DNA from: a virus
IMG/VR virus record: IMGVR_UViG_3300048929_000433
Location: 1 to 64,000 of that record
Strand: one strand, 5' to 3'
Length of the DNA stretch: 64,000 bases
The position numbers and the translations under genes are program-made. Below are positions 1 to 64,000 of the stretch, piece after piece (positions within the stretch are counted from its first letter, which is position 1; the number at the start of each line of letters is the position of its first letter). The notes beneath the pieces were generated by a model. That model did not search any database. It saw only the letters and a program-made list of their open reading frames with translations, and was not told the origin of the DNA.

Positions 1-107
1 TCGATGCCGCAGATCGGGCAGTTGCCGTGCGCGTCGCAGTCGGCGGCAAACACCACGCGCTGCCAGGCGCCGTGGCTGTTGACGTAACGCGGCTTAGCTG
101 CCGGCAT
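1..107 (-). CDS. partial CDS (N-terminus only, continues past window start), Cys-containing small protein
   Basis: Minus-strand ATG at 105-107 opens a frame reading MPAAKPRYVNSHGAWQRVVFAADCDAHGNCPICGID to the window edge (hand translated). Confidence 0.35.
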   Translation of the reverse strand, partial: MPAAKPRYVNSHGAWQRVVFAADCDAHGNCPICGI

Positions 108-312
108 CGCCTTTGTCCTGGCCTTGGTCCTGGCCCTGGTCCGCTGGTTGCTGTGGCGGCGCGCTGCGCTGGCCCTGGCCGGCCTCGCGCTGGCTGTCAT
201 CCTGGTTGCGGCGCTCGCGTTCCTGCTGTTCCAGCCGCTTGCGCTCGGCAAGCTCGGCCTCGGTCAGTTCGGTCTGGGGCTTCGGATCCTTGTCCTGGTC
301 GCCGTTGCTCAT
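94..312 (-). CDS. hypothetical small acidic/Gln-rich protein (72 aa)
   Basis: Internal ATG (312) of track ORF 94..486, preceded by AGGAG. The longer version would overlap gene 359..766. Confidence 0.45.
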   Translation of the reverse strand: MSNGDQDKDPKPQTELTEAELAERKRLEQQERERRNQDDSQREAGQGQRSAPPQQPADQGQDQGQDKGDAGS

Positions 313-358
313 GGTCGCTCCTTGTGTGCGTTGCACCATTTGCGATTCTGGAAAAAAC

Positions 359-766
359 TCAGGCCAGATTGGCGCGCAGGCGCGCGGTGCGCTCGGCGAT
401 CTGATCTTCCGACAGCTCGATGCGCTTGCGCAGCCCCAGGATCTCGCGGATCTCGACCGCCTCCTCTGCCGTCGGCAGGCGATCAAGCCGCAGCACGCCC
501 TCGGTGTCGCCGTCCTGGGTAACCTGGCAAAATGCCAGGCGGCTTTTGTAGGAACTCCATCTCCGCGCCGACACCGACTCCGGAATCAGCTGCCAGGCGT
601 TCACGCCGCCCCAGCTTGAGACGTATCCGCGGCTGCCCCGCAGGATCCACAGCCCGGCCTGGTCCCTGCGCAGGGTCGATGGCGACGCATTCAGGGCCGC
701 CTGAAAGGCCTCCATTCTGGCCTTGTCCTCAGCTGCCGCAGCGGCGGATGGGTAGGTGTTGGCCAT
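359..766 (-). CDS. hypothetical protein (135 aa)
   Basis: Track ORF; no motif recognised. Confidence 0.55.
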   Translation of the reverse strand: MANTYPSAAAAAEDKARMEAFQAALNASPSTLRRDQAGLWILRGSRGYVSSWGGVNAWQLIPESVSARRWSSYKSRLAFCQVTQDGDTEGVLRLDRLPTAEEAVEIREILGLRKRIELSEDQIAERTARLRANLA

Positions 767-1038
767 ATAGGTGCCTTGGTACCGGTGAGGGATTCGGGAA
801 ACATGTGGAGGCGGTGCCGCCCCCCCATTTTTATCCGGGTAGAAAGCGAATACCCCTCCCCCCCCCTATTTTCCCTAAGTTATTGATGTTATTGGCTGTT
901 TTCAGCTGTTTCCGGCCGGTTTCGCGGGTTATTCCGGCTTATTTGTTGCGCAACTTAACAGCAAAACAACGGAAACAAACCGCAGCTAAATCAGCGGCTT
1001 AGCTGTTGCGTTAAATAGTTGTTTAACGATAACCGGGC

Positions 1039-1488
1039 TTAGGCCGCGTCCGGATCCGGATCCGCGCCGCTTAGGCCAGGATCTGGCGCCGCCGGCTCAT
1101 GCTCGATTGTCGGCGCCGTCGCGCTCATCCGGCGGACGTCCTCTTGCGTCAGGAACGTTTCCGCAGGAACGGAAACGATATTGACTTGCCCGACAACGCT
1201 GCTGATTTGGCTGTTAACCTGCAGCGGCAAAAGCTTTCCGAGTAGCGCCGCGAAAGCCTTGGGATGCTTATCGGCAAGGTGGAATAGGTATCCTGTCAAA
1301 CCGCCCGCGCCGTTGCCGTCGGATCCGTAAGCAGCTGCAGCGTCAACGATTCCGCGTTTTAGATCCCGCGTTATATGCGCAATGGCGCCGACGGGTTTCC
1401 GCGGCGGAGTCGGTTGCCTTCTAGGTGCATTGATCCGCGGCGGATTAAAATCGGCCGGCAAGCCCGGATTGTTTGCCTCAAAAGGCAT
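1039..1488 (-). CDS. hypothetical protein (149 aa)
   Basis: Track ORF; degenerate early-promoter copy upstream at 1627-1655. Confidence 0.55.
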   Translation of the reverse strand: MPFEANNPGLPADFNPPRINAPRRQPTPPRKPVGAIAHITRDLKRGIVDAAAAYGSDGNGAGGLTGYLFHLADKHPKAFAALLGKLLPLQVNSQISSVVGQVNIVSVPAETFLTQEDVRRMSATAPTIEHEPAAPDPGLSGADPDPDAA

Positions 1489-1688
1489 GCCACATTCCTT
1501 TTTTTATAATCATTGGCGATTCGGACGTCGCCGCGCGCTCCGCCTTGCCTCTTGCGATTCCGCTCCGAACAAACCGCCTGCAAAGCCCTCTGGCGCGTTG
1601 AATCAAACCGTCCGCTACCCTAGCAGCCCTAGTACATCACGCGTACCAGCGGCCTCCGTAGCGCGTACCGCGGCGAATCACTTTGCCA

Positions 1689-1713
1689 ACAAAAAAGCCG
1701 CCCAAAGGGCGGC
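1689..1713 (-). terminator. intrinsic terminator after 1767..2003
   Basis: Minus strand reads GCCGCCC-TTT-GGGCGGC followed by TTTTTT. Confidence 0.7.
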
Positions 1714-1766
1714 TATTCGTCAGCATGCCTATCGGACATGCAAATTTTTGATCTGTCAAGCCGGTA

Positions 1767-2003
1767 TCAGCTCATTACCGGCCGGCTTTGATCCGCGGAA
1801 ACTTCGCAAGAAACCATCCGGAAAATCGCAATCCCTTTCGCGCTCAATTCGCGCGCCTTTTCCGGGCTGATCTTTTCCGCGAAGCGCGCGCGGTCCGTTG
1901 CGCGCTCAATGGCGGTTGCCTCATCCTTTGCGAACAAACGGATATGAAAGTCGCAACCGGTGGCAATGCGGCGGATAGTGATCTGGTAAGCGGTCGTTTT
2001 CAT
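1767..2003 (-). CDS. hypothetical protein (78 aa)
   Basis: Track ORF flanked by its own promoter (2034-2062) and terminator (1689-1713). Confidence 0.6.
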   Translation of the reverse strand: MKTTAYQITIRRIATGCDFHIRLFAKDEATAIERATDRARFAEKISPEKARELSAKGIAIFRMVSCEVSADQSRPVMS

Positions 2004-2033
2004 TTGCTGGCGTCCTCTGTTCTGTTGACCCTG

Positions 2034-2062
2034 ATTTAGTACGTTGTCCGTACTACGTCAAG
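2034..2062 (-). promoter_or_regulatory. early promoter copy 1
   Basis: CTTGAC-GTAGTACGGACAACGTA-CTAAAT (17-nt spacer; perfect GTACG-N5-CGTAC dyad). Confidence 0.7.
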
Positions 2063-2083
2063 CCCGGATCCGAAATTATTTCC

Positions 2084-2109
2084 AAAAAAAAGCCCGGACT
2101 AATCCGGGC
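2084..2109 (-). terminator. intrinsic terminator after 2099..2269
   Basis: Minus strand: GCCCGGA-TTAG-TCCGGGC then T8. The hairpin overlaps the stop codon. Confidence 0.75.
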
Positions 2110-2269
2110 TTTCGATTGTTCGCAGTCCGTTGCAAACCGGGCAGGTGACTCCCGGTTGCCTGTCATGCGTCCGCGGCAAGTCCGGAATAACTTTGTCCGG
2201 ATCCAATAGCTTGCCTATTCCCTCGCAATGCGGACAAGGAATCCGCCGCGGTCTCATTTTAAAAATCAT
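2099..2269 (-). CDS. small DnaJ-type zinc-finger protein (56 aa)
   Basis: CPHCEGIG and CPVCNGLR (CxxCxGxG-like). Start moved to ATG 2269, which forms an ATGA overlap with the upstream stop. Confidence 0.55.
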   Translation of the reverse strand: MIFKMRPRRIPCPHCEGIGKLLDPDKVIPDLPRTHDRQPGVTCPVCNGLRTIESPD

Positions 2270-2418
2270 TGCCGGGCCCTTGCTAGTGCTTTCTGGCATT
2301 CCGCTAACCAGCGTTCAAAATCCGCGCGCGCGGCCATGTCGCGGTAGCCGCTCGCCTTCCATTTGGCGAAAGCAATTTCCTTTCGCGCGTAGGCGATTTG
2401 TCCGCCGGCCGGCATCAT
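2266..2418 (-). CDS. hypothetical small protein (50 aa)
   Basis: ATG at 2418 overlaps the stop of 2415..2702 (ATGA coupling). Confidence 0.4.
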   Translation of the reverse strand: MMPAGGQIAYARKEIAFAKWKASGYRDMAARADFERWLAECQKALARARQ

Positions 2419-2702
2419 GTCGCGGCCTTTGGCAAGCGATAGGCCTGCAATCCGTCGTGACCCCATGCCGGATCATTCCGCAGACCATGCAAGCATGCAT
2501 GTCCGTTCCAGAGTCGCGCGTTGTACCAATAGACGCTGGCAAGCTTATCTTTCCAGCTCCGCCCGTGCTTCGCTGCAAAGGCCTGCAGCGCGGCCGATTC
2601 GTCCGCGGTCAATTCCCGGATCCCAACGAAAACAGGTGAACCGTTTTCGATTGCGCGATTGACGGCCGCGCGCAGTGCATTATGTGGCGCATTGTTTGGC
2701 AT
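2415..2702 (-). CDS. hypothetical protein (95 aa)
   Basis: Start moved to MPNNAPHN (2702), because the track start 2756 lies inside the -10 box of promoter 2755-2783. Confidence 0.55.
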   Translation of the reverse strand: MPNNAPHNALRAAVNRAIENGSPVFVGIRELTADESAALQAFAAKHGRSWKDKLASVYWYNARLWNGHACLHGLRNDPAWGHDGLQAYRLPKAAT

Positions 2703-2754
2703 GGTCTCAGATCCCTTTGCAGCTGGCGCCGTCGGCGCCGTTTCCATATCCCTC

Positions 2755-2783
2755 ATTTAGTACGTTATCCGTAACACGTCAAG
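2755..2783 (-). promoter_or_regulatory. early promoter copy 2
   Basis: CTTGAC-GTGTTACGGATAACGTA-CTAAAT. Confidence 0.7.
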
Positions 2784-2792
2784 CCCTAAGCG

Positions 2793-2818
2793 AAAAAAAA
2801 GCCCGGTCGAAACCGGGC
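2793..2818 (-). terminator. intrinsic terminator after 2825..3712
   Basis: Minus strand: GCCCGGT-TTCG-ACCGGGC then T8. Confidence 0.75.
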
Positions 2819-2824
2819 CCTTTG

Positions 2825-3712
2825 TCACCATCCCATTTTATCCCGGCATATCGGACCGATTCCAAGTCGCTTGCTTTCCGCATTGGTTAGCGTCGCGTTG
2901 CAAATACAGCAGACTCCCGTTGTCTGTCCGTAGGCCTCCGCGGCGCCTTTCGGATCCGCGATGAATCCCAGGATCTCCGCGGACCGCTCCGCGCTGCAGT
3001 CGCGCGTTGCATGAAACTTTCCGCCGGCAATCTTGCCAAGATAAGTTCCGCGCTCTTTCACATAGAGCGCGCCAGCGTTCTTTGACGCGGCGCCGGCCGG
3101 GCTGATGACAGTGCAGCCAATCGTAATTTTTGGCGTCCTCATTTTCAGACCCTTTGCCGCGGCGTAGGCAACCGCTGAGTCGAACGCGGCTTTAAGCCGG
3201 TCAATCCCTGCATCGTCGACGCTAGGCGCGTTAGCGGCCTTCTCTGTCCGTTCTGCAGCCCTTGCCGCGTCGCGCGCGATTCCGTTGTTAACAACGGCCA
3301 GCTGCTTATCCGTCAAAGATCCAAACCGCTTTGCCGAGTCCAGCAGGCTAGCGGCCAGATCCCAACGCGGCGCCGTCGCTTCAAGCCATGCCGCGGCCTC
3401 GGGATTAGCCGCGGCGAAAGCGTCAAAGCCTTCCGCGGCAATTCTCGCCTTGCGGTCCGCCGCGCTGTTGCGCGCCTTTGCGCGGACGTCCGGGCTTGTC
3501 TTGAAAACATTCTTTCCCTTGCCCTTGCACGAAAAGCAATTGCCGATGATACGGCCAGCGTAGGAAATGAACTTGCCGGTTCCGCGGCATTTGGTGCAGC
3601 CTTCCGCGAACCGCTCGTTAGCCGGCTTGTATGCTGGCGCCGGCCGTACCGGCTCAATTCGAACCGGGCCCGTGTCGCCGTTGAAAAGGCCTTCTAAGCT
3701 ATCGTTAAACAT
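2825..3712 (-). CDS. hypothetical protein (295 aa) with N-terminal zinc-finger pair and C-terminal GxCCxC...GIGPxC motif
   Basis: CTKCRGTG and CFSCKGKG near the N-terminus. The C-terminus GVCCICNATLTNAESKRLGIGPICR resembles the DUF6011 motif (recalled, not searched). Confidence 0.7.
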   Translation of the reverse strand: MFNDSLEGLFNGDTGPVRIEPVRPAPAYKPANERFAEGCTKCRGTGKFISYAGRIIGNCFSCKGKGKNVFKTSPDVRAKARNSAADRKARIAAEGFDAFAAANPEAAAWLEATAPRWDLAASLLDSAKRFGSLTDKQLAVVNNGIARDAARAAERTEKAANAPSVDDAGIDRLKAAFDSAVAYAAAKGLKMRTPKITIGCTVISPAGAASKNAGALYVKERGTYLGKIAGGKFHATRDCSAERSAEILGFIADPKGAAEAYGQTTGVCCICNATLTNAESKRLGIGPICRDKMGW

Positions 3713-3742
3713 TTGTTCCGCTCCACTGTTCTGATAACCCTG

Positions 3743-3771
3743 ACTTAGTACATACTACGTACTACGTCAAG
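3743..3771 (-). promoter_or_regulatory. early promoter copy 3
   Basis: CTTGAC-GTAGTACGTAGTATGTA-CTAAGT. Confidence 0.7.
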
Positions 3772-3783
3772 CCCTAAGCGGAA

Positions 3784-3810
3784 ATAAAAAAGCCCGGCAA
3801 ACGGCCGGGC
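3784..3810 (-). terminator. intrinsic terminator after 3816..4142
   Basis: Minus strand: GCCCGGC-CGTTT-GCCGGGC then TTTTTTAT. Confidence 0.7.
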
Positions 3811-3815
3811 TTGTT

Positions 3816-4142
3816 TCAACGGTTTGCATGCAATTCGGCTAACCCGCGTTTGATCTCTTGCGCGCGCTGCTCTATTTCGTCCGGATCCCGAGTCGGTAGC
3901 AGCGGCAATGCCGGCGGCAACGTGATAGGTCCGCCGCGAAGCGCGACCAATAGCTCCTCATGCCGTCGCTTTTCTTCCGCCTGCTTTTTCAGGTTTGGCA
4001 GGCATGCGACTAGGATCAATCCCAGCAGCGGCGAAAGCAAAAGCGCGGAAAGAAAAAACCAGCCGACTCCGTTGCGGCCTTTTGAACTCGCGACAATCCC
4101 GGCAACGATTGCCAGTGTAAACCAGAAAATAAGCAGTAGCAT
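3816..4142 (-). CDS. small membrane protein (108 aa, 2 TM segments plus charged tail)
   Basis: MLLLIFWFTLAIVAGIVA and GWFFLSALLLSPLLGLILVACLP hydrophobic segments. Shares the GW..LSAL.SP..G.I.L motif with 36342..36524. Confidence 0.6.
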   Translation of the reverse strand: MLLLIFWFTLAIVAGIVASSKGRNGVGWFFLSALLLSPLLGLILVACLPNLKKQAEEKRRHEELLVALRGGPITLPPALPLLPTRDPDEIEQRAQEIKRGLAELHANR

Positions 4143-4179
4143 TTTGACTCCATTGTGCGACCTTGCCGCGGTTTGATGT

Positions 4180-4266
4180 TTAGAAAATTCCCAGCTCTTG
4201 AATCGTCAGCGCAATCGGCAGACTCAACGCGACGACTGCCGCGGCTATGTTGCGAAGTGTTTTCAT
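4180..4266 (-). CDS. possible 28-aa hydrophobic peptide
   Basis: Hand translated MKTLRNIAAAVVALSLPIALTIQELGIF. Its ATG lies 1 nt after the stop of 4268..4495. Below the ORF-track size cutoff. Confidence 0.3.
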   Translation of the reverse strand: MKTLRNIAAAVVALSLPIALTIQELGIF

Positions 4267-4267
4267 T

Positions 4268-4495
4268 TCAGTATCCGGCCCAATCGCGCAACGCCTTGAA
4301 GCCTTGCGTCCAATGGATCCGCTCCTCATGATGAGTTATCGATTTGTCCGGGTGCAGCTGAGAATAACGGTCCAGTACGGCTATCGTACCGTCCGCGTTA
4401 TCGGCCAGGAACCAATCATGGTTCCGGGCCCATCTGATTTGCGACGCGTCAAGCATGACGCGCGCCACCATCACAAAAGTTCCGAACCAGTGCAT
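4268..4495 (-). CDS. hypothetical protein (75 aa)
   Basis: Track ORF; first gene behind promoter 4556-4584. Confidence 0.55.
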   Translation of the reverse strand: MHWFGTFVMVARVMLDASQIRWARNHDWFLADNADGTIAVLDRYSQLHPDKSITHHEERIHWTQGFKALRDWAGY

Positions 4496-4555
4496 TCAGG
4501 ATTGCGTTAATCAGTCTCATGGCCAACTCCGTTTCCCGTTGTCTTGATATCCATT

Positions 4556-4584
4556 ACTTAGTACGTACTACGGACTATGTCAAG
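4556..4584 (-). promoter_or_regulatory. early promoter copy 4
   Basis: CTTGAC-ATAGTCCGTAGTACGTA-CTAAGT. Confidence 0.7.
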
Positions 4585-4744
4585 CGCAACGGGAAACTAT
4601 TTTTCGAAAGATCCTAGCCTAGCGTTTCCAGTTCCCTTTCCAGCGGTTGCCAATCCGCGCAAGTCCATTGCGACCAATTGCGCGACATGTCCGAAAGGAT
4701 CCGGATGATTGCCGCGCGTCGCTTGCGCTGCTTTGCTGTTAGCC

Positions 4745-5278
4745 TCATGACACGGGACTCAGATCAAACTTTTCGCCTAGCCATTGGACAAACGTTGACG
4801 GCCGCTCGCCCATTGTAAAGGCCTGTTCTGTCCGCTCCTCATGATCCGTTACCAGATCCGCGTAAGCCCATTGCCGGCTTGCTTCCATCTTACATTCCCG
4901 GATGAATTCATCCGACAAATGGCGCCGCGCGACCATTGACGCCACGTTATGCGGCGCCGGCAATTCAACGCCGCTAGTCGTTTGCGCGCCGTCGACGTTG
5001 ACAAAGTCCAGTATCATCGGAATCACTTCCCAATCGTAAGCAATGCCGTCGAAAAAATCGCGGTCGTGCTTTGTGCAGATATCGTAAACCTGCAAAGCCC
5101 ATTGCCCCAATTCAATCGACCAATGGCGCAACTCCGCGGATCCGGTATTTTTCCGCAACGCTTCCCAATCGTTCCGCGTTGTGGCGCCGCCTACGCCTAG
5201 CGTCCAATCGTTGATGCATTCCCATACGCAAAGCGCGGCCTCGACTTCAAGATAGGAAAATTTCGTTTCCGTTGTCAT
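4745..5278 (-). CDS. hypothetical protein (177 aa)
   Basis: Track ORF behind promoter 5307-5335; no motif recognised. Confidence 0.65.
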   Translation of the reverse strand: MTTETKFSYLEVEAALCVWECINDWTLGVGGATTRNDWEALRKNTGSAELRHWSIELGQWALQVYDICTKHDRDFFDGIAYDWEVIPMILDFVNVDGAQTTSGVELPAPHNVASMVARRHLSDEFIRECKMEASRQWAYADLVTDHEERTEQAFTMGERPSTFVQWLGEKFDLSPVS

Positions 5279-5306
5279 GCTAGTTCCCTCTGTTTCGATT
5301 GCCCTA

Positions 5307-5335
5307 ATCTAGTATGATATACGTATCACGTCAAG
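5307..5335 (-). promoter_or_regulatory. early promoter copy 5
   Basis: CTTGAC-GTGATACGTATATCATA-CTAGAT (the most diverged spacer). Confidence 0.65.
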
Positions 5336-5342
5336 CCCTAGA

Positions 5343-5370
5343 CAAAAAATAACCCGGCTCAATGCCGGGT
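5343..5370 (-). terminator. intrinsic terminator after the ArdC cassette
   Basis: Minus strand: ACCCGGC-ATTGA-GCCGGGT then TATTTTTT. Confidence 0.7.
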
Positions 5371-5454
5371 TTCTTTTGCCTCCTTTGCTTGTTCCAGTCG
5401 CCGCAACATTTCATTGAGCCATGCAAGCCGGGCCCGGATCTCCGCGGCCGTCAT
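5359..5454 (-). CDS. possible 31-aa helical peptide coupled to the ArdC-like gene
   Basis: ATGA overlap with the ArdC stop. Reads MTAAEIRARLAWLNEMLRRLEQAKEAKETRH, with its stop inside the terminator loop (hand translated). Confidence 0.3.
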   Translation of the reverse strand: MTAAEIRARLAWLNEMLRRLEQAKEAKETRH

Positions 5455-6347
5455 GCCGCTATCGCCATTTCGTCCGCCGGCATGTCCGCGGCCAGTACCG
5501 CGGACCGTAGGAAGTCCGCGGCCTTTTGCGCCGCGCTCGCCGCGGTAAAGAACGCCTTTGAATCATCCTTTAGCAATTCGATCCAATTGGCCACATAGCC
5601 GGCATGTCTCAATTCGCCGTCAATATTGAACTCCGCGCAAAGGAACGCCGCGGCCAGCTCCGCAACAAGTTCCTCCGCCGCATAAGCCCGGTCTCCGAAC
5701 CGCTTTCCGAATTCGCGATTCAAACGATGCTTTGCGCCGGTCCAATGCGCCAGCTCATGAAAGCCGGTTGCGTAGTAATTCGCGGCGCCGTTGAAAGCTT
5801 CAAATGCCGGCATAGCAATGAAGTCCGTTGACGGGGAATAATAAGCCCGGTCTCCGCCAACGTCCGCGCGAAAGTCCGCGCCGGTTGCCGCGATGAATTC
5901 ATCAATCGTTGCGTCGCGCTCATCGTTGTGGCGCGGCTTGACCGGATCCGGGCAAACAATCGTTGCCGGCAAGTTTTCGCATTGGTCGACGTTGAAAACC
6001 GTATAGGCGCGCAGCATGGTAAACCCCTTGCCTTGCTCGCCGGTTTCCTCGTTTTTCTTGCCGGCCAGCGGCTTGACGAAATAGACCGTAAAACCATGCT
6101 CGCCTTTCTTGACGTTGCCGCCTAAGCCTTTGGCTTGCTTGAACGTCATGTAACGCGGCGTTGCGAACCGGCCGGCGGACAGCCAAAGCAGGACAACGTT
6201 GCAGCCCGAATACGGCCGGCCGGTTGCCGCGTTGTGCGGTATGTTGCGGCCAGGAGTCGCGGACCATGGCTTAACCCATGGCGCCGAACCGGTTTCCAGC
6301 TCCGCCAAGATCCGCGCCGTAACGTTCTGGTAAAGATTGTTTGCCAT
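5451..6347 (-). CDS. ardC: ArdC-like antirestriction protein (N-terminal ssDNA-binding domain plus zincin metalloprotease-like domain)
   Basis: N-terminus NVTARILAELETGSAPWVKPW... plus an HEXXH motif (GFHELAHWTG), typical of the ArdC/DUF1738 family. 298 aa. Confidence 0.88.
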   Translation of the reverse strand: MANNLYQNVTARILAELETGSAPWVKPWSATPGRNIPHNAATGRPYSGCNVVLLWLSAGRFATPRYMTFKQAKGLGGNVKKGEHGFTVYFVKPLAGKKNEETGEQGKGFTMLRAYTVFNVDQCENLPATIVCPDPVKPRHNDERDATIDEFIAATGADFRADVGGDRAYYSPSTDFIAMPAFEAFNGAANYYATGFHELAHWTGAKHRLNREFGKRFGDRAYAAEELVAELAAAFLCAEFNIDGELRHAGYVANWIELLKDDSKAFFTAASAAQKAADFLRSAVLAADMPADEMAIAA

Positions 6348-6377
6348 TGCTCAATTCCCTCTGTTTCGATAACTGGT

Positions 6378-6406
6378 ATTTAGTACGTACTACGGACAAC
6401 GTCAAG
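6378..6406 (-). promoter_or_regulatory. early promoter copy 6 (drives the ArdC-like gene)
   Basis: CTTGAC-GTTGTCCGTAGTACGTA-CTAAAT. Confidence 0.7.
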
Positions 6407-6434
6407 CGGAAAAGAACAGGGAACCGAAATTATT

Positions 6435-6857
6435 TTATGCCGCAATCGGCATTGCTTCGCGCGCGCGTTCCAGCTCCGCCGCTTCGCGCGCTCGCTTGTC
6501 CGCCATTGCCGCGTCATACATGCTTTGCCAAACCGCCGGCTTGCGCGCGCGCCGCTCCGCGCTCGGCGCCGCTAGCAACGCCGCGCGCTGCTTTGCCTGC
6601 ATTGCCTTATGGATTGCGGCGCCGGTATTGTGATTCGTTCCGCTTGCGCAATTGCAATTGTGCGAAGTGTAAACGCGCTGCAGTTCCGCGCGCTGCTTTG
6701 CCCGGATAGCGGTTTCAACGGCCAAGCCATACGCCTGACGTGCTTCGCGCGTCATGGCCTGCAGTCCGTTGCGCGCGGCCTTGCGATGCTTATCAAGCCC
6801 GGCAAGTGTCGGATATTCCGGACCGATGAAACGGCCGCTTGAATCTGTCAATCTCAT
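6435..6857 (-). CDS. hypothetical protein (140 aa, Ala/Arg-rich helical)
   Basis: Start moved to MRLTDSS (6857), which has GGAG 8 nt upstream. The track start would overlap 6869..7051. Confidence 0.55.
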   Translation of the reverse strand: MRLTDSSGRFIGPEYPTLAGLDKHRKAARNGLQAMTREARQAYGLAVETAIRAKQRAELQRVYTSHNCNCASGTNHNTGAAIHKAMQAKQRAALLAAPSAERRARKPAVWQSMYDAAMADKRAREAAELERAREAMPIAA

Positions 6858-6868
6858 TTGCTCGACTC

Positions 6869-7051
6869 CTATTCCGGCAAGTTTTTGTAAAGCGTTTTCA
6901 GCTGCTGAATCTCCGCGTAGCGTTCCGGCCACGTCACGCGAAGCGTAGGCCAATCAATGCCGTACTGAGTCCCGCCTGCCGCGTCGCGATAGCAAGCGTT
7001 GATGATTGCGTTATAGCGGCGCCGAACGCCGCGCTTTGACTTGATCGCCAT
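6869..7051 (-). CDS. hypothetical protein (60 aa)
   Basis: Track ORF directly behind promoter 7074-7102. Confidence 0.5.
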   Translation of the reverse strand: MAIKSKRGVRRRYNAIINACYRDAAGGTQYGIDWPTLRVTWPERYAEIQQLKTLYKNLPE

Positions 7052-7073
7052 TTCAGATCCCTTTCGTTGTCTG

Positions 7074-7102
7074 GTATCTAGTACGGATTGCGTACTATGT
7101 CA
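7074..7102 (-). promoter_or_regulatory. early promoter copy 7
   Basis: CTTGAC-ATAGTACGCAATCCGTA-CTAGAT (perfect dyad). Confidence 0.7.
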
Positions 7103-7134
7103 AGCGGACGTCTGCTAATTTCCCAGGATCCGGC

Positions 7135-7662
7135 TTAGGCGTTTGCGCGCCTATCCTCCGCCATACGCTGGTAGCTTGCGTCATTAGGAACGCCGCGGAT
7201 CATTCGCGCGGAATTGTCCGGGCAAACCTGATTCTCTAGCTCATACGTGAAATATTTTCCGCCGCGATTGACGCGCAACAAAAGCGAGTCGGCATGCAAA
7301 CCAGCGTCCGCAACATAACCGTTTGTGTGATAGTCCGGATGAAAGCAGAACGCTATTTCGTCACCTGCCCTAAGCGTTTTCAGAATGCTGGAAACCGGCG
7401 TATGCTGATTATGATAAATCGAAACCAGCTCAAAGCATGACGCGGCGCCGCGCTCTAACGCGTCACGGCCGCGCGTCGTTTCGAGTCGCGTCTCGCAATT
7501 TTCCAGCGAATATTCTTGATCCGTCTCAAATGGTGCGGCGTTGTATGGCTTGCGCTTGATAAGCACGACGCGGCCGGCCGGATAAGCCGGCGTATTGAGA
7601 TGAATCGAAATTTGGTCCGCCTTGCGAATAGCGGCAATGTCCGTTTTGGTAAGAGCAGCCAT
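7135..7662 (-). CDS. hypothetical protein (175 aa)
   Basis: Start moved to MAALTKT (7662, GAGGG upstream). The track start 7728 lies inside promoter 7711-7739. Confidence 0.6.
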   Translation of the reverse strand: MAALTKTDIAAIRKADQISIHLNTPAYPAGRVVLIKRKPYNAAPFETDQEYSLENCETRLETTRGRDALERGAASCFELVSIYHNQHTPVSSILKTLRAGDEIAFCFHPDYHTNGYVADAGLHADSLLLRVNRGGKYFTYELENQVCPDNSARMIRGVPNDASYQRMAEDRRANA

Positions 7663-7710
7663 TTTAGAATTCCCTCGATTGCGCCGCGGCGCCGTTTGCT
7701 GATATCCGGT

Positions 7711-7739
7711 ATTTAGTACGTACCGCATAACATGTCAAG
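7711..7739 (-). promoter_or_regulatory. early promoter copy 8
   Basis: CTTGAC-ATGTTATGCGGTACGTA-CTAAAT. Confidence 0.7.
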
Positions 7740-7748
7740 CGCAATCGG

Positions 7749-7777
7749 AAAAGAAAAAGCCCGGATCCTGTCCGGGC
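7749..7777 (-). terminator. intrinsic terminator after 7786..8445
   Basis: Minus strand: GCCCGGA-CAGGA-TCCGGGC then TTTTTCTTTT. Confidence 0.75.
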
Positions 7778-7785
7778 TTTTCCGT

Positions 7786-8445
7786 TCAATCAAACCTTTC
7801 GCCGTCCGCGGTGAATTCATAGGCGTTTGCCGCGATTGTCTCCGCCACGTTTTCATCGCTTATGGAAAAAAAGTATTCGTTCTGCAGCTGCAAATAAATC
7901 CAATCGGCGAAACCGCGCAACGCCTTAATCACTCTCACCTCGTTTTCGCGCGTCACCTCCTTTTCGTCGCCGTCCGCGTCCAATGCCGTGACGTCAACTT
8001 GCATCATGCCGCTATGGCAGTACCTATGCCCGGATAGCGTCACGTTTGCCGCTAAGCGTCGCTGATAAGTTTCCTGCAGCGCGTCCAGCTCCGCCGCGAT
8101 AGCGTGCAACGTCTCATCAGTAGGCGCGTAGGCCTTGACGCGCTCTAGCGCGGATCCGGTTTCGAACGAAACCAAATTGCCCTCAAAACTGGCGCCGTCG
8201 CCTTGTGACGAAAAGCCGGACCAATAGATAGCCGGCTCATGCCGGACCCTGCCGCTAACGGTTTTAATGTCGCGCTGCTTGAATTCGATTCCCAGGAGTC
8301 CAGCAATCGCTTGCGCGTCCTCAATGACGGTTTCAGAATAATGGTTATCGTCCGCGCTCGCTTCGCGGTACCAGTCGCGCGCCTTTGACTTCGCGCGCTC
8401 GCTCAATTCGCCGTACTGGTAAACCGTGGTTTCAACGACTCTCAT
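7786..8445 (-). CDS. hypothetical conserved phage/plasmid protein (219 aa)
   Basis: Start MRVVETTVYQYGELSERAKSKARDWYRE at 8445, forming an ATGA overlap with 8442..8717. Confidence 0.65.
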   Translation of the reverse strand: MRVVETTVYQYGELSERAKSKARDWYREASADDNHYSETVIEDAQAIAGLLGIEFKQRDIKTVSGRVRHEPAIYWSGFSSQGDGASFEGNLVSFETGSALERVKAYAPTDETLHAIAAELDALQETYQRRLAANVTLSGHRYCHSGMMQVDVTALDADGDEKEVTRENEVRVIKALRGFADWIYLQLQNEYFFSISDENVAETIAANAYEFTADGERFD

Positions 8446-8717
8446 GACTCGATTCCTTTTCCGTCCGAAAACTTGACGCCGCAACGTTCCATCGTTGCCT
8501 TGACGTTTGCCACATAAGCCGGGTTATCAGTCCGGGCCATTTCCGCCTTGAACGCGTCGCGCCACTTGGCAGGAATCGCGCGGCCGTTTTCCATATAGGC
8601 CAGCGGCCAAGCGGAATAATTCGGCGCGTCTTGCCTTGTGTCGGTTAGCGCGCAAGCGCTGCAATTATCCGGATCCTGTCCTTTGCAGCCCGGATAATGG
8701 CTGAATTCATTCGTCAT
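8442..8717 (-). CDS. hypothetical protein (91 aa)
   Basis: Track ORF behind promoter 8747-8775. Confidence 0.6.
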   Translation of the reverse strand: MTNEFSHYPGCKGQDPDNCSACALTDTRQDAPNYSAWPLAYMENGRAIPAKWRDAFKAEMARTDNPAYVANVKATMERCGVKFSDGKGIES

Positions 8718-8746
8718 TGTGCTTCCCTCTGTTTCCGTTGCCGGCT

Positions 8747-8775
8747 AGTTAGTACGTATCGCGTAACACGTCAAG
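8747..8775 (-). promoter_or_regulatory. early promoter copy 9
   Basis: CTTGAC-GTGTTACGCGATACGTA-CTAACT. Confidence 0.7.
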
Positions 8776-8782
8776 CGCTAAA

Positions 8783-8944
8783 TCAATGCGATTTAGGTTT
8801 GTATGGCGCGAAAAATTCATGGCCTATTTCGTCCGCCAGCGTTGCACCGTCGCCTCGTTTGCTCAATGCTGGCGCGTTTCGATCGGCCGCGGCCAGCGTC
8901 GCGCAAACGATACATATGCCGATAAGGTTTAGAATTATTTTCAT
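8783..8944 (-). CDS. possible small secreted protein or lipoprotein (53 aa)
   Basis: ATGA overlap with 8941..9186. Reads MKIILNLIGICIVCATLAAADRN... (signal-peptide-like; hand translated, below the track cutoff). Confidence 0.4.
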   Translation of the reverse strand: MKIILNLIGICIVCATLAAADRNAPALSKRGDGATLADEIGHEFFAPYKPKSH

Positions 8945-9186
8945 CCGGCCGGGCTTTCAATCAACGCGGTATAAGTCGAACAATCCGCGGCCAGCGTTCC
9001 GAATTGCCGCGCGTCATGCCAGCTCATAAAACCAGCGTCCTCACAATCGACTATCGATCCGCCTAGCCATTTGGCGAAAGCGTCTGCTTGCCGGATCTCC
9101 GAGTCTGCCATGTCGCCGCAATCGCCGTTGATGAAATAGCAAGCCCAATAACTCGGCGCCGTTCCTGTTACGGTTTCCAATGCCAT
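8941..9186 (-). CDS. hypothetical protein (81 aa)
   Basis: Track ORF. Confidence 0.55.
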   Translation of the reverse strand: MALETVTGTAPSYWACYFINGDCGDMADSEIRQADAFAKWLGGSIVDCEDAGFMSWHDARQFGTLAADCSTYTALIESPAG

Positions 9187-9189
9187 GAC

Positions 9190-9606
9190 TCAAACCTCCA
9201 ATTTCGTCACGGTTGATTCCAGCGTTTCCATATCTTTCAGAAAGTTTTCTTTGCGTCGCTGAATTGCGTCCCACGTTATTGACTTCGCGGCCGTCGCGTT
9301 GACCGCGTCCCACATTGCTTTTTCCGCCTGCCGCGACGTCCGAAACGCGCCTTCAAGATCCGTCCGGCTAATCACCGTTCCGAACAAATCGAAAAGCGTA
9401 TAGCGGAAACCGCGCCGGCTATTCTCAAAGTCCAAAGCGTCGCTTGTGACGATTGCGAACAAAAGCCCGGCATGCGTCGACCGCGCGGAAACGATTCGCG
9501 ACTTGTGAAAGCGCAACGTGTCCGGATCCACAAAATGAGTCCGTCCCATAAGATTCTTTTGCGCATTGATAGCCGGATGGCTCGATTGATTGCTGTAAAG
9601 TTCCAT
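9190..9606 (-). CDS. hypothetical protein (138 aa)
   Basis: Track ORF behind promoter 9636-9664. Confidence 0.6.
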   Translation of the reverse strand: MELYSNQSSHPAINAQKNLMGRTHFVDPDTLRFHKSRIVSARSTHAGLLFAIVTSDALDFENSRRGFRYTLFDLFGTVISRTDLEGAFRTSRQAEKAMWDAVNATAAKSITWDAIQRRKENFLKDMETLESTVTKLEV

Positions 9607-9635
9607 TGTCTCACCTCGTTTGTTTGATGGCTGTT

Positions 9636-9664
9636 ATCTAGTACGTATCTCGTACTATGTCAAG
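9636..9664 (-). promoter_or_regulatory. early promoter copy 10
   Basis: CTTGAC-ATAGTACGAGATACGTA-CTAGAT (perfect dyad). Confidence 0.7.
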
Positions 9665-9677
9665 CATGACTCAAAAA

Positions 9678-10070
9678 TCAGTCGCCGATATAAGCATACC
9701 AGCGGCCGTTATCGCCTTTGTAGATCATGCCGGAAACCTGACCTTGCTCCGCGGCTTTCTGATACTCCTCCTCCGAGTCGAAATGCTCCATTTCCCGGAT
9801 CCGGCTAGCAATCTCTTGCGTTACCAGCGCGTTCAAGTATGCGTCAGACCATGCCGCCATTTCGTCCGCGGACCATGCTCCGAATCCTTTGAAGTATCGC
9901 CGCGCGTTTTCCCGCATGGCCTCATCCGTCAAAAGCAAATGCTTTGCGGCATAGGCTAGCGAATTGTTCCAAGTAATTTTGCCAGCGTCCGGACCTAGCT
10001 CCGCCTGACTTCCCGACAATGTCGGCATATCGTCCGAGTCGTCGACCATATGCGTTATGTCAATTTCCAT
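9678..10070 (-). CDS. hypothetical acidic protein (130 aa)
   Basis: Track ORF behind promoter 10103-10131. Confidence 0.6.
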   Translation of the reverse strand: MEIDITHMVDDSDDMPTLSGSQAELGPDAGKITWNNSLAYAAKHLLLTDEAMRENARRYFKGFGAWSADEMAAWSDAYLNALVTQEIASRIREMEHFDSEEEYQKAAEQGQVSGMIYKGDNGRWYAYIGD

Positions 10071-10102
10071 TTGCCTGTTTCCCTCTGTTGCGTTCGATTG
10101 CT

Positions 10103-10131
10103 AGTTAGTACGTTATCCGTACTAAGTCAAG
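10103..10131 (-). promoter_or_regulatory. early promoter copy 11
   Basis: CTTGAC-TTAGTACGGATAACGTA-CTAACT (perfect dyad). Divergent from copy 12 across a 42-bp A/T-rich gap. Confidence 0.7.
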
Positions 10132-10173
10132 CGAACCGGCAAAAACTTTTTTCGAATCTTTTTCATCTTTTCG

Positions 10174-10202
10174 CTTGACGTTGTACGGACCGCGTACTAG
10201 AA
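10174..10202 (+). promoter_or_regulatory. early promoter copy 12 (rightward)
   Basis: CTTGAC-GTTGTACGGACCGCGTA-CTAGAA (perfect dyad). Confidence 0.65.
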
Positions 10203-10235
10203 CAGCGTCAACGGAAACCAGACGAAAGGCAAAAC

Positions 10236-10397
10236 ATGATAACGAAAACATTCGAACCGGTCCGGCCACTCGCCGCGCCAGACAACGGCTCCGCCTTCTA
10301 TCATGTCGGAGTTTTCGGCCAGCAGCGCGTTCACTATGGCGAAAGCCATTGGCCAAGCCGCGGCTATTGGATGGTCCCCGGAACAACCGGGGACTGA
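10236..10397 (+). CDS. possible 53-aa ORF downstream of promoter copy 12
   Basis: ATG with AAAGG 7 nt upstream. Reads MITKTFEPVRPLAAPDNGSAFYHVGVF... (hand translated). Could instead be the 5' part of a non-coding RNA. Confidence 0.3.
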   Translation: MITKTFEPVRPLAAPDNGSAFYHVGVFGQQRVHYGESHWPSRGYWMVPGTTGD

Positions 10398-10430
10398 CCG
10401 GCCGGCGGCGCCGTCCCGCGGGCCCGCCGC

Positions 10431-10569
10431 GGGGACGCGCACAGGGGACACGCTCCGGGGACGCGCACAGGGGACACGCTCCGGGGAGTCAGTACGCACA
10501 GGGGATGGGCTCCGGGGACACGCACAGGGGATACGCACAGGGGACACGCACAGGGGATGGGCTCCGGGG
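10431..10569 (+). repeat. 11 GGGG runs with 13-nt period (tandem 13/26-bp repeat array)
   Basis: GGGG at 10431, 10444, 10457, 10470, 10483, 10501, 10514, 10527, 10540, 10553 and 10566. Units are ACGCGCACAGGGG / ACACGCTCCGGGG. Confidence 0.9.
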
Positions 10570-10574
10570 AAGCG

Positions 10575-10814
10575 CTACGGCGCTGCATCCGGATCGGTCC
10601 GCAGCTCCTCACTCGCCTCGAACAGATCAGCCTGCCTGTAATCACGCACGGTCACGACCTCCCAACCGTACCTGGCGCAATACTCCCACACTCGCTGCCC
10701 TGACCAGCCTTTCAGGAAGCGTAGGATCGGCGCCGTCGTGACCACCTTGTCATCGATCAGCACGATGCCGGCGACGAATCTGCGGGTGCGGATCTGCACC
10801 AGGGTCTCGTTCAT
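10575..10814 (-). CDS. hypothetical protein (79 aa)
   Basis: Start moved to MNETLVQ (10814), which has GAGGG upstream. Confidence 0.55.
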   Translation of the reverse strand: MNETLVQIRTRRFVAGIVLIDDKVVTTAPILRFLKGWSGQRVWEYCARYGWEVVTVRDYRQADLFEASEELRTDPDAAP

Positions 10815-10871
10815 GATGGCCCTCAAACGACATCGCAAAAATTAACACGCTAGTCCCTTGGGTTTTTGCCG

Positions 10872-11007
10872 ATGCCTCTATGGTTTCGATGATGCCTCCA
10901 TGGTTTTGGCATGCCTCAATGGTTTCGGGCATGCCTCCATGGTTTCGCGATGCCTCTATGGTTTCGGCATGCCTCCATGGTTTTTGCCATCGATGCCTCT
11001 ATGGTTT
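10872..11007. repeat. 7 direct repeats ATGCCTCNATGGTTT at 19-24-bp spacing (iteron-like)
   Basis: Copies at 10872, 10892, 10911, 10931, 10950, 10969 and 10993. Confidence 0.9.
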
Positions 11008-11607
11008 CACGATCGCGCTTGGCCTTGATACGGATTTCGTACCGGACTTCTGTGTGCTCCCGACTTTCGCGCGCTGGCCTTGCGTCGACCAGAACGCGGC
11101 CAGCATCTGCAAGCCGGCGCGCAACGCTTCGATCTCAGTGAAACCGACCGGCGCCAGATCTCGCTCGCAGACCGCTTCGACAACGCGCACGGAAGCCGCA
11201 CCAGCGTGCCCGAGCGCCACGATGCCGCTCTCGTAGTCCTCGACCTTGCGCGCGTGCCTACGGGCTTCCCTGGCGCCTGACGCCGTATCCGGATCCGGGC
11301 TGGTACCGCCCGACGGATCGAGTGCGGCCGTTCGCGGTGCGCGCGGCGCCAGCGTCGCTTGCGCATACTCCTCGACCATCCGGCACCAACGTCGGCCGGC
11401 GGCGTACTGCGTCTCGGAGATCCGACCAGCCAGGTACAGCCGCCCGAGCATCGTGCCCCACTCCGCCGGCCGCATGCCGGCGACCGCGGCATCCATCAAT
11501 CGGCGGGTCTCCGTCGGCGGCGGCAAGGCCTGTTCCCGATGTTGTGCCCGAGCCCGCTGCGGCTTGCCGTTAGCCTCCCGCCGGACCAGGTTCTTACGCT
11601 TACCCAT
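10999..11607 (-). CDS. hypothetical protein (202 aa)
   Basis: Track ORF. Its 3' end runs into the last iteron. No motif recognised. Confidence 0.55.
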   Translation of the reverse strand: MGKRKNLVRREANGKPQRARAQHREQALPPPTETRRLMDAAVAGMRPAEWGTMLGRLYLAGRISETQYAAGRRWCRMVEEYAQATLAPRAPRTAALDPSGGTSPDPDTASGAREARRHARKVEDYESGIVALGHAGAASVRVVEAVCERDLAPVGFTEIEALRAGLQMLAAFWSTQGQRAKVGSTQKSGTKSVSRPSAIVKP

Positions 11608-11608
11608 C

Positions 11609-11902
11609 TCAACCTTCCTCCGTTGCCGTCATCCGCTCGACGTTGACCACGGTCGCCGTCGAGGTGACCAGGAACGGCGCCAGCTGTTCGGCCGCGATCT
11701 CCTGGCGCAGCTTCTTGCTGTCGATCCGCTCGGACGTCACCTTCGAGATCCTGGCGACGAACTCATCGCCGACCAGCTCGACCTTGCCGGCGATCAGTTC
11801 CGCTTTCAGCTCATCCTCGCGCCGCTTGAGTTCCTTCATCCGCTCCCGGACGTCGGCCAGCTCATCGGGCGGCTTTCGGTTGGTTTGCGTCATGTCAGCC
11901 AT
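11609..11902 (-). CDS. hypothetical coiled-coil protein (97 aa)
   Basis: Track ORF; charged heptad-like sequence. Confidence 0.6.
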   Translation of the reverse strand: MADMTQTNRKPPDELADVRERMKELKRREDELKAELIAGKVELVGDEFVARISKVTSERIDSKKLRQEIAAEQLAPFLVTSTATVVNVERMTATEEG

Positions 11903-11949
11903 CCTGTCTCATACGCACCGACCGCACCGGCCTCCCCCTATAGGGATAG

Positions 11950-12127
11950 GTACCGGTACGGTACGGCTGTAAACTGCCGTCCGTACCTAAAACGTACCGC
12001 GGACTTTCGTGAACGTTTTCATCGACTTACTTTCACTTTGTACCGGACCGGACCGGCACCGTACCGGCCCGGTACGAGGCTCAAAATCGTACCGGTAGTA
12101 TAATGGTAGTGTTTGGTATTTTGGTAC
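11950..12127. repeat. cluster of 10 GTAC-core motifs (mostly GTACCG/CGGTAC) in 178 bp of intergenic DNA
   Basis: GTAC at 11950, 11956, 11961, 11983, 11994, 12040, 12061, 12072, 12089 and 12124. Confidence 0.85.
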
Positions 12128-12130
12128 CGC

Positions 12131-14191
12131 TCACTCGTCATCATCGTCGTCCTTATCCTTCGAGTTCCACTTGACGCCAATGACCTTGGAACCCTTCCGG
12201 GTCAGCCGATATTTCGACCCCTCGAACCGATAGATCAGCTTGTCCGCCTTGAGCCGCTCGACGATCCGCTGCACCTTGGTCTTGGCCGGCCGGCCATCCG
12301 GCCACAGCCACCCCGCCCCCCGCGCGATCGACGCCATCGAGGCCTGCTTGTCGACATGGATCAGGCGCAGCACCGTGCGCGCTTCCTCCTCGGCGACCTT
12401 CTCCTTGCGCTCGGCGCCGGCATCGGTGATGGGCACCGCCACCACGCAGCTCATCAGCCGGCCACGGGCGTCCTTGACCTTCTCGCAGGTGGCGCCGCGC
12501 AGATCGAAGTTCATCGCCTCGAACTCGGGCCCGCGGAACTTGCCCTGCCAGTGCAGCGACGTCTGCTTGTCGGCCTCCGACCACAGGATCAGGTTGCCGT
12601 CGACCTCGTTGACGAATGCCGAGCCGCCCAACGGCAGCAGATTGTCCGGCGCCGCGTTCTTGACGGGATGGCAATTCACCACCACCGCCGGCCGCCCCGG
12701 CAGCTTGATCAGCTCGCGCAGCAGCCGCGCAAAGTCGCCCTGCTGGGCGTTGTCGTTGGAGTCCTGGCCGGAGTAATAGGCCGCCGCGGTGTCGACGATC
12801 ACCAGCACCAGGTCCGGAATCTCGGTTGCTTCCTCGCGGATCTTCGGCAGGCTGGCGGCGATCGGAATCACGCCGTCGATGAAATAGAACGGCACCGTCT
12901 CGGGATCGAACTTCTCATGATCGGCCAGCACCAGGTAACGCGCGCGAATGTCGTCGGCGTTCTCGCCGGCCAGGAATAGTACGCTGCCCTGGAACGTCTC
13001 GCGGCCATGGAAGGGCAACCCCCTCGCCACCGCCTGCCCGAGATACATCGAGACCGCGGTCTTGCCGTGGTTGGTGCGCGCGGTCAGGCTGTAGAGATAG
13101 CTGCGCTGGATTACGCCATCGATCAGGTACTGCGGCGCGTTGAAGCCCTTGATGAATTGCCGCGCCGACAGGATCAGGCCGTGATTGTTCTCGGTCGAGA
13201 CCTCGACGGCATTATCAAGATACGGCATCGGATCTTCGCCGGCCTTGATGCAGTCGCCGCAATCCCACTTCTCCGGCTTGTCACCCGGCACCACCACGAT
13301 CCAGATCTTGCAGCCCATGCTCATCAGCTTGGCCGCCGCGGCGTGCGCAAATTCATGCCCGGCCTTGTCGTTGTCAGGCCAGATGCAGATTTTCTTCATC
13401 GCCAGCGGCAGCCAGTTGGTCTTGTCGACCGCATTGGCGCCGCCCATGATCGTCGTTGTCGTCACGCCGAACGCCGCCAGGGCGTCCGCCTTGCCCTCGC
13501 CCTCGACCAGCACGACGTTGTCGGCGTTGACGATCTCCGGCCAGTGATACAGCGGACGAACGCCAGATGCCGGCGAGCCGATCATCCATTTCTTTTCGCC
13601 GTCGATCTCGCGGAAGCACCAGGGCCGGAACGTTTTCGGTTCATAGCGCGTGACGCCGGCAATCACATTGCCTTCGGCATCGAGATATTTGTAGGTGGCG
13701 ATCGGAGCGCCGAGCACCTCCTCCTCGGTCTTGGGCTTGGTACCCCATCGCACGCTGTCGGCCAGGATCTTCTGTGCCGGGCTCTGCTCACGGTGCGACC
13801 GCCACACGTCCCGCTCGATCGGATCATGGAAATAGTCGGCGGCGATCTCGCGCAATGAACGATCGAAATTCACATTGCCGCTGTAGCCCATATAGCCGCG
13901 GTACAGCGCTATAAGATCGCCACCTTCATCGGTGGCGTGATCGAACCATTGCCCTGCCTTGGCGCCGCCCAACTCGATACACAACGATTCTCCGGCCTCA
14001 CCATAGATGTTGCCGATCCTGGCCTCATGCCGGCTGATGAACGCGCGTCCGGAATACAGCCACATGACGAACCCGCGCACGTCCTCGGCGAGGCGCGCGC
14101 GAATGTCCGCCACCTTGACGTCACCACCCGCATGACTTCGCGGAGCGGAATCTGCCTGCTGCGGTGGTGCGTTGTTGAGATCAATAACCAT
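12131..14191 (-). CDS. bifunctional DNA primase/helicase-type replication protein (Toprim domain plus RepA/DnaB-like ATPase)
   Basis: Toprim acidic motifs VLVEGEGKADAL and WPDNDKAGHEFA. P-loop-like ARTNHGKTAVSMYL, followed by a RecA-like region. 686 aa. Confidence 0.88.
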   Translation of the reverse strand: MVIDLNNAPPQQADSAPRSHAGGDVKVADIRARLAEDVRGFVMWLYSGRAFISRHEARIGNIYGEAGESLCIELGGAKAGQWFDHATDEGGDLIALYRGYMGYSGNVNFDRSLREIAADYFHDPIERDVWRSHREQSPAQKILADSVRWGTKPKTEEEVLGAPIATYKYLDAEGNVIAGVTRYEPKTFRPWCFREIDGEKKWMIGSPASGVRPLYHWPEIVNADNVVLVEGEGKADALAAFGVTTTTIMGGANAVDKTNWLPLAMKKICIWPDNDKAGHEFAHAAAAKLMSMGCKIWIVVVPGDKPEKWDCGDCIKAGEDPMPYLDNAVEVSTENNHGLILSARQFIKGFNAPQYLIDGVIQRSYLYSLTARTNHGKTAVSMYLGQAVARGLPFHGRETFQGSVLFLAGENADDIRARYLVLADHEKFDPETVPFYFIDGVIPIAASLPKIREEATEIPDLVLVIVDTAAAYYSGQDSNDNAQQGDFARLLRELIKLPGRPAVVVNCHPVKNAAPDNLLPLGGSAFVNEVDGNLILWSEADKQTSLHWQGKFRGPEFEAMNFDLRGATCEKVKDARGRLMSCVVAVPITDAGAERKEKVAEEEARTVLRLIHVDKQASMASIARGAGWLWPDGRPAKTKVQRIVERLKADKLIYRFEGSKYRLTRKGSKVIGVKWNSKDKDDDDDE

Positions 14192-14642
14192 ACCTTCTGA
14201 AACCGCTCCTATTCGGCCGGTTCGCGTTGGTTGCCACCTTGGTCAGGATCCGCATCGCGATAGCCTTTTGCTTCTCGCTCAGCGCATCGTCGCGGACGTA
14301 TTTTTGAGTGACGCTCTCCAGGAATCCTTGCTCCCATTCGGTGACCAGATCGCCGTAAGACTCCATCACCTGGCGCAAATGCTGGAGCATTTCATCATCA
14401 TCACCGGAACCATTCGGTTGCGGATTCGGCTGCGGTTTCGGGTTTGGTTGCGGCCGTGCCTGTTGTTGTTGCCGAGCCCCACCCGCCTGTGCCTGGCACA
14501 ATTCCGGAATCGTCATCTTGTAGCCGGCCGCCATCTTCGCCAGCATCGCGCTCGCGGTGGCGCGCTCGCCATCGAAATCACTACTCAGCATGCCGAGCAA
14601 CTTGTCACGTCGTTTCAGATCGTCGTCGCTGATCATGGCCAT
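14181..14642 (-). CDS. hypothetical protein (153 aa) with a Gln/Pro-rich linker
   Basis: Track ORF. Confidence 0.6.
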   Translation of the reverse strand: MAMISDDDLKRRDKLLGMLSSDFDGERATASAMLAKMAAGYKMTIPELCQAQAGGARQQQQARPQPNPKPQPNPQPNGSGDDDEMLQHLRQVMESYGDLVTEWEQGFLESVTQKYVRDDALSEKQKAIAMRILTKVATNANRPNRSGFRRYGY

Positions 14643-14645
14643 GTC

Positions 14646-15380
14646 TCAATGGTTCAAGCTCCAGCAATACGGTGAGTGACTGCACATCTTGCAGCGCCAG
14701 TCCGATGGGCCCTTCTCGGTAATGCGTGGCAGCAGCTCGCCGGCTTGCGTGGCGCGAATGATCGCCACCGCACGATCGCTGGCCTGCTGTGCAGCCTGCC
14801 CGTCGAATGCGATCGTCAGCGCCAGCAAGTGGCAGGTGTTGGCGTTTTCGGCGGTGAACAGCGCCGGATGCTCATCCAATCCGAGATAGCCCATGTAGAG
14901 CTGGCACTGATCGAAATAGACCGGATAGGCGGCGTGCAGACCGTACTTCTCGATTTTCTTCCAGCCGGCGTCGCCGAGACACTTGTGCTCCCACAAGCAC
15001 GGATAGGTCAGCGTGCGAATCCGCGGACCACCATGGATACGGCCGTCGCAATGGCCCTTGAACAAGCCGCCGACCATGCTGAACTCGGTTCCTGGTGTGC
15101 CACGCTCTATTTGAAAACCCGCCCGCCGCATTGAGGCTGCGCATTTTTCTTCCGATGCGTGGCCGCGATCAAAGATCCGCCGCGTCCGCGCCGGGAAAAC
15201 CGAATCCCGCTGCCAATCGAACTGCACCTTGCGCGGACATTCAGAGCCGATCCCGCTGGCGCCGAGATACTCACGCTTCTCCTCACGCTCATGGATCAGC
15301 TCAGCCGCGTCCAGCGCGGCGTTGAAGTCGTCATTCAATTCGGTCGAGACCGGCGAGTTGAGATCGATGACAACCATCAC
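14646..15380 (-). CDS. PD-(D/E)XK nuclease, Cas4/RecB-like with Cys cluster
   Basis: Motifs CDGRI ... WEHK (D...EXK) plus C-terminal CKMCSHSPYC and an N-terminal Cys, matching the Cas4-like 4-Cys pattern. Confidence 0.8.
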   Translation of the reverse strand: MMVVIDLNSPVSTELNDDFNAALDAAELIHEREEKREYLGASGIGSECPRKVQFDWQRDSVFPARTRRIFDRGHASEEKCAASMRRAGFQIERGTPGTEFSMVGGLFKGHCDGRIHGGPRIRTLTYPCLWEHKCLGDAGWKKIEKYGLHAAYPVYFDQCQLYMGYLGLDEHPALFTAENANTCHLLALTIAFDGQAAQQASDRAVAIIRATQAGELLPRITEKGPSDWRCKMCSHSPYCWSLNH

Positions 15381-15565
15381 ACCTCCTCATCCGCCGGCAG
15401 CTGCACCTCAACTCTCGAAGTCTCATAGATCGCGCCGCTCGCCACCCGGAACAGGCTCGACCCGATGAATGATTTTTCCAGCGTCTGCCGCACCCAGCTC
15501 TCGCGACCCTCATAGACGATGGTGCGCGTCACCCGGATCCGCGGCTCATCAGAACGGGACGTCAT
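15377..15565 (-). CDS. hypothetical protein (62 aa)
   Basis: Track ORF, overlap-coupled on both sides. Confidence 0.45.
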   Translation of the reverse strand: MTSRSDEPRIRVTRTIVYEGRESWVRQTLEKSFIGSSLFRVASGAIYETSRVEVQLPADEEV

Positions 15566-15768
15566 TGCGGCGGCCTCCCCTTGTCAGAGGCACACGCCAT
15601 CACAAAGTGATAGCCACACCCGGTGCACGTAACATCGAGATGCTCATCCGGTCCGCCGACATACTTGCATTCCATGTCCTCGAACTGGCATTTCAGACAG
15701 GCTTCCAAAAGCTTCCCGGAAAAATCATGCCGGTGCAGCTCGGTGCTCTCAGAACGGGACGTCTGCAT
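15562..15768 (-). CDS. hypothetical Cys-rich (zinc-ribbon-like) protein (68 aa)
   Basis: CLKC...CTGCG pattern. Confidence 0.5.
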   Translation of the reverse strand: MQTSRSESTELHRHDFSGKLLEACLKCQFEDMECKYVGGPDEHLDVTCTGCGYHFVMACASDKGRPPQ

Positions 15769-16294
15769 CGTCGTACTCCTTTCGATCCCACAGCGGTCCG
15801 CCCTGGCGCGCGCTCATCTCGCGCTCGACAACCGCCTGCGATTTAATGGTGGTGATCTTGCCTTCGGCGCCCTCATCGCGACGCGCGATGGCACCGTCGA
15901 TCAGGTAGTGCATGTTCCAGGCAAGCCGGACCATTTCCTTTGTCGACCAATCGCCGAGCGGCTTATCCCACGGCATACCCTTGAGATCGCCGAGCTTCGG
16001 CAGGATCGACTCCACCGCGCCAGCATCCCACGGCTCCGGGAAATACTGCGGCATCTCACGGATGGTCTTGTCGAAACTCTTGCTCTCGGCAATCGCATGC
16101 TGCGATTTGGTTTTGATCCAGCCGAACACCGCGCCCATCGCTATCCACATCCACTCGGTACTGGACAGTGATGAGATCGCGGCGCGCGGATTGATGCTCT
16201 CGGTCGCCTCGCGCGCGCCATCGATGGCGGCTTGGGATGCCTTCGCATCCCATTCCGCATCAAGACTGCGCAGCTTCTGAACGGGCGAGACCAT
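15749..16294 (-). CDS. hypothetical protein (181 aa)
   Basis: Track ORF. Confidence 0.65.
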   Translation of the reverse strand: MVSPVQKLRSLDAEWDAKASQAAIDGAREATESINPRAAISSLSSTEWMWIAMGAVFGWIKTKSQHAIAESKSFDKTIREMPQYFPEPWDAGAVESILPKLGDLKGMPWDKPLGDWSTKEMVRLAWNMHYLIDGAIARRDEGAEGKITTIKSQAVVEREMSARQGGPLWDRKEYDDADVPF

Positions 16295-16297
16295 GGC

Positions 16298-16900
16298 CTA
16301 GCCTCCGGTTGCCCACTTCGGCTTGCCGGTCGGCTGGCCCTGCTGCACCGTTGACGGTCCGCCCAATGTGCCAGCGATCGATCCCGCCGCCCGCGCCTCG
16401 CGCTGCACCTGCTCGACCTGAACCCAGGCCTTACGGTCCGGCGTAATCGCGGCATCGAGAACGTTCTTGTCCTTGAAGCCGGATCCCGACGGCGCCTTCT
16501 CGATCCCGACCTTGGCGACAAAACGAAGCCCGTCGAAATCGCCCCAGGATTCAATCCGTCGCGCCGCCACGGCCGCCTCGCTCTTGTCATCGGGCTTGAT
16601 GCCGCGGGCGCTTTCCATGATCGCGCGCAGCTGCGACGCCGAGATCTCCGCCGCCTTGGCGTGCCCCTCGCTGATGCCCTCCAGGGTGAACAGTTTCCAG
16701 AACTTGCGCTTGGCGAACGGTCCGTCGACCACGGTGAACTCAACGTCGAGGCCGTTGCTCTCGCCTTCCTTGGCACGCTTGAGCCAGCCGCCGTCACCGG
16801 TATTGCCGGGACGCACGGTCATATGAACGACGCATACGGTGCCGTCGTCGATCAAACCCATTTCACGCTGCGGAGGTGCTTGATTGAGATCGATAGCCAT
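16298..16900 (-). CDS. DUF669-like phage protein (200 aa; possible ssDNA-binding partner of the AAA_24 ATPase)
   Basis: Start MAIDLNQAPP at 16900, with AAAGGAG upstream. Sequence pattern and position next to the AAA_24 ATPase match the DUF669 family (recalled). Confidence 0.65.
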   Translation of the reverse strand: MAIDLNQAPPQREMGLIDDGTVCVVHMTVRPGNTGDGGWLKRAKEGESNGLDVEFTVVDGPFAKRKFWKLFTLEGISEGHAKAAEISASQLRAIMESARGIKPDDKSEAAVAARRIESWGDFDGLRFVAKVGIEKAPSGSGFKDKNVLDAAITPDRKAWVQVEQVQREARAAGSIAGTLGGPSTVQQGQPTGKPKWATGG

Positions 16901-16923
16901 AGTCACTTCTCCTTTGGTTTTGC

Positions 16924-17799
16924 TTAGGCTGCTTCGGTTGCGGTGGTGGTTGCGGGAAGGCTGTGATCGACCGGATGCCGCGGGATGCTGCTGGCGATCT
17001 TGGCGAGCAGCTTGTTGAGGTGCGGCTCCTCGATCTGGTCGAGCTTGCCGCTGCGGTCCTTGGCCGGGAATTTCCAGGGATTCGGTGAGTTGCAGACCAG
17101 GCAACGAACCTGTTCGCCGTCGCCGAAATCGATGAACTGCATCACCAACATTTCGTCGACGATGCCGGGCAATTCCTTGCCGGTCTTTGAGCCCTCGATC
17201 TGCAGATCCCAGGACGAAATGTTGAACTCATCCTTCGAGTATTCGAGGATGCCGATGAAGATGACATTCTTGTCGCGCGCATGCTGCAGATGGGTCAGCC
17301 AACCAATCATCTGGCGCCCCATCAGGCCGTAAGTGCCGAGCAGATTCTTTTTTCCGCGCTCGTTGAAACTCTCCGGCTGCTGTTCGCTCCAGCGGAAACA
17401 AAGCCGGCCGGCGACCGTGATCGAATCGATGAAGTACGTGCTGTATTTTTTCAGTGCGTCCGCGGTGCCGCCCATCGACTCCACCACGGCATCGTAATGC
17501 GCCTGGCTGTAACATTCGGTGGCTGGCAAGGATGGGTTTGGACCGCCGAGATAGCAGGCGAGATCGCGGCATTCATCCCAGGTCCGCGGCTGGAACGTGT
17601 CGACCTTGAGATCCCGCACGGCCAGATCGCCGGCTTCGAGATCGACGAACAGTGTACTGTCCGGATCCAGCGTGCGCAGCAGCGTCGTCTTGCCGACGCC
17701 GGCCGGCCCGGCAATCAACGCTTTGACGCCCTTGTCCTGCGCCATCCGCTCATCGGCGGTGATGATGCGCAGTCGTCGTGGCAGCAGCTCCATTTTCAT
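16924..17799 (-). CDS. AAA_24-type (Sak4-like) phage ATPase
   Basis: Walker A GPAGVGKTT near the N-terminus. Size and neighbourhood are typical for this family. Confidence 0.85.
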   Translation of the reverse strand: MKMELLPRRLRIITADERMAQDKGVKALIAGPAGVGKTTLLRTLDPDSTLFVDLEAGDLAVRDLKVDTFQPRTWDECRDLACYLGGPNPSLPATECYSQAHYDAVVESMGGTADALKKYSTYFIDSITVAGRLCFRWSEQQPESFNERGKKNLLGTYGLMGRQMIGWLTHLQHARDKNVIFIGILEYSKDEFNISSWDLQIEGSKTGKELPGIVDEMLVMQFIDFGDGEQVRCLVCNSPNPWKFPAKDRSGKLDQIEEPHLNKLLAKIASSIPRHPVDHSLPATTTATEAA

Positions 17800-17811
17800 T
17801 CTCCCTCTGGT

Positions 17812-18222
17812 TCAGGCTAGCTTCAACAGAACGCGGATCATTTCGAACGCGCTCGGCGGTTGATCCCCCAGCCCGTCGTCCATCGGCGAGTAGCCGTTAC
17901 GGATCCGCTCACGAATGATTGCGCTGTGGATCACCTCTCCCGCGGCGTGACGGGTATCGTCGTCGGCAGTGAGCAGCCAGTCCTGGCGCTCGATATATTC
18001 CGGCAGGTACATCACTTCCGGCAGCGTCAGATTGCGCAGGATGTTGGTCAGCGCCTTCCATTGGGTGGCGTAGATTCCGCTGGCCAGCGCTTCGGACTCA
18101 GCGCGTTTGCTGCGCTTGAAACGGCGCAGCTGCGTCGACTGATCGGCCATGGATTGCTCCATCGCCGTCAGTTTCCGTGGCGCTTGCTTCTCCGACTGCA
18201 CAATCTTGACGCGGCTAGACAT
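17812..18222 (-). CDS. hypothetical protein (136 aa)
   Basis: Track ORF. Confidence 0.6.
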   Translation of the reverse strand: MSSRVKIVQSEKQAPRKLTAMEQSMADQSTQLRRFKRSKRAESEALASGIYATQWKALTNILRNLTLPEVMYLPEYIERQDWLLTADDDTRHAAGEVIHSAIIRERIRNGYSPMDDGLGDQPPSAFEMIRVLLKLA

Positions 18223-18439
18223 CGTCCCTCCGCGCGACCTTGGAATAGAGATGGTCCTTGCAGATCTCGACCAGCGTCAGCGTCTGTCGTGACGACGTGA
18301 CGATTTCACAGATCGGCTTATGACTCTCCGTGAAGGCAACGATGTGCAGACCGCAGTTCGGATCGTCGCAGAACGCGGCTTCGAAGTGATGGGCCCGTGG
18401 CGTCTCCGGCCCTGGTCGCCAGTTGTCATCCCGCTTCAT
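18215..18439 (-). CDS. hypothetical protein (74 aa)
   Basis: Start MKRDDNW at 18439 forms an ATGA overlap with 18436..19020. Confidence 0.45.
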   Translation of the reverse strand: MKRDDNWRPGPETPRAHHFEAAFCDDPNCGLHIVAFTESHKPICEIVTSSRQTLTLVEICKDHLYSKVARRDDV

Positions 18440-19020
18440 AGCCGGCCTGCCAGCACCGAGCGCTCGACCTCGGTGAGATCCCACATTGCCAACACCAACC
18501 AAAGATCAGCCTTGCCAAGCCGGCGCAGCAGGAACGGATCGATTGGTGGCGCCTTGGTCCAGTCGGCCTCGAACAACACGAAATAGTTCTGCAGCGCGTG
18601 CTTCGGCCGCAGATGTAGCGGCGCCTGCGGCACCAACGATTCCGCGTTACGCCACACGCCACGGCCAGGCGCACCGAACGTTCCGGCCGGGAAATCGAAA
18701 GTGGAAGCTGAACCACCACGCCGGATGCCGCGGCCGATCTTCCGGCTCATCGCCATCGTGGCGGAACCGTTGTCCCGCATATTGAGATGACAGGTGTGAG
18801 CGTCGGCACGGGCCAGCGCGAGCTTCGGCAAACCCTTCTCATCGACGCCGGCAGTCGCCACCGACTCGATCGCCTTGATCACCAGCTTGCCCTGGGCGAG
18901 CTTCTGATAGGCCGCCAGACATTCGCGGTCGATCGGCGTCGAGTAGTGCTTATGCTTGAGGTATTGCTTGTAGAGATCACGCGCCTCATCGCGCGAGATA
19001 GTCACCGGGACGTGGTGCAT
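18436..19020 (-). CDS. hypothetical protein (194 aa)
   Basis: Track ORF. Confidence 0.65.
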   Translation of the reverse strand: MHHVPVTISRDEARDLYKQYLKHKHYSTPIDRECLAAYQKLAQGKLVIKAIESVATAGVDEKGLPKLALARADAHTCHLNMRDNGSATMAMSRKIGRGIRRGGSASTFDFPAGTFGAPGRGVWRNAESLVPQAPLHLRPKHALQNYFVLFEADWTKAPPIDPFLLRRLGKADLWLVLAMWDLTEVERSVLAGRL

Positions 19021-19021
19021 A

Positions 19022-19429
19022 TCAGGCTCCTACGGTTACGGTTGGTTTGAGCACGCCCCATCCGATCAGGACGGCGACGGCATCGGCGAGCGTGTTAGCA
19101 ACGGCGTAGTGGTGACCGAGCCGTTTGCACTTGGCGGCAAAGCCGAGCTGCTTATCCGAGACCCGGCCGCCTTTGCGTTTCTTCATCTCCAGCCAGAACG
19201 TGACGGCGTTCGGCATCAGGATCGCGAGATCCGGCGCACCGGCCGTCATGCCTTCGGCCTTCATCTTCTTACCCACCCGCCAGGAACGCCGGCCGGCGTT
19301 CGGAATTGCGATCACCGTCACGTCCGGATGAATCTTTCCGATCTCGATGATGCCAATCAGCTTGACCTGCAACGAGTGCTCGGATGGATTCCGCGGATCC
19401 TGATCGACCTGGCATGCCACTGCGATCAT
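19022..19429 (-). CDS. VRR-NUC domain nuclease (135 aa)
   Basis: IPNAGRR ... GAPDLAIL ... WLEMKKRKG ... motifs. Start MIAVACQ at 19429 (ATGA overlap). Confidence 0.8.
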   Translation of the reverse strand: MIAVACQVDQDPRNPSEHSLQVKLIGIIEIGKIHPDVTVIAIPNAGRRSWRVGKKMKAEGMTAGAPDLAILMPNAVTFWLEMKKRKGGRVSDKQLGFAAKCKRLGHHYAVANTLADAVAVLIGWGVLKPTVTVGA

Positions 19430-19776
19430 GAGCAGTACCCCTCGAAGATCAGGCTTTTCCAGATCGCTAACGGCCGCTGATGATTGCTTGGACGGGCCGA
19501 TCCATCGACGGTGTTGGTCTTTTCGCAATAGCCAAGCTTGGCGGCCTTGTTCATCACTGGCCCCAGCGCGCGCAGATCATGCGTCGTCGGTGCATCCTCG
19601 ATCTCGCTGTAGAGCAGCATGACGTCGTCGGTGGTGAAGGTCGGATGCGTTAGCGCGACGACGCGCGTCAGCTCCAGCATCAGATCTTTCCAGACCGGAT
19701 TGGCATTCAAGTCGACCTGGTCCATCGCGACAGTCTTGGCTTGCTTGGCCGCCTCGTAATCGAAAGTGTTGCTCAT
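19426..19776 (-). CDS. hypothetical protein (116 aa)
   Basis: Track ORF. Confidence 0.6.
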   Translation of the reverse strand: MSNTFDYEAAKQAKTVAMDQVDLNANPVWKDLMLELTRVVALTHPTFTTDDVMLLYSEIEDAPTTHDLRALGPVMNKAAKLGYCEKTNTVDGSARPSNHQRPLAIWKSLIFEGYCS

Positions 19777-20069
19777 GCTGCGATCTCCGCGCGCACGAGT
19801 CGGTAGGCGCCGCGCGTGCCGGCACCATCGCCACTGATCTGAACGTCGGTCCCCGCCAGCATGCAGTTGATCTGGTAAATGTGCTGGCGGATCGTGTTAC
19901 GGCTGATGGTCTCGTCATCGAGGTGAGCGATGATACCCTCGACGGTGATGCCGGGATGATTGCTGACGCAGTCATAAATCGCCGCCTTTTTGGCCGGCAG
20001 ATAAATGCCCTCGCGCAAACTCGACGGCAGCGGCTGCTTGCACCGCGGACATAGACCGACGCGACTCAT
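19773..20069 (-). CDS. putative winged-helix DNA-binding protein (98 aa)
   Basis: N-terminal CPRC, then ETISRNTIRQHIYQIN (OmpR/PhoB-like recognition-helix flavour). Confidence 0.5.
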   Translation of the reverse strand: MSRVGLCPRCKQPLPSSLREGIYLPAKKAAIYDCVSNHPGITVEGIIAHLDDETISRNTIRQHIYQINCMLAGTDVQISGDGAGTRGAYRLVRAEIAA

Positions 20070-20389
20070 AGTCCCTTCTCCCTTTCCAACAGTTGATCGG
20101 CGACGGCGCCGATGATGCTCAATGGATTGTTCTGAGAGTCGCGCGTGATGGCGTGCGCGATGCTCTCGACCAGGACTTCATGTTGAAAGTTGAGCGACAT
20201 CAGGATGGCGGCGTCGCGCGCCATCGCCTCGATCGCTTCGCCGGAACGGCCAGCTCCGATGAATACTTCGGAGATCCGGCCGGTCGAGAAACGTCCGAAC
20301 GAAACCAGGTGGCCACGCGTCAGGCCGCCCCATGGTAGTTCGAACGTTTCGCAACCCCGGCGTTGCGGCAATATCAGGCGCTCGGTCAC
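20066..20389 (-). CDS. hypothetical protein (107 aa, GTG start)
   Basis: GTG at 20389 overlaps the GcrA-like stop (GTGA), with GGAGG 6 nt upstream. Confidence 0.5.
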   Translation of the reverse strand: MTERLILPQRRGCETFELPWGGLTRGHLVSFGRFSTGRISEVFIGAGRSGEAIEAMARDAAILMSLNFQHEVLVESIAHAITRDSQNNPLSIIGAVADQLLEREKGL

Positions 20390-20898
20390 AGGCGCCTCCG
20401 CATCGGTACGTATTGCGTAGCGGGGATGTGCACCTTGCGATCGTGCCAGATGCAATAGGACGAACCTTCGACCTTCGGTTCGCTGCAACAGGCGAACGGG
20501 TAATCGTCATAGAGCCAGCGGCACAGGCTGATGTCCTGGCGAATGATCGGCAGCGTCGCCACCCGCAAATGGCTGCGGTCGACCTGGATCGAAGGTGGCC
20601 GGGCTGGCGCCGAAACCGCGACCGGTGACACGATGCCCGTGCGAGCGCGAGATGGTCGCGGCTTGTACTGCGGCTTCGGCAGCTCGCGAGATGGCAGCTT
20701 CAACCGGATAGCCTTACCGATCACCTGGTTGCGCGAGATCGGCACATCGAACTCGGCGCTGAGGATGGTGGCGATCTGGCGGGCGCTGTGCTGGGGGCGC
20801 AGCGCAATCAACCGCTCGGTCAATTCGGGCTTGGTGAGCCACGGCCCGCTGTCCTTGTTGCGGCTCCGGGGGTTGGTTCGGCGGCGATTTCGGGCCAT
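20386..20898 (-). CDS. gcrA: GcrA-family cell-cycle regulator homologue
   Basis: N-terminal HTH SARQIATILSAEFDVPISRNQVIGKAIRLKL and C-terminal CRW...ACC...GSSYCIWH, as in GcrA. Confidence 0.82.
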   Translation of the reverse strand: MARNRRRTNPRSRNKDSGPWLTKPELTERLIALRPQHSARQIATILSAEFDVPISRNQVIGKAIRLKLPSRELPKPQYKPRPSRARTGIVSPVAVSAPARPPSIQVDRSHLRVATLPIIRQDISLCRWLYDDYPFACCSEPKVEGSSYCIWHDRKVHIPATQYVPMRRRL

Positions 20899-21359
20899 TG
20901 ACTGTCCCTTTGCTTTTGCTTGTTTCTAGTAAACGTTGTAGTCGTTCTCGTTTTCTTCCCAAGGCAAAACTGCCTACATCGCGGACAGCCGACTGCGGCG
21001 CCACGCGAGTAGCTCGTCAAATTTCCACTTTGGATATTCGTCGTGAATCGGGAGTGGACGGACTGTTATCGAGCCCGTCGTGCAGGTCATGATGCCTGAT
21101 TGCGCGGATCTGCCAACCTAAAATTCAGGCAGGTACCATGTCGCGCTTTGTGAAAATCAGCTTAAACGACCTTTTGTGACACGTAGAAAACGAATGGCTA
21201 TGCTGTGTCTGCGACAATACGCGCAACGATTTGAAAAAATTGGAACGAGTCCAAACCTGGAAAATGAGACCGATAAGTCGGGTACCGGACACACCATCGC
21301 GCACTGAAATTCAAGGGTTTTTGGATAACATGTTCCCCAAAACCGGAGAAACTTTTTTA

Positions 21360-21389
21360 TTGACACGGAGTTATGCCCAAAATTATCGT
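21360..21389 (+). promoter_or_regulatory. sigma70-like promoter with T-rich UP-like element, facing right
   Basis: TTTTTTA-TTGACA-N18-TATCGT in the AT-rich switch region. Confidence 0.4.
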
Positions 21390-21760
21390 AGGCCGTAGAG
21401 ACGCGACCCCCCGGTATGGACGCCCGGCCGGCCGTAGGAAAGTTCAGAAGCTCTCAGAATTTCCTGGACGGAATGACATGGCTCGCGCGCGACCGCCGCC
21501 AAGTCAGCGGTGGAGTGCGTCCTGATGGATCCCTGCAAAGCCAAAGCAAAACATGACGAATTCTGCCTCGTGAGGGGTGGGATCCGAAGCCCGCTGTCTG
21601 CTGCATGGTCCGTGTGGTGGGCGGCGGGTTAGGGCTGGAGTAGAGGGGAATAAGTATGATGCGTAAACCGGAAATTGCGACAGAATCATTCTCCGAATTC
21701 GGTGCGATACATGCGCAGATTGCACATGCGCAAAATGCCCATGGGCAAAATGCGCAGTGG

Positions 21761-22210
21761 TTACTTCTTGACCAGTGCCTTTTCCTCAAGCTCCGCCAAT
21801 TCCTCAGCGTCGATCTTCTTGAGCGCCTCCTCGGCCTCGGCAATGGCGAGCATGATGTTGATGAAGAAATCCGCTTCCATCCTCGCCTCCAGGTAAGCGT
21901 CGTTGCCATAAACGCCGACATCCTCCTCGAAGATGAACGCGCCACGCTTCGCCAAGGAATTGATCCGGCGCCCCACCGTGCGGCGCGAGATGCCAGTGAA
22001 TCGTTCGAGCTGCTTGAGCGCGATCGGTGCATGGCCGTCCTCGTCATTGACTCGGATTGCCATCGAGATCAGCAAATCCGGAACGCATTCAGCGAGATCG
22101 TTGTGGCCGAAGTCCCGTGTCATTTCGCGAAAAATGGTCAGCGTCAATCGGGCCACGATAGCCGAACGGCGAGCCCGGCGATCCAGGGCGGGACTGCGGG
22201 GTTTACGCAT
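21761..22210 (-). CDS. putative winged-helix transcriptional regulator (149 aa)
   Basis: LKQLERFTGISRRTVGRRINSLAKRG (MarR/GntR-like wHTH) plus a C-terminal acidic coiled coil. Confidence 0.6.
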   Translation of the reverse strand: MRKPRSPALDRRARRSAIVARLTLTIFREMTRDFGHNDLAECVPDLLISMAIRVNDEDGHAPIALKQLERFTGISRRTVGRRINSLAKRGAFIFEEDVGVYGNDAYLEARMEADFFINIMLAIAEAEEALKKIDAEELAELEEKALVKK

Positions 22211-22400
22211 GATGTGTTTTCCCTCTGGTTGTGTGAGAGAGAAAACACCCTACTTTGCCATTTCTTCCTATGCGACAAAAAGACATTGTCCTTTGAGGCA
22301 ACAAGAGCGTCGCCACCGTAGCGACCCGATCCACTAACTACCGATAACAACAACAAAAAAACGCAGAGGCCACGATTCTGCGATCGATGGAGGCTGTGTG

Positions 22401-22664
22401 ATGACCATGACTGAAGAAGTTGAACGCGTCAGGGAGATGCTCACCGCGGAACAGGTGCTGGAGATGATCCCGATCAGCCGCACCACCCTATTCCGACTGG
22501 AGCGCGATGGCCTGTTTCCGCAAGGCCAAGCAATCACGCCGCATCGAAAACTCTGGTTCAAAGACGAAGTGATCGCCTGGCAGAAGGCGCTGCAGGATCC
22601 GAACTCCGAACTGTCGAAGGCGATCCGTGCGCGTGAGAAGCGAAAGGATAAGTCGGACGGATGA
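22401..22664 (+). CDS. AlpA/Xis-type helix-turn-helix protein (excisionase or transcriptional regulator)
   Basis: LTAEQVLEMIPISRTTLFRLERDGLFPQG..., typical of the AlpA/MerR-like Xis family. GGAGG lies 7 nt upstream of ATG 22401. Confidence 0.8.
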   Translation: MTMTEEVERVREMLTAEQVLEMIPISRTTLFRLERDGLFPQGQAITPHRKLWFKDEVIAWQKALQDPNSELSKAIRAREKRKDKSDG

Positions 22665-22754
22665 CAGTATTTCGGCGGCTGTGCGCCAACACAACCGCCG
22701 GATTAACAGCCGCAATTTGAATGCGGCGCAACGAGGGAACAAAGGAACCATACC

Positions 22755-23345
22755 ATGAAGATCTGTCGAGCGTACATCGAAAACATGCCGGGCAGCCCTT
22801 ACTCGCAGAGCGCGATGCACCGGACCGAAATGAAGGACCGGGAATCCCACGACGACTTTGATGAACGGACCTGGCTGGAGAAGTGCACCGTGAACTCGGA
22901 AGGGCACATCGCGATCCCGGCCATGGCTGCGAAGCAATGCGTTGATACAGCAGCGCAAAAGTTGGGAATGAAAATCCCCGGCCGCCGCGGCGCCACCTAC
23001 AAAAACTACTTCGCTTCTGGCGTGATCTCGCAGCGTGACATCGTTATTTCGGCCAACGGAAAGCCTCTGACCAAGACCGACGCCGAGAAGGTGGTGATCA
23101 ACGCCAACGCCGACGGTGTCCGCGGCAGCGGCAAGCGGGTGACCCGGCGCTTCCCGTCATTCCCAAAATGGAACGGGGTATTCGAGTTCCTAATCACCGA
23201 CGACATCATCACCACTGAGGTGTTCGAAACCCACGTCAAGGCCGGCGGCATCATTGTCGCGATCGGCCGCTTCCGCGCCGAGAAGGGCGGAACCAACGGC
23301 CGGTTCCTGGTGAAGAAATTCGAGTGGGAGGATTTCCAGCTGTGA
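22755..23345 (+). CDS. hypothetical protein (196 aa)
   Basis: Track ORF. Confidence 0.65.
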   Translation: MKICRAYIENMPGSPYSQSAMHRTEMKDRESHDDFDERTWLEKCTVNSEGHIAIPAMAAKQCVDTAAQKLGMKIPGRRGATYKNYFASGVISQRDIVISANGKPLTKTDAEKVVINANADGVRGSGKRVTRRFPSFPKWNGVFEFLITDDIITTEVFETHVKAGGIIVAIGRFRAEKGGTNGRFLVKKFEWEDFQL

Positions 23346-23486
23346 TTCTCAGCGCAGCACACCTCGCCTCCCCGCTCCGCCGCGCGCCGCATCGCGCCGC
23401 TCCGTACCGCTGCGCCCCGCATCACATTGCTGCGCTCCGCGTCTCGGCGCTTCGCTTCGCTCCGCAACTCAACGCAACGTCATTTT
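23346..23486 (+). repeat. single C-rich/G-poor module (short version of the 24023-25175 tract)
   Basis: No stop trinucleotide on the + strand. Contains the GCTCCGC motif (and a GCTCCGT variant) and ends in CAACGCAACGTCATTTTA. Confidence 0.75.
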
Positions 23487-23500
23487 AGGACAGATCGGAA

Positions 23501-24022
23501 ATGACCAAGACCTTCGAGCGATCAGAAATCACCGATACAATTGTTCGTTACCTAGCCGGCCATCCCAAGGGCAGCCGGGTCAGCTACGCCGACCTTTCCA
23601 GCCAGGCGGCCTGCGATATCCAGGCCGGCGACGGCCACCTCCAGTACGCTAAGAAGATCCTGGAAAAGGAACACCTGCAGGTATGGGTGGCCATCAAGCC
23701 TGGCGCCGGCATCAAGCGGTTGACCGACCGCGAGATCGCCGAGCGGATCCCGAACTGGCACCTCCGCGGCGCCCGCAACAAGCTGAAACGCGGCGATAAC
23801 GAAAGCCGCATTGTCGAGACGTCGCAGCTGTCGATCGATGAGCAGGCCCGCTTCTCGGTCAACTCGATCCAACAGCAGCTGGCGCTGCAGACCCTGTCTA
23901 AGTCGACGATGCAGCGCTTGGAAAAGGTCGCCCGCGGCAAGTCGAATGATTTGCCGGCCTTCAACGCGGTCGAATGGGCGTTCGCCCTGATGCCGCGCCG
24001 TCAGAAGGATGCCGGAAAATGA
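23501..24022 (+). CDS. hypothetical protein (173 aa)
   Basis: Track ORF. Confidence 0.65.
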   Translation: MTKTFERSEITDTIVRYLAGHPKGSRVSYADLSSQAACDIQAGDGHLQYAKKILEKEHLQVWVAIKPGAGIKRLTDREIAERIPNWHLRGARNKLKRGDNESRIVETSQLSIDEQARFSVNSIQQQLALQTLSKSTMQRLEKVARGKSNDLPAFNAVEWAFALMPRRQKDAGK

Positions 24023-25175
24023 AGTCTCAGCTTCGCTCCGCGATGTTCCGCTCCGCCCCACTGCTCAGTGCGGCGCTGCGCGTCACGTCGCGGCGCGTCG
24101 CCCCGCTTCGCTTCTCACCTCTACGCAACGAAATTGTCTTGTTCCATTTTTCGGCGCAACGCTTCTCGTCTCGCCACTACGCTACGCCGCTCGTCACTGC
24201 GCACTGCAACGCAACGCCGCCCAATGTCCTCTCAGCTCTACACTGCACCCCGCGCCGCGGCTCACCACCTCGCACGGCATCACTTCTCATCTCTCCTCAA
24301 CGCCACGCAACAATTTACTTTATTCATTTCCGTCGCACCGCATCTCTACGCGCCACCTCTCAGCACCACGCTCCTCTCCACATCACGTCACCGCGTCTCG
24401 CCTCACCTCACGACACAACGCAACGATTTCGTTTGGCAATTTTTGCCACGCAACGCCACTCCGCACAGCGCTCCGCTCCTCGCGGCCTCTCCGCTCACCG
24501 CTCGGCATCCCTCCGCAACGCCTCACCACTCCCTGCCCCGTCGCACCCCGCCCCACTCCGCAGCACCCCGCCACACGACACGTCTCGACGCAACGATTTT
24601 CATTTTGGTTTTTACTCCGCTGTGCATCTCGTCACCACGCTTCGCGTCTCAGCACTCCACTCCGCATCTCATCGCCACACATCGTATCGCAGCACGGTGC
24701 ATCCCGACACGACGCAACGTTTTTCATTTGGCAGTGGCGATTTTGCTGGCGCAACGCCTCACGTCTCAGCGCCTCGCACCGCACTACGCCACACCGCAAC
24801 GCAACGCATCTCTCGGCACCGCTCCGCTTCTCAGCGCTACACAACGCAACGCCATGCCGCTCCGCGCTCGACTTCACTCCGCGCCACAACGTGCCGCGCC
24901 TCTACGCATGGCTGCACAGCTCAACTCAGCTCGACGCAACGATTTTGTTTTTATGCTTTCCGCGCCGCACCTCAACGCGCCACATCGCATCGCCCGGCAC
25001 CTCGTCACAACACGACACGACGCTCCGATATACTTTATTTATTTCCATCGCATCGCTTCTCAGCTCAGCGCTCCGCCGCGCGACACGACACCGCACGCCA
25101 CCCCGCTTCTCAGCGCTTCGCGACGCACCGCAGCTCCGCTCATCGCACCACAATGCAACGCCACATCTCCAAGAG
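24023..25175 (+). repeat. 1.15-kb strand-asymmetric C-rich modular tract, stop-free in all three forward frames; judged non-coding
   Basis: No TAA, TAG or TGA in any register. Recurrent ACGCAACG, GCTCCGC and TCTCAGC words. Seven T-rich punctuation blocks. Confidence 0.85.
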
Positions 25176-25190
25176 TAACGGAGGATTCTA

Positions 25191-25502
25191 ATGGCTGAAC
25201 GCGCTCATCTCGAACGGCTCTCCCGCGAATTGGTCGACGCCGGCTTGCTGGTCGAGGCAGGCTGGATTGGGCTGCGGATCGCCTGCGACCTCCATGACGC
25301 ACCGAAACAGCAGCTTGAGGACATGCGCAATGCATTCTTTGCCGGCGCGCAGCACACCTTCCATTCGATCATGAACATCCTGGAGCCCGGCGCCGAGCCG
25401 ACCGAGGCCGACCTGCAGCGCATGACCAACATCGATCAGGAACTACGCCGCTTTATCGAGGACTTCGAAGTCCGGCACATCAAAACTGTCGGCACAGCGT
25501 GA
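25191..25502 (+). CDS. hypothetical protein (103 aa)
   Basis: Track ORF with GGAGG 8 nt upstream. Confidence 0.65.
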   Translation: MAERAHLERLSRELVDAGLLVEAGWIGLRIACDLHDAPKQQLEDMRNAFFAGAQHTFHSIMNILEPGAEPTEADLQRMTNIDQELRRFIEDFEVRHIKTVGTA

Positions 25503-25511
25503 GTAAATGCA

Positions 25512-25751
25512 ATGAGAGAGTACAGCGTAATCGCAACCCCGTTCGAGGCAACACCATTTAGCGAGCGCCTGGCACTTCACATGGTGTCCATTTCAGTCTG
25601 GCCGCTAAAGATCGATGATCGAATCTCGGTCCTGATGACCGCGCTCGGGATCGAGATCCTCCCCCAGGTCGAGACTGACGATCAGGTCGAGGCTGTCCTG
25701 GATCAGCTTCGGATCCAGATGAAACTGGCCCGGTGGCGCAATCAGCTATGA
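25512..25751 (+). CDS. hypothetical protein (79 aa)
   Basis: Track ORF. Confidence 0.55.
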   Translation: MREYSVIATPFEATPFSERLALHMVSISVWPLKIDDRISVLMTALGIEILPQVETDDQVEAVLDQLRIQMKLARWRNQL

Positions 25752-26146
25752 ACAAGCTTTGGATCACCTGCGGTGCAGGCATTTTGACGGCGATTGCAGT
25801 TGTCGCCGTCTCTCGATCGGTCAGTACGCCGCCGGTTTATGCCGCCAGCGAACCGGCCTCCGAGGAGTCGCCGTTCAGCGAAACCTGGATCTCTGCTGCA
25901 GCACCCTTGATTTTCAAGAATACCGAACTGGCACGGGTCTTTGCCGCCGCCATTGGTCCGCCTCGTAGCAGGGAGGATAGTGAGCCGGTGAAGGCAGTGG
26001 TGCCGGTTGAGATGGCGGTCGCACGAACTGACGTGCGTCAAACTGTCGGGGCGACTGAAAGCGTCCGCCGCCATCGCAACATTTGTCAGCGTCACGGAAT
26101 GCGCAAGGTCAAGCATGGCCGCCGCGGATGGAGATGCCGGAGATGA
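25748..26146 (+). CDS. membrane-anchored hypothetical protein (132 aa)
   Basis: Start MNKLWITCGAGILTAIAVVAV (ATGA overlap); basic Cys/His C-terminus. Confidence 0.55.
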   Translation: MNKLWITCGAGILTAIAVVAVSRSVSTPPVYAASEPASEESPFSETWISAAAPLIFKNTELARVFAAAIGPPRSREDSEPVKAVVPVEMAVARTDVRQTVGATESVRRHRNICQRHGMRKVKHGRRGWRCRR

Positions 26147-26346
26147 CAGTCACTGACATGAGCCGCCTGGAAAAGCAGAAGAAAGAGTTCGACACGCTGG
26201 TCAAGCTCTACAAGGCCTTCAACGCCATGCCGGCCGTGGTCGATGACGACTATCCGGAAATGCGATTCCGTTACGAGGCTGCGCTGCGGGATTTTATCTA
26301 CGCGCTCGAAGATAACGGCCGCGCCATCATAGGAACGCTGAAATGA
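26143..26346 (+). CDS. hypothetical protein (67 aa)
   Basis: ATGA overlap start (MTVTDMS). Confidence 0.5.
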   Translation: MTVTDMSRLEKQKKEFDTLVKLYKAFNAMPAVVDDDYPEMRFRYEAALRDFIYALEDNGRAIIGTLK

Positions 26347-26633
26347 AAGCCCGCCAGATTGTATCGGAGGAGTGGCAGCGTGCGGTCGAGGAGTTCGAAC
26401 TGCGGCCCGGATCCGTCACAGAGAAGGTGGTCGCTCGGATTATCAACCGCCTCGATGAGGAAGCCGACACAGGCACGGTTTATGAGATCGAGCACGACGG
26501 CTTTAGGGGCACGGTGATCGGCACCTATACCACGCGGGATGGCAAGGAAGGTGTCGTGCTGCAGCAGATCGGTAGCAAGGTGGTTCATGTCTACGGCAAG
26601 CAATGGCTGAAACCATGGAGCACGTTGCGATGA
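26343..26633 (+). CDS. hypothetical protein (96 aa)
   Basis: Track ORF, ATGA-coupled. Confidence 0.6.
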   Translation: MKARQIVSEEWQRAVEEFELRPGSVTEKVVARIINRLDEEADTGTVYEIEHDGFRGTVIGTYTTRDGKEGVVLQQIGSKVVHVYGKQWLKPWSTLR

Positions 26634-26845
26634 AAGATATCGTCAAGGTCCAGGTGCCGTTCTTTAGCAATGATCCGGAGGAGCTGGTCCTGGTCTACTC
26701 CAAGAACCGAAAGAACCTGGTGCAGCAACCGCTGTCGGATGCTGCCCGTAAGCAGATGGGCGAGGATCTCAAGGCGTTTTTCGAAGCCGAGTTTCGGAAT
26801 GGGCGCTGGCTTCTCGGCCAGCGCGTCACCCAACGGGATTGGTAA
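26630..26845 (+). CDS. hypothetical protein (71 aa)
   Basis: Start MKDIVKV forms an ATGA overlap. Confidence 0.5.
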   Translation: MKDIVKVQVPFFSNDPEELVLVYSKNRKNLVQQPLSDAARKQMGEDLKAFFEAEFRNGRWLLGQRVTQRDW

Positions 26846-26846
26846 C

Positions 26847-27104
26847 ATGAGCATCACCGCAAAGGAATTACGCGAGGCCACCGCGCGTGGCGAGGGACCG
26901 CTGGCCAAAGCCGCGGACGATGAGCCGGTGTTTCTGTTGCGCGGCCAGGACAATCTCGCCGCAGACTTGGTCGCGATCTGGTCGGTCCAGGCTGGACTAC
27001 TGATACCGACCTGCGACGTCGATGGATTTGACAAGAAGGTGGCAGAAGCGCGCGCCATCGCCGAGCTGATGGCGACCTGGCGCACGCGCAAAAACCCGGA
27101 CTGA
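26847..27104 (+). CDS. hypothetical protein (85 aa)
   Basis: Internal ATG (MSITAKEL) of track ORF 26670..27104, immediately after the preceding stop. Confidence 0.55.
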   Translation: MSITAKELREATARGEGPLAKAADDEPVFLLRGQDNLAADLVAIWSVQAGLLIPTCDVDGFDKKVAEARAIAELMATWRTRKNPD

Positions 27105-27108
27105 TCCC

Positions 27109-27282
27109 ATGGTCACGACCTTTGATCCGCAATGCTGGGTACTGGCTGAACACTTCCTGCAGGACGAACCGTGCTGTCAGGATCCGGAGCTTTACCAGCT
27201 CTATTGCCATGAACTCGCGCTGGCGATTCAGCGCGCGGTCGAGGAATTCATGTTCGTGCAAGTCAAGGATGTCGTGTCATGA
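27109..27282 (+). CDS. possible 57-aa protein
   Basis: Hand translated MVTTFDPQCWVLAEHFLQDEPCC.... It fills the gap and ends in an ATGA overlap with 27279. Confidence 0.4.
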   Translation: MVTTFDPQCWVLAEHFLQDEPCCQDPELYQLYCHELALAIQRAVEEFMFVQVKDVVS

Positions 27283-27927
27283 CCGAGTTGAATGCTGCGA
27301 TCAGAAACATCCACCTCCCCCCACGTCTCGCACGCCGGCCGATAAACGGCCGCGGCTTTCCCGTGCCTTGGTTCGTCTCGTTTCGCAATGGCGATTGGGA
27401 TTTCGTCAATCTGGATCCGCGGAAGATTGTCGGAGGCCTATCATCAGCAGATCTGCTGGCTATGTGGCGACAAGCTGGGTCAGTATAAATCGTTTTGCAT
27501 CGGGCCGATGTGCTCAATCAACAGAGTCACATCCGAGCCGGCGCAACACCGCGAGTGCAGCGAATACGCCGTCAAAGCCTGTCCGTTCCTGGCGCGACCG
27601 AACATGAAGCGCAACACGCACGCAATGGAAGCGCCTGGAAACATTCCCGGCATCCACCTCGATCACAATCCCGGCGCTACCCTGATCTGGACCACCAAAA
27701 CCTACAAGCCGATCCAGGTCGGGCGAGGCACGTTATTCGAGCTTGGTGAACCCGTCGAGGTGAGCTGGTGGGCACATGGCCGGCGCGCGACCCGCGCGGA
27801 GATCGACGCATCGATTGCCAAGGGCATGCCGCATCTGCGCAAGGCTGCGGCCAGTGAAGGTTATGAGGCCCTGCAGGAATTGGAGCGCTATGTGCAACGC
27901 GCCGAGAAACTGTTGCCAGTGGAGTGA
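27279..27927 (+). pseudogene. Cys-rich phage protein split by a 1-nt frame change near 27430-27433
   Basis: Track ORFs 27279..27488 (frame 0) and 27388..27927 (frame +1) join into one continuous protein, ...DPRKIV/EAYHQQICWLCGDKLG..., if one G in GTCGGAG is skipped. Confidence 0.5.
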
Positions 27928-27933
27928 ACGCCT

Positions 27934-28239
27934 ATGAAAATGCCAGACAGTCAAGTCCTCGATCTCGGTCGACTCTCGATCAAGCGTTGCCGCGAAGCCT
28001 TCATGTCGGTCGGACAATTGATCGACGACGACGGCCAGCGCGCTGCCTTGTTGATGTCCGTTGCGATCGATTTCGTGCGCGGCGCGGCGGCCACGATTGA
28101 GGAATGCGAGGACGTCACCAGGGAACAGGCGACGACTGTCGTCCTTGGGCACCTGCTAAGCGAACTCGGCGTCGAAAGTGTCCAAGCCATCGTTCAGATT
28201 GGAAAGCGCCATGACAAAGATCGAACATCAGCTTCATGA
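27934..28239 (+). CDS. hypothetical protein (101 aa)
   Basis: Track ORF. Confidence 0.55.
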   Translation: MKMPDSQVLDLGRLSIKRCREAFMSVGQLIDDDGQRAALLMSVAIDFVRGAAATIEECEDVTREQATTVVLGHLLSELGVESVQAIVQIGKRHDKDRTSAS

Positions 28240-28642
28240 GGACGTCGTTGCCGGCAAGCCACAAATGGATCTTGACCGCACGATGATGGTTTTCTCGATC
28301 GGTAGCGCACCCCACTTCACCCGGCGCGCGGTATCGATGGCGGTGCTGTCGTGGCGGGCCATGAAGATCAAGCCATCGACCGCGGTGGTGATGCACTTCG
28401 GCGGCTTTGATGAAGATCCGCGCGAGCTGTGGGAGATCCCGGAGGTGCGGCTGTTCGTGCAGCGGTTCTGCGCCAAGACCGGTGCGCACAAGCATCCAGC
28501 TCTGGATCCGGCGTCACGCGCCTGGCTGCTGGCCTGTGACGTCGAGCCCGGCTTGAGAGTCAACGTCAACATGATCACTGTCGAGGAATCGCTGGATCAG
28601 TCGATGGATTTTTTCCGGTCGCGGCTCAAGGAAGTGCCATGA
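28211..28642 (+). CDS. hypothetical protein (143 aa)
   Basis: Start moved to MTKIEHQ (28211). Confidence 0.55.
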   Translation: MTKIEHQLHEDVVAGKPQMDLDRTMMVFSIGSAPHFTRRAVSMAVLSWRAMKIKPSTAVVMHFGGFDEDPRELWEIPEVRLFVQRFCAKTGAHKHPALDPASRAWLLACDVEPGLRVNVNMITVEESLDQSMDFFRSRLKEVP

Positions 28643-28878
28643 AGCGAGAATTGATTGCGATGCGGTTGGCCGACATGGTTCGCGTTCACCCGGACCAGAT
28701 CGTCGAACACTGTTCAGCATGTGGCGCCGAGGTTGGCGTCTATCCGTCAGGCCAGAAGATCATGCGGCATTATCGTGACGTCGTGCTGGTTTGCCAGGTA
28801 TGCCGCCCGCCAGGACCGAACGCCAAGCTGGCGCCCGGCGCCGAGCTGGAGCCGCTCCAATCGTACCGGAAGCAATAG
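28639..28878 (+). CDS. zinc-ribbon-like small protein (79 aa)
   Basis: CSACG ... CQVC pattern; ATGA overlap start. Confidence 0.55.
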   Translation: MKRELIAMRLADMVRVHPDQIVEHCSACGAEVGVYPSGQKIMRHYRDVVLVCQVCRPPGPNAKLAPGAELEPLQSYRKQ

Positions 28879-28880
28879 CG

Positions 28881-29126
28881 ATGCAATCGTGGGAGCGATC
28901 AGCCGCCAGTCGCGCCATGAGCATCGATTTTCGGTACCGCACATCGATGCCAGTTCGCGACATGCATCACGATGGTCGCATCGTGTTTTGGGTCGACATC
29001 TATGGCTGGACCGGCAAGGACGTCTGCAAGGTACCCGGCGGGTACGATCCAATGGTGCGCGCCGTGCGCCGGCTCGGGCTGGATCCAGATCGCTATCAAG
29101 CCTGGCTATGGGATGCCGATGTATGA
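28881..29126 (+). CDS. hypothetical protein (81 aa)
   Basis: Internal ATG (MQSWERS), 2 nt after the preceding stop. Confidence 0.5.
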   Translation: MQSWERSAASRAMSIDFRYRTSMPVRDMHHDGRIVFWVDIYGWTGKDVCKVPGGYDPMVRAVRRLGLDPDRYQAWLWDADV

Positions 29127-29470
29127 GCACGATGACCGACGTCAGCGAACAATGGCGACCTGTGGTTGGCTTTGAAGAATTTTACGAAGTCTCCGATCAT
29201 GGTCGAGTACGAAGCCGTGATCGTGTGGTCATTATTAGAAATGCGCACGCGCGAAAAGTACCAGCGCATATCTTGCCGCTTACTCCAAATGGCAAGAGTG
29301 GACGCGTGCGAGTCAATCTGTGTCATCACGGTTTAGAAGCCGGTCGCGATGTTCACCTCCTGATTTTGGAAGCTTTTCGCGGACCGCGGCCAGAAGGTGC
29401 AAAGGCGCGCTATCTTAATGGTCAGTCTGGCGACAATCGCCTCGACAACTTGATCTGGGAAATCAAATGA
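29123..29470 (+). CDS. NUMOD4/HNH_3-type homing-endonuclease-like protein (115 aa)
   Basis: WRPVVGFEEFYEVSDHGRVRS (NUMOD4-like) and ...ARYLNGQSGDNRLDNLIW (HNH-like, first His replaced by Tyr). ATGA overlap start inside track ORF 28655..29470. Confidence 0.7.
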   Translation: MSTMTDVSEQWRPVVGFEEFYEVSDHGRVRSRDRVVIIRNAHARKVPAHILPLTPNGKSGRVRVNLCHHGLEAGRDVHLLILEAFRGPRPEGAKARYLNGQSGDNRLDNLIWEIK

Positions 29471-29754
29471 CGATGACTCGCCTGCCAGGCGTTCCTGATC
29501 GCTCCGATGTCCGTCCAGGGATGGCACATTACACCGGCACCGGACCGCTCGGCTCGACCTGCGGAACGTGCCGGCACCGTGGCTACTATCGAAAAGGTCG
29601 AGATAAGTTCAACCCGAACACTCAAATGATCGAAAGCAAGCAAGTCCGGACGATGGGCTGTCGCGAATTCCTGCGGCTTACCCACCGCCACGGTCCGCCA
29701 GTTTTCAAGGATTGGGCAGCATGCAAATTTTGGGAGGCGCGTGATGAGCGATGA
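29467..29754 (+). CDS. hypothetical Cys/His-containing protein (95 aa)
   Basis: Track ORF. Confidence 0.55.
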   Translation: MTMTRLPGVPDRSDVRPGMAHYTGTGPLGSTCGTCRHRGYYRKGRDKFNPNTQMIESKQVRTMGCREFLRLTHRHGPPVFKDWAACKFWEARDER

Positions 29755-29944
29755 CGAACTGAAAAAGAACGATCGCGTCGTCTATCGGGTGCCAGGCAAA
29801 GTCTCGTTTCAGACCGGCGTCATCGTCGGTGAGGCGCGTGACGGCCATGGCTGGTACATTATCAAAGACGGCACCAGATGGCCGCGTGGGATTCACAAGA
29901 GCTTTTGCCAGCCGGAAAAAACCGATCGCATGATGAGAGACTGA
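29744..29944 (+). CDS. hypothetical protein (66 aa)
   Basis: ATG 6 nt after GGGAGG. Confidence 0.5.
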   Translation: MSDDELKKNDRVVYRVPGKVSFQTGVIVGEARDGHGWYIIKDGTRWPRGIHKSFCQPEKTDRMMRD

Positions 29945-29945
29945 G

Positions 29946-30323
29946 ATGCCGAAAGATCGACGCTTCAAAAAGCCGAAGGCCGGGCCCGCCCGAGGGGATC
30001 CGTTCGAGCGCGACGACTTCAGGATTTGGGCCGATGACATGCGCAAGCGGCTGATCCCGAAGATGCGGGACTCCAGTAACGTACTGATGCTGGCGCCGGA
30101 CTTGAAGGCCGAATTCGACATCAGTTTCGCCCTGCAGATCGGGGCTACAATCCTATTGGAGAAGCCGCTGATCCTGGTGGTGCATCCGGGCCGGCAGATC
30201 CCGCCTAAGCTCCGCGCCATCGCAGACCGCGTCATTGAGGCCGACCTGAACGGCCTGCCGATGGACGACGCCAAGATCCAGGAACAGATCCGGCAAGCGA
30301 TGGTGGATTTGGGGAAGCAGTAA
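29946..30323 (+). CDS. hypothetical protein (125 aa)
   Basis: Track ORF; last gene of the rightward operon. Confidence 0.6.
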   Translation: MPKDRRFKKPKAGPARGDPFERDDFRIWADDMRKRLIPKMRDSSNVLMLAPDLKAEFDISFALQIGATILLEKPLILVVHPGRQIPPKLRAIADRVIEADLNGLPMDDAKIQEQIRQAMVDLGKQ

Positions 30324-30619
30324 TGACGCATCACCATTGCAGATCCATGCTAGTTTTCTTCTATGCGCCACTACATTTAGAGCCTGGATTTTGCCCATTC
30401 TTAGCCCGAGCGACCATCAAAAACCGAAATTCCAACGAGTTCAAGTAGTTAGCATCGCTTGCGCCCTGTTCATGGATAAGTTAAAAGGAAAATCAGACCG
30501 GTAGAAAACGACAGGAAAGCCTATAAAAATAGTGCTTTTCGTTTTCTGCGGATCTAGCTTTTCACCATTTAGCCCGCCGCGATTTAGCCGGGCTAAAGAT
30601 CAAAACAGGGGCAGAATCC
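30324..30619. other. candidate attP / integrase control region
   Basis: AT-rich 296-bp gap next to int. Repeated TTAGCCCG (30401, 30568). Palindrome TTTAGCC-G-GGCTAAA (30582-30596). Inverted repeat AGAAAACGA/TCGTTTTCT (30502-30546). Confidence 0.4.
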
Positions 30620-32014
30620 ATGACGAACGTTCGGCAATCGACTCACGAACAGTTGGACTCACGCACTAAGAAAGCCGTCTACATCGGGGCCAAGCACCTC
30701 GTCAAAGGCGATAAGCGCAAGACCTGGAGCGACAGCGACGTCACCGGCTTTACCCTGCGCACCACACCGAACGGCTCCTTTACCTTCTACTTCGTGCGCA
30801 CCAACCCGGCGACCAAGAAGCTCGACTGGCACCTGATCGGCAAGCACCCGAGCATGTCGATCGCCGATGCCCGCATCGAAGCGCGCAGCCTCGCGCTACT
30901 CGCCGACAAGGGACATAACATTAAGCAGATCCGCGGCCAGAAGCGCGAGCGGGCCCGCATCGAAGGCGTCACCTTCAAGCAGCTGCATGACGAATACATC
31001 AAGGACTGCCAGACGCTGGTGCGGCAGCGCTGGGGCATGGTGCCGAGAAAGGAAAGCTGGAAAGATATCCGCTCGGCATTGAAGCGTCCGCTGGAATGGT
31101 GGGGCTCGATGGCGCTGAGCGAGATCACTGACAGCAGTGTCATGGATCTGTATCAGAGTTTCGTCGATGACGATCACGTCCCGCAAGGCAATCGTATCCG
31201 CACCCTGCTGCACACCATGTTCAAGTGGGCAATCCAGCCGCCGCGGAAATACCTCAACGCCAACCCGTGCGCGACCCTGCCGCAGAAGCAAAAGGAAGTC
31301 CCGGTTCACAACGATCCGGAGACCGGCGAGAAGCGGGTGCTATCGCCCGATGAACTGCGCACGCTCTGGTTCGGCCTCGATGATCCGAAATGTCCTGGCG
31401 ATCGTCTCAGCAAGCTGGCGTTGAAGCTGATGCTGGTGACGACGCTGCGCGGTGGCGAAATCTGTTCGATCGAACGCAAGAATGTCGAGCGCGATTACGT
31501 CAAGATCTCGCTCGGGATCCTCAAGAGCCGCCGCCACGACGGCGCGCGCGACATCGTCCAGCCGCTCAACAGTCTGGCGCGCGACATTCTCGCCAAGATC
31601 TTCGAAGGCGATGACGGCCGTCGCTACGCCTTCCCCGGTACCGGCAAACGCTCGGGCATGTGGATGGACCAGAAGACTCTCGGACATCTGGTCACGCGCA
31701 AGTCGAGCGATGAAGCCGGCAAGGAAGGTATCTGCGAATTTCTCGGCATGAAGCACTGGACGCCGCACGCGCTGCGACGAACTCCGGCGACCATCTTGAG
31801 TGAGCTTGATTATACCGAGGTCGAGATCGGCAAGGTGCTGACACATAAGCCGGTCGGCAAGGAAGCTTCGCCGACCACGCGTAACCATTATATTGTCGGT
31901 ACCAAGATCACCAACAAGCCGGCTGACAAGCGGGTTGAAATGCTCGATGCCCTCGACGGCGCCTTGCGCGAAATCCTTGGATTGAAAAAGCTGAAACTGG
32001 TGGCCAGCCGATGA
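30620..32014 (+). CDS. int: tyrosine recombinase / phage integrase with N-terminal arm-binding (DUF4102-like) domain
   Basis: 464 aa. GFTLRTTPNGSFTFYFVR N-terminal fold. HALRRTPATIL box and a C-terminal ...NHYIV Tyr region. Confidence 0.93.
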   Translation: MTNVRQSTHEQLDSRTKKAVYIGAKHLVKGDKRKTWSDSDVTGFTLRTTPNGSFTFYFVRTNPATKKLDWHLIGKHPSMSIADARIEARSLALLADKGHNIKQIRGQKRERARIEGVTFKQLHDEYIKDCQTLVRQRWGMVPRKESWKDIRSALKRPLEWWGSMALSEITDSSVMDLYQSFVDDDHVPQGNRIRTLLHTMFKWAIQPPRKYLNANPCATLPQKQKEVPVHNDPETGEKRVLSPDELRTLWFGLDDPKCPGDRLSKLALKLMLVTTLRGGEICSIERKNVERDYVKISLGILKSRRHDGARDIVQPLNSLARDILAKIFEGDDGRRYAFPGTGKRSGMWMDQKTLGHLVTRKSSDEAGKEGICEFLGMKHWTPHALRRTPATILSELDYTEVEIGKVLTHKPVGKEASPTTRNHYIVGTKITNKPADKRVEMLDALDGALREILGLKKLKLVASR

Positions 32015-32247
32015 CTAAAGGACACACCGAAGCCGAAGGCTACGTTGCGAGTCTTCGGCAGATGGCTCAATGGATCAGAGACGGCAATGCCGCAGATCCT
32101 GATGAGCTGGACGCCGCGGCGGAATTCATCGAGCGCCACGCCCGGTTAAGCCGGGTGGATGCCGCGCTGGCCGGCCAGCTCGGGCGATCGATGCAAGAGA
32201 ACGCCCGGCTGAAAATCCGGCTGGCAGAGCTGGAACAAGGTCAGTAA
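32011..32247 (+). CDS. hypothetical coiled-coil protein (78 aa), coupled to int
   Basis: ATGA overlap with the int stop. Confidence 0.5.
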   Translation: MTKGHTEAEGYVASLRQMAQWIRDGNAADPDELDAAAEFIERHARLSRVDAALAGQLGRSMQENARLKIRLAELEQGQ

Positions 32248-32255
32248 ACCAGACC

Positions 32256-32284
32256 CTTGACTTTGGACGTAGTACGTACTACCT
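32256..32284 (+). promoter_or_regulatory. early promoter copy 13
   Basis: CTTGAC-TTTGGACGTAGTACGTA-CTACCT. Confidence 0.6.
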
Positions 32285-32319
32285 TTAGGTTTCATTGGAA
32301 CCATAAAGGAGAATCACCC

Positions 32320-32628
32320 GTGTCGTCTAAAAAGAATGCCCACCCTGGCGAGATCCTCGCCAGACAGTTTATGGAGCCCGCCGAGCTGTCGGCCAACGCG
32401 CTGGCGCGCGAGTTGGGTGTCCCGCCCAACCGCATCAGCTCGATCATCAACGGCTCCAGGGGCTTGACGGCCGACACGGCGCTGCGGCTGGCGCGCTACT
32501 TCAAGACCACGCCGGAGTTTTGGATGGATCTGCGCAACAACTACGAGCTGGCACAGGCACGGGCGGAGTCGGGCAAGGAATACGCCGATATCAAGCCCGG
32601 TCCGAAGATCTCCGAAGCGGCCGAATGA
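32320..32628 (+). CDS. higA: HigA-family antitoxin-like XRE HTH protein (102 aa, GTG start); no HigB partner seen
   Basis: HPGEILARQFMEPAELSANALARELGVPPNRISSIINGSRGLTADTALRLARYFKTTPEFWMDLRNNYEL. AAGGAG lies 8 nt upstream of the GTG. Confidence 0.78.
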   Translation: MSSKKNAHPGEILARQFMEPAELSANALARELGVPPNRISSIINGSRGLTADTALRLARYFKTTPEFWMDLRNNYELAQARAESGKEYADIKPGPKISEAAE

Positions 32629-32655
32629 CACCAATGCTGACCAATAAAAACACAA

Positions 32656-32684
32656 AAGCCCCGTCGAAAGCGGGGCTTTTGCTT
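32656..32684 (+). terminator. intrinsic terminator after the higA-like gene
   Basis: GCCCCG-TCGAAAG-CGGGGC then TTTTGCTTT. Confidence 0.7.
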
Positions 32685-32913
32685 TGGTTCCGCAAGTCGT
32701 TCGCTAGGAGCGACTCACTGGGGCTGGTTCGGTCATCATAGATGATCTCAACGCGCGGGAAAGTGTAAAGTTCGAACTAATCAACCATTGTCGGCTACCG
32801 GACAGACCTACCCGATCGAGATTTGATAAGGCAGGAACCAACAATTAAGTGACGGGTTGCGTGATCGGCTTTGTCCGCACTCCTTTGCCCCCAAAGCCCG
32901 GTGCGGGCTAAGC

Positions 32914-32950
32914 GAGGACCGCTTCTCGGGAGGAAGCGGTCCTCTTTTTT
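32914..32950 (+). terminator. strong plus-strand intrinsic terminator with no upstream CDS
   Basis: GAGGACCGCTTC-TCGGGAG-GAAGCGGTCCTC then T6. Confidence 0.7.
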
Positions 32951-32951
32951 C

Positions 32952-33356
32952 TCAGGCGCCGTAGGCGTTTCCGAGCGTTCTAGCCAGCGCGATGACGGCA
33001 CGGGCGTGCGGCTCATTCAGCTTCATCATAGCCTCGGCGATGTCGTGACCTTCCTTGGTGGCCATGAAGGTCGACATCTTCGACGGCAGCGGCGTCTTGC
33101 CGTTAGCAGAGCCACCCATGAAATAGGTGATGTCAGTTTGCATGATCCCGCACAGCTGGTGCAGCCGGCTGGCGCCAACCCGGTTGACGCCCTTCTCGTA
33201 CTTCTGCACTTGTTGGAAGCTGACGCCGAGCTTATCGCCAAGCTCTTGTTGACTGATGTTCAATTCCATTCGACGAGCACGTATTTTCTGACCGATCAAA
33301 AGATCGGTCGGCGTGACACCGCGCTTGTTCTGTAGTGCTGTTTTAGCCTTAGCCAT
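32952..33356 (-). CDS. XRE-family HTH transcriptional regulator (134 aa; repressor candidate)
   Basis: IGQKIRARRMELNISQQELGDKLGVSFQQVQKYEKGVNR is a classic XRE HTH. Confidence 0.85.
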   Translation of the reverse strand: MAKAKTALQNKRGVTPTDLLIGQKIRARRMELNISQQELGDKLGVSFQQVQKYEKGVNRVGASRLHQLCGIMQTDITYFMGGSANGKTPLPSKMSTFMATKEGHDIAEAMMKLNEPHARAVIALARTLGNAYGA

Positions 33357-33360
33357 CCCT

Positions 33361-33723
33361 TTACTTCCTCTTAGGTTTGCGACTGCCGTTCGGCTTCGCT
33401 TTGTCAGATTCCTCTTTCCGTTTCTCCAGCCACGCCGCGCCGGCTTTACGTTCTTTCTCGATATCGATGTCGTGATCTTTTACGTACTCCGTCTTATATC
33501 CAAGCGATGAGAGGACGGCCTGCATGGTCGCGTTCTGAGGCCGCTTCGTATCGCCATGGAACCAATTGTTCAAAGTTGTGCTTGAAACTGTACTGATCTC
33601 GCCGAGTGCAGTGAGATTTTTGAACAGCCCTTCGTCTTGAACGATGGTACGTATTTTATCGATAGCAGGATCCTTATCGATCATCGAATACGTCCTGTAG
33701 ACCCTCAAAAATCCTCTAGCCAT
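33361..33723 (-). CDS. hypothetical protein (120 aa) with a basic C-terminal tail
   Basis: Track ORF. Confidence 0.55.
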   Translation of the reverse strand: MARGFLRVYRTYSMIDKDPAIDKIRTIVQDEGLFKNLTALGEISTVSSTTLNNWFHGDTKRPQNATMQAVLSSLGYKTEYVKDHDIDIEKERKAGAAWLEKRKEESDKAKPNGSRKPKRK

Positions 33724-34387
33724 TTGCTGCTACCTCCGCAGCTGGCACTTCGATCTTGAGACCCTTCGCGGTCAGCTCGTAACCTGTACCGTTCTTTTTG
33801 ATGAGGCTGGCATCCTTGGCGCGTGCAAGCACGCCGGAGATTGATTTCGGCGACATGCCCTTATCAGACATAAGCTTGCGCAACTCGATCGGTGACTTCG
33901 CGCCATCGTTTAACAGCTCGCGCAGCACGATGTTGCCGGATCCTGGGGTCGCACGTCCTTTCGGGCCATGCTTGACCTTGGCCGTCTTTACCGGCTTCTC
34001 CGGCGCCGGCAGCGCCAGCGCACCGCCAATCTGCGCCCGAGCAAGAGTTGTTAGCTGATAGTGGCCCTTATCGACACCTGGCTCGATCAGCCCTTTCTTT
34101 TTGAGTTGATGGATGACGCCATAAGCGCGCGACTTTGCACCACCAACAGCTCGGCTGATATCTCCGGTATGTTGTGGACCTTGCATCAAAAGCTTGATGG
34201 CGATTTGTTCGGAGCTTCCGTTGTTGGTTCGCGCAGCGTCCTCTAACTGCTTGCGACCGGCACCAAGTCCACCCTCACCGAGATCCAGTTTGAAGTCGAC
34301 TACGCCAGGCATGTCATTGATTCTGCGCACGCACGGTCCAAGTGCGAGTTCTTCCACTTTAATAATGATCGTAAAGAAGTTCGGCAT
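33716..34387 (-). CDS. hypothetical protein with two winged-helix-like repeats (223 aa)
   Basis: Two similar segments: ...GDISRAVGGAKSRAYGVIHQLKKKGLIE... and ...PIELRKLMSDKGMSPKSISGVLARAKDASLIKK.... Confidence 0.6.
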   Translation of the reverse strand: MPNFFTIIIKVEELALGPCVRRINDMPGVVDFKLDLGEGGLGAGRKQLEDAARTNNGSSEQIAIKLLMQGPQHTGDISRAVGGAKSRAYGVIHQLKKKGLIEPGVDKGHYQLTTLARAQIGGALALPAPEKPVKTAKVKHGPKGRATPGSGNIVLRELLNDGAKSPIELRKLMSDKGMSPKSISGVLARAKDASLIKKNGTGYELTAKGLKIEVPAAEVAANG

Positions 34388-34657
34388 CGCATTCCCTCTG
34401 CTAAGAGTTCACAGATTTAGCGATGTGGATTTTAGGCAGCAGGCGGGGCGGCTTGACGTGCCGCACTAGGTTTCCTTGGCGCCTTTGGATCACACACACT
34501 TACTTGTTCCCGACTTGTGGTTGTCGAGTAGCACAAAGCTATGACACCCCTGCCCGGTTGTATAGACCGAAGGCGGACTCATCCAAAAATTTTTGGGAGA
34601 CCCTGCGCAAAATGCGCACCCTACCCATAGGTCATTTTGTCCTATAGATAGATTTTG

Positions 34658-35149
34658 TCAGTGCTTCGTTCCAGCTGACGGCAGCAAGCCAACCATGCGG
34701 CCTTCGAGTTGCCCCTCGCTCGGCATGAACTTGAGCTTGCCGAGCACCGCCTTGTTGCCGTGGCGGATAATCTCGCGGGTCGCCATCATGATGCCCTCAT
34801 TTGAATCTTCGGCGCTAATCATCACGACCTCGATCCGATTCGGATGGCTGGAAATACTTTTTCCCTCGCGATAGACCTTCTCTATATCGACGTCACGACT
34901 GGCTTCCTGATCGAGAGTCCAGGCCTCGTCAATGAACGCCACCCTCACCGCTCCGCAGGCTTTCAGGAAGGTGCGCACTTGCGCCACCGCCTCATCCTTG
35001 GTGCCGGGCGGGCCGGCCAGGACGTAGTTGTTACCGTCGGCGTCGATCGCGTGATACATCGGCGACAGCTGGCCCTGTTTCTTGAACAGATATTCGGCGC
35101 GGCTGGCGACATACTCAACGAATTTGCGCAGTGAAGTGGCTTCGCTCAT
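34658..35149 (-). CDS. hypothetical protein (163 aa), last gene of the serine-recombinase operon
   Basis: Start MSEATSL at 35149, with AAGAGG upstream. Confidence 0.6.
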   Translation of the reverse strand: MSEATSLRKFVEYVASRAEYLFKKQGQLSPMYHAIDADGNNYVLAGPPGTKDEAVAQVRTFLKACGAVRVAFIDEAWTLDQEASRDVDIEKVYREGKSISSHPNRIEVVMISAEDSNEGIMMATREIIRHGNKAVLGKLKFMPSEGQLEGRMVGLLPSAGTKH

Positions 35150-35310
35150 TTGATCCTCTTTACCTGCGAGCGGTCGAGCACGTAGGTTCGTCCGTCCCTG
35201 ACAACCCAAATCGACAGCTCGTCAATCTTGACGATCTCTGCCGTCTTGTCGCCAAGTGCGGCAGGCGTGTCGCGACTTTTGTCGACGCGAACTTGATCAC
35301 CGACCTTCAC
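35146..35310 (-). CDS. possible 54-aa protein (GTG start)
   Basis: GTGA and ATGA overlaps on both sides. Reads VKVGDQVRVDKSRDTPAALGDKTAEIVKIDELSIWVV... (hand translated). Confidence 0.4.
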   Translation of the reverse strand: MKVGDQVRVDKSRDTPAALGDKTAEIVKIDELSIWVVRDGRTYVLDRSQVKRIK

Positions 35311-35654
35311 GCCGCCTCCTCCAGGTCCAGCACGGCGACGTAGAGATCATCCTTGGCGATCGTTTCCAGCAAATCCCGCACCAGCTTTATCGTATCGATG
35401 CCCAACGCTTGGGCCTTTTCACGAAATGCCAGCATCGCCTTGTCGCTCAGTTCGAGCGGCGTCGGCTGCAGCAAGGTGATGGTGCGGCGCTGATACTTAC
35501 CGCCCTTGCGCAGTGAGATCCCGCGACGGGAACACTGGACCTGTAGCGTGTCCTTGGTGACGCCGAACTGTTCGGCGATCTCGGCCTTGGTCACACCCTG
35601 TGCGATCAGCGCCGGGATACTGTCATACATTTCCGGGGTCAGAATCTTGTTCAT
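35307..35654 (-). CDS. putative HTH DNA-binding protein (115 aa)
   Basis: GVTKAEIAEQFGVTKDTLQVQCSRRGI (HTH-like); coupled to the recombinase. Confidence 0.55.
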   Translation of the reverse strand: MNKILTPEMYDSIPALIAQGVTKAEIAEQFGVTKDTLQVQCSRRGISLRKGGKYQRRTITLLQPTPLELSDKAMLAFREKAQALGIDTIKLVRDLLETIAKDDLYVAVLDLEEAA

Positions 35655-36274
35655 GACACCACCGCCGCGGCGCTGGCTTTCTTTCGCAACCGCGAAAGCG
35701 CCGTGAAGTCGATGTCGAAAAGCTTGCCGACCTGTCGCAAGCCCTGGCCTTCATCGATCATGCGCAACGCTTCGCTCTGCTGATGCGGAGTCAGCTTGAA
35801 CGGACGGCCGCCAACCGACTTGCCTTCGGCCTTGGCGCGGGCCCGGCCTTCGGCGCAACGGGAAATGATCAGCTCGCGCTCGAACTCGGCAATGCCGGCC
35901 AACACGGTCATCATCAAACGGCCGTGCGGCGTGGTGGTATCAGCCCAACTATCGCCGAGCGACTTGAAGCCAGCGCCGGCCTTGCCGATCTGGTCGATGA
36001 CGTTGAGCAGGTCCAGCGTGCTGCGCGCAAGCCGGTCGAGCTTGGTGACGACAACGAGATCGCCGGGCTTGAGCTTCGCAAGCATCTTTTCCAGCTCGCG
36101 GCGTTGCTTAACGCCAGACACCTTCTCGCTGAATACCTTGGTGATGCCGCTCGCGGCCAGTGCCTGCAGCTGCGTCTCCAGCGTTTGCCCAACGGTGGAC
36201 ACGCGGGCGTAGCCGTAGGTGGCAGTGGTCGGAACCGGCTTGGTGTAGCCGTGAAATGGTTTAACTTCGGGCAT
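35651..36274 (-). CDS. serine recombinase (resolvase/invertase family, 207 aa)
   Basis: YGYARVSTVGQ catalytic Ser motif, KLDRLARS, GIAEFERELI and a C-terminal HTH. Size matches Hin/Gin-type enzymes. Confidence 0.9.
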   Translation of the reverse strand: MPEVKPFHGYTKPVPTTATYGYARVSTVGQTLETQLQALAASGITKVFSEKVSGVKQRRELEKMLAKLKPGDLVVVTKLDRLARSTLDLLNVIDQIGKAGAGFKSLGDSWADTTTPHGRLMMTVLAGIAEFERELIISRCAEGRARAKAEGKSVGGRPFKLTPHQQSEALRMIDEGQGLRQVGKLFDIDFTALSRLRKKASAAAVVS

Positions 36275-36309
36275 TGGTTCTCTCTAGGTCGGCGTTTCTG
36301 ATATGTTGT

Positions 36310-36338
36310 ACGTAGTACGCCATACGGACTATGTCAAG
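36310..36338 (-). promoter_or_regulatory. early promoter copy 14 (drives the serine-recombinase operon)
   Basis: CTTGAC-ATAGTCCGTATGGCGTA-CTACGT. Confidence 0.55.
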
Positions 36339-36341
36339 GCT

Positions 36342-36524
36342 CTATTTCGTTTCATCTCGCGGCCTGAATAGCAAAGCCAACAACCCGATGATGCCGACGA
36401 TCGGCGATGCAAGTGCTGAGAGAAGGAACCAGGTCCGAAAGTCCCGACCAGCCAGAACAGCTATGCCGGCGATAGCGGAACATGCCAGAAGCCAGCCGGC
36501 GACTGCTAAGGCAATTTCGGTCAT
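36342..36524 (-). CDS. small membrane protein (60 aa)
   Basis: Only the last 60 codons of track ORF 36342..37217 (MTEIALAVAGWLLACSAIAG...). GAGGG upstream. Motif shared with 3816..4142. Confidence 0.5.
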   Translation of the reverse strand: MTEIALAVAGWLLACSAIAGIAVLAGRDFRTWFLLSALASPIVGIIGLLALLFRPRDETK

Positions 36525-36543
36525 CGACACATAAGTTCCCTCG

Positions 36544-36572
36544 TTGCATTTATGTCTAATATGAGGTATATA
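36544..36572 (+). promoter_or_regulatory. sigma70-like promoter for the rightward 36.6-40.5 kb operon
   Basis: TTGCAT-N17-TATATA. Sequence is unrelated to the 15-copy early promoter. Confidence 0.45.
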
Positions 36573-36612
36573 CGCATCATGCACATCGTGCAAGAGAATG
36601 GGAATGAAAAAG

Positions 36613-36777
36613 ATGGCGGTTGAAACCAAGCGGCTCCACATGATCGTCCCCTTGTCATGGGTACGAAAGATCGATGCGTGGCGTCGACAGCAGCCTGATC
36701 TGCCGAACTTCTCCGAAGCGGTGCGTCGATTGAGTGAGATGAGCCTGGAAAAATCCAAAACAACCAAAGCAAAATAA
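36613..36777 (+). CDS. ribbon-helix-helix (CopG/Arc-like) small protein (54 aa; alternative ATG at 36598)
   Basis: Hand translated MAVETKRLHMIVPLSWVRKIDAWRRQQPDLPNFSEAVRRLSEMSL..., with a beta-strand/helix/helix pattern. Confidence 0.5.
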   Translation: MAVETKRLHMIVPLSWVRKIDAWRRQQPDLPNFSEAVRRLSEMSLEKSKTTKAK

Positions 36778-36786
36778 AAGACCGCT

Positions 36787-37011
36787 GTGCAGATCGAAAC
36801 CTTCGAACACCGTTGCCTGGACTGTGGCGGATTTATTTTCCGCCCCGGCCCATGCGGCGGCATGGCACAAAACATCGAATGCGTCGGTTGCGGTTCTAGG
36901 TTCAATGTTGCGTTCTGGCACGGCCGCTTCGTCATGGCGCAGCGGATCCCGAGCGAGAAAGACGGCGGCGGCACATGGCGAGAGGACATGTTTCCAAAAG
37001 TGCTGGAGTAA
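36787..37011 (+). CDS. zinc-ribbon-like protein (74 aa, GTG start)
   Basis: CLDCGG...CVGCGS. Confidence 0.5.
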   Translation: MQIETFEHRCLDCGGFIFRPGPCGGMAQNIECVGCGSRFNVAFWHGRFVMAQRIPSEKDGGGTWREDMFPKVLE

Positions 37012-37014
37012 CTG

Positions 37015-37446
37015 ATGGGCGTACTGGTGCTTGGTCCGAAAGAGAAGGCGCGGATCGCTGAATGCGTAATCAAGGCCAAGCAAAACCCGCTTCCGTGGGA
37101 AGCCGGCGAGATGATTGCTGACAGCACCGACACCCTCAGCCTCGACCTAGCTAATCGCCCGCCTAATACCACCGAGATCCGCAAGCGATATCCGCCGCAA
37201 ATGCTCGAACTCGGCACCTATCAGGTCTCGCTCACCTTTGAGCATCAGCCGGCTGGTCTCCTCCGGCATCTCTCGATCTCATCCATCAGGAAAGGCACAC
37301 TCCCCGGATTGGAAGTGCTCGCGATGGTGGTCGCGGAATTCGGCTTTTCCGGCTGGCCACTGCAGCGACCTGGCCATGTGTGGACCGAAGAATTCCGACC
37401 GGGCCATTACGCGGTGAACGTTCTTGAGCTGGAGGAAGCCGCGTGA
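37015..37446 (+). CDS. hypothetical protein (143 aa)
   Basis: Track ORF. Confidence 0.6.
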   Translation: MGVLVLGPKEKARIAECVIKAKQNPLPWEAGEMIADSTDTLSLDLANRPPNTTEIRKRYPPQMLELGTYQVSLTFEHQPAGLLRHLSISSIRKGTLPGLEVLAMVVAEFGFSGWPLQRPGHVWTEEFRPGHYAVNVLELEEAA

Positions 37447-37775
37447 TGGCCAAGAAAGATCCACTCGAAGCCAACCTGCAATTGCTTGCCGACCACATCG
37501 ACGAGATCGAGATCTCCGACAATCCGGAGGAAGCGGATGTCCTGGTCTGCTCGCTAGTCACCAAGCCGTTGCTGATGCCGGACAACCTTGTCGCACACTG
37601 TTCGAAATGTTTCCGTCTGATCCAACACCGGCCCCACGTTCCTAAAACACCGGAGAAGCTCTGCACCGATTGCGCCCAAAAGAGCATCAAAAAGGACGAT
37701 GATCCCAAGCTGTTTATCACCAAGGACAGTCTCGATGAGATCGTCAGCGGGATCAAAAAGAAAGTCATGTCATGA
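37443..37775 (+). CDS. hypothetical protein (110 aa)
   Basis: Track ORF, ATGA-coupled. Confidence 0.6.
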   Translation: MMAKKDPLEANLQLLADHIDEIEISDNPEEADVLVCSLVTKPLLMPDNLVAHCSKCFRLIQHRPHVPKTPEKLCTDCAQKSIKKDDDPKLFITKDSLDEIVSGIKKKVMS

Positions 37776-37885
37776 CCGATGGGCTCGAAGCGTTGCTCGT
37801 TGTCATCGTGCTGATCTTGTTGGTGCTGGCGCTGCCGGCGAAATACGATCCGGCAATTCGATTTAAGGAGTGGCTAGATGGATAG
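37772..37885 (+). CDS. possible 37-aa single-TM peptide
   Basis: ATGA overlap. Reads MTDGLEALLVVIVLILLVLALPAKYD... (hand translated). Confidence 0.35.
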   Translation: MTDGLEALLVVIVLILLVLALPAKYDPAIRFKEWLDG

Positions 37886-38021
37886 CATCTGGTTCTGGAT
37901 CTTGGCCGGCGCGCTGGCCGCCAACGCCTACGCTCTGATCCAGTTCTTGCAATCTGTGCATCGGTTCAATGAGTCGCGACGGCAGCTCGATAACTTACTC
38001 AAACAGATCGGCACGCCATGA
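37878..38021 (+). CDS. possible 47-aa single-TM peptide
   Basis: AAGGAG 7 nt upstream. Reads MDSIWFWILAGALAANAYALIQF.... Ends in an ATGA overlap with 38018. Confidence 0.4.
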   Translation: MDSIWFWILAGALAANAYALIQFLQSVHRFNESRRQLDNLLKQIGTP

Positions 38022-38668
38022 CTAAAGTCGTTCACGTCGACACCGCCGCGCAAGCCTTCGAGATTCTGCGTACCGAGACCGGCCCCAGGACCAAGCCGGT
38101 TCGGCAGTGCGGCGATTGCCAGCTCTGCTGCCGGCTGTTGCCGATGCAGGACAATGAGCCGTGGCGGCCGGGCACGTCGATTAACAAAGCAGCCGGCGAG
38201 CGTTGCCCGCACCAAAAGTTCGGCAAGGGCTGCGGCATCTACGCCAACCGTCCTTATGCCTGCAAAATGTGGAACTGCCGCTGGCTAGTCGAGGATGCCG
38301 GCGAAACCGGCCGGCCGGACCGCTCGCATCTTGTCATCGATGTGATGCCGGACTTCATCACCGCGGTCGACAACGAGACCGGCAAGAAGCATCAGATCCA
38401 GGTGGTCCAGGTCTGGATCGATCCGAAGTATCCGGATGCGCACCGCGATCCAGCGTTCCGGCGCTGGCTGGTCAAGCAAGCCGAGAAGGGCATTGCTGCA
38501 TTGATCCGTTACAATTCGCATGACGCCCTCACACTGATGGCGCCTCCGCTGCTGCCGAACGGCGAATGGTTGGAGATCCGCGGCGACTCGACAGAGCAGA
38601 CTCACACGCTCGATGACATGGTGAATGCGCTCGGCGGCCAAGCGCGGGTGGTGATCAGCAATGGATGA
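38018..38668 (+). CDS. YkgJ-type cysteine-cluster protein (216 aa)
   Basis: CGDCQLCC ... CPHQ ... GCGIYANRPYACKMWNC pattern, as in the UPF0153/YkgJ family (recalled). Confidence 0.65.
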   Translation: MTKVVHVDTAAQAFEILRTETGPRTKPVRQCGDCQLCCRLLPMQDNEPWRPGTSINKAAGERCPHQKFGKGCGIYANRPYACKMWNCRWLVEDAGETGRPDRSHLVIDVMPDFITAVDNETGKKHQIQVVQVWIDPKYPDAHRDPAFRRWLVKQAEKGIAALIRYNSHDALTLMAPPLLPNGEWLEIRGDSTEQTHTLDDMVNALGGQARVVISNG

Positions 38669-38930
38669 GAATGATATCGTTGCACCCGTCGTCAATCTAA
38701 ACGGTACGAGCAAGAACGAATTGCTAGCGCAAGTCTTTGTTGCTTGCGATGCCGTTCAGAACGCGCGCATGGCGCTGGGGCAAATGACACCGAATGGTCG
38801 GGACTATCAGACCGCGCCGGCTGGATCGTTCGATAAAGCAAACGCGCAACACATTGCACGCGTCAAATCGCTCGAAACCATTCTCCATGATTTAGAAGCT
38901 ATCTCCCTCAAAATCGACGAGCAAAAATGA
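38661..38930 (+). CDS. hypothetical protein (89 aa)
   Basis: Track ORF. Confidence 0.55.
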   Translation: MDENDIVAPVVNLNGTSKNELLAQVFVACDAVQNARMALGQMTPNGRDYQTAPAGSFDKANAQHIARVKSLETILHDLEAISLKIDEQK

Positions 38931-39280
38931 CTGACATTCCGGAAGTAGGCGAGGACTGGTTCAAGAAAGCGAGACTGCGCATGCCCACCGACATCAGAAC
39001 AGAAGTCCGCGAAGCACTCGACTATCGCGAGGTCTGGTTTATCTATTCGCCCCGCGATGAGCCGTGGGCCAATATTCGAATCGCGACCTTTACGAAGGCT
39101 GTGAACCGGCCGCATCTCGAATTAGTGGTGATCCACAACGAAGTCGGCTCGCGGATGGGCGTGCGCGTTTGGGAGGATATCGTCGAAAGCGAAGGCTGGA
39201 TCAAGGTCAAGCCGATTGAGATCCCGACGCCGGCCGAAGTGATGGCAGCATCCATCAGAGCAAAGGAGCAACGGCAATGA
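38927..39280 (+). CDS. hypothetical protein (117 aa)
   Basis: Track ORF. Confidence 0.6.
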   Translation: MTDIPEVGEDWFKKARLRMPTDIRTEVREALDYREVWFIYSPRDEPWANIRIATFTKAVNRPHLELVVIHNEVGSRMGVRVWEDIVESEGWIKVKPIEIPTPAEVMAASIRAKEQRQ

Positions 39281-39426
39281 TCAAAGCGGTATGTGCGAGA
39301 CTACACCGTTATTGCGACCGATGCGGTTGGCGCCGAGGGGGCGTCGACTCGTGGGATGGCAAGGCCTGCAAGTGCAGGATTGCAGAGCCGCCCATGCCAG
39401 ACCATGAAGGACCGCGATCGGAATGA
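39277..39426 (+). CDS. possible 49-aa Cys-rich peptide
   Basis: ATGA overlaps at both ends. Reads MIKAVCARLHRYCDRCGWRRGGVDSWDGKACKC... (hand translated). Confidence 0.35.
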   Translation: MIKAVCARLHRYCDRCGWRRGGVDSWDGKACKCRIAEPPMPDHEGPRSE

Positions 39427-39686
39427 CTATCATTCACGAAGCCCCTGCCCATGAAGGCGACGAACCCGTTGTGTTCGCTGCGCTCGGCGGCTTCACCTGC
39501 TCGATCTGCGCACCGAGCACAATGACGAAGGTCGAGATCGAGGACTTCGCCGCAACGCAGTTTCCAGGCCGGTGGCAGTCGATCGACAAGTCGCAGCTCG
39601 GCATGGGATCGCCGACGCCGAACCCATGCAATCAAGCACCCGACCGGCGCATGCATCACTTCATGATGTGGGTGGATAATCGATGA
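39423..39686 (+). CDS. hypothetical protein (87 aa)
   Basis: Track ORF. Confidence 0.55.
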   Translation: MTIIHEAPAHEGDEPVVFAALGGFTCSICAPSTMTKVEIEDFAATQFPGRWQSIDKSQLGMGSPTPNPCNQAPDRRMHHFMMWVDNR

Positions 39687-39958
39687 ATGACGACATCGTT
39701 CAGTTCATCTTCAAGGTCACCAAGGAATCACTCGACCGCGGCGAGCTATCGATCTGGACCGTGTTTGATCATCCTCTTGATTATCCGGAAGCATTTGTAG
39801 CCAGGCGTGGCGTGGCAGACAAAGATGGTTATCACCCAACCCAGGACGCGATAGCCGGCGAGCTAGCAGACATTCGCCTCGCTATGGAGATCTGCGGATT
39901 TGTTCGTATGCCGCGGGCGGAAGTTGACCCGATGAACATTGTTGAGACATGGATGTAA
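39683..39958 (+). CDS. hypothetical protein (91 aa)
   Basis: Track ORF. Confidence 0.55.
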   Translation: MNDDIVQFIFKVTKESLDRGELSIWTVFDHPLDYPEAFVARRGVADKDGYHPTQDAIAGELADIRLAMEICGFVRMPRAEVDPMNIVETWM

Positions 39959-39975
39959 ATTGACGGGAGTCGCGT

Positions 39976-40311
39976 ATGCCGTCCCTAGTTCCGAGTACGG
40001 CCGAAAATTTCTACATCGTTCTGAACAGCTACGGCCAGCACGGCGTCGCCTTCGCCGAGACCGATATCAACCGCGCAGACTATGAGACGACGGTCGACGA
40101 TCTCTTGACCGGCCAGCATTCGGGCCCGCTGCGCGTCATCATGTTCAATCCCGATACCGATCGCTGCGAAGATGTTTCCCACGACGTCGCGCAGGAACTG
40201 TTGCGTCGGATCGGAATTGAAGGCCGTGAGATCCCGAGCATGCTGGAGGATTTCATCGACCGGCATGTTGGTCCAGCACGCCAGCTGACACTCCGATTGA
40301 GCGACTTATGA
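39976..40311 (+). CDS. hypothetical protein (111 aa)
   Basis: Track ORF. Confidence 0.6.
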   Translation: MPSLVPSTAENFYIVLNSYGQHGVAFAETDINRADYETTVDDLLTGQHSGPLRVIMFNPDTDRCEDVSHDVAQELLRRIGIEGREIPSMLEDFIDRHVGPARQLTLRLSDL

Positions 40312-40517
40312 ATAGAGGCTTCGCCGTCATCAACAGCCAGGGAAAGGTCTTGGTGCATACGGTCAGTCCGACCGAGCGCTCTGCCAAGGTCAATTGGCTT
40401 GGCACCAATGGCGGCTGCCGTGTGCAGGACAGCTGGACCGACAAAACGATCGACAGCATGTTCGAACGCCTGCGCGGCGAGCTTGAGGTGGTCGCGGTCG
40501 AGATCAACATTCTTTGA
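40308..40517 (+). CDS. hypothetical protein (69 aa)
   Basis: Track ORF. Confidence 0.55.
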   Translation: MNRGFAVINSQGKVLVHTVSPTERSAKVNWLGTNGGCRVQDSWTDKTIDSMFERLRGELEVVAVEINIL

Positions 40518-40538
40518 TACTGATCTCGCTTTCCGGTT

Positions 40539-40553
40539 GTACGCTTCACGTAC
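40539..40553. promoter_or_regulatory. orphan operator-like dyad GTACGCTTCACGTAC with no recognisable -35/-10
   Basis: Perfect GTACG-N5-CGTAC in the 40518-40727 gap. Confidence 0.45.
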
Positions 40554-40669
40554 CGCATAAAAGCAGAATCTCAAATTATTTTCTTCAATGATTTCGGTCC
40601 CGATACGGCCGTAAGTCATTGATCGCTTCGCCTCGCTCAGCAGTTGTATTTGAAATTTGCTATGATGGG

Positions 40670-40698
40670 CTTGACTTGTTACGGACTATGTACTAGAT
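40670..40698 (+). promoter_or_regulatory. early promoter copy 15
   Basis: CTTGAC-TTGTTACGGACTATGTA-CTAGAT. Confidence 0.65.
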
Positions 40699-40727
40699 AC
40701 AAGTCATCAACAACGAAGGGAAATGGA

Positions 40728-41159
40728 ATGAAAGAGTTTGCCAAGGGTGACCGCGTTCGCTTGATCCGCCTGGACGGCACGCTGTCAGAGGAAGGCTTCA
40801 CCCTCTATGATCTATGGGGTGACAAGGACAGCCCGCGCAACGCATCGTTCATGAGCAGCGGATCCGAGCACTATACCCACACGGACCTGATCCGCCACGC
40901 CGACGATACCTCGCCGGTCATCGTACCGGACGGCGGCGAGTGGTATATCGCTCGCGGCAATAACATGGGCTGGGGTCGCGCGCAGACCGAGAAGGCCGCC
41001 ATCGCCAGCATGCGCCGGCAAGGCAAGGTCTCCGCCTACTGCGTCCATCGCGTCAGCAAATGGACCATGGTCGACGGCATGGGCAGTCTCAGCTGGCCCA
41101 AGGGCATCGAGCCGGTCGAAGTCAAGCGCGTCGACCCTCCGAAAAAGAAGGCTGCCTAA
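40728..41159 (+). CDS. hypothetical protein (143 aa)
   Basis: Start MKEFAKGDRV at 40728, downstream of promoter copy 15. The track start lies upstream of the promoter. Confidence 0.6.
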   Translation: MKEFAKGDRVRLIRLDGTLSEEGFTLYDLWGDKDSPRNASFMSSGSEHYTHTDLIRHADDTSPVIVPDGGEWYIARGNNMGWGRAQTEKAAIASMRRQGKVSAYCVHRVSKWTMVDGMGSLSWPKGIEPVEVKRVDPPKKKAA

Positions 41160-41250
41160 AACAAAAACCCGCGCCCTGGCATTCAGCCAGAGCGCGGAGG
41201 TTTGAGGTAGTTCCCCAAAGGCAATTGATAGGAACCGAGGAGATTATAGC

Positions 41251-41550
41251 ATGAGTGACGAGAAAACGAAACGAGACGTCTGGCGTGACATCGAGACCAA
41301 GCACTTCGGTCAGTGCGTCTGGCAACAGCGCAGTCCGAACGGCCGCGGGATGTTGGAGGGCCTGACGCACAGGGCGACCGGCGCCATCATGATCGTCGAG
41401 AAGATGTACGATAAGCGGCTACCGGGAGAAAGCAGCTCCAAGCCCTGGCCCGAGTTGATAGGTCTGCAGGTTTACGCTCCGGTCGACGGCCGGAACAATA
41501 CCTGGGATGGCCTCGACGCGGCGCTGGCGGCGTTCAAGCAGGACGCCTAA
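41251..41550 (+). CDS. hypothetical protein (99 aa)
   Basis: Track ORF. Confidence 0.55.
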   Translation: MSDEKTKRDVWRDIETKHFGQCVWQQRSPNGRGMLEGLTHRATGAIMIVEKMYDKRLPGESSSKPWPELIGLQVYAPVDGRNNTWDGLDAALAAFKQDA

Positions 41551-41559
41551 CAAAAGAAT

Positions 41560-41587
41560 GCGGGCGGAGCATTCGCGCCTCCGCCCG
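41560..41587 (-). terminator. hairpin between convergent genes; the U-run is on the minus-strand side only
   Basis: CGGGCGGAG-N9-CTCCGCCCG. The minus strand continues CATTCTTTTGTT. Confidence 0.5.
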
Positions 41588-41689
41588 AAGGTGCCGCGCC
41601 CGATAACGGCATGCGGTGGAACATTGAGGGAGGCAGGGTTTGTGCGTCTTACCCCCGCCACACGCGACGCTGGCGTGCCGGTCTGCAGT

Positions 41690-41938
41690 TCAGCATTCCG
41701 CCCCCCTCGATGTTCCGCCTTTCTCGATTTTCTCTAGCGCTCGCACCGGCCATTGATCAAGCGTAGCGCGGCCATCCCACATGATCGAAACATCGTTCTT
41801 GTTTCCGCTGTGCACCACGCCTTCGCGCATGCGCCAGTCGACGGGACTGTGCCGGCGCATGTTGGAGAATCCCGTGTTGGCAGTCTTGGCCGCTTTATCC
41901 GTCAACCGGACGCGGTCTCCAGTGAGGAATGGATTCAT
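41690..41938 (-). CDS. hypothetical protein (82 aa)
   Basis: Track ORF. Confidence 0.5.
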   Translation of the reverse strand: MNPFLTGDRVRLTDKAAKTANTGFSNMRRHSPVDWRMREGVVHSGNKNDVSIMWDGRATLDQWPVRALEKIEKGGTSRGAEC

Positions 41939-41953
41939 GGCTACGTTCCATCG

Positions 41954-42181
41954 TTAGCCCCCGACTCCAACTTCTCTGAACTTGCGCTCGCCCTGCTTTC
42001 TCGGCGCCGGCCGGCCATCGTCATCGAGCACGGCCGATACGATCTGATCGCGCAAGATGACATCCATCAGCTTGTGCACCAAGCTGGAGACGGCGAGGTT
42101 ACGGATCCGCGCGCACGAAATCAGGTACTGCGCTTCCTCGGTCTCGACTTCGAGCGAGTGATGGAAAAGCATCCGTCCCAT
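41954..42181 (-). CDS. possible ribbon-helix-helix protein (75 aa)
   Basis: MLFHHSLEVETEEAQYLISCARIRNLAVSSLVHKLMDVIL has a strand-helix-helix pattern. Confidence 0.45.
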   Translation of the reverse strand: MGRMLFHHSLEVETEEAQYLISCARIRNLAVSSLVHKLMDVILRDQIVSAVLDDDGRPAPRKQGERKFREVGVGG

Positions 42182-42368
42182 CGTCAGATCCTCTTATCGT
42201 TAAAACGAATTTTAACGCTCGCTCACAATTAAGGCGCGTTGTCATCATTTCGTTTTATGCGTGGCGGTTTTTGTCGGACGTTGTGGCTTTTTTGCTATAG
42301 CGCTGCGGCGGCGACCCGATAGAGTCCAATCCGCAATTTCACTTCATCAGCACCTGGGGAGCTTCGCG

Positions 42369-43154
42369 ATGCGCAAGCATGTTGCGTTGACGGCATTCGT
42401 TTGTCTTTTTGCAGCGCCGGCACTGGCGCAGAATACCACCGCCACCGGTACCGGAACCGCCGTGTCGGGATCTCAAAGTGCGTCCGGCTCGGTCGCCGTC
42501 GCCAAAGGCGGCAACAATCTCACCATCAACAACCCAGCCAACACGACGCAAGAGATCCGCAGCAGCGGCTCGACGTCGGTCAAGACCGTACCCACCGCCA
42601 TTAGCCCGTCACTGGCTGCAGCAGGCCTCGAAACGTGCCTGGGATCCGCCAGCGGCGGTGTCAGCGCTATGGGCTTCGGTGTCAGCGGCGGCTCCACAAT
42701 GACCGATGAAGGCTGCCAGGCCAGGCTGGATTCGCGAACGCTATGGGCGATGGGCCTCAAGGGCGCCGCGGTCGCCCGGCTCTGCAAGCGGATCGACATT
42801 TACAATTCGATGCCAGACATCTGCGAGCGCTACCGGCCAGTTCCCGCGCCGGTCGGCGTGATCCTGGACGCCCGCGGTACCTCGACCGGCGCCATCGAGG
42901 TGGTCGACGGCCGGACCGGCGCGACCCGCCTCTGCGACAACTATGACGCTGCCCGCCAGAAGTGCTGGCAGTGGACCGGCGAGCCGCCGATCGCGCCTCG
43001 AAAGAGGGTTGCTGCGGTCACGCCACAGAAGCGGCTGACGGCCTCCCAAGCCATCGAGGCGGCAATCACGCCCCCGAAATCAGTAGCCCCCAAGGCTGCT
43101 GTTAAGCCGGCAGCAGAACCCGCTGTCGAACCATCCACCACCAAGGAGAATTGA
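42369..43154 (+). CDS. secreted protein (261 aa) with signal peptide, Cys-containing core and Ala/Pro/Lys-rich tail
   Basis: Start MRKHVALTAFVCLFAAPALAQ (42369). Track ORF trimmed to the signal peptide. Confidence 0.65.
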   Translation: MRKHVALTAFVCLFAAPALAQNTTATGTGTAVSGSQSASGSVAVAKGGNNLTINNPANTTQEIRSSGSTSVKTVPTAISPSLAAAGLETCLGSASGGVSAMGFGVSGGSTMTDEGCQARLDSRTLWAMGLKGAAVARLCKRIDIYNSMPDICERYRPVPAPVGVILDARGTSTGAIEVVDGRTGATRLCDNYDAARQKCWQWTGEPPIAPRKRVAAVTPQKRLTASQAIEAAITPPKSVAPKAAVKPAAEPAVEPSTTKEN

Positions 43155-43155
43155 A

Positions 43156-43506
43156 ATGCGGAAACTTTTGTTTGTCTCGGTTGCCCTGTTGATCGCTTCG
43201 CCGGCAATGGCTGCTGGCTTTAGCTTCGGCGGCGGCTTCAACTTCGGCAGCGTCCGGACCGGCGCAGCGACGGCCTCGACCGGCAGCGCCGCGGCAGGCT
43301 CGCTCGCGACCGGAACCAACACCTCGATCGGCGCCGGCATTGCCACCACCACGCCGGCTGGCTCGCTGACCTCGGGTGTCGGCGCTTCTGCCGGTCAGTC
43401 GAACTCGGTCTCCGGTGCGGCCTCGATCGGCAACGGTGCGGCGATCACGGGCGGCTTCTCCAATAACATCGGCGCGGGTGCCGGCGTTGGTCTCGCCCTG
43501 CCCTGA
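43156..43506 (+). CDS. secreted Gly/Ser/Ala/Thr-rich low-complexity protein (116 aa)
   Basis: MRKLLFVSVALLIASPAMAAGFSFGGGFNFG... has a signal peptide. Starts 1 nt after the upstream stop. Confidence 0.6.
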   Translation: MRKLLFVSVALLIASPAMAAGFSFGGGFNFGSVRTGAATASTGSAAAGSLATGTNTSIGAGIATTTPAGSLTSGVGASAGQSNSVSGAASIGNGAAITGGFSNNIGAGAGVGLALP

Positions 43507-43584
43507 TCGACCTCGGTGTAATCCTGTCGATCGCCACCGTGGTCTGCATGCTGGCCGTGATGATGATTGATAGATTGAAGTAAG

Positions 43585-43615
43585 GGCCCGGCTGATCACC
43601 GGGCTCGTTACTTTT
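43585..43615 (+). terminator. intrinsic terminator after the secreted-protein pair
   Basis: GCCCGG-CTGATCA-CCGGGC then TCGTTACTTTT. Confidence 0.55.
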
Positions 43616-43703
43616 CTAGCAGCCTCTGCAGATTGATGGGGCTGGCGGGATCGGCGGCAATGGATGATCTTGCATCACCCGCGACCGTCCGCGCGGTGGC
43701 CCC

Positions 43704-43889
43704 TCAGCGTATAGGGGAGCCGTACACCGAGATGCCCAGGATCCCGATCAGAATAAACATGATCAGCCAGGATCCGAACGGCGCCCAGGGATAACCGGCA
43801 GCGCTGGCCGGCCGCCACGGATTTTGGGCGAAGATGCCGAAAATGCCGACCAGCACATAGATCAGCCAGAACCAGATATTCGCACCCAT
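43704..43889 (-). CDS. small 2-TM membrane protein (61 aa), holin-like by context
   Basis: Start MGANIWFWLIYVLVGIFGIF... at 43889, with GGGAGGAG upstream. Lies downstream of the endolysin. Confidence 0.5.
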   Translation of the reverse strand: MGANIWFWLIYVLVGIFGIFAQNPWRPASAAGYPWAPFGSWLIMFILIGILGISVYGSPIR

Positions 43890-44125
43890 GATGGTCTCCT
43901 CCCTATGGTGCCGGCACGTAGACCGGCGGATATGGCGGCAGCGGAATCGCAGCCGCGTTGGTGCAGACCGGACGGCAGATGACAACGATCATGTCGGTAA
44001 TCCCCATTTCAAGAGGGTTCGGAATTGCGGTGAGTTGAACAAGATGAGCAACAGCAAGCCGCCAAGCGCCACACCGATGAGTGCCGGCACGCCGAGCCGG
44101 CGGATGCATTCACGCCGAAGTTCGT

Positions 44126-45088
44126 TCAGGTCGCTTCGTAGGGGAAGATCACCTCGACCTGGTCATCCGTCTCCAGGCCAAGATCTTCCATCAGTCCAGG
44201 TGAAATGTCGGCGATACGATCAGTGTCGCCGTGCGGTCCCCAATCGGCCGGGAACGCCTCAAGCGCGAATCCGGTTTTGACGTTGCGCACTAGCGCCATC
44301 TTCCGAAGCATCGTTTCCTTCGGATGCACCTCGTAATCCCAGCGACACGCGATGTAATGAATGAAAGGATTGAGTCGCCGAGCCAGCCCGGTTGTTCCTT
44401 CGGGTTGATATGGTAGGAATAGATGCGGCGCTTGATCGATCTCATAGATGAACGCCAGTCCCTCAGTCGGTGAAACACCCGTATCCTCCGGCCCGCCAAA
44501 CCAGCTGACCTTGCCGACCAGGCTTTCTTCCGACGGCTCTGGCTCCGGCAGCTCGCCCTCGGCGGTGTCGCCGGCAATGACGTCGCAAATGGCCAGGCAG
44601 ATCTCATCGAAGTTGTCGCGATACGTAAGGCAATCGCATTCGGAGTCGACGAAACAGACCTCTAGAAGGATAGCCGGCATGTCGCAGCAGTTGAGGAAAT
44701 GCAGATCGGTGCGCTTTTTCGGACCGCGATTCAGCAGACAGCCGGCCTCCGAAATCGCCAACGACATCTCGCCGGCCAACGCGCCCTGGGTGACATAGAG
44801 CACTTCGACGCCCATGCATTTTTCGACCTGTTCGTAGGCGTTAAAATGCACGCTGATGTCGAGATCGCGGATGTGATCGTTGTGAAAATCCGTGATGCGA
44901 TTCAGGTTTTCCGACTGCGTATAGGAGACGTCGTCATGGAATGTTTTGCAGTCGATGCCGCGCATCCGTAGATCTTTGGCGACACGCTCGGTAACGAAGC
45001 GCGCCTCCTCGACCTCATCGATAATGCCGGCGGCGCCACGGACATACTTGCCGTGGCCGCTCGATATGATCACTGAGTTGCAGCTCAT
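44126..45088 (-). CDS. endolysin: N-acetylmuramoyl-L-alanine amidase (Amidase_3-like) fused to a C-terminal RlpA/DPBB-like domain
   Basis: N-terminus SSGHGKYVRGAAGIIDEVEEARFV...DISVHFNA. C-terminus GKVSWFGGPEDTGVSPTEGLA. Confidence 0.85.
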   Translation of the reverse strand: MSCNSVIISSGHGKYVRGAAGIIDEVEEARFVTERVAKDLRMRGIDCKTFHDDVSYTQSENLNRITDFHNDHIRDLDISVHFNAYEQVEKCMGVEVLYVTQGALAGEMSLAISEAGCLLNRGPKKRTDLHFLNCCDMPAILLEVCFVDSECDCLTYRDNFDEICLAICDVIAGDTAEGELPEPEPSEESLVGKVSWFGGPEDTGVSPTEGLAFIYEIDQAPHLFLPYQPEGTTGLARRLNPFIHYIACRWDYEVHPKETMLRKMALVRNVKTGFALEAFPADWGPHGDTDRIADISPGLMEDLGLETDDQVEVIFPYEAT

Positions 45089-45405
45089 GGCTTACACTCC
45101 GGTGGATCCCACGCCATCACAACGGCGCGAGAGTGGACGTAGGCAGCGGTAGCAACTTGCAGGCCGTTTGCCGCCCGCTGAGTGGTATCGGCGTGATCGC
45201 GCAGAAAAACATCAAAGATGGTCTTGACGTGTTCCTTGAGCGCGATCTCAAAACCGTCGATCATCACCGTCTTGATCCTGTCCCTGGTCGCGATGTCGAC
45301 GCACGGGCGCGAGACAGGCATCGGCTTTGTATTCGCCGCATACGCCATGGCCACGATGGCAAGAAACAAAACAACGCTCGCCGCGCCCTTGGCAGCGTCA
45401 CTCAC
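45085..45405 (-). CDS. N-terminally membrane-anchored protein (106 aa), lysis-cassette component (holin or i-spanin-like)
   Basis: AASVVLFLAIVAMAYA TM segment; ATGA overlap with the endolysin. Confidence 0.5.
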   Translation of the reverse strand: MSDAAKGAASVVLFLAIVAMAYAANTKPMPVSRPCVDIATRDRIKTVMIDGFEIALKEHVKTIFDVFLRDHADTTQRAANGLQVATAAYVHSRAVVMAWDPPECKP

Positions 45406-45624
45406 CTAGTGATCCGGGACCGGATCGACGGTTTCGGCGCCGCCACCGTTCCATGCCGGATCGCTCATCGCCATGTTCGGAAAGTAGGCTCGCCCGCCGC
45501 CATCCATCTCGTAAAGCTGGACGTATTGCGCTTCGGTGCCGTACTTGGCTGCCGCCAACAAGGCGGCACGCGGATGATCTCCGAACTCCGCCAACAATTC
45601 AGCGTAAGTTTTTGGAAGTGCCAT
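45406..45624 (-). CDS. hypothetical protein (72 aa)
   Basis: Track ORF. Confidence 0.5.
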   Translation of the reverse strand: MALPKTYAELLAEFGDHPRAALLAAAKYGTEAQYVQLYEMDGGGRAYFPNMAMSDPAWNGGGAETVDPVPDH

Positions 45625-45634
45625 GGCTTTTCTC

Positions 45635-47017
45635 CTATGGCTGGAACACGCCGCCAGAACCGATGGTGCCGGCAGTCGCGCCAGGGATGACCTTGCCGCC
45701 CGCGTAGACGAATGAGTTCACGGTCGCATTGTATTCGGACCCGACGCAGCCCGAGTCGACCACGGTGCACAGCGGCACGCCGGAGATCACATCGTTGGTG
45801 ACACCGACGCCGGCTAGCGCGTAAGCCCAATAAGCTGCGACGACGAAGTTGCACTGGATCCAGGTGATCGTCAGATTGTTTGGCGTCACTGCGCCGCTGC
45901 AGCCGGTGAAGCTGCCGGTACCTTGCGAGCCCATGCCGTGCGCGATGGTGTGGCCCTTGCCGTCGATCACCACCGAACCTTCGTTGACTTGCAGCTTGCC
46001 GCCCCCGCTCTCCAGGAAACCAGAAGCAATGGCGTGGCCGTTGATCAGCTGCTCCATGCGCCCGTTATTGAAGCTGACATAGGCGTTTTGATAGGCAAAA
46101 ATACCGAACGGCCCGGTGGCGGTCAGGGTCGCCAACGCATCGAGGATGCAATTGACGCCGTCAATCCGCATCGTCGCACCCTCGACGAAGATGCAACAGC
46201 CGCCGCTTGTGGTGCAATGAATGCGATACCCGGCCGGCGCCACCTTGTCGCCGATCAGATTGATGACGCCAGGGAATTTTCCTATGTTGCATCCCTCGTA
46301 GTCACCAGGAATGCCGAGACGGATATTTAGCACCATGTCCGGCGACCGGGTGTAGCGGCTGATCGCGGTCTGGAACGCAAAGTTGATGGTGCGAAATGCC
46401 TTGGTCGGCGAATTGGCACTGCCGTCGCCGGTCAGATCACTGCCGTCGCTACGAACCCAATAGTCCAGCGTGCCCCTGTATTCGATCGGAGTCTGTGAAC
46501 GGACAAAATACGGGACCACCCATTTGCCGGCGTAATAGATCAGGATCATCGGCACGCCGGCCGGGAAGTCAGCTTCCCTCAATTCGTTGAAGTCATTACG
46601 CACCACATCCCTGAGACCGAGCCCGTTGACGTCAAGATTGACCGGCCCGGCGTTGACGACGTTTGGCGTCACCTTGATTTGCAGGAAATCATGATAGCGA
46701 GTCACAGGCGGCGTGAATGCCACCGTGTAGTTGAGCGGCCCCGCTGCGGTCAGGGCGCCGGACATCAAGCCGCGCTGTGCGATGTAGTTGATTGCGAGCT
46801 GGAGCTGATCGAGCTTGGCGCAATCGTAACTGACCTCGCCGGCATTGATGGTGTTGATCAGCTCGGCCAGCTCGGCGTTCGCCGCGGCCGGATCAAACCG
46901 TGGCTGACAGCGCGACGTCGAGTACCACAGCTCGTCGCAATTGACGGTATCGGGATCGAGGATGCTGTTCTTTGCATCCTGCGGAGGAACGCCGCTACCA
47001 GGAAACATGCCGGTCAT
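45635..47017 (-). CDS. tail fibre / tailspike-like protein (460 aa)
   Basis: Position distal to the baseplate genes. Gly/Asn/Val-rich repetitive C-terminal half suggests a beta-helix. Confidence 0.65.
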   Translation of the reverse strand: MTGMFPGSGVPPQDAKNSILDPDTVNCDELWYSTSRCQPRFDPAAANAELAELINTINAGEVSYDCAKLDQLQLAINYIAQRGLMSGALTAAGPLNYTVAFTPPVTRYHDFLQIKVTPNVVNAGPVNLDVNGLGLRDVVRNDFNELREADFPAGVPMILIYYAGKWVVPYFVRSQTPIEYRGTLDYWVRSDGSDLTGDGSANSPTKAFRTINFAFQTAISRYTRSPDMVLNIRLGIPGDYEGCNIGKFPGVINLIGDKVAPAGYRIHCTTSGGCCIFVEGATMRIDGVNCILDALATLTATGPFGIFAYQNAYVSFNNGRMEQLINGHAIASGFLESGGGKLQVNEGSVVIDGKGHTIAHGMGSQGTGSFTGCSGAVTPNNLTITWIQCNFVVAAYWAYALAGVGVTNDVISGVPLCTVVDSGCVGSEYNATVNSFVYAGGKVIPGATAGTIGSGGVFQP

Positions 47018-47028
47018 GATTCAACTCC

Positions 47029-47478
47029 TTACAGAAGGGCAGCGTCGTGAAAGAACTGATCCATCGTCGCGTCATTGAGCGCGAAAATGGTCTTGCTGTG
47101 CGTGATCGCCTGGTTATCCCGCTTGAACGTGTCGGCCAGAAAGAACATGCGAGTGAGCCAGCGCTGCGGTGCCGGCAGCGTGTTGTTGATGAACTGGCGA
47201 ATCTGCACCGGGATGTCCGGCGTATCGCCGCCCATCGCGGCGACGGCTTCGTTCTCAGTGATGTGACCGTCGAGCGCGAGCTGCGTCCAGAATTGCCGCT
47301 TGTCGATCGTCGCCGAGACTATCGATTCGACATACGGATCAGGAACATTCGATGCCGCCAGCCATGCCTGATAAGCTTCGTTTACTCGGCTATCCTCGTC
47401 ATCACGGAACGTGGTGACGGTGCCATCGTGAAACCACTTCACGATATGATCAAACGGCGTCAGCGCGTATTCGGCCAT
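47029..47478 (-). CDS. hypothetical protein (149 aa), possible fibre assembly or adaptor protein
   Basis: Located between two fibre genes. Confidence 0.5.
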   Translation of the reverse strand: MAEYALTPFDHIVKWFHDGTVTTFRDDEDSRVNEAYQAWLAASNVPDPYVESIVSATIDKRQFWTQLALDGHITENEAVAAMGGDTPDIPVQIRQFINNTLPAPQRWLTRMFFLADTFKRDNQAITHSKTIFALNDATMDQFFHDAALL

Positions 47479-47479
47479 C

Positions 47480-49270
47480 TTACAACCTCGCGCTCAAGCT
47501 CTCGACAAAATTGACCGCGACGAACACACCGGGCGTAGCGACTTCGCACGAAACAACAATCGTTGACTGGTTGTACGAACCGACAGTGACGAAATTGGCA
47601 TGATCGCTCGGTCCGCGAATGTTGGACATGGTGCCAACGGCGGTACGGGTTATCACCGGACCCACTCGCATTGCTGGAATCCCATGCGGTGCCGTCATAC
47701 GAGGGGCGCCATAGCCTTCCATGCTCCAGACCAGCTGGCGATAGTAACGTTGCACCAGCGCCGTTTCCTCTCGCGCCGTTCGCATCACGCCAGAACTTTG
47801 CGCGGCGGTCGGTGCGGTGGAGCCGGGAAGAATCAATAGCCCTTGAAGCTGCACGGCGTTGTTGATCGCACCGAAAAAGTTCGTGACCCCGGTGCCAATG
47901 AAGTTCGCGCTGGCGTTCCATGCTCCCGGTGCCACTCGACCAGCGCTGCCCGCTCCGAAACAGAAAAGCAGGCTTGCGCCAAGGTTGGTGTTGCTCTCCC
48001 ATACGCCATCAGGACAACCGGGGATGGTGACGGTCTTGTATTCCCAGATACCGCCACCCGTGACCGCAACCTCGGCGACATAGGTACGGTTGGTAGCGGC
48101 ATTGCGCATCGCGACCGACATGACGCCCGCAGCGTTGGAGTAAATCCAGAACGCGATGGTCACCGGCTTGGCATTGACGCCACCGCCCCACATCACCCGC
48201 TGAAATCGATTGCCTTCAATCGCATGCGTCAGTGCCAGAACGTCAGCAGCAGTGGCGAAAGTGTAGGCCGCAGTTGCGGTCATTCTCAGTGTGTGATTGA
48301 ACCCCGGATTGATGCTGCCACCGACAATCTGCTGGCAGCTCAAGGCGCCAGGGTTGGCAGAGTTCGCAACCAGAAACAGATCGTTGACGTACTTATTGGT
48401 GACCGGAGGCACAGCGACAGCGGTTACGCCATTCTCAAGCGAGACGCTGAAATCGCCGTTCACTTGCATACCGCTATAGGCCAACACATCGAACGGTACC
48501 GCGCCGGCACCAGCGGCATCGACATATTGCTTGGTCGCGATATCGAGCGCATCGATCGGGTTGCCGGCGACTTCCAACCGGTTGGTTGTGCGCTTGCCGC
48601 GCAAGATCGGTGCGGCGAGCGCCGCTCCGGCATCGTCATAGCCGGTCAAAGTATAATCGCTGCCGGCGTTGGCTCCGGCTTCGGCAGTTGTGTTGCCGAA
48701 CCGCGCCACCCAGCGCCGCACACCGGCCAACAAACCTTCGATCTCGGCCGAACCACCAGCGACCGTGGTCCGATTGAGCGTGACCTTCGGCGCCTCCTTT
48801 GCAATCGCCAGGTCACCGGTCATCGTGTCGCCGGTGACGTTGACAAAGAACGCCTGCGCTGCCGCGGCGAAGTCATCGACGTATTTCTTGGTCGCGGCGT
48901 GAAGGTCAGCGATCGGCGCGCCCGACAGCGTCAGCAACCCTGTCATCACATCGCCGCTGATGTTCACAAACGGATCGCCGCTGCCCATGTGCGCCAGCAG
49001 CTTCTTGCCGCTCGGATCAATCGCAAGCGGCACGCCAACCCACAGGCGACACGGGTCGCCCATCTCGACCGCCAGCTCGCCTTCTTTCAACGATCCATCA
49101 GGTGGCGGATGATTGTTGGTCGGCGTGCGCTTGACCTGGACAATCGAACCGGCCGGCGGGGTTTGCGTCTTGCCAGAAACCCAAGCCTCTCCGGTCCAGG
49201 TATAGGTCGCGCCGTTCTGCGTGAACTCGTCGCCGACCGCCGGGTTGGCAGGAAAATCAAGAACGGCCAT
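47480..49270 (-). CDS. tail fibre protein (596 aa)
   Basis: N-terminus LDFPANPAVGDEFTQNGATYTWTGEAWVS is typical of phage fibre N-termini, followed by a repetitive shaft. Confidence 0.72.
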   Translation of the reverse strand: MAVLDFPANPAVGDEFTQNGATYTWTGEAWVSGKTQTPPAGSIVQVKRTPTNNHPPPDGSLKEGELAVEMGDPCRLWVGVPLAIDPSGKKLLAHMGSGDPFVNISGDVMTGLLTLSGAPIADLHAATKKYVDDFAAAAQAFFVNVTGDTMTGDLAIAKEAPKVTLNRTTVAGGSAEIEGLLAGVRRWVARFGNTTAEAGANAGSDYTLTGYDDAGAALAAPILRGKRTTNRLEVAGNPIDALDIATKQYVDAAGAGAVPFDVLAYSGMQVNGDFSVSLENGVTAVAVPPVTNKYVNDLFLVANSANPGALSCQQIVGGSINPGFNHTLRMTATAAYTFATAADVLALTHAIEGNRFQRVMWGGGVNAKPVTIAFWIYSNAAGVMSVAMRNAATNRTYVAEVAVTGGGIWEYKTVTIPGCPDGVWESNTNLGASLLFCFGAGSAGRVAPGAWNASANFIGTGVTNFFGAINNAVQLQGLLILPGSTAPTAAQSSGVMRTAREETALVQRYYRQLVWSMEGYGAPRMTAPHGIPAMRVGPVITRTAVGTMSNIRGPSDHANFVTVGSYNQSTIVVSCEVATPGVFVAVNFVESLSARL

Positions 49271-49779
49271 CAGAATACTCCGCCGTCAATCGCACCGACC
49301 TTCAACGGATCGCCGGGGATGCCCATGCCAACGATCGTGGCGTGATCGACCGTGACGCCGCCGATCTGGACGAACTGCTGCGTGTTGCCGTCGTCGTACC
49401 AATAGAACAGCAGACCGGTGGACGACTGATACCAAAGCGGACTTGCCGGCGGCGTCGGTGGCGCCCCTTCGCCGACATAGGCGCCGACATGGGTGGCAAC
49501 CCAGGCCGTGAACGCCTTGCAGAGATTGTCCATCGCGGCACAATCCCAGGGACCATCCGGATCCAGGCAGACCGCGAATGAAAGCAGTTCGCTGACGATG
49601 GCGTTGATCTGCCCCGCGGTGATCCGCGCCGTGCAGTCGGCCGGCAGCGCCATCGGCTGACAAGTCATCACAAAGCCGGGCGGCGGGACGTAAGCGTTCG
49701 GCACGTTCGACGGATTGGTCGGGTTGCCGAGTTCATCACGGATGATGACCCCGCCTGCGGAATCGAGTGGGAAAATCAT
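49270..49779 (-). CDS. baseplate/fibre-associated protein (169 aa)
   Basis: Start MIFPLDSAG at 49779 (ATGA overlap). Contains the LWYQSSTGLLFYWYDDGNTQQFVQ fibre-type motif. Confidence 0.55.
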   Translation of the reverse strand: MIFPLDSAGGVIIRDELGNPTNPSNVPNAYVPPPGFVMTCQPMALPADCTARITAGQINAIVSELLSFAVCLDPDGPWDCAAMDNLCKAFTAWVATHVGAYVGEGAPPTPPASPLWYQSSTGLLFYWYDDGNTQQFVQIGGVTVDHATIVGMGIPGDPLKVGAIDGGVF

Positions 49780-50768
49780 GCGGGCATGACCTCTGGACAG
49801 CACTGATGCAACGTCACCGGATTCGAACAGGTCAGATACGGCACCAGCGAACGCAGGATGCATTCGGCCGCGAGCACGCCGGGATAGACGCGATCGGGGA
49901 CGCCGGCCGGCTTATCATCGAGGCAGCCCCAATCGAACCAAGCCGGTACCTGGGGCGGCGGCACCTGCGTCTCACAGACATCGCCCGTGCCGACGCCGTC
50001 GAGATAGCTGCGGCTCGGGCACAGTTCGAACGCCATGCCGGTGCAGATGCTGTCATCGCAATTGTCGGGCGGACACGGCTCCTCGGGCACCTCGACGCAC
50101 GGCACATCCTGGTCCGGCCAGATCACGCCATCCTCATCCGGCGGGTCAACGCAGCCCTCCGGCGGCACGTAATAGATCGGTACCAACACCGCGCCGAGCG
50201 GATCGATAATCCAGTTCAGGCCGCACAGATTCTTGATGACACCCATGTTGGCACGGGTCAGTGAAACCGCGATGGCGCGTTTCAGAGCCGCTTCCTGTTC
50301 CGGCGGGTAATTTGGCTCGCAATAGATCGGCCCGCACTCGCCCATCACTTCCAATGGCGACAACGGACCGAGTAGCGACGATCGACAGTGCGAGGCGTAG
50401 CAGTTCTCCCAATTCAACCGCTCCAGATGATAATCCAGCGTCGTCACTGCAGTGTTCGGATTGCTTTCGCGAAACGCCGGCCACAGCGCGTAGTGCACCA
50501 TATGGCGCAGTTTCAACACGGTATAGATCGCGTGCAGCACCATCGACGGGCAGCGCGGATCCTGCAGCAACGGACACTCAGCTGGATTGTCATTGGACTG
50601 GAAATAGCTGATCGCCTGCGCTTTCCAGTAATCCCACAATGGACCCGACGGCAGCAGATTGAAGAACGCGACAAACGTGCAGCACAGATCGTTGCCACAT
50701 AGCGGTGGCGGACAGCAGCTCGGATCGTCGATCGCAGCAACGTTGATGCAGCCGTCAGAACTCAGCAT
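49776..50768 (-). CDS. baseplate protein, Mu gp48/DUF2313-like, unusually Cys-rich (25 Cys in 330 aa)
   Basis: FNLLPSGPLWDYW motif and a position after the J-like protein. Confidence 0.6.
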   Translation of the reverse strand: MLSSDGCINVAAIDDPSCCPPPLCGNDLCCTFVAFFNLLPSGPLWDYWKAQAISYFQSNDNPAECPLLQDPRCPSMVLHAIYTVLKLRHMVHYALWPAFRESNPNTAVTTLDYHLERLNWENCYASHCRSSLLGPLSPLEVMGECGPIYCEPNYPPEQEAALKRAIAVSLTRANMGVIKNLCGLNWIIDPLGAVLVPIYYVPPEGCVDPPDEDGVIWPDQDVPCVEVPEEPCPPDNCDDSICTGMAFELCPSRSYLDGVGTGDVCETQVPPPQVPAWFDWGCLDDKPAGVPDRVYPGVLAAECILRSLVPYLTCSNPVTLHQCCPEVMPA

Positions 50769-51988
50769 GACGTCGACCGATTGTCAGGATTGGGGAAGCG
50801 GATCGTATTGACGCACGGCAGGTAATCGCATTCCGGTTCGAGATCTCCGCACGTCGACACAAAGACCGCATTGCGTTGTTCGGTCGGATCCTCCGGCGAG
50901 ACGATCTCGAAGTAGACGGCAACGTTGGTCTCGGCGCCGACCACCGACGCGACGATCAGTTCAATCTGCCTGACCCGAAGCGGCATCGACGGACAGATGC
51001 GCAGGAACAGCGCGTTGATCTGATCGGCAATGATCTGCTTTTGCGAAGATGACGGGCAGCCCTCGATGTCGATCACGACGTCGACCATCAGCGGCTTTGC
51101 CGCGATGATGCTGCCGCAAACGCCAATCTCGACCTGGCCCTCGCCATAGCCCTGATGCTCGCCGAACAACCAGGTCTCGATATCCTCGCGAAGATTCTCC
51201 GGCGGGATCCCGCACGGGAAAACGCCATCGAACAGCACATAGAATTCCATCCGGTTGCCGCAGTTCTTGCAACCGCAATCGGTGCAGTCGGTGCATTCCG
51301 GATGACAGCGGCAGCACGAACCTTCGCGGACACAGACCCGCGTCGCGCACGGGAATTCCAGGATCTTCTCCTTGATCCAGGCCATCGTTGCCTTCGGCTG
51401 ATACGCCAGCCGCGCCAGGTAGCGCTGCCGAAACTCCTCGCAGGTCTCAGCTGCATGGCCGCCACACATCTGCCCGCCACAGATCGCGACTTCGTCATTG
51501 ATGCCGGCTGCCGGCGTCGTCAGCGTTCCGGTGGTGATCTCGCCGGCCGAATTCATTTCCTCGCCAGGCACTAGCGCCCGGATCCGAATGATTATCTCGC
51601 CCGCGGGCGGGATCTCCAGCGGCACCGTCCCGACCGAGACATAGCTGCCCTGGCTTGTCAGGATTTCCAGCGACGGTGGCACCGGACTGCCCTCGACACC
51701 GGTCAGTTTGGCGTAACCTTCCGAATAGCTCGCCGGCTTGGGAAAGACGCCGTGCTGTGCGGCCATCTTGTAGAGATTGTCGCAGCAAGCCGTCTCCGGA
51801 TTGTTCTCCCGCCACATCTGATCGGCTAGCGCATAGTATTGCTCTGCCATCGCGTAGTCGTTGGCGACGACGTACCATTCGTTGCTCTCGGGAATGATCT
51901 TGCCGCCGCCGAGCACGGTCGATGAGAACATGCTCTGCAGTTGTCCGAACAGAACTTTCGGATCTGGTCGTAGAATGATGCATGACAT
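50762..51988 (-). CDS. baseplate J-like protein (Mu gp47-like) with a Cys-rich insertion
   Basis: Size and synteny. Insertion CVREGSCCRCHPECTDCTDCGCKNCG. Confidence 0.75.
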   Translation of the reverse strand: MSCIILRPDPKVLFGQLQSMFSSTVLGGGKIIPESNEWYVVANDYAMAEQYYALADQMWRENNPETACCDNLYKMAAQHGVFPKPASYSEGYAKLTGVEGSPVPPSLEILTSQGSYVSVGTVPLEIPPAGEIIIRIRALVPGEEMNSAGEITTGTLTTPAAGINDEVAICGGQMCGGHAAETCEEFRQRYLARLAYQPKATMAWIKEKILEFPCATRVCVREGSCCRCHPECTDCTDCGCKNCGNRMEFYVLFDGVFPCGIPPENLREDIETWLFGEHQGYGEGQVEIGVCGSIIAAKPLMVDVVIDIEGCPSSSQKQIIADQINALFLRICPSMPLRVRQIELIVASVVGAETNVAVYFEIVSPEDPTEQRNAVFVSTCGDLEPECDYLPCVNTIRFPNPDNRSTSC

Positions 51989-52000
51989 TACGACTACCCG

Positions 52001-52555
52001 TCAGGTCCAGACCCACGTATCCGAAACGAAAGTGCCGGACAGGTTGAGAACGTGGCGCGCGTTACGCTTGATCGCGATGATGCTCACCTCGACACTATTG
52101 CGACCACGATAGGTCGCGACCACCTCGACCGTGTCGGCGACGCCCTGGATCGTCAGCTTGGCCATGTCGGCCTGGATCGCGGCCTGGATCGCCTTCACCG
52201 AATCCGCGACGCGGATGTAGCTTTTCTCCGCCGCGTTCCACAGCCGCGACCCGATCCAAAGGCCGTCATCGCGGTAGCTTTCCGACCAATGCCCGTAGAC
52301 GGCGGCAGGCGATGGGCAACGCAGATCGGTCCGGGCACGGGTGTTCAAAATGTTCAGGATCAAACTCAGCAGCCAGTCGCTGTTCTTGATCGTGCGCAGC
52401 TCTGGATCGTCACCGGGCGTGTCGACGTATTGCAGCCCTGGAATCGCACATTCGTGGCCGCACAAGACAAATTCGCCGCAGGCTTCCTGCTGGGTGGTCC
52501 AGAAGATCCGGCGCCGGCCGACATTCTGTTCAAGGCAGGGATCGTTGAGCTGCAC
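52001..52555 (-). CDS. baseplate protein, Mu gp46-like (184 aa)
   Basis: Synteny between the V-like and J-like genes. Confidence 0.6.
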   Translation of the reverse strand: MQLNDPCLEQNVGRRRIFWTTQQEACGEFVLCGHECAIPGLQYVDTPGDDPELRTIKNSDWLLSLILNILNTRARTDLRCPSPAAVYGHWSESYRDDGLWIGSRLWNAAEKSYIRVADSVKAIQAAIQADMAKLTIQGVADTVEVVATYRGRNSVEVSIIAIKRNARHVLNLSGTFVSDTWVWT

Positions 52556-52557
52556 GA

Positions 52558-53214
52558 TCAGAAGCCCAGCGACAGCTGATCGTCGAACAGATCCATTTGC
52601 GATGTGATAGCTGTGCCACCACCACCGCCACCGCCGCCTTCATTGTCGTCTTTGGCCTCAGCCTGCTTTGATCCCTTGAACTCCGGCGGATCCTGGCTGC
52701 CGTTCAGATACTCCGGCGAATAGACCTTCTTGTTGACGTACAGCTCGCCGGTCACGATCATCTTGTCGACGCGGAAATAGCTTTCCTTGCCCTTGACCTC
52801 GAACTCACCTTTCTCGCCGACGCCGAACTTGTTCTTGGTCAGGTGCGCCATGTCGTCGGAGAAGTCCAACGCGAACTCATCGTCGGTCGGATGCTGCACG
52901 CCGCCGTGGCCTTCCATCCACCGCCGCTGCTTGTCTTTCGGAATGGTCAGCAGCGCCATTTTCAGCGTGGTGTCGGAAGAACCGGCCAACAACATGACCT
53001 CGGTGTTGAACTTCTCCTTCACGTTGAAAGAGACGCCGCCGATATTGAGCACCGCCGCTTCCTGATCCTCGGTATCGGTGCCGCGCACCTTGATGATGCT
53101 GCCGGCGCTTTTGATATATTCCTGCTTGCCCCAAACGTGACGCTCGGTACCGTCCTGCATATCGCGGGTACGATCGCGGAAGCTCTTGAACGTCGTCATG
53201 TGTTCTCTCCCCAC
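52558..53214 (-). CDS. baseplate assembly protein V / spike-like (218 aa)
   Basis: Synteny; Gly-rich C-terminal stretch. Confidence 0.65.
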   Translation of the reverse strand: MGREHMTTFKSFRDRTRDMQDGTERHVWGKQEYIKSAGSIIKVRGTDTEDQEAAVLNIGGVSFNVKEKFNTEVMLLAGSSDTTLKMALLTIPKDKQRRWMEGHGGVQHPTDDEFALDFSDDMAHLTKNKFGVGEKGEFEVKGKESYFRVDKMIVTGELYVNKKVYSPEYLNGSQDPPEFKGSKQAEAKDDNEGGGGGGGGTAITSQMDLFDDQLSLGF

Positions 53215-54554
53215 CAGGGCGGCAACGTCAGCGGCGGCGGCTTCGGTTTCGGCTCAATCACGTCGGCCACCACCTTTGCGGCAGCCTCGACCAGGGTCAT
53301 CAACGGCAGTTCGCTCAACATCGGCGGCGACCATGGCGCCGGATAGGAATCATCCGACAGCGTCACGCCGGCCTGGCTGCGGCGTGCATTGCCGATCGTC
53401 ATCGGAAGGCTGGCGAGACCGAACCCGCCCCCGCCACCCCCTCCGCTACCGCCCGCACCGCCGGAGGGCGGCGGTGACAGGGTCAGTGTCGTCTTTAAAG
53501 TGTCCTTGGCATTCGCCGTGTAGGTCAGCTCGGTGCATTCGAACATGTCGAAGATGCCTTCCGGCGGCACCTCTACGTAATGCGTATTGCCGATATCCCA
53601 GGGCGCTCCCGATGGTGTCTGAACGTGAAACACCTCGATGGTGATCTTCTTGGCCGCCGCGCTGCGCTTGTTCATCTCGAACCGGCCGCGCCGTTCCAGC
53701 GCTTCATCGGTGGCGTCGCCGTTATGCTGTACGTTCAGCGGCACCTTGTCCTTGACGAAACTTGAATCCTTGATCTCCTTGAAGGTCTTGAGCAGTGCAT
53801 CCTCGCCCCATTTTTTCTTTTCGCTGCGCTGGCCTTTGACCTTGACCTCACTCTTGGCATCTTCCTCGTTTTGCTCTGCCGAGAACGTCAGAATATTTTG
53901 TCCAAGGATAAGAGGATCACCGCCGCCGCCATCAGCAGAGCCGACGCCGTCAGTAACTCGCAATTTTCCATCGCGGGTCTCATACATGAAGTAGGCGTTC
54001 TCGATGGCCACCCGGTGCAACTCATCCACCACACGGCCACCGTCTCGCAGCCGAACCTTGTCGAGCTTGATCTCCTTGGCCTTCCATTCCAGCTGTTGCT
54101 TGAACGGCTCGATCAGCTTTTCGGTAATCTTCTTGGTGGTCGGTTTCAGCTCATTGGTGGTCGGATGCTGATGGCTAGCATCGATCAATCGTTTGGTCTT
54201 GCCGCGAGCGGACAGTTTGATGGTGTATTCGTTCGGTCCGATGTTGACCGACATCGAGGTTGAGCCCTTGGTTTCCTGGCTCTCGGTATCGGTGCCACCT
54301 TCCGGATTCTCGCCCTTGTTCGCCCCGGTCCCTTGCCGCTTGTCGACCGTGCCGGTGAACGCCAGCTGGCCGGCAATATAGCATTGGATCTCGGCGCCGG
54401 CCTTGGCGCTGCGTGCGATCGGCGCCGACGGCATCGCGCCGGCAAAGATCGTCACCTCCAGCGAACCGGTCAACTCCTCCTTGCTGCGCTGCAAGGTCAT
54501 TTCGGTCCAGGTCGTCAGTTCCTGGCCGCCAACCAAGATAACTACCGGCTTCAT
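53196..54554 (-). CDS. baseplate hub / late control D-like protein (Mu gp44-like, 452 aa)
   Basis: Synteny and size. Confidence 0.7.
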   Translation of the reverse strand: MKPVVILVGGQELTTWTEMTLQRSKEELTGSLEVTIFAGAMPSAPIARSAKAGAEIQCYIAGQLAFTGTVDKRQGTGANKGENPEGGTDTESQETKGSTSMSVNIGPNEYTIKLSARGKTKRLIDASHQHPTTNELKPTTKKITEKLIEPFKQQLEWKAKEIKLDKVRLRDGGRVVDELHRVAIENAYFMYETRDGKLRVTDGVGSADGGGGDPLILGQNILTFSAEQNEEDAKSEVKVKGQRSEKKKWGEDALLKTFKEIKDSSFVKDKVPLNVQHNGDATDEALERRGRFEMNKRSAAAKKITIEVFHVQTPSGAPWDIGNTHYVEVPPEGIFDMFECTELTYTANAKDTLKTTLTLSPPPSGGAGGSGGGGGGGFGLASLPMTIGNARRSQAGVTLSDDSYPAPWSPPMLSELPLMTLVEAAAKVVADVIEPKPKPPPLTLPPWWGENT

Positions 54555-55744
54555 GTCGGCGCGATACCGACCACCAGCGGGTTGAAGCGGCCGTTGGCGT
54601 CGACCTTGTTGCGCGTCTCCAGCTCGCGATGCCGGGTCGCATCATTGTAGATCGTGTAGGCCGCGACCAGCGGATGCACGCCACCGGAAAAATCGACCAG
54701 GACCAATCCGGGCAGCCGGTAGGCCAGGTCATTCATCATCTGCGTGAACTGAACCGCGTAGCTACGGATCTCCAGGAACAGTGCGTTGTCGCAAGCGTTG
54801 TAAGCGGCCTGCGCCTCATCGGACAGCACCGCAAGAGTTGCATCCAATGCCGCCAGTGCTTGATCGACATAGGCGTAGGTCCGTGACATTGCCGCTTCGG
54901 CCATGCCGATAGCCGCCAGGACACGATGGCGGCTTAGCACCGCTTCCTCACTCTCGACGGCAGCCCCTGCCGGCAGAGCCGAGGAAGCGGTCGCGGCATT
55001 GGCCAGCCGACGCATGATCCGAAAGATGTCGTCAGGATTGTCGACATAAAGCGGAATGGTATTGAAGCCATTGCTCAAGGCGCGATCGACATTGACGCCG
55101 ATGCTCGCCAAACCGTCGTCAGTTGCGATCTCCTCCATTCGCAACACGTCGCGGTGTTCAGACAACGGCGCGTCCGGAGGTAGCACCTGCCTGGTCGTGG
55201 CGGTGACGATCGTGACCAGCCGCTGCGCGGTATCGATAACGTCGCCGCGCCAGGGTTGACTGACCGTAGCCGGATGATAGTCGCGCAGGAAACTGGTCTG
55301 CGATGTCGCATTCAGCGCCGACGAAATCATCCCGAACAGGATGCCACCGAGTCCGGTACCGACCGGGTTGGCCTCAACAAATTCCAGCTCGGCGGTGCTC
55401 TCGCCTTGCGCTTCCTCCAACTTGTCGGAAACCTTGACGCTGCGACAGGCTACCAGGTGCGTGCCGCGTGTCGGATGCACCAGCATGCCGGGCTGCGGTG
55501 ACTCGCACGCCGCGAACAACGCACTGGAATCGCCGACGTGATTATCCTCGCGGAAATACGCCGTCAGGTGAAACACCCGGATCTTGCGACCGAGATCAGC
55601 GTAGGCGGTATCCTCACCAAACGGGAATTCGCCTTCGGCACCGCGCCGGCCGCCCTCGATATCAGCTTCGGTGCAGTAGAACGTCACGCCCTTGAATGAG
55701 GCCGGGACGACGTCCTTGCCGATCGCGCAGTTGTGGCGAGACAT
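54551..55744 (-). CDS. DNA circulation (Mu N/gp43-like) protein
   Basis: N-terminus FKGVTFYCTEADIEGGRRGAEGEFPFGEDTAYADLGRK is typical of this family. Located directly after the tape measure gene. Confidence 0.75.
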   Translation of the reverse strand: MSRHNCAIGKDVVPASFKGVTFYCTEADIEGGRRGAEGEFPFGEDTAYADLGRKIRVFHLTAYFREDNHVGDSSALFAACESPQPGMLVHPTRGTHLVACRSVKVSDKLEEAQGESTAELEFVEANPVGTGLGGILFGMISSALNATSQTSFLRDYHPATVSQPWRGDVIDTAQRLVTIVTATTRQVLPPDAPLSEHRDVLRMEEIATDDGLASIGVNVDRALSNGFNTIPLYVDNPDDIFRIMRRLANAATASSALPAGAAVESEEAVLSRHRVLAAIGMAEAAMSRTYAYVDQALAALDATLAVLSDEAQAAYNACDNALFLEIRSYAVQFTQMMNDLAYRLPGLVLVDFSGGVHPLVAAYTIYNDATRHRELETRNKVDANGRFNPLVVGIAPT

Positions 55745-58506
55745 TACTTGTTACCGTTGGCGTTGTTGATGTTGCCCTTGTCGCCGCCACCGCCGCTCTG
55801 GTTGACGTTGACATTGACATTCAGGTTGGACACCGCGGCCTGAATCGCCGATGCCGCGGCCTGCCCGATCGAGGCCCCGATGCCGGGTGCGGCGCCTTGC
55901 AAAGTCGAGGCGGCAATCTGTCCGCTGCTGCCGATCGCCTGCGCACCGGTCGCAAACACCGTTGAAAATGTGCCGGTCGTCGACAACAGTGTGTTGGCCG
56001 CGCCCTGGATTTGCATGCCGCCGGAATTCATCGCCGCCCCCATCGCTTCCGAGGCGGTTGAGATGGCGGATGGATCAGGCCACTGTGTTTCCGGTTTGCC
56101 GCCGATCGGCTCTGGCGTTGCTTTCCAGTCCGGCGGCAGCTGCGCTTTCTTCAACTCCGCGATGGCGCCGGCAACCCAATTCGGCTGCTGCTGCTCTGCT
56201 GGTGGCTGTTGCTGCACCTGCCGCACCGCATCTTCCCACCGCGCACCGGCCTGCCATGAATTGATAGCCGCGCTTAGTTGCGCAATCTCGCTACGCAGCG
56301 TTTCCTTTTCGGCTTCGACCTGGTCCGGATAAGTCGGTTGAAACTTGTCGAACGGTGTTTCGGCCTTCGGTGCAATTCGCTGCGCTTCGAGATCAGCCAG
56401 CTGCTTGGTTTTGTTGTGCAGATCGAGTTGGGCATAGGCCAGCGATAGCGTGCTCTCCTCAGCCTTCTTGGCCGCATCAGCCGTGTCAGACAGTCCAGGC
56501 GTCTCAGTGATGCCGGTGGCAAGCGGGATCGCCAGCGGTACCGCAATGGCCGCGCCGACCTTGGCGCCTTGCTTGACGTAATCCATCACAGTTTTGGCAG
56601 GCGTTTTCTTCATGCCGTCCGGTGCACCAGGAAGGCCACCCGCTGCACCCAAGCGCGCGGCAGCTGCCGTCAATGCCGCCGCTGAACCGGTCAATGCGGT
56701 ACCCGCGCCGGTCAACGCGACAACCGGCGCTGCAATCGCGCTGGCAACGGCAGCGGTAAGAGCGGTCGTCACCGCTGCACCGAACACTAGCGCGCCCTTT
56801 TGATCCGGCGTCGTCGGTTCACCACGGAAAATATTGGTGAGGCCTTGCATGATACCGGTGGCGGCCTTCGAACTCATCGCGAGTTCGCCGATCGAACCTG
56901 ACGCATCGCCCACGGCAGTCTTGAGATTCTCCCACATGATAGCGGGATTTTCCGCCACCAATTTTCCAGTCTCAGCCGTGCCTGGCTGGATACCCGCTTG
57001 AGCCTTTTGCCGATTCCATTGCTCGGCACCAAGCATCAGCTGGTTCAGCTGGTTCAGTGCGGTCTGCGGCAGACTAGGCAGTATCCTGCCAAGAACACCG
57101 ACGCGTTCAGTTTGCTCAGCCTGCTTACGGCGAGCATCCTTTTCTTCCTCCGTCCCGGCTGTGCCAACAACCGTTTCAATACGTTTTTGCGTTTCCTTCT
57201 TTTTGAGATGCTTCTCTACATCTCCGGAAAACTCATCGAGGATCCACTTAGACGGATTGCCCAATAGTTCAGGCAGGTTTTTAACCGTTCCGGTGGAAGG
57301 CAGAACGTTGCCTTTGGCGTCCAACTTCGGATTTTGCAGGATCCCGCGGTCCCGCAGCACGTTGTTCAATTTCTTGTTGTCGACCACACCCTGCAGTGCA
57401 CGCTGCAATCGGAACGTCTCGTTGCCAACGCGCTGCCCAAGATCGCCAGCCTGAACCAAGGTCTGCGCGATAGCCTCCGGATCCAGCGTGTATCCCGATG
57501 TTTTCAATCCGGCGATGGTGGTTCGAACGGTCTCAGGCTTTAGCTCTGGATTGACCGCCAGGGCCATCGCCACACCCTTGGTGTAGCGCTTGTAATCCGC
57601 ACTAAGCTCGCCTGAATCGTCCACAATTTCCGTCGTCGCGATGTTGGCAGCTTTGACAATCTTCTTGAGCCCCTCGCGACCTTGCTCCGGACTAAAGGTC
57701 GGATTGCGCGCCATAATGCCAGGATAGATATTGTTCTGCAGATCCCTGGCGACCATCTCAGCGTTGCGACGCGTTTCCGCGGGGGTCTTGCCGGCGACAT
57801 CGCCTTGGATCTCATTGATGAATTGATCCATGACGTTCTTGGGAAACGCAATTGGCGCACCTCTGTACGCTGGTCCTTTCTCCGCAGCTATGCGAGCTGA
57901 CTCCGCTCGCTGCGCCTCCGTTGTCATCGCCTTGGTTTGCAAATCAGTACGCGAGCGATCGTAGCCGGCTTCGGCAACTTTCTTGAGTGCCGCAGCTGCG
58001 CCGTAGGCCGCCAAAGACAGCGCGCCGAAACTGGTTTCGAGCCGGCTGACCCCGGAAATGCCACCACCGGCGCCAGCTCCGGTAATCATCGCACCGGCCG
58101 CTGTGCGACCACCACGCCGCCGCGGCGGTACGGCGCCCCCTGCCGGCGTGACCGGCACCGGACGCGGCGCACGCGGTGCGCGCATGCCGCCACTGACATT
58201 GACATTGATCGGCGCGCGCGCCGCTGCCCGCAAGGCAGCGATGTCGCGCCGTGCCTTGGCAAGGCCGGCATCGTTGACGTTCAGAGTCAGTCTTTGGCTG
58301 CGCAGCACCGCGATATTGCGTGCCAGCGTATTGAGTTGCTTGTTAGCTGCGGTCAGTCCGCGGGCATCGACGTTGATACCAACCCGGATCGACTTGAGTG
58401 ATTTGGCAGTCGCGAACAGCTTCTTGAGCGCAGCGTTGATCTTGCTGATCTGCGCCGTGCTCTGGTCGTTGACCCTGAGTGTTGCTTGTTCGACGAATGA
58501 TGCCAT
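55744..58506 (-). CDS. tail tape measure protein (920 aa)
   Basis: Longest ORF, Ala/Gly/Gln-rich and helical, located between the chaperone and baseplate genes. Confidence 0.9.
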   Translation of the reverse strand: MASFVEQATLRVNDQSTAQISKINAALKKLFATAKSLKSIRVGINVDARGLTAANKQLNTLARNIAVLRSQRLTLNVNDAGLAKARRDIAALRAAARAPINVNVSGGMRAPRAPRPVPVTPAGGAVPPRRRGGRTAAGAMITGAGAGGGISGVSRLETSFGALSLAAYGAAAALKKVAEAGYDRSRTDLQTKAMTTEAQRAESARIAAEKGPAYRGAPIAFPKNVMDQFINEIQGDVAGKTPAETRRNAEMVARDLQNNIYPGIMARNPTFSPEQGREGLKKIVKAANIATTEIVDDSGELSADYKRYTKGVAMALAVNPELKPETVRTTIAGLKTSGYTLDPEAIAQTLVQAGDLGQRVGNETFRLQRALQGVVDNKKLNNVLRDRGILQNPKLDAKGNVLPSTGTVKNLPELLGNPSKWILDEFSGDVEKHLKKKETQKRIETVVGTAGTEEEKDARRKQAEQTERVGVLGRILPSLPQTALNQLNQLMLGAEQWNRQKAQAGIQPGTAETGKLVAENPAIMWENLKTAVGDASGSIGELAMSSKAATGIMQGLTNIFRGEPTTPDQKGALVFGAAVTTALTAAVASAIAAPVVALTGAGTALTGSAAALTAAAARLGAAGGLPGAPDGMKKTPAKTVMDYVKQGAKVGAAIAVPLAIPLATGITETPGLSDTADAAKKAEESTLSLAYAQLDLHNKTKQLADLEAQRIAPKAETPFDKFQPTYPDQVEAEKETLRSEIAQLSAAINSWQAGARWEDAVRQVQQQPPAEQQQPNWVAGAIAELKKAQLPPDWKATPEPIGGKPETQWPDPSAISTASEAMGAAMNSGGMQIQGAANTLLSTTGTFSTVFATGAQAIGSSGQIAASTLQGAAPGIGASIGQAAASAIQAAVSNLNVNVNVNQSGGGGDKGNINNANGNK

Positions 58507-58806
58507 TTACCTTGGTTTTCCTCCGGCGAGTATCATTCGGTTTTTCATCTCGAACCCATGAATCTTCTGGAAATTCATGATGCGAAAAGTCAGCTGCCTG
58601 ATGTTGAGTGACCTTACGTCGCCAGCCGACGCCGAATAGTAGCGATAATGCTCGACAGCTTCGGCTACTCGTCTGGCGACTCCAGAAAACGCGGCAGAAT
58701 CTCGTTCATGATAAAGACGCCGTCGGAAATCGTGATGGCGTCCAACGCCCAGGTAGGCAACGCCGTCAGCGAAGTGCCGAGCGGCTTGCCGAGTTTTTTC
58801 ACCAGC
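58507..58806 (-). other. -1 frame extension of the tail assembly chaperone (G/GT-type programmed frameshift product)
   Basis: The -1 frame opens 2 codons before the A6 run (coding strand; T6 at 58794-58799). It stays open for 99 codons and stops (TAA 58507-58509) 1 nt before the tape measure ATG. Confidence 0.65.
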
Positions 58807-59297
58807 TCAACGGCCTGCAACACGCCGTTATCGGCCGCCATGACATCCTCGATATCGCCGTAGGTGCTGGCGTGAAACTCCAGCTCGGTGATCGCTGGCT
58901 TGCCGGCGCCGGTCGGGATTGGCGTACCCAGCTCGTAGGTGATCGCCTTGTCGATGCCGTCGCCATCGCGAACGATCTTGCCGACCGGCGCTTCATTGGC
59001 GTCAAGCCGGGCAATGATGCTGCGCGCGTCTGCAATCGACAGCTTCGGAATGTCCAGGACGCCGACCGGCATCACCGTGCCGTTGATGTAATACTGCACC
59101 TGCCTGGCCATCCGCACCCGCCGCATGCGCGCCAGCCAGGCCTCCGGCTCTTTCATACCTTGCGCTTCGGCGACCACTTTCGAAAACGTCTGGAACGTCA
59201 TCGGCCGCACTACCGCGCCGTCGATGACGTTGTCGCCAAGCTGGAATGAGATCGGAATCTTCTCCAGCTTGGTACCGTTTGCTTTTCCCTCTGCCAT
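58665..59297 (-). CDS. tail assembly chaperone (zero-frame product, 210 aa)
   Basis: Located between the tube and tape measure genes, with a 158-nt apparent gap downstream that is explained by the frameshift extension. Confidence 0.75.
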   Translation of the reverse strand: MAEGKANGTKLEKIPISFQLGDNVIDGAVVRPMTFQTFSKVVAEAQGMKEPEAWLARMRRVRMARQVQYYINGTVMPVGVLDIPKLSIADARSIIARLDANEAPVGKIVRDGDGIDKAITYELGTPIPTGAGKPAITELEFHASTYGDIEDVMAADNGVLQAVELVKKLGKPLGTSLTALPTWALDAITISDGVFIMNEILPRFLESPDE

Positions 59298-59307
59298 GAC
59301 GCCGCTC

Positions 59308-59754
59308 CTATGCCGCCACGGCGAAGGTCGGCGTAATCGGATTCTCGGTCGAGTCCAGCGTGCCCTGCGGCAGCATTTCGTCGATCTCCTTGAATGTGAT
59401 CGTCATGGTCACTTCATGGGTGTCGGACTTTTCGTCACCGGTCCCGGTGCCTTTGACGCCGGAATAAACCAGGCCGTTGTAGTATTCGACCTGCAGGTTG
59501 ACGTCGCTGCAGCCCTGATACATTGCCAGCGGGATCCTGATATCCCGGATGACCTTGATCTCGACCTCCGGGTTGGTTGGCTGCCGTTTGACATAACCTT
59601 GCGGCAGCGGATCATTGTTGTAAGGGCACAGCCGCCAGGTCGGCAGATCTTCCGAACTCAGCTTGTGCGCAATCGGACCATAGACGGCGTCAGTGTCGCA
59701 GTCCTTGAAGGTGAGCAGAATGTTTTTGACGCCTACCTGATTCTCGCAAGTCAT
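59308..59754 (-). CDS. tail tube protein (148 aa)
   Basis: Size and position after the sheath gene. Confidence 0.72.
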   Translation of the reverse strand: MTCENQVGVKNILLTFKDCDTDAVYGPIAHKLSSEDLPTWRLCPYNNDPLPQGYVKRQPTNPEVEIKVIRDIRIPLAMYQGCSDVNLQVEYYNGLVYSGVKGTGTGDEKSDTHEVTMTITFKEIDEMLPQGTLDSTENPITPTFAVAA

Positions 59755-59789
59755 GGGGGTCTACTCCTTTCTGTCTGTCAGGCGGGACG

Positions 59790-61307
59790 TCAGCAATTGC
59801 TGAGCATGGCCGGTTGCGCGTTGATGATGATGTTGGTGATGCGGACCGGCGGTCGATAGGTGAAGTCGATCCACAGTTTGCCGGGGATACCCTGGCACTT
59901 CGGCGCCACCTCGAAGTCGGTACGCAGGACAATGTCGCGATCGATGTCCTCGAACTCCGAGAACAGGATGCCGACCTGGCTCTTGGCCCAGGCCCGGAAC
60001 TGACCCTGGATCAGCTTCGGATTGGTGCCGCGGATGCCGGAGGGGATCGTGGTGTTCTTGGTGAACAGCCCGAGCCCAACCACCTGCCCCAACGCAATCG
60101 CCGCCGCGTCGGCCGTAGCCGCTGCGAGCCGCCGCGAATTCACGTTCCACCACGTCGCATTGAGCCGGCCGTTTTCATCGTACCGGTTGTTGGTAGAATC
60201 GTTGACGATCATCGGCTGCGTCATCGAGCCGGTACCGCCCTGCAGCGGGACCGTGACCACAAAGCCGGTGGCCTGCAGCAGCTGCTGCTCATCGAACGTG
60301 AAGCATTGGAAGCAGGATTCCGGCTGGCGCAGACACGCCAGGACGCCAAAGTTCGGGCCCTGGATCGACATCTCCGGATTGTCGACGGTCGAGCAGCAGC
60401 TCAATGCAGCGTAGGCCGCCACCTTCATCCAGCCAGCACTCGGATCGGTGCAGCAATGCGCGAGCCGCGACACCTCGGCAGAGTTGGTGTCGGAGGCCAT
60501 GATCTGACCGAGCGTGCCGTAGTTATAGGTATAGCCGTGACCGAAACATTGCGGCTTCAAGCATGACCATGCATCGGCGATGTAGGCGATCATGTTGTCT
60601 TGCCACTTATCTTCGGCGTACAGCATGCCGATGCAGCAATAGCAGCACTCGCCAAGGATCGCCGAATAGTCCAGCATCGTTGCCGGTCCGTTCGTTCCCT
60701 GCACGCTCTGCACGATCTCGGCGTCGACACCCATCGGCGCGTAGTCGCGGCGATTATGCCAGTTATAGATCGGCATGATGCAGTTACCGACGCTACCCTT
60801 GTTCTTGGCGGTCAGGGTGACCACCCCGAGCGCGTGCGTCACCGTGAACGGCAAGCCAGCCTCAGCAATGAGGTTGTCTGCCACCGCGGTTGCGATATCC
60901 GCCTCGGTATCGCCCTCGACGATCCGGGTCGACGTATTGTACCGACCATCCGCAATGAACAGGTCGATCCTGCCGTCGCTGGTAGCCGGGCCCGTGAAGG
61001 TGATGGTGTAGACCGCCGCCGCGGTGCCGCCCGCGCTGGCATCGTCACGCGGCAACGCATAAAACTCCATCGCCTGGTTCGGACAGCAGCCGAACCCGGT
61101 TTTGAGACCTTCGGCGATGATGCTGCCCTCGCCGAACAGCAGATCGACATCGCGCAGGCTCGGGATCTTGATCAGCTCATCCACCTCGGCGGTGCCGGTG
61201 TCGAGCATCTGGCCTTCGAGCAGGATGCGGCACTTGCTCGGATAGGCATTGAGCGAAGGGTCAAAACAAATCCGGATTGCGCCGGACCGCAGGCTATCAA
61301 TCGACAT
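59790..61307 (-). CDS. contractile tail sheath protein (505 aa; 20 Cys)
   Basis: Size and position upstream of the tube gene. Confidence 0.82.
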   Translation of the reverse strand: MSIDSLRSGAIRICFDPSLNAYPSKCRILLEGQMLDTGTAEVDELIKIPSLRDVDLLFGEGSIIAEGLKTGFGCCPNQAMEFYALPRDDASAGGTAAAVYTITFTGPATSDGRIDLFIADGRYNTSTRIVEGDTEADIATAVADNLIAEAGLPFTVTHALGVVTLTAKNKGSVGNCIMPIYNWHNRRDYAPMGVDAEIVQSVQGTNGPATMLDYSAILGECCYCCIGMLYAEDKWQDNMIAYIADAWSCLKPQCFGHGYTYNYGTLGQIMASDTNSAEVSRLAHCCTDPSAGWMKVAAYAALSCCSTVDNPEMSIQGPNFGVLACLRQPESCFQCFTFDEQQLLQATGFVVTVPLQGGTGSMTQPMIVNDSTNNRYDENGRLNATWWNVNSRRLAAATADAAAIALGQVVGLGLFTKNTTIPSGIRGTNPKLIQGQFRAWAKSQVGILFSEFEDIDRDIVLRTDFEVAPKCQGIPGKLWIDFTYRPPVRITNIIINAQPAMLSNC

Positions 61308-61336
61308 CTGGTCTACTCCTTTGCGGTTCTGGCGGT

Positions 61337-61579
61337 TTACTCGCGCGCCGGTTTCGGGGATTCAGTCGGAGAATCGGGACGCGGGCCGGTGGCGCGACCA
61401 CCACCCGTCGGGCGTTGGCGTGAGGCCATCTCGCCCTGCAGCTCGACGTCCTCCCAATGATTGATCAGGCGACGGACGTAGGGCGTGTCGGAGACCGGCA
61501 CGAATTCGTCATTCGAGATCTTCCTGCCCTCGTTATAGGCCACGCGGCCCGGACGAGCTTTCACATAGATCGTGGCCAT
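61337..61579 (-). CDS. DUF2635-like (Mu gp38-like) small protein (80 aa)
   Basis: Start MATIYVKARPGRVAYNEGRK at 61579, with AAGGAGG upstream. Confidence 0.55.
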   Translation of the reverse strand: MATIYVKARPGRVAYNEGRKISNDEFVPVSDTPYVRRLINHWEDVELQGEMASRQRPTGGGRATGPRPDSPTESPKPARE

Positions 61580-61611
61580 TGCGGGCCTCCTTGGTTGCTG
61601 GGGAATGAAGC

Positions 61612-62208
61612 CTACTTGCACGGGTCGCATCGTTCGTCGTCTTGCTCCGGACATTCCGGATCCGGAATGCAGCCTTGTGGCGTGCACATCCGGAAACCAA
61701 TCTCGTCGACGATATCGTTCGCGGTGCTGCGATCGGTGCGACACCATTCGAAAGTCGCGAGGAAGGTAAAGGTCAGCTTTGCAGCATGATGATCAGCCTC
61801 GACATGGAGGCCGCGATAAGCGACGTGCTCACCGTTCGGACCGCGCCAATCCAGAAAGCCATCGATCAGCTTGTTGCGAATGAACTCATACGGGTAATAG
61901 CTCCAGTACGGCGTCACCTTGCCGCCCGATGTGACTTGCTCCGGCGCCATCCAGAATTCGATGATGAAAGCATCGGTGATCTTGAACTGTTCGCTATGAC
62001 TGCGCAGCAGCTGTTCACCGATCGATTGCGTGAACGCCACCAGTACCAGCGGCAAGGTCGGGACGTATTCCTTGTTGACGTCGATGTCGCTGACCGCGAT
62101 CGAGCGCGTGGTACCGTCCGGACTCTTGAGTTGCTGGTAAAAGATCTCGCCAACCCTGGCGGCCACTGCCGGCAGGAAGCGCGTTTCCTGAGATACCAGG
62201 GCATCCAT
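61612..62208 (-). CDS. tail terminator/neck protein, Mu gp37-like, with C-terminal Cys cluster
   Basis: Synteny. C-terminus CTPQGCIPDPECPEQDDERCDPCK. Start MDALVSQ at 62208. Confidence 0.55.
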   Translation of the reverse strand: MDALVSQETRFLPAVAARVGEIFYQQLKSPDGTTRSIAVSDIDVNKEYVPTLPLVLVAFTQSIGEQLLRSHSEQFKITDAFIIEFWMAPEQVTSGGKVTPYWSYYPYEFIRNKLIDGFLDWRGPNGEHVAYRGLHVEADHHAAKLTFTFLATFEWCRTDRSTANDIVDEIGFRMCTPQGCIPDPECPEQDDERCDPCK

Positions 62209-62210
62209 TG

Positions 62211-62573
62211 CTACAGCCTCGACCACTCAACCCAATGACCGAGCCGCCCCGCCTTGACGCCAGCCTTCAACGCGTCATCGCTCATCTTGCGGCGGGCCAT
62301 CCGTGAGGTGCCTTCGCGCAGGAATTTCGAGTACCGCATGTTGCTGCCGATCGTCATCGATACGTTGGTCACCTCGGTACGGATCGAGCCCTTGAGATTG
62401 CCGGTACGAATGTTCGGCCAGGCACCAGGCGCTGAAGCTGGCGGATAGTTACCCATGCCGCCCTTGAACGCCGTTTCCGCGGCATGCGCGACTCGATGTA
62501 GCCAGCTTCGAATTTCGGCATTGTCCTTGCGTGCTCGAAACGTCGACCATGGTGAGAACTCGATGGTGATCAT
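62211..62573 (-). CDS. HK97 gp10-like tail completion/neck protein (120 aa)
   Basis: Start MITIEFSPW at 62573; synteny. Confidence 0.55.
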   Translation of the reverse strand: MITIEFSPWSTFRARKDNAEIRSWLHRVAHAAETAFKGGMGNYPPASAPGAWPNIRTGNLKGSIRTEVTNVSMTIGSNMRYSKFLREGTSRMARRKMSDDALKAGVKAGRLGHWVEWSRL

Positions 62574-62998
62574 CAGAGCTTGGTCGGCTGCGCCGACAGC
62601 TGGTTGCGCGGCGGCGGCGCCTGGTCTGACCGTTCGAGCAGATGCGCATGCATGGTGATGAAATCTTCGCGCTCGGCAAAGCCGAGAATCTTGTACCAAC
62701 GCGGCGGCGATTTGCGCCGCACTTCGTAAACCCAGGCGGCGGTGCTGATATCAAGATCGATTTTGTAGCGCACGGTGATCAGATGTGTTGCCCGATCGGC
62801 CGATTCCATCACCGCGTAGCCATAGGGTGAAATAAACGACGGCAGATGCGGTTGTGCATAGACCCGTGCCCATACGGTTGCGATGTTGTCTCGGGCCAGC
62901 GTCATGACGCCGCCTTCCTCGACCACATCACGCATGCTGCAAAGGGAGATCCGGTTGCGCAGGTCGGAAATCTTGGTGGTGAACTCCAGGCCAGCCAT
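62573..62998 (-). CDS. head-tail adaptor / head closure protein (141 aa)
   Basis: Synteny; sequence ...ATVWARVYAQP...ITVRY.... Confidence 0.6.
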   Translation of the reverse strand: MAGLEFTTKISDLRNRISLCSMRDVVEEGGVMTLARDNIATVWARVYAQPHLPSFISPYGYAVMESADRATHLITVRYKIDLDISTAAWVYEVRRKSPPRWYKILGFAEREDFITMHAHLLERSDQAPPPRNQLSAQPTKL

Positions 62999-63723
62999 CA
63001 GATCGCTTCGTTATCGTACAACCGCCAGCTCTCCAGCGCGCCGGAGACCATGGCGATATTGTTGGATCCCGATACGCCGCCGATCTTGGTCGAATTGTCC
63101 TTGCGATTGCGCTGCGTCATCAGCTCATCACCGGGATGCTCGACAATCCAGGCGATGTACTGCAGGCAGCCGATCACAACGCCGGCCGGCACGTCCGCCG
63201 GGCAATTAAAGCCGGCACGGTAGGCGGCCATCATGCCGCCGTTGAGATGGTGACCGGTGCTGCAAGGATGACAGGGACAGCTGAGATCGATGAAGCCGGT
63301 AGCGATCGGCACCTTGATGGTGCGGCTGCCCGGCTTGACGGTGAAGGCGCGATTGTCGGCGGCGCTGCTGCCGCCATAGAGATACACGATGCCGTCGGCG
63401 ACCGGGTACTGCAGCGTGTGCAGATAATACATCCGCCCTGGCTTGGGCGCAGGCGGGCCCTCGATCGGCTCGATCACCGTGCGCTGGCCGGCCAGCAGCA
63501 GCCCGGTAAACATCTCGGCGGCTTCAAGCGAAGCCTGTCGGTACAGTTCGAGCTGTTCGTCGGTAACGCCTGGAATGTCGTCGGTCTTGGTGTGAGCGCG
63601 GATGGCGTCGATCGATAGCCGATCCGACCAATTGAACTTAGTGACCTCATCCGGCTCAAACGGCCGCCCCGGCTGTGGCGGAGGCGGCACCTGGCCAAAG
63701 GTACGGTTGTGGCCCCTCAGCAT
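62998..63723 (-). CDS. head-tail connector (gp6-like) protein with extended C-terminus (241 aa)
   Basis: IDAIRAHTKTDDIPGVTDEQLELYRQASLEAAEMFTG has a gp6-like N-terminal pattern. Confidence 0.55.
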   Translation of the reverse strand: MLRGHNRTFGQVPPPPQPGRPFEPDEVTKFNWSDRLSIDAIRAHTKTDDIPGVTDEQLELYRQASLEAAEMFTGLLLAGQRTVIEPIEGPPAPKPGRMYYLHTLQYPVADGIVYLYGGSSAADNRAFTVKPGSRTIKVPIATGFIDLSCPCHPCSTGHHLNGGMMAAYRAGFNCPADVPAGVVIGCLQYIAWIVEHPGDELMTQRNRKDNSTKIGGVSGSNNIAMVSGALESWRLYDNEAI

Positions 63724-63989
63724 TTGGCAATCCCGATGTCGAAACAGTCAGTGCGCGTGTAACAGATGCACTCGCAGTCGAGCGCGGCCTGCAGCACCGT
63801 CAGCCGCCACACCTCGCAGAGCTGCGCGGCCGGCGATACCGTGACCGGGAATGAGACGATGAAATAGCGCTGGTCAACCGTAGCGGGCCCGACCGAGATC
63901 GATGGCATCGGTGCCATCGAGGCAGGATCAATTCCGACCGCGATCATCACCTCGAAATTGACGGTATGGGTGCCATCGGACGCGGACAC
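63717..63989 (-). CDS. hypothetical virion-module protein (90 aa), Cys-rich C-terminus
   Basis: Track ORF; C-terminus LDCECICYTRTDCFDIGIAKC. Confidence 0.45.
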   Translation of the reverse strand: MSASDGTHTVNFEVMIAVGIDPASMAPMPSISVGPATVDQRYFIVSFPVTVSPAAQLCEVWRLTVLQAALDCECICYTRTDCFDIGIAKC

Positions 63990-64000
63990 ATAAAACCGCT

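Follow-up and report, generated by a model that had tools for sequence, protein, structure and literature searches.

The left-arm promoters of this temperate phage appear to contain a repressor site that originates from a toxin-antitoxin system of bacteria. We believe that the array is probably a single-repressor regulon, in which a HigA protein encoded by the phage represses 15 promoters through a dyad in their spacers. All positions below refer to the window, the whole stretch of 64,000 nucleotides that was analysed.

Promoter copies and transcription units

The window contains exactly 15 matches to CTTGAC-N17-CTA, whereas 100 dinucleotide-preserving shuffles of the window gave 0.21 on average and never more than 3. 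This agrees with the initial annotation, which described 15 copies with a fixed CTTGAC, a fixed CTA and a 17-nt spacer, with GTACTA at the junction in 14 of them and ATACTA in copy 5. The copy coordinates given there also stand, except that the 29-mer of copy 7 is 7076-7104, not 7074-7102. The element fits CTTGAC-N17-CTATAT, the alphaproteobacterial (rhizobial) sigma-70 consensus, as had been proposed (PMC2873474), and each copy is predicted to be a sigma-70-type promoter with a -35 box CTTGAC, a 17-nt spacer and a -10 box CTAnnT. Twelve of the copies lie within 2.0-10.2 kb (eleven on the minus strand and one, at 10174, on the plus strand) and head the 12 transcription units of the left arm, and the other three lie outside it, at 32256(+), 36313(-) and 40670(+). 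Any two copies share at most 18 identical bases, with a median of 9.

Each copy is followed by a GAGGGAA-type ribosome-binding site and, after ~25-45 nt, by a start codon, in line with the arrangement noted before. On the minus strand, P1 (2034-2062) precedes g78 (1767-2003), P2 (2755-2783) precedes g95 (2415-2702) and g50 (2266-2418), and P3 (3743-3771) precedes g295 (2825-3712), which contains DUF6011 and three CxxC motifs. P4 (4556-4584) is followed by g67 (4268-4471) and the hydrophobic membrane protein g108 (3816-4142), P5 (5307-5335), with the right half-site CATACTA, by g177 (4745-5278) and orf44 (4614-4748), and P6 (6378-6406) by an ArdC antirestriction protein (5451-6347), an assignment confirmed by matches to PF08401 and PF18818. 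The remaining minus-strand copies are P7 (7076-7104), with g60 (6869-7051) and g140 (6435-6857); P8 (7711-7739), with g175 (7135-7662); P9 (8747-8775), with g91 (8442-8717) and g219 (7786-8445); P10 (9636-9664), with g138 (9190-9606), g81 (8941-9186) and g53 (8783-8944), the last having a signal-peptide-like N-terminus; and P11 (10103-10131), with g130 (9678-10070). The divergent P12 (10174-10202, plus strand) precedes orf53 (10236-10397), which is taken as coding because its substitutions relative to L136 fall mainly at third codon positions. Four-base gene overlaps are found at 2415-2418, 4745-4748, 5451-5454, 8442-8445 and 8941-8944; orf44 and a 31-aa ORF, both short and uncertain, are involved in those at 4745-4748 and 5451-5454. 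Besides ArdC, the cargo has no recognisable function in Pfam and PHROGs, and the earlier description of the region as an anti-defence island, for which ArdC is the sole support, is not upheld.

Each of the six hairpins listed earlier precedes a U-run, with folding energies between -15 and -18 kcal/mol and z values from -3.5 to -4.5. They are minus-strand intrinsic terminators at the ends of the units of P1 (1689-1713, -18.2 kcal/mol, z -4.4), P2 (2084-2109, -17.9 kcal/mol), P3 (2793-2818), P4 (3784-3810), P6 (ArdC; 5343-5370) and P9 (7749-7777, -18.2 kcal/mol). A strong terminator stands just upstream of the promoter in 6 of the 11 leftward units. Hairpin folding revealed no terminator in the gaps upstream of P4, P6, P7 and P9 and only a weak hairpin in the gap upstream of P10. 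Therefore, the proposal of individually insulated cassettes holds for about half of the units and not for every one.

A dyad in the spacer and its link to higBA operons

The spacer is constant in length, as previously described, but it also holds a conserved 19-bp dyad that had been missed, TnGTACG-N5-CGTACTA, which lies in the spacer and extends over the first bases of the -10 box. The dyad is formed by near-invariant positions 8, 11-14, 16 and 19-23, and T8, T11, A12, C13, G14 and C20-A26 are conserved equally to the hexamers in the 15 window copies. Equal conservation was seen in a wider set of 47 copies, 39 of them unique, that were detected without a spacer constraint in the window, L218, L219, L157, L169 and L136. 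The unique copies have T8 in 36/39, T11 in 38/39, G14 in 37/39, G21 in 38/39 and both T22 and A23 in 39/39, and complementary bases occur at the pairs 11-23, 12-22, 13-21 and 14-20 in 34-38 of the 39. Positions 7, 9, 15 and 17 are free to vary, both among copies and among orthologues, which together with the invariant dyad bases argues against wholesale gene conversion. The predicted start site lies ~20 nt downstream of the dyad centre, and within an already optimal 17-nt spacer this is a repressor position. We note that CTA is shared by the -10 box and a half-site, so its invariance is not assignable to RNA polymerase or HigA alone. The degenerate copy reported near 1627-1655 is indeed present as an operator-like dyad without a -35 box (TAGTACATCACGCGTACCA, 1630-1648, no strand assigned), flanked by g149 and the terminator at 1689-1713.

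The exact motif is found directly upstream of higB-higA at 21 of 41 genome loci, from several phyla, and at 42 of 80 metagenome loci. When 80 viral higA loci were picked by protein alone, 18 had TnnTACG-N5-CGTAnnA upstream of higB, with at most one mismatch allowed and less than one locus expected by chance according to our own calculation. Chromosomal higBA operons with an identical promoter-operator occur in Parvibaculum, Bradyrhizobium, Xanthobacteraceae and other Alphaproteobacteria. HigA-family antitoxins repress their own promoters by binding ACGT-centred palindromes within them, and PaHigA also represses mvfR (PMC6987408, PMC6393540). The phage module is identical to the promoter-operator with which a widespread higBA family regulates itself. 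As a caution for the reading of HigA binding, the PaHigA and GraA complexes that have been solved contain two bound dimers and need the flanking half-sites.

The copies might instead be plain strong housekeeping-sigma promoters without a dedicated regulator, kept alike by promoter strength or by PeSL-like repeats that recombine or undergo gene conversion with one another. We consider this unlikely. Their -35 and -10 boxes do fit the rhizobial consensus (PMC2873474), and the terminator-promoter composites and cassette mosaicism recall PeSLs (PMC2839356), but T8, T11-G14 and C20-A23 are dispensable for RNA polymerase and yet as invariant as the hexamers. Moreover, higBA operons from several phyla have this dyad as well, and all the relatives examined encode a solo HigA.

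The solo HigA and copies outside the left arm

The proposed repressor is a toxin-less HigA-family HTH protein of 102 aa (32320-32628, plus strand). Its TIGR02607 score is 101.9 bits, where the cutoff is 47.7. It also matches HTH_3 at 7.7e-11 and is related to the solved structures of VapI (3TRB), PaHigA and GraA. It is 37-57% identical to 14 of the motif-adjoining HigAs, and its recognition region contains the invariant residues V34, P35, N37, R38, I42 and R47. Neither tblastn nor a 17-sequence HMM found HigB in the window (best E 0.36). The solo HigA occupies the same locus in every relative examined (L046, L218, L224 and the 52-kb contig L221); the L221 protein is 62% identical overall, yet the stretch LSANALARELGVPPNRISSI is identical, and the L221 array keeps the same dyad. 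The C-terminal tail reads PGPKI... in the solo clade and (E/Q)VxPRAA in toxin-paired HigAs, a difference that may mean a loss of toxin contact.

This tail bears on the possibility that a host HigA, or HigB-HigA, is the main binder, silencing the incoming cassettes or reporting the host toxin-antitoxin state, in which case the phage HigA would chiefly be a decoy antitoxin that counters host HigB. The identical promoter-operator at chromosomal higBA of Alphaproteobacteria is consistent with such a role, as are the recognition residues of those chromosomal HigAs, which are those of the phage protein. A phage orphan antitoxin is known as a counter-defence in the case of DarG (PMC11257639), and the GraTA toxin serves as a de-repressor (PMC6393540). 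However, an autoregulated phage HigA is present in every relative and is sufficient to explain the regulon, and the solo-clade tail is unlike that of toxin-paired proteins. We regard a host binder as rather improbable.

The promoter-operator of the HigA gene, P13 (32256-32284, plus strand), is the most degenerate copy and the only one with G at position 11 (TTTGGACG). The change is common to L046, L047, L218 and L224, and suggests that the left half-site of HigA's own operator is weakened; in L221, the right half-site is degraded there. P14 (36310-36338, minus strand), which is overlapped by a second dyad at 36299-36317, precedes a serine recombinase gene (resolvase/invertase, 35651-36274) and downstream genes, and P15 (40670-40698, plus strand) precedes g143 (40728-41159, unknown function). 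The core replication and structural genes have no motif copy, which makes HigA an unlikely main repressor of the lysis-lysogeny decision.

A candidate lysogeny repressor is a second XRE-family HTH protein, DicA/CI-like and 134 aa in length (32952-33356, minus strand), whose gene adjoins higA, convergent with it, in all relatives. This protein is also a candidate binder of the dyad, and HigA would then be merely one of its targets. Such an arrangement is very unlikely, since at 63 independent higBA loci the motif goes with HigA homologues instead of DicA-like proteins, and the core lytic operons lack it. More improbable still are an activator role for HigA and recognition of the motif by a phage-specific sigma factor. 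A GenBank record labels one phage HigA homologue 'transcriptional activator C1', which gives no direct support; the site lies between consensus hexamers with an optimal 17-nt spacer, the characterised HigA relatives are repressors (PMC6987408, PMC6393540), and no sigma-factor family match was found among the ~50 of ~120 window ORFs scanned.

Proposed regulon, known systems and mosaicism

Judging from homology and position, the phage HigA would bind the dyad between the -35 and -10 boxes of all 15 copies and block RNA polymerase. The regulon would comprise the 12 left-arm cassettes including ArdC, the recombinase-led operon, g143 and higA itself, which would be under negative feedback through P13. 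With the weakest operator at its own promoter, HigA could build up enough to silence the others. Upon entry into a cell without HigA, all promoters would fire simultaneously; HigA would then accumulate, shut the promoters down and hold them low in the lysogen.

The higBA and graTA promoters (PaHigA, GraA and P. vulgaris HigA) likewise combine a TIGR02607 HTH protein with a palindromic ACGT-centred operator inside its own promoter (PMC6987408, PMC6393540). In contrast, the phage has no toxin gene and has the operator-promoter multiplied at least 15-fold before unrelated genes, with leaders of 25-45 nt containing a ribosome-binding site, whereas higB starts 9-13 nt after CTA in the toxin-antitoxin loci. 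PaHigA represses extra genes via palindrome copies at mvfR and pel in Pseudomonas aeruginosa (PMC6987408), as we propose here, but it acts on one or two extra host promoters and keeps its toxin, whereas the 14 phage promoters are predicted targets that share the entire module. Aca repressors are also small HTH autorepressors, acting on inverted repeats in a strong anti-defence promoter to give a burst and then shut-off, and Aca1 has been suggested to be an antitoxin descendant (PMC8633003, PMC9410906). Aca lies in the cargo operon, usually with one promoter, whereas the phage HigA has its own locus and 15 predicted promoters, and the phage cargo has ArdC as its sole known anti-defence gene. 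The stoperators of L5-type mycobacteriophages are tens of sites scattered genome-wide for one phage repressor (PMC9283540, PMC6550527), similar to our proposal; unlike the symmetric in-promoter dyads of the phage, they are asymmetric 13-bp sites, oriented with transcription, that stop elongation and bind a monomeric immunity repressor. Plasmid leading regions contain arrays of small genes, including Ard proteins, behind repeated promoters and expressed at entry (PMC11541004). These are single-stranded Frpo promoters on plasmids, whereas the phage promoters are double-stranded and operator-bearing.

The parallel drawn earlier with the PeSLs of T4-type phages is apt as an analogy. PeSLs, too, are repeated composites of a sigma-70-like promoter and a terminator; they separate small ORFan genes of a hyperplastic region in which modules have been inserted, deleted or replaced from one relative to another (PMC2839356, PMC4122927). 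The present phage differs in being temperate and not T4-type, in having an operator in the promoter and a putative cognate repressor, in having the stem-loop in 6/11 units only, and in the limited identity of its copies (at most 18 bases). The morons of lambdoid phages are self-contained promoter-gene-terminator units between other genes; their promoters are unrelated, and expression typically takes place in the prophage state. The phage units are similarly self-contained but share one putatively repressible promoter.

The cassette-level variation among relatives that the initial annotation called for was found, as presence/absence, replacement and relocation. The P5 cassette has a different location in L169, other DNA takes the place of the P7 unit in L157 and L219, L157 lacks P10 and g138, and L002 has a replacement of g138. 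The suggested modular shuffling is thus supported as gain, loss, replacement and relocation of units, but not as recombination between the repeats, given their low identity and breakpoints that lie mostly at gene edges. These comparisons support the view that promoter-gene(-terminator) units behave as movable modules, and each newly gained unit brings its own promoter-operator copy. The phage retains the antitoxin alone, and HigA most likely turns the whole cassette set off together.

The repeated promoter and the dyad in its spacer

The element CTTGAC-N17-CTA matches 15 times in the 64-kb window, compared with at most 3 (mean 0.21) in 100 dinucleotide-preserving shuffles. By pattern search, eleven leftward copies (P1-P11, minus strand) lie between 2037 and 10131 in the left arm, with one divergent rightward copy (P12, plus strand) at 10174, and three copies (P13-P15) are found outside the left arm at 32256 (+), 36313 (-) and 40670 (+). 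The copy coordinates of the initial annotation are correct with the sole exception of copy 7, which lies at 7076-7104, and the invariant CTTGAC and 17-nt spacing it described hold in all 15 copies. The -10 box reads C-T-A-n-n-T, with T29 in 14/15 copies. The hexamers and spacing fit CTTGAC-N17-CTATAT, the alphaproteobacterial sigma-70 promoter consensus (PMC2873474), as had been noticed. A generic E. coli-type promoter scan picks up P5 only and is uninformative for this motif. ECF-sigma, LexA-box and CtrA-box identities were ruled out by misfits in spacing and sequence, and MerR-like activation was ruled out because the spacer is already 17 nt long.

Each copy is followed, 25-45 nt downstream, by a GAGGGAA-type ribosome-binding site and then a start codon, in agreement with the earlier description, and the 11 leftward units hold 19 genes according to the gene calls stored for an identical public contig. 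The 53-aa gene after the rightward copy is considered coding because its substitutions relative to an 85%-identical relative fall mainly at third codon positions (4/1/11 by codon position). The transcribed leader, from +27 to +52 after CTTGAC, is also conserved, containing T29, G34, A37 (A in 13/15 copies) and then ATCAgAAACAGAGGGAA (e.g. 2010-2036 and 6355-6380). This conservation exceeds the needs of a ribosome-binding site and may reflect either common descent or a 5'-UTR signal that the units share. No Rfam family or tRNA was matched when the window was scanned.

The initial annotation took the 29-mer for a promoter element with an N17 spacer; the promoter-like character stands, but a conserved dyad within the spacer was overlooked. 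Judged by information content over the 15 copies, T8, T11, A12, C13, G14, A16, A19 and C20-A26 are conserved about as strongly as the -35 box, and spacer positions 7, 9, 15 and 17 are free to vary. The conserved spacer positions form the dyad TnGTACG-N5-CGTACTA, which is centered at position 17, between the -35 and -10 boxes, and covers the first three bases of the latter. In a wider set drawn from five loci on related contigs plus the window, collected with CTTGAC-N17-CTA as the only criterion and the spacer unconstrained, the dyad is present in all 47 copies (39 unique). Among unique copies, the left side is conserved at T8 (36/39), T11 (38/39), A12 (35/39), C13 (35/39) and G14 (37/39), the right side at C20 (36/39), G21 (38/39), T22 (39/39) and A23 (39/39), and complementarity holds in 34-38 of 39 for each of the pairs 11-23, 12-22, 13-21 and 14-20. 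We know of no RNA polymerase requirement for these spacer bases, and therefore a second factor must select them. A search for the dyad alone, allowing up to one mismatch, finds 21 matches in the window, compared with 1.06 in shuffles, and 15 of the 21 are inside promoters. Non-promoter matches at the same threshold are located at 36299-36317, 40537-40555, 33478-33496, 11026-11044 and 3547-3565, including a match that overlaps the P14 start region and another located 133 nt ahead of P15. These extra sites may be auxiliary operators or may have arisen by chance.

A toxin-less HigA and the higBA promoters

Directly after copy 13 (32256-32281), just downstream of the integrase gene, lies a gene encoding a 102-aa HTH protein (32320-32628). 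Against TIGR02607 ("HigA family addiction module antitoxin", cutoff 47.7) it reaches 101.9 bits, and it matches HTH_3 at 7.7e-11; its nearest solved structures are VapI (3TRB), PaHigA (7CSV/6JPI) and GraA (6F8H). No HigB was found in the 64-kb window by tblastn or with a 17-sequence HMM (best E 0.36), and the upstream HigB operon of TIGR02607 members is missing. The protein is thus a family member by sequence but stands without a toxin operon, and we therefore regard it as a solo, regulator-type HigA. HigA-family antitoxins repress their own promoters through ACGT-centered palindromes; two dimers of PaHigA or GraA bind the operator, and PaHigA uses a copy of the palindrome to repress mvfR as well (PMC6987408, PMC6393540). 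The promoter of the phage HigA itself holds the palindromic dyad, its predicted operator. The HigA leader region can fold into a hairpin (32282-32309, -11.7 kcal/mol), which was rejected as a translational control element, as its 5' arm is upstream of the predicted transcription start.

The promoter-like module with its embedded dyad is identical to the autoregulatory regions of higBA toxin-antitoxin loci, and the toxin-less HigA lies under the same module. When CTTGACNTNNTACGNNNNNCGTACTA was searched in one genome per species of Bacteria and Archaea, 41 loci were obtained, and in 21 of them the motif is immediately upstream of a higB-higA pair, encoding a 92-aa toxin that starts with MIRSFADKDT... 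and an XRE-family HTH antitoxin with ...HPGE.... Parvibaculum accounts for five of these 21 loci, and the rest are spread over other Alphaproteobacteria, Bradyrhizobium, Xanthobacteraceae, Gammaproteobacteria, Acidobacteria, Binatia and further groups. When metagenome contigs were scanned in the same way, 80 loci were obtained, with higBA adjoining the motif in 42 and phage relatives in 7. In a motif-unbiased check, viral higA loci were picked by protein similarity alone (n=80), and TnnTACG-N5-CGTAnnA (up to one mismatch) occurs within 160 nt upstream of higB in 18/80, where fewer than one is expected by chance according to our own arithmetic rather than shuffles. The phage HigA is 37-57% identical to 14 motif-adjoining HigAs, and V34, P35, N37, R38, I42 and R47 of the recognition region are invariant across all of them.

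In the toxin-antitoxin loci (L005-L043), the higB start codon is 9-13 nt after CTA, which would fit a transcription start ~7 nt past CTAnnT and a nearly leaderless mRNA, whereas the phage copies have a leader with a ribosome-binding site instead. The A at position 37 of most phage copies gives indirect support for a start at that distance. Three higBA loci (L223, L066 and L096) show another overlap of promoter and operator, with the -35 TTGAC inside the central 5 nt of the dyad. None of the 80 viral contigs with HigA homologues has more than one motif copy within 20 kb, and expansion of the motif is therefore lineage-specific. P0080, a 59% HigA homologue on an 80-kb contig, proved to be an ordinary chromosomal higBA. 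Moraxella MAG contigs (GC 42-44%) contain CTTGAC-ATAGTACGC-nnn-GCGTACTAtaat at 4121-4146 (-) in locus L019 and at 3281-3306 (-) and 4182-4207 (-) in locus L020, with an AT-rich tract upstream and small ORFs of unknown function downstream, apparently in another mobile element. No higBA was found nearby in the retrieved DNA of these two loci, and Pfam gave no matches for the ORFs 3' of the motif. Judging from these copies, the promoter-operator may have multiplied independently in a gammaproteobacterial element.

The operator of HigA itself is the poorest copy in every case examined. In the window lineage, its left half-site has G11, unique among the 15 copies and shared with the related loci L046, L047, L218 and L224; in a 52-kb lineage, the right half-site is degraded instead. 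These two independent weakenings would agree with a repressor that has to exceed the level silencing its targets.

Among named organisms, Bradyrhizobium has the closest HigA homologues (71-72%). On the chromosome of Bradyrhizobium sp. USDA 4508 (locus L222), an integrated element with integrase, Fic and AIPR genes encodes a HigA without a toxin; it is 71% identical to the phage protein and shares its PGPKI C-terminal tail. Dyads of the element are at 9949-9967 and 10826-10844, one of them just upstream of a resolvase gene, an arrangement that parallels the phage, where HigA is linked with the recombinase promoter P14.

Cassette mosaicism, terminators and cargo

The window is part of a metagenome contig of 74,997 bp. 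Four further lineages were found, and the close relatives are all metagenomic. Their loci are L046 (38.5 kb, 94-98% nucleotide identity), L218 and L219 (Logan SRR30692706_19796, 44 kb, 85-90%), L224 (Ga0606634_0000467), and L157 and L221 (Ga0157290_10000040, 52 kb, 74-88%). In addition, a 77-kb contig (k87-115675) is represented by the fragment L169 only. Megablast of the left arm against INPHARED phages gave no match, a single-sequence HigA search for related loci gave no close viral relative, and an integrase search gave only 46-48% relatives outside this phage group.

The module and the toxin-less HigA are co-conserved across lineages. A solo HigA occupies the same place, convergent with the DicA/CI-like gene, in every lineage for which the region was retrieved (L046, L218, L221 and L224). 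In the 52-kb relative, HigA is 62% identical overall with the stretch LSANALARELGVPPNRISSI identical, and the dyad is retained in nine array promoters. The stretch between integrase and the higA promoter is variable (window 32015-32255; L046 9241-9940; L218 11395-11630; L224 6476-9940; L221 8630-9913): the window has a 61-aa ORF there, L046 has genes of 152 aa and 76 aa, L224 has several genes, and the 52-kb relative has an extra HTH gene and no integrase.

Cassette-level presence and absence among relatives, as the initial annotation anticipated, is confirmed in four loci. L157 lacks window 2622-4459 (the DUF6011 and P4 cassettes) and 9186-9682 (P10 and g138, genes being named by product length), has different DNA at window 6824-7132 and 8445-8949 and ~390 nt extra at 7763/7792, and carries its g53 homologue at another position. 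In L169, a terminator-P5-g177-orf44 block is inserted between the P9 unit and g81; in L002, g138 is replaced; and L219 has an additional promoter and 77-aa gene between g219 and P8, lacks g53, and has g60 and g140 replaced. New cassettes come with their own predicted promoter-operator. Breakpoints abut a promoter or terminator at window 4603, 5338, 5372 and 7763, and fall at gene starts or stops at 8445, 8949, 9186 and 9682. The longest exact run between any two copies is 18 nt (median 9), and mean pairwise identity is 0.78 in the 26-mer compared with 0.29 and 0.37 in the flanks. The window also encodes an AAA_24 protein (16924-17799, minus strand; 1.1e-37), a family that includes Sak4-type phage recombinases, which makes it a possible driver of recombination between short or imperfect homologies, the promoter repeats among them.

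Six hairpins previously noted in the left arm are indeed strong intrinsic terminators, with a U-run in every case and folding energies of -15 to -18 kcal/mol (z -3.5 to -4.5). The view that the cassettes are individually insulated applies to the six of 11 leftward promoters with a strong terminator immediately upstream but not to the other five: no terminator precedes P4, P6, P7 or P9, and the hairpin ahead of P10 is weak. The cargo is small and mostly unrecognizable, as first described: ArdC (5451-6347) is solid, and g295 carries three CxxC motifs and DUF6011. Among the others, g108 is a membrane protein and the start of g53 is signal-peptide-like; the remaining cargo matches PHROGs of unknown function or nothing at all. 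The product of g138 (9190-9606, minus strand), one of the most variable cassettes (missing in L157 and replaced in L002), has weak NCBIfam similarity to the Shiga-toxin A active-site region (E ~1e-3, far below cutoff), which is probably noise.

Beyond the left arm, motif copies precede the HigA gene, an operon whose first gene encodes a serine recombinase (gene at 35651-36274) and g143. The replication operon (10.5-20.9 kb) and tail genes have no motif copy, which makes it unlikely that HigA is the main switch between lysis and lysogeny; a better candidate for this role is the DicA-like protein (32952-33356) or the 21.7-22.7 kb region. The window encodes an integrase, this CI/DicA-like repressor and Mu/P2-type baseplate genes. 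A GcrA-like cell-cycle regulator homologue (20386-20898, minus strand; PF07750, 2.5e-9) heads the leftward replication operon and supports an alphaproteobacterial host. At 23974-25198 (+), each of the three plus-strand frames has an ORF of 376-405 aa, the three overlapping one another in a stretch of strongly negative GC skew (-0.23), and the stored 390-aa call (24019-25191) has no Pfam match and no viral relative.

Proposed regulation and relation to known systems

We propose that the copies probably form a regulon in which each predicted promoter carries an operator for HigA. HigA dimers on the dyad would shut out RNA polymerase at all copies. In a cell free of HigA, e.g. upon fresh infection, all copies would fire in a synchronous burst, and the set would be shut down as HigA builds up and would be kept low in the lysogen. 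These burst-then-shut-off dynamics are a more tentative proposal, one we rate slightly below even. Aca repressors have been described as acting on anti-CRISPR promoters by the same logic (PMC8633003, PMC9410906). A burst at entry would be useful for an antirestriction gene, whose product is required when the phage enters and not after induction.

The regulon may also be wired into host toxin-antitoxin defence, although we consider this unlikely. Chromosomal higBA loci of likely hosts have an identical operator, and their HigA recognition residues are the same as in the phage. Resident host HigA could then silence the accessory or anti-defence cassettes of an incoming phage, or, alternatively, free HigB could titrate HigA and de-repress them. 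The phage HigA would have a dual role, as master repressor of its own cassettes and as decoy antitoxin against host HigB. If true, silencing by host HigA would be a new form of transcriptional immunity from a toxin-antitoxin system.

The array of HigA-controlled cassettes that we favor resembles morons in layout and evolution. The initial annotation likened it to PeSL cassettes, and this parallel is partly upheld: layout and evolution are alike, and the window units lie among small ORFs in a hyperplastic region that differs between close relatives. The array is nevertheless not a PeSL: PeSLs belong to T4-type lytic myoviruses, whereas this phage is temperate, with an integrase, a CI/DicA-like repressor and Mu/P2-type baseplate genes, its module holds a predicted operator, and only about half of the units have a stem-loop. 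Compared with multi-site phage repressor systems and Aca control, the working is alike and the type of site and gene arrangement differ. Stoperators are asymmetric, oriented with transcription and mostly outside promoters, whereas the sites here are symmetric dyads, predominantly within promoters. The likeness to Aca, at the sequence level, is an HTH protein with inverted repeats in the promoter core; the Aca repressor is co-operonic with the anti-defence gene, whereas higA is 22-30 kb from the cassettes with its own promoter copy. Phage orphan antitoxins that serve as counter-defence are known (PMC11257639), and HigA homologues are present in 168 phage records. In an incomplete search of the literature, we found no account of a phage in which a HigA lacking its toxin runs multiplied copies of the promoter from its toxin-antitoxin operon.

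These findings show a route of toxin-antitoxin domestication, in which the promoter-operator and antitoxin were kept, the toxin was lost, and the promoter-operator was copied before unrelated genes. The outcome would be a portable module by which phage accessory genes are expressed in a self-limiting way, and a simple system, a 102-aa protein and a 19-bp site, for timing or limiting accessory or anti-defence genes such as ArdC. The 26-mer is a practical search key, having retrieved higBA loci across phyla and phage relatives from three public collections. The system also makes testable both the spread of promoter-gene modules among temperate phages and cross-talk between host toxin-antitoxin systems and phage regulators through shared operators.

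What the first reader, a model, noticed from the sequence alone, without database searches (positions are those of the whole stretch)
24023..25175. 1.15-kb C-rich, G-poor modular tract with no stop codon in any forward frame, inside the rightward operon
Between the stop of 23501..24022 and the RBS of 25191..25502 lie 1,153 nt with no TAA, TAG or TGA trinucleotide in any register on the + strand. This is why the ORF track shows three fully overlapping ORFs of 376-405 aa (23974.., 24009.., 24068..).

None of the three looks coding. They are low-complexity R/S/P/A/H/T strings, have no RBS, and all three frames are equally open.

The cause is extreme strand asymmetry. By eye, C is about 45-55% and G is under 20% and occurs mostly as CpG. 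Purine-purine steps are rare.

The tract is structured rather than random:
- A small vocabulary of words recurs: ACGCAACG-like at least 15 times, GCTCCGC about 12 times, and TCTCAGC about 10 times.
- Seven T-rich punctuation blocks occur near 24131, 24311, 24425, 24595, 24718, 24941 and 25028, spaced 87-223 nt apart. Most are introduced by (G)ACGCAACGATTTT.
- This pattern indicates a diverged tandem array of about 7-8 modules.

Because the tract lies within a + strand operon, it would be transcribed as C-rich, G-poor and presumably unstructured RNA, which is the defining property of Rho-utilisation (rut) sites.

Hypotheses:
- (a) A giant Rho-dependent attenuator separates immediate-early from delayed genes and requires phage antitermination.
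- (b) The RNA acts as a decoy or sponge for Rho or another C/U-binding factor.
- (c) The tract has a DNA-level role, such as a protein-binding or centromere-like array. Its complementary strand is G-rich and R-loop-prone if transcribed leftward.
Basis: partly seen in the sequence, partly recalled or inferred. Interest (0 to 1): 0.85.

Follow-up and report, generated by a model that had tools for sequence, protein, structure and literature searches.

The report
Phage VIPR guide-RNA array
The C-rich, stop-free tract is most likely an array of five-base-repeat guide RNAs for a small CRISPR-like phage protein encoded next to it (a VIPR system, first described in 2026), which phages use to silence rival phages; this copy uses C-x-C as its fixed triplet where the published systems use G-G-pyrimidine.

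Summary
Window 24023-25175 has no TAA, TAG or TGA for 1,156 nt, with C at 43% and G at 19%.

The tract is a degenerate pentanucleotide repeat, (C-D-C-N-N)n, with about 229 units held in register. Every trinucleotide therefore contains a C, so stops and start codons cannot occur.

A shorter array of the same kind lies at 23346-23488. The two arrays bracket two genes:
- 22755-23345 encodes a 196-aa protein whose model has a Cas7/Csm3 RAMP fold and weak similarity to the SUSP1 Vipr protein.
- 23501-24022 encodes a winged-helix protein.

This is the architecture of VIPR systems described in two 2026 bioRxiv preprints: a Vipr RAMP, a vap accessory gene, and flanking vrRNAs made of pentanucleotide repeats. 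In those systems the NN pairs read DNA with a one-base skip.

In related loci from soil metagenomes and IMG/VR, the arrays almost always abut a Vipr homologue. The one-base-skip code finds real targets. The first guide of the upstream array matches 12-13 consecutive repeats in a TSCPD-domain gene of eight other viral contigs, with the skipped base at the wobble position. The phage's own copy of that gene matches only 20 of 24 bases.

No target was found for the downstream tract itself. The Rho and centromere ideas are not needed. I call it a new member of a known kind, with a variant motif (C-D-C, not GGY).

The parts
22755..23345 (+). vipr: 196-aa RAMP (Cas7-like) protein, the likely partner that binds one pentamer per protomer
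   Evidence: The AlphaFold2 model has pLDDT 90. The top Foldseek PDB hits are Cas7/Csm3 subunits of type III and VII CRISPR complexes, at E 6e-7 and probability 1.0. BFVD hits are viral RAMP-like proteins with TM 0.60-0.66. The family profile hits PDB 36pp_D, 'SUSP1 Vipr protein', at E 0.15. hhalign against the SUSP2 Vipr gives E 1e-4 and probability 58% over the thumb-to-G-loop stretch. The glycine-rich loop GRFRAEKGGTNGRF is conserved.
23346..23488 (+). upstream vrRNA array: about 27 C-D-C-N-N repeats ending in CAACGCAACGTCATTTT
   Evidence: It shows period-5 C. It is stop-free for 143 nt.
23348..23412 (+). first guide of the upstream array (13 repeats; NN = AG AG AC GC CC TC CG GC AT GC TC AC TG), with natural targets
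   Evidence: The 10-repeat pattern has 8 exact matches in IMG/VR. These extend to 12-13 perfect repeats. All lie in a TSCPD-domain gene with the skipped base at codon position 3.
23501..24022 (+). vap-like accessory gene: 173-aa protein with an N-terminal winged helix
   Evidence: The AlphaFold2 model shows a winged helix (H-E-H-H-E-E) at residues 9-73 followed by a helical C-terminus. There is no Pfam, PHROG or NCBIfam match. 75 homologues were found, and in the related loci fetched the homologue lies among period-5 arrays. It is not detectably homologous to SUSP2 vap1.
24023..25175 (+). downstream vrRNA array (the finding): about 229 pentamers in register, 170 of them with C at both fixed positions (CGC 83, CAC 45, CTC 40, CCC 2), all 16 NN dinucleotides used
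   Evidence: Searches give the composition, register and repeat counts. The sequence is identical or nearly so in independent ENA, Logan and JGI assemblies.
24132..24153 (+). T-rich punctuation 1, preceded by CTACGCAACG
   Evidence: No stable fold is predicted.
24312..24331 (+). T-rich punctuation 2, preceded by CCACGCAAC
24432..24444 (+). T-rich punctuation 3, preceded by ACAACGCAACG; contains a small hairpin (UGGCAA/UUGCCA)
   Evidence: z-score -0.29, not significant.
24594..24617 (+). T-rich punctuation 4, preceded by CGACGCAACG
24717..24748 (+). T-rich punctuation 5, preceded by CGACGCAACG
24939..24961 (+). T-rich punctuation 6, preceded by CGACGCAACG
25028..25049 (+). T-rich punctuation 7, preceded by CGACACGACGCTCCG
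20066..20389 (-). the phage's own TSCPD-like gene (107 aa), homologous to the gene targeted in other phages; it carries a partial self-match at 20199-20234
   Evidence: tblastn shows 44-57% amino-acid identity to the targeted genes. Only 20 of 24 guide positions match here, against 24-26 of 26 in the targets.

Best explanation
The tract is the larger of two guide-RNA (vrRNA) arrays of a phage-encoded VIPR system (Viral Interference Programmable Repeat).

Proposed mechanism, by analogy with the published system:
1. The + strand is transcribed together with the vipr and vap genes.
2. The 196-aa RAMP protein (Vipr) polymerises along the RNA, one protomer per pentamer.
3. Each protomer sequesters the fixed C-D-C triplet and presents the two variable bases.
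4. Runs of about 10-13 repeats then read double-stranded DNA as NNx NNx NNx, skipping every third base.
5. The complex sits on genes of competing phages and represses them.

The winged-helix protein encoded between the arrays would be the accessory Vap.

Shown here:
- the repeat anatomy;
- the RAMP fold of the neighbouring protein;
- the tight linkage of arrays and vipr homologues in related loci;
- length changes in units of 5 nt;
- code-consistent natural targets for one guide of this phage and for guides of several relatives.

Inferred from the papers and by analogy:
- that the + strand is the RNA;
- filament assembly on the RNA;
- how the long array is cut into units;
- transcriptional silencing as the outcome.
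For: 1. Repeat anatomy. The unit is a 5-nt period with two fixed C positions and two free positions.

2. Partner protein. The adjacent 196-aa protein has a Cas7/Csm3 fold and weak sequence similarity to the SUSP1/SUSP2 Vipr.

3. Base-reading residues. In that alignment the residues that read the fixed triplet in SUSP1 change in a way that fits C-D-C:
- D177, which reads G1, aligns with an invariant Arg (R172).
- R138, which reads G2, aligns with an invariant Phe (F133).
- W178 aligns with F173.
- R179, the pyrimidine-pocket residue for Y3, is kept as R174.
These come, with the SUSP1 roles taken from 10.64898/2026.04.26.720927.

4. Linkage in relatives. 40 non-redundant related loci hold 89 arrays (27 kb in all), C-rich on the strand that encodes the genes, around the vipr and vap homologues.

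5. Linkage in IMG/VR. A blind scan for (CDCNN)x14 found that most of the non-microsatellite arrays among the 80 loci listed abut a vipr homologue of 31-65% identity, even where vap is absent.

6. Reference system. In phage SUSP2 the YNNGG arrays are co-oriented with vipr and lie upstream and downstream of the gene pair, as here.

7. Code test across the family. Eight perfect consecutive NN pairs with a 1-nt skip gave 20 hits. Skips of 0, 2 and 3 gave 1-6 hits, and reversed or swapped controls gave 1-4.

8. Code test in this window. The first guide of the upstream array has 8 exact IMG/VR matches. They extend to 12-13 repeats in one conserved TSCPD-domain gene with the skipped base at the wobble position. 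The phage's own homologue matches 20 of 24.

9. Length changes. L035 and L039 are nearly identical over about 6.6 kb. In that stretch they differ by 2 substitutions and one 35-nt indel inside the array.

10. Published description. The system, its 1-nt skip rule, its wobble alignment and its alternative repeat consensus forms are described in 10.64898/2026.04.26.720920.
Against: - The fixed triplet is C-D-C, not GGY. It fits the published alternative 'YNNNG' only where the middle base is G.
- Sequence similarity to a characterised Vipr is weak: E 0.15 by HMMER and 58% probability by hhalign.
- The 3' ends of units show a recurrent (G)ACGCAACG plus a T-rich block, but no stable predicted structure. 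SUSP1 tails form a pseudoknot.
- No sigma-70-like promoter or terminator lies inside the tract, so how units are released is unknown.
- Some units hold 30-38 repeats, more than the 9-16 described.
- Six 9-10-repeat sub-windows of the downstream tract gave no exact IMG/VR match. Target evidence in this window therefore rests on the upstream array.
- Target matching cannot tell which strand of the array is transcribed, because a double-stranded target holds both senses.
- p173 is not detectably related to SUSP2 vap1.
Confidence: 0.88

Rival explanations
1. The tract is a Rho-dependent attenuator, or a Rho sponge. A long untranslated, C-rich, G-poor RNA inside the early operon would load Rho and terminate transcription unless the phage antiterminates.
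For: - C is 43% and G is 19% over 1.15 kb.
- No strong structure is predicted around the punctuation blocks.
- The position just downstream of a Cro/AlpA-like gene recalls lambda tR1 (my own knowledge).
- (CGCNN)n also happens to satisfy the G-10/Y-1/G+1 elemental pause consensus at every repeat (my own knowledge of that consensus, not tested).
Against: - Rho needs C-richness, not a strict 5-nt register with a non-C middle base and two free positions.
- This model does not explain why arrays travel with a RAMP gene in related loci.
- It does not explain why the middle base is lineage-specific.
- It does not explain why the free positions match other phages' genes under a 1-nt skip code.
- Rho loading may still occur as a side effect.
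Confidence: 0.05
2. The tract is a real protein-coding gene (24019-25191, 390 aa) for an arginine-rich, low-complexity pentapeptide-repeat protein, translationally coupled to its neighbours.
For: - The ORF starts at an ATGA overlap with the vap stop and ends at a TAATG overlap with the next start.
- Gene callers annotate it.
- Stops that are followed by an array are ATGA in 27 of 63 cases, against 59 of 279 controls.
- The last Leu codon of vipr is shifted towards CTT, TTA and CTA; the latter two create ATGA before a TGA stop.
- The T-rich blocks also lack stops.
Against: - The period is 5, not 3 or 15. Autocorrelation decays smoothly with no bump at lag 15.
- Indels between near-identical relatives are 35 and 10 nt, so the frame is not kept.
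- ACGCAACG sits in different frames in different units (spacings between successive copies taken: 295, 170, 124 and 222 nt).
- The first stop after an array falls in the ATG frame in about one third of cases, which is the chance rate.
- Several such ORFs run hundreds of nt into the next gene.
- There is no family match in Pfam, PHROGs or NCBIfam.
- The absence of stops follows from the C register alone.
Confidence: 0.03
3. The tract is a DNA-level array, such as a centromere, origin or silencer, bound in 5-bp register by the winged-helix protein p173 or by a host protein.
For: - p173 has a winged helix and lies between the arrays.
- Arrays of short tandem sites are typical of partition sites (my own knowledge).
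Against: - In the IMG/VR hits with a vipr homologue, p173 homologues are often absent.
- Strict strand asymmetry and co-orientation with transcription point to a single-stranded product.
- No partition ATPase was seen near the locus, but the whole window was not scanned for one.
- A DNA-binding array would conserve the whole site, not leave two of five positions free and informative.
Confidence: 0.03

Closest known systems
VIPR systems (Viral Interference Programmable Repeat), type II as in Escherichia phages SUSP1/SUSP2 and a Pseudomonas fulva prophage (bioRxiv 10.64898/2026.04.26.720920 and 10.64898/2026.04.26.720927)
   Same: - A small RAMP protein of about 20 kDa is paired with one accessory DNA-binding gene.
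- Long flanking 'intergenic' arrays of pentanucleotide repeats are co-oriented with the genes.
- Each repeat has three fixed and two hypervariable positions.
- Guides of about 12-13 repeats match double-stranded targets as NNx, with the skipped base at the codon wobble position.
- Targets lie in other phages, including other VIPR loci.
- The system is phage-encoded.
   Different: - The fixed triplet is C-D-C (CGC, CAC or CTC; the middle base is lineage-specific), not GGY.
- The residues that read G1 and G2 in SUSP1 are replaced.
- The array is far longer: about 229 repeats in 1.15 kb, against four vrRNAs of about 100 nt in SUSP1.
- The unit ends are an unstructured T-rich block, not a pseudoknot tail.
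- No per-unit promoters are evident.
- The Vap is not detectably homologous to SUSP2 vap1.
- The host range appears to be soil Alphaproteobacteria.
Class 1 CRISPR-Cas effector backbones (Cas7/Csm3 filaments on crRNA)
   Same: - The protein shares the RAMP fold (best PDB fold hits).
- One protomer binds per fixed-length RNA segment, with periodic base flipping (described for Vipr in 10.64898/2026.04.26.720927).
   Different: - There is no CRISPR repeat-spacer array.
- No CRISPR-type repeat-spacer array was found in or beside the locus, and none of the neighbouring proteins scanned matched a Cas family other than the RAMP fold of p196.
- The period is 5 nt, not 6.
- The guide information is non-contiguous.
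TRAP-binding sites in the Bacillus trp leader (GAG/UAG triplets with 2-3-nt spacers)
   Same: Both are a protein-read RNA made of fixed triplets separated by two free bases, giving a 5-nt period (my own knowledge).
   Different: - TRAP is an unrelated ring protein.
- Its spacers carry no targeting information.
- Its sites hold about 11 repeats and regulate attenuation in cis.
Rho utilisation (rut) sites such as lambda tR1
   Same: Both are C-rich, G-poor and largely unstructured RNA in an early phage operon.
   Different: rut sites have no strict register, no linked RAMP protein and no informative variable positions.

Membership tests
VIPR system | A Vipr protein with a RAMP fold (RRM core, glycine-rich loop, thumb) | tested here: met
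   The p196 model has pLDDT 90. Its Foldseek top hits are Cas7/Csm3 at E 6e-7 and probability 1.0. BFVD hits are viral RAMP-like proteins with TM 0.60-0.66. The glycine-rich loop G171-R-F-R-x-E-K-G-G-T-N-G-R-F is conserved.
VIPR system | Sequence homology of the protein to a characterised Vipr (SUSP1) | tested here: inconclusive
   The HMMER profile against PDB 36pp_D gives E 0.15. hhalign against SUSP2 Vipr gives E 1e-4 and probability 58% over 59 columns. tblastn against phage genomes finds nothing.
VIPR system | Tandem pentanucleotide repeats flanking vipr, with a conserved trinucleotide and a hypervariable NN, co-oriented with the gene | tested here: met
   Lag-5 autocorrelation of C is 0.58. 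The fixed positions are 83% and 86% C, and all 16 NN dinucleotides are used. Arrays lie on both sides of vipr and vap here and in 40 non-redundant relatives. The reference phage SUSP2 has the same orientation.
VIPR system | The conserved trinucleotide is GGY (YNNGG repeats) | tested here: not met
   The triplet is C-D-C: CGC 83, CAC 45, CTC 40, CCC 2. The paper allows a 'related consensus' (NNNGG, YNNNG, NNNNG). CGC-NN fits YNNNG, but CAC-NN and CTC-NN do not.
VIPR system | vrRNA units of 9-16 repeats capped by an invariant, structured 3' tail | tested here: inconclusive
   Guide-target matches span 10-13 repeats. Units end in a recurrent (G)ACGCAACG plus a T-rich block. No stable fold is predicted there, with z-scores from -0.4 to +2.1. 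Some units hold 30-38 repeats, which may correspond to the 'staggered arrays' mentioned in the paper.
VIPR system | An adjacent vap accessory gene, predicted to bind DNA in some types | tested here: met
   p173 lies directly after vipr and has a winged helix in its model. It is not detectably homologous to SUSP2 vap1. It is absent from many vipr loci found in IMG/VR.
VIPR system | NN positions match natural double-stranded DNA targets under the 1-nt skip rule, with the skipped base at the wobble position, in competing mobile elements and without full self-targeting | tested here: met
   Family-wide, a 1-nt skip gives 20 hits against 1-6 for other skips and 1-4 for controls. The window guide 23348-23412 has 8 IMG/VR targets with 12-13 perfect repeats in a TSCPD-domain gene, skipped base at codon position 3. 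The phage's own homologue matches 20 of 24. This was not shown for the downstream tract: six sub-windows gave no exact match.
VIPR system | vrRNAs are expressed, co-purify with Vipr, and repress targets | not testable with these tools
   This needs small-RNA sequencing, a pull-down and a reporter assay.
CRISPR-Cas | A repeat-spacer array plus cas genes such as cas1/cas2 and a multi-subunit or single effector | tested here: not met
   No direct repeats of CRISPR type were found in or beside the locus (23000-25600). The only Cas-like protein is the stand-alone RAMP. None of the ten neighbouring proteins scanned matches a Cas family.
Rho-dependent terminator (rut site) | C-rich, G-poor unstructured RNA that causes Rho-dependent 3' ends | not testable with these tools
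   The composition fits. Termination itself cannot be tested here.

The most novel reading that the evidence does not exclude
This soil-phage family may be a VIPR lineage not covered by the preprint's seven types. Its features would be:
- The sequestered triplet is C-D-C, with a middle base that differs between lineages (CGC, CAC-only or CTC-only) and would co-vary with the Vipr pockets.
- Guides are stored in very long continuous arrays inside an operon.
- The arrays lack structured tails.
- They begin at ATGA overlaps, as if ribosome entry or translational coupling played a part in their expression or processing.

If so, the fixed part of the VIPR code is itself evolvable, and orthogonal Vipr/vrRNA pairs exist in nature.
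Probability: 0.35. Interest if true: 0.72.

Novelty: new member of a known kind. Interest (0 to 1): 0.6.

Why it matters
VIPR was described only in 2026, as a minimal RNA-guided system for recognising DNA that is proposed to predate CRISPR.

What this locus adds:
- It shows the system in a large family of phages found in soil metagenomes, apparently of Alphaproteobacteria. 254 or more Vipr homologues are all annotated as hypothetical proteins.
- The fixed triplet is different (C-D-C), and the array is much longer than those characterised.
- The published one-base-skip code predicts real targets in this divergent family, which is independent computational support for that code.
- The matched changes in the base-reading residues point to naturally orthogonal protein/RNA pairs, which could be useful for multiplexed tools.

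There is also a practical annotation point. Gene callers turn these arrays into long, arginine-rich 'hypothetical proteins', and assemblies often break inside them.

Tried and rejected
- Rfam: the whole window gave no match at gathering thresholds.
- Tandem Repeats Finder: it reported only short fragments with periods of 10, 15 and 25. It missed the 5-nt unit because the copies are too degenerate.
- blastn of the tract against GenBank phages: no match.
- tblastn of p196 against the same phages: no match.
- Coding hypothesis: I examined ATGA overlaps, Leu codon use at the vipr stop, and where the ORFs end. ATGA is enriched about twofold. However, the frame is not conserved, and the ORF ends fall at the chance rate. 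I rejected this as the main explanation.
- 'The tract is more conserved than its flanks': the pair counts first suggested this. Mismatch profiles then showed mosaic blocks, with the arrays simply lying inside near-identical stretches. Rejected.
- The elemental pause consensus (G-10, Y-1, G+1) fits (CGCNN)n. I recorded this as an idea and did not pursue it.
- p173 structure: no significant PDB fold match beyond a generic winged helix.
- Tail structure: no signal.
- Promoter and terminator scans: nothing inside the tract.
- Targets of the downstream tract: six IMG/VR scans with 9-10-repeat patterns found nothing. Local scans found no hit above 20 of 24.
- Supplementary tables of the VIPR paper are not held. 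I therefore could not check whether this family is among its 667 systems, or which type it belongs to.
Full report
**1. The observation**

The + strand from 24021 to 25175 holds no TAA, TAG or TGA. This 1,156-nt gap is almost four times the next longest in the window, and shuffles of the same bases carry 23 stops on average. C is 42.9% and G is 18.7%, and GC skew falls to about -0.5.

C is periodic with a period of 5 nt, with autocorrelation 0.58 at lag 5 and still 0.37 at lag 30. A register-tracking pass gives the unit N-C-D-C-N:
- C sits at the two fixed positions at 83% and 86%.
- The middle base is G 50%, A 24%, T 24% and C 3%.
- The other two positions are free.

Register is held for up to 273 nt, including across one T-rich block. 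With a C at two of every five positions, every trinucleotide contains a C. Stop codons and ATG/GTG/TTG therefore cannot occur in any + frame, and the three open frames follow automatically. A second, shorter array of the same kind lies at 23346-23488. These two are the only such regions in 64 kb.

**2. Context**

The two arrays bracket two genes: 22755-23345 (196 aa, here p196) and 23501-24022 (173 aa, here p173). Upstream lie an AlpA/excisionase-like gene and, on the other strand, a winged-helix regulator and a GcrA homologue. This points to an alphaproteobacterial temperate phage. The same phage, with an identical or near-identical tract, appears in independent ENA, Logan and JGI assemblies. 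The tract is therefore not an assembly artefact, although several contigs end inside it.

**3. Relatives**

p173 has 75 homologues. In the related loci fetched from metagenomes and genomes the homologue lies among period-5 arrays. The arrays are C-rich on the strand that encodes the genes. They fill the slots before the p196 homologue, between the two genes, and after p173. In total there are 89 arrays in 40 non-redundant loci, about 27 kb. The commonest words have the form CGC-NN-CGC.

I then scanned IMG/VR blind for fourteen consecutive CDCNN units. It returned pure microsatellites and degenerate arrays. Most of the degenerate arrays among the 80 loci listed abut a p196 homologue of 31-65% identity, even where p173 is absent. 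The middle base differs by lineage: CGC in most, CAC in L147, CTC in L134 and L145. The constant partner is therefore p196.

**4. What p196 is**

Its AlphaFold2 model is confident (pLDDT 90). The best PDB fold matches are Cas7/Csm3 backbone subunits of type III and VII CRISPR complexes, at E 6e-7 and probability 1.0. In BFVD it matches viral RAMP-like proteins of about 200 aa with TM 0.60-0.66. A profile of the family weakly hits PDB chain 36pp_D, 'SUSP1 Vipr protein' (E 0.15). hhalign against the SUSP2 orthologue gives E 1e-4 and probability 58% over the thumb-to-G-loop stretch.

**5. The literature**

Two 2026 bioRxiv preprints describe VIPR systems (10.64898/2026.04.26.720920 and 10.64898/2026.04.26.720927). 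Their main points are:
- The system consists of a phage-encoded RAMP (Vipr), usually one accessory gene (vap), and long flanking regions that encode vrRNAs.
- Each vrRNA has 9-16 pentanucleotide repeats, with a fixed GGY triplet and a hypervariable NN, followed by a 3' tail.
- One Vipr protomer binds each repeat, hides the fixed triplet and presents NN.
- NN pairs with double-stranded DNA while skipping every third target base. The skipped base usually falls at the codon wobble position.
- Natural targets are competing phages, including other VIPR loci.
- The outcome is transcriptional silencing.
- Seven types exist. Alternative repeat consensus forms are NNNGG, YNNNG and NNNNG. Some types have staggered arrays, and some have winged-helix or HTH Vaps.

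The SUSP2 locus in GenBank shows YNNGG arrays co-oriented with vipr, both upstream and downstream of the gene pair. That is the layout seen here.

**6. Testing the code**

I took the NN bases of all C-x-C runs from every fetched locus (7,244 repeats). I searched them against 2.9 Mb of fetched sequence (both strands counted), with the arrays masked. The results for eight perfect consecutive NN pairs were:
- 1-nt skip: 20 hits, in 17 locus pairs.
- Skips of 0, 2 or 3 nt: 1-6 hits.
- Reversed, swapped or complemented controls: 1-4 hits.

Three examples stand out:
- A guide in L156 matches 12 repeats (23 of 24 bases) antisense to the conserved FTAVEWAISLS motif at the 3' end of vap genes in several other loci. 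The skipped base is at the wobble position.
- L035 matches L014 over 10 of 10 repeats.
- L024 matches L044 over 10 of 10 repeats.

In these examples the guide begins at the 5' edge of a unit, just after a gene stop or a punctuation block.

For the window itself, the first ten repeats of the upstream array (NN = AG AG AC GC CC TC CG GC AT GC) gave eight exact matches in IMG/VR. All eight extend to 12-13 perfect repeats. All lie in one gene, on the opposite strand, with the skipped base at codon position 3. That gene carries a TSCPD domain. The phage has its own homologue at 20066-20389, 44-57% identical in protein to the targeted genes. The guide matches that copy at only 20 of 24 bases. The pattern is what a weapon against rival phages that spares its owner would look like.

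Six sub-windows of the downstream tract gave no exact match. Its targets remain unknown.

**7. Which strand, and why C-D-C**

Target matches cannot tell which strand of the array is transcribed, because a duplex target holds both senses. Four observations favour the + strand:
- The arrays are co-oriented with vipr in the related loci (a few short reverse-strand runs appear) and in SUSP2.
- The recurrent motif plus T-rich block sits at the 3' end of units.
- CGC-NN fits the published YNNNG form.
- The aligned base-reading residues change in a matching way.

On the last point, SUSP1 reads the triplet as follows, and p196 differs as shown:

| SUSP1 residue | Role in SUSP1 | Aligned residue in p196 |
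|---|---|---|
| D177 | reads G1 | R172, invariant |
| R138 | salt bridge to G2 | F133, invariant |
| W178 | stacks on G2 | F173 |
| R179 | pyrimidine pocket for Y3 | R174, kept and invariant |

This fits a conserved pyrimidine at position 3, a relaxed position 2 and a new base at position 1. The inference rests on a weak alignment.

**8. Differences from the described systems**

- The fixed triplet is not GGY.
- The array holds about 229 repeats in 1.15 kb, with some units of 30-38 repeats.
- Unit ends show no stable predicted structure.
- No sigma-70-type promoters or terminators lie inside the tract.
- p173 has a winged helix but no detectable homology to SUSP2 vap1.

**9. How the arrays evolve**

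L035 and L039 are nearly identical over about 6.6 kb. In that stretch they differ by two substitutions and one 35-nt deletion in the array, between short CGCA repeats. Other clean indels are 10 and 25 nt. Length therefore changes in units of five, and the reading frame is not kept.

**10. Rivals**

*A protein-coding gene.* The features in its favour are the ATGA start overlapping the vap stop, the TAATG end, a twofold ATGA enrichment at stops followed by arrays, and a shift of the last Leu codon of vipr towards T- and A-ending codons, some of which create ATGA. Against it:
- There is no 3- or 15-nt period.
- Indels shift the frame.
- The conserved words sit in different frames in different units.
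- ORF ends fall at the chance rate.
- There is no family match.

The ATGA enrichment is unexplained and is worth a ribosome-profiling test.

*Rho loading.* This is plausible as a side effect on such RNA, but it explains none of the specific features.

*A duplex-DNA array bound by p173.* This does not fit the strand asymmetry, or the loci that lack p173.

**11. Verdict**

The tract is most likely a vrRNA array of a VIPR system. It is a new member of a recently described kind, with a variant fixed triplet and an unusually long array. I could not check whether this family is among the preprint's 667 systems, because the supplementary tables are not held.

Noticed in passing
window 24019-25191; P0044 and P0011: Gene callers annotate the arrays as proteins. 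The tract is called as a 390-aa gene in public assemblies. Some vap homologues (P0044, P0011) carry about 70-residue R/S/P/A/H/T-rich N-terminal extensions. For P0044 the alignment shows this is translated array sequence. Databases therefore hold many false 'hypothetical proteins' of this kind.
   Followed up: partly
L003, L004, L005, L006, L008 (window about 24250 and about 24547): Five independent metagenome contigs of the same phage end inside the downstream array, four of them at nearly the same point. The array seems to break short-read assembly. Many contigs that carry vipr or vap homologues are also very short.
   Followed up: no
window 23342-23345 and 24019-24022; relatives: The stop codon before an array very often overlaps a start codon. 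It is ATGA in 27 of 63 cases against 59 of 279 controls, and GTGA also occurs. The last Leu codon of vipr is shifted towards T- and A-ending codons (CTT, TTA, CTA), and TTA or CTA before TGA creates ATGA. This suggests that ribosomes enter the array. The reason is unknown.
   Followed up: partly
L035:5545-5579 vs L039: Two contigs nearly identical over about 6.6 kb (2 substitutions) differ by a 35-nt indel inside the array, flanked by CGCA microhomology. Array length changes in multiples of 5 nt.
   Followed up: yes
L147, L102, L104, L106, L115 (CAC); L134, L145 (CTC): In some vipr lineages the fixed triplet is almost only CAC, and in others almost only CTC, where most lineages use CGC. This suggests that the middle position co-evolves with the protein.
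   Followed up: no
L156:12594-12653 -> L022:1380-1415, L028, L047, L059-L064, L168, L190: [quoted passage not shown] This is VIPR against VIPR, as the paper reports for Pseudomonas.
   Followed up: yes
window 20199-20234 (- strand gene 20066-20389): The phage's own TSCPD-like gene matches its own first upstream guide at 20 of 24 bases, with the skipped base at the wobble position. This is just over the 80% NN-match threshold used in the paper. Whether it is tolerated, auto-regulatory or an escape variant is open.
   Followed up: partly
window 24023-25175: (CGCNN)n places a G ten bases before each G that follows a C. This matches the G-10/Y-1/G+1 elemental pause consensus of bacterial RNA polymerase at every repeat (my own knowledge of the consensus). 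It could slow transcription across arrays. I did not test it.
   Followed up: no
window 20386-20898 (-) and 28655-29470 (+): The phage carries a GcrA cell-cycle-regulator homologue (PF07750, E 2.5e-9) and a NUMOD4/HNH homing-endonuclease-like gene.
   Followed up: no
L073, L081, L093, L095, L112, L116, L124, L137 and others: The CDCNN scan also picked up pure pentanucleotide microsatellites, such as (CACAG)n, (CGCTT)n and (CTCTG)n, in unrelated viral contigs including giant-virus bins. They have no vipr homologue nearby. These are a different thing, and they produced false target hits until low-complexity guides were filtered out.
   Followed up: partly
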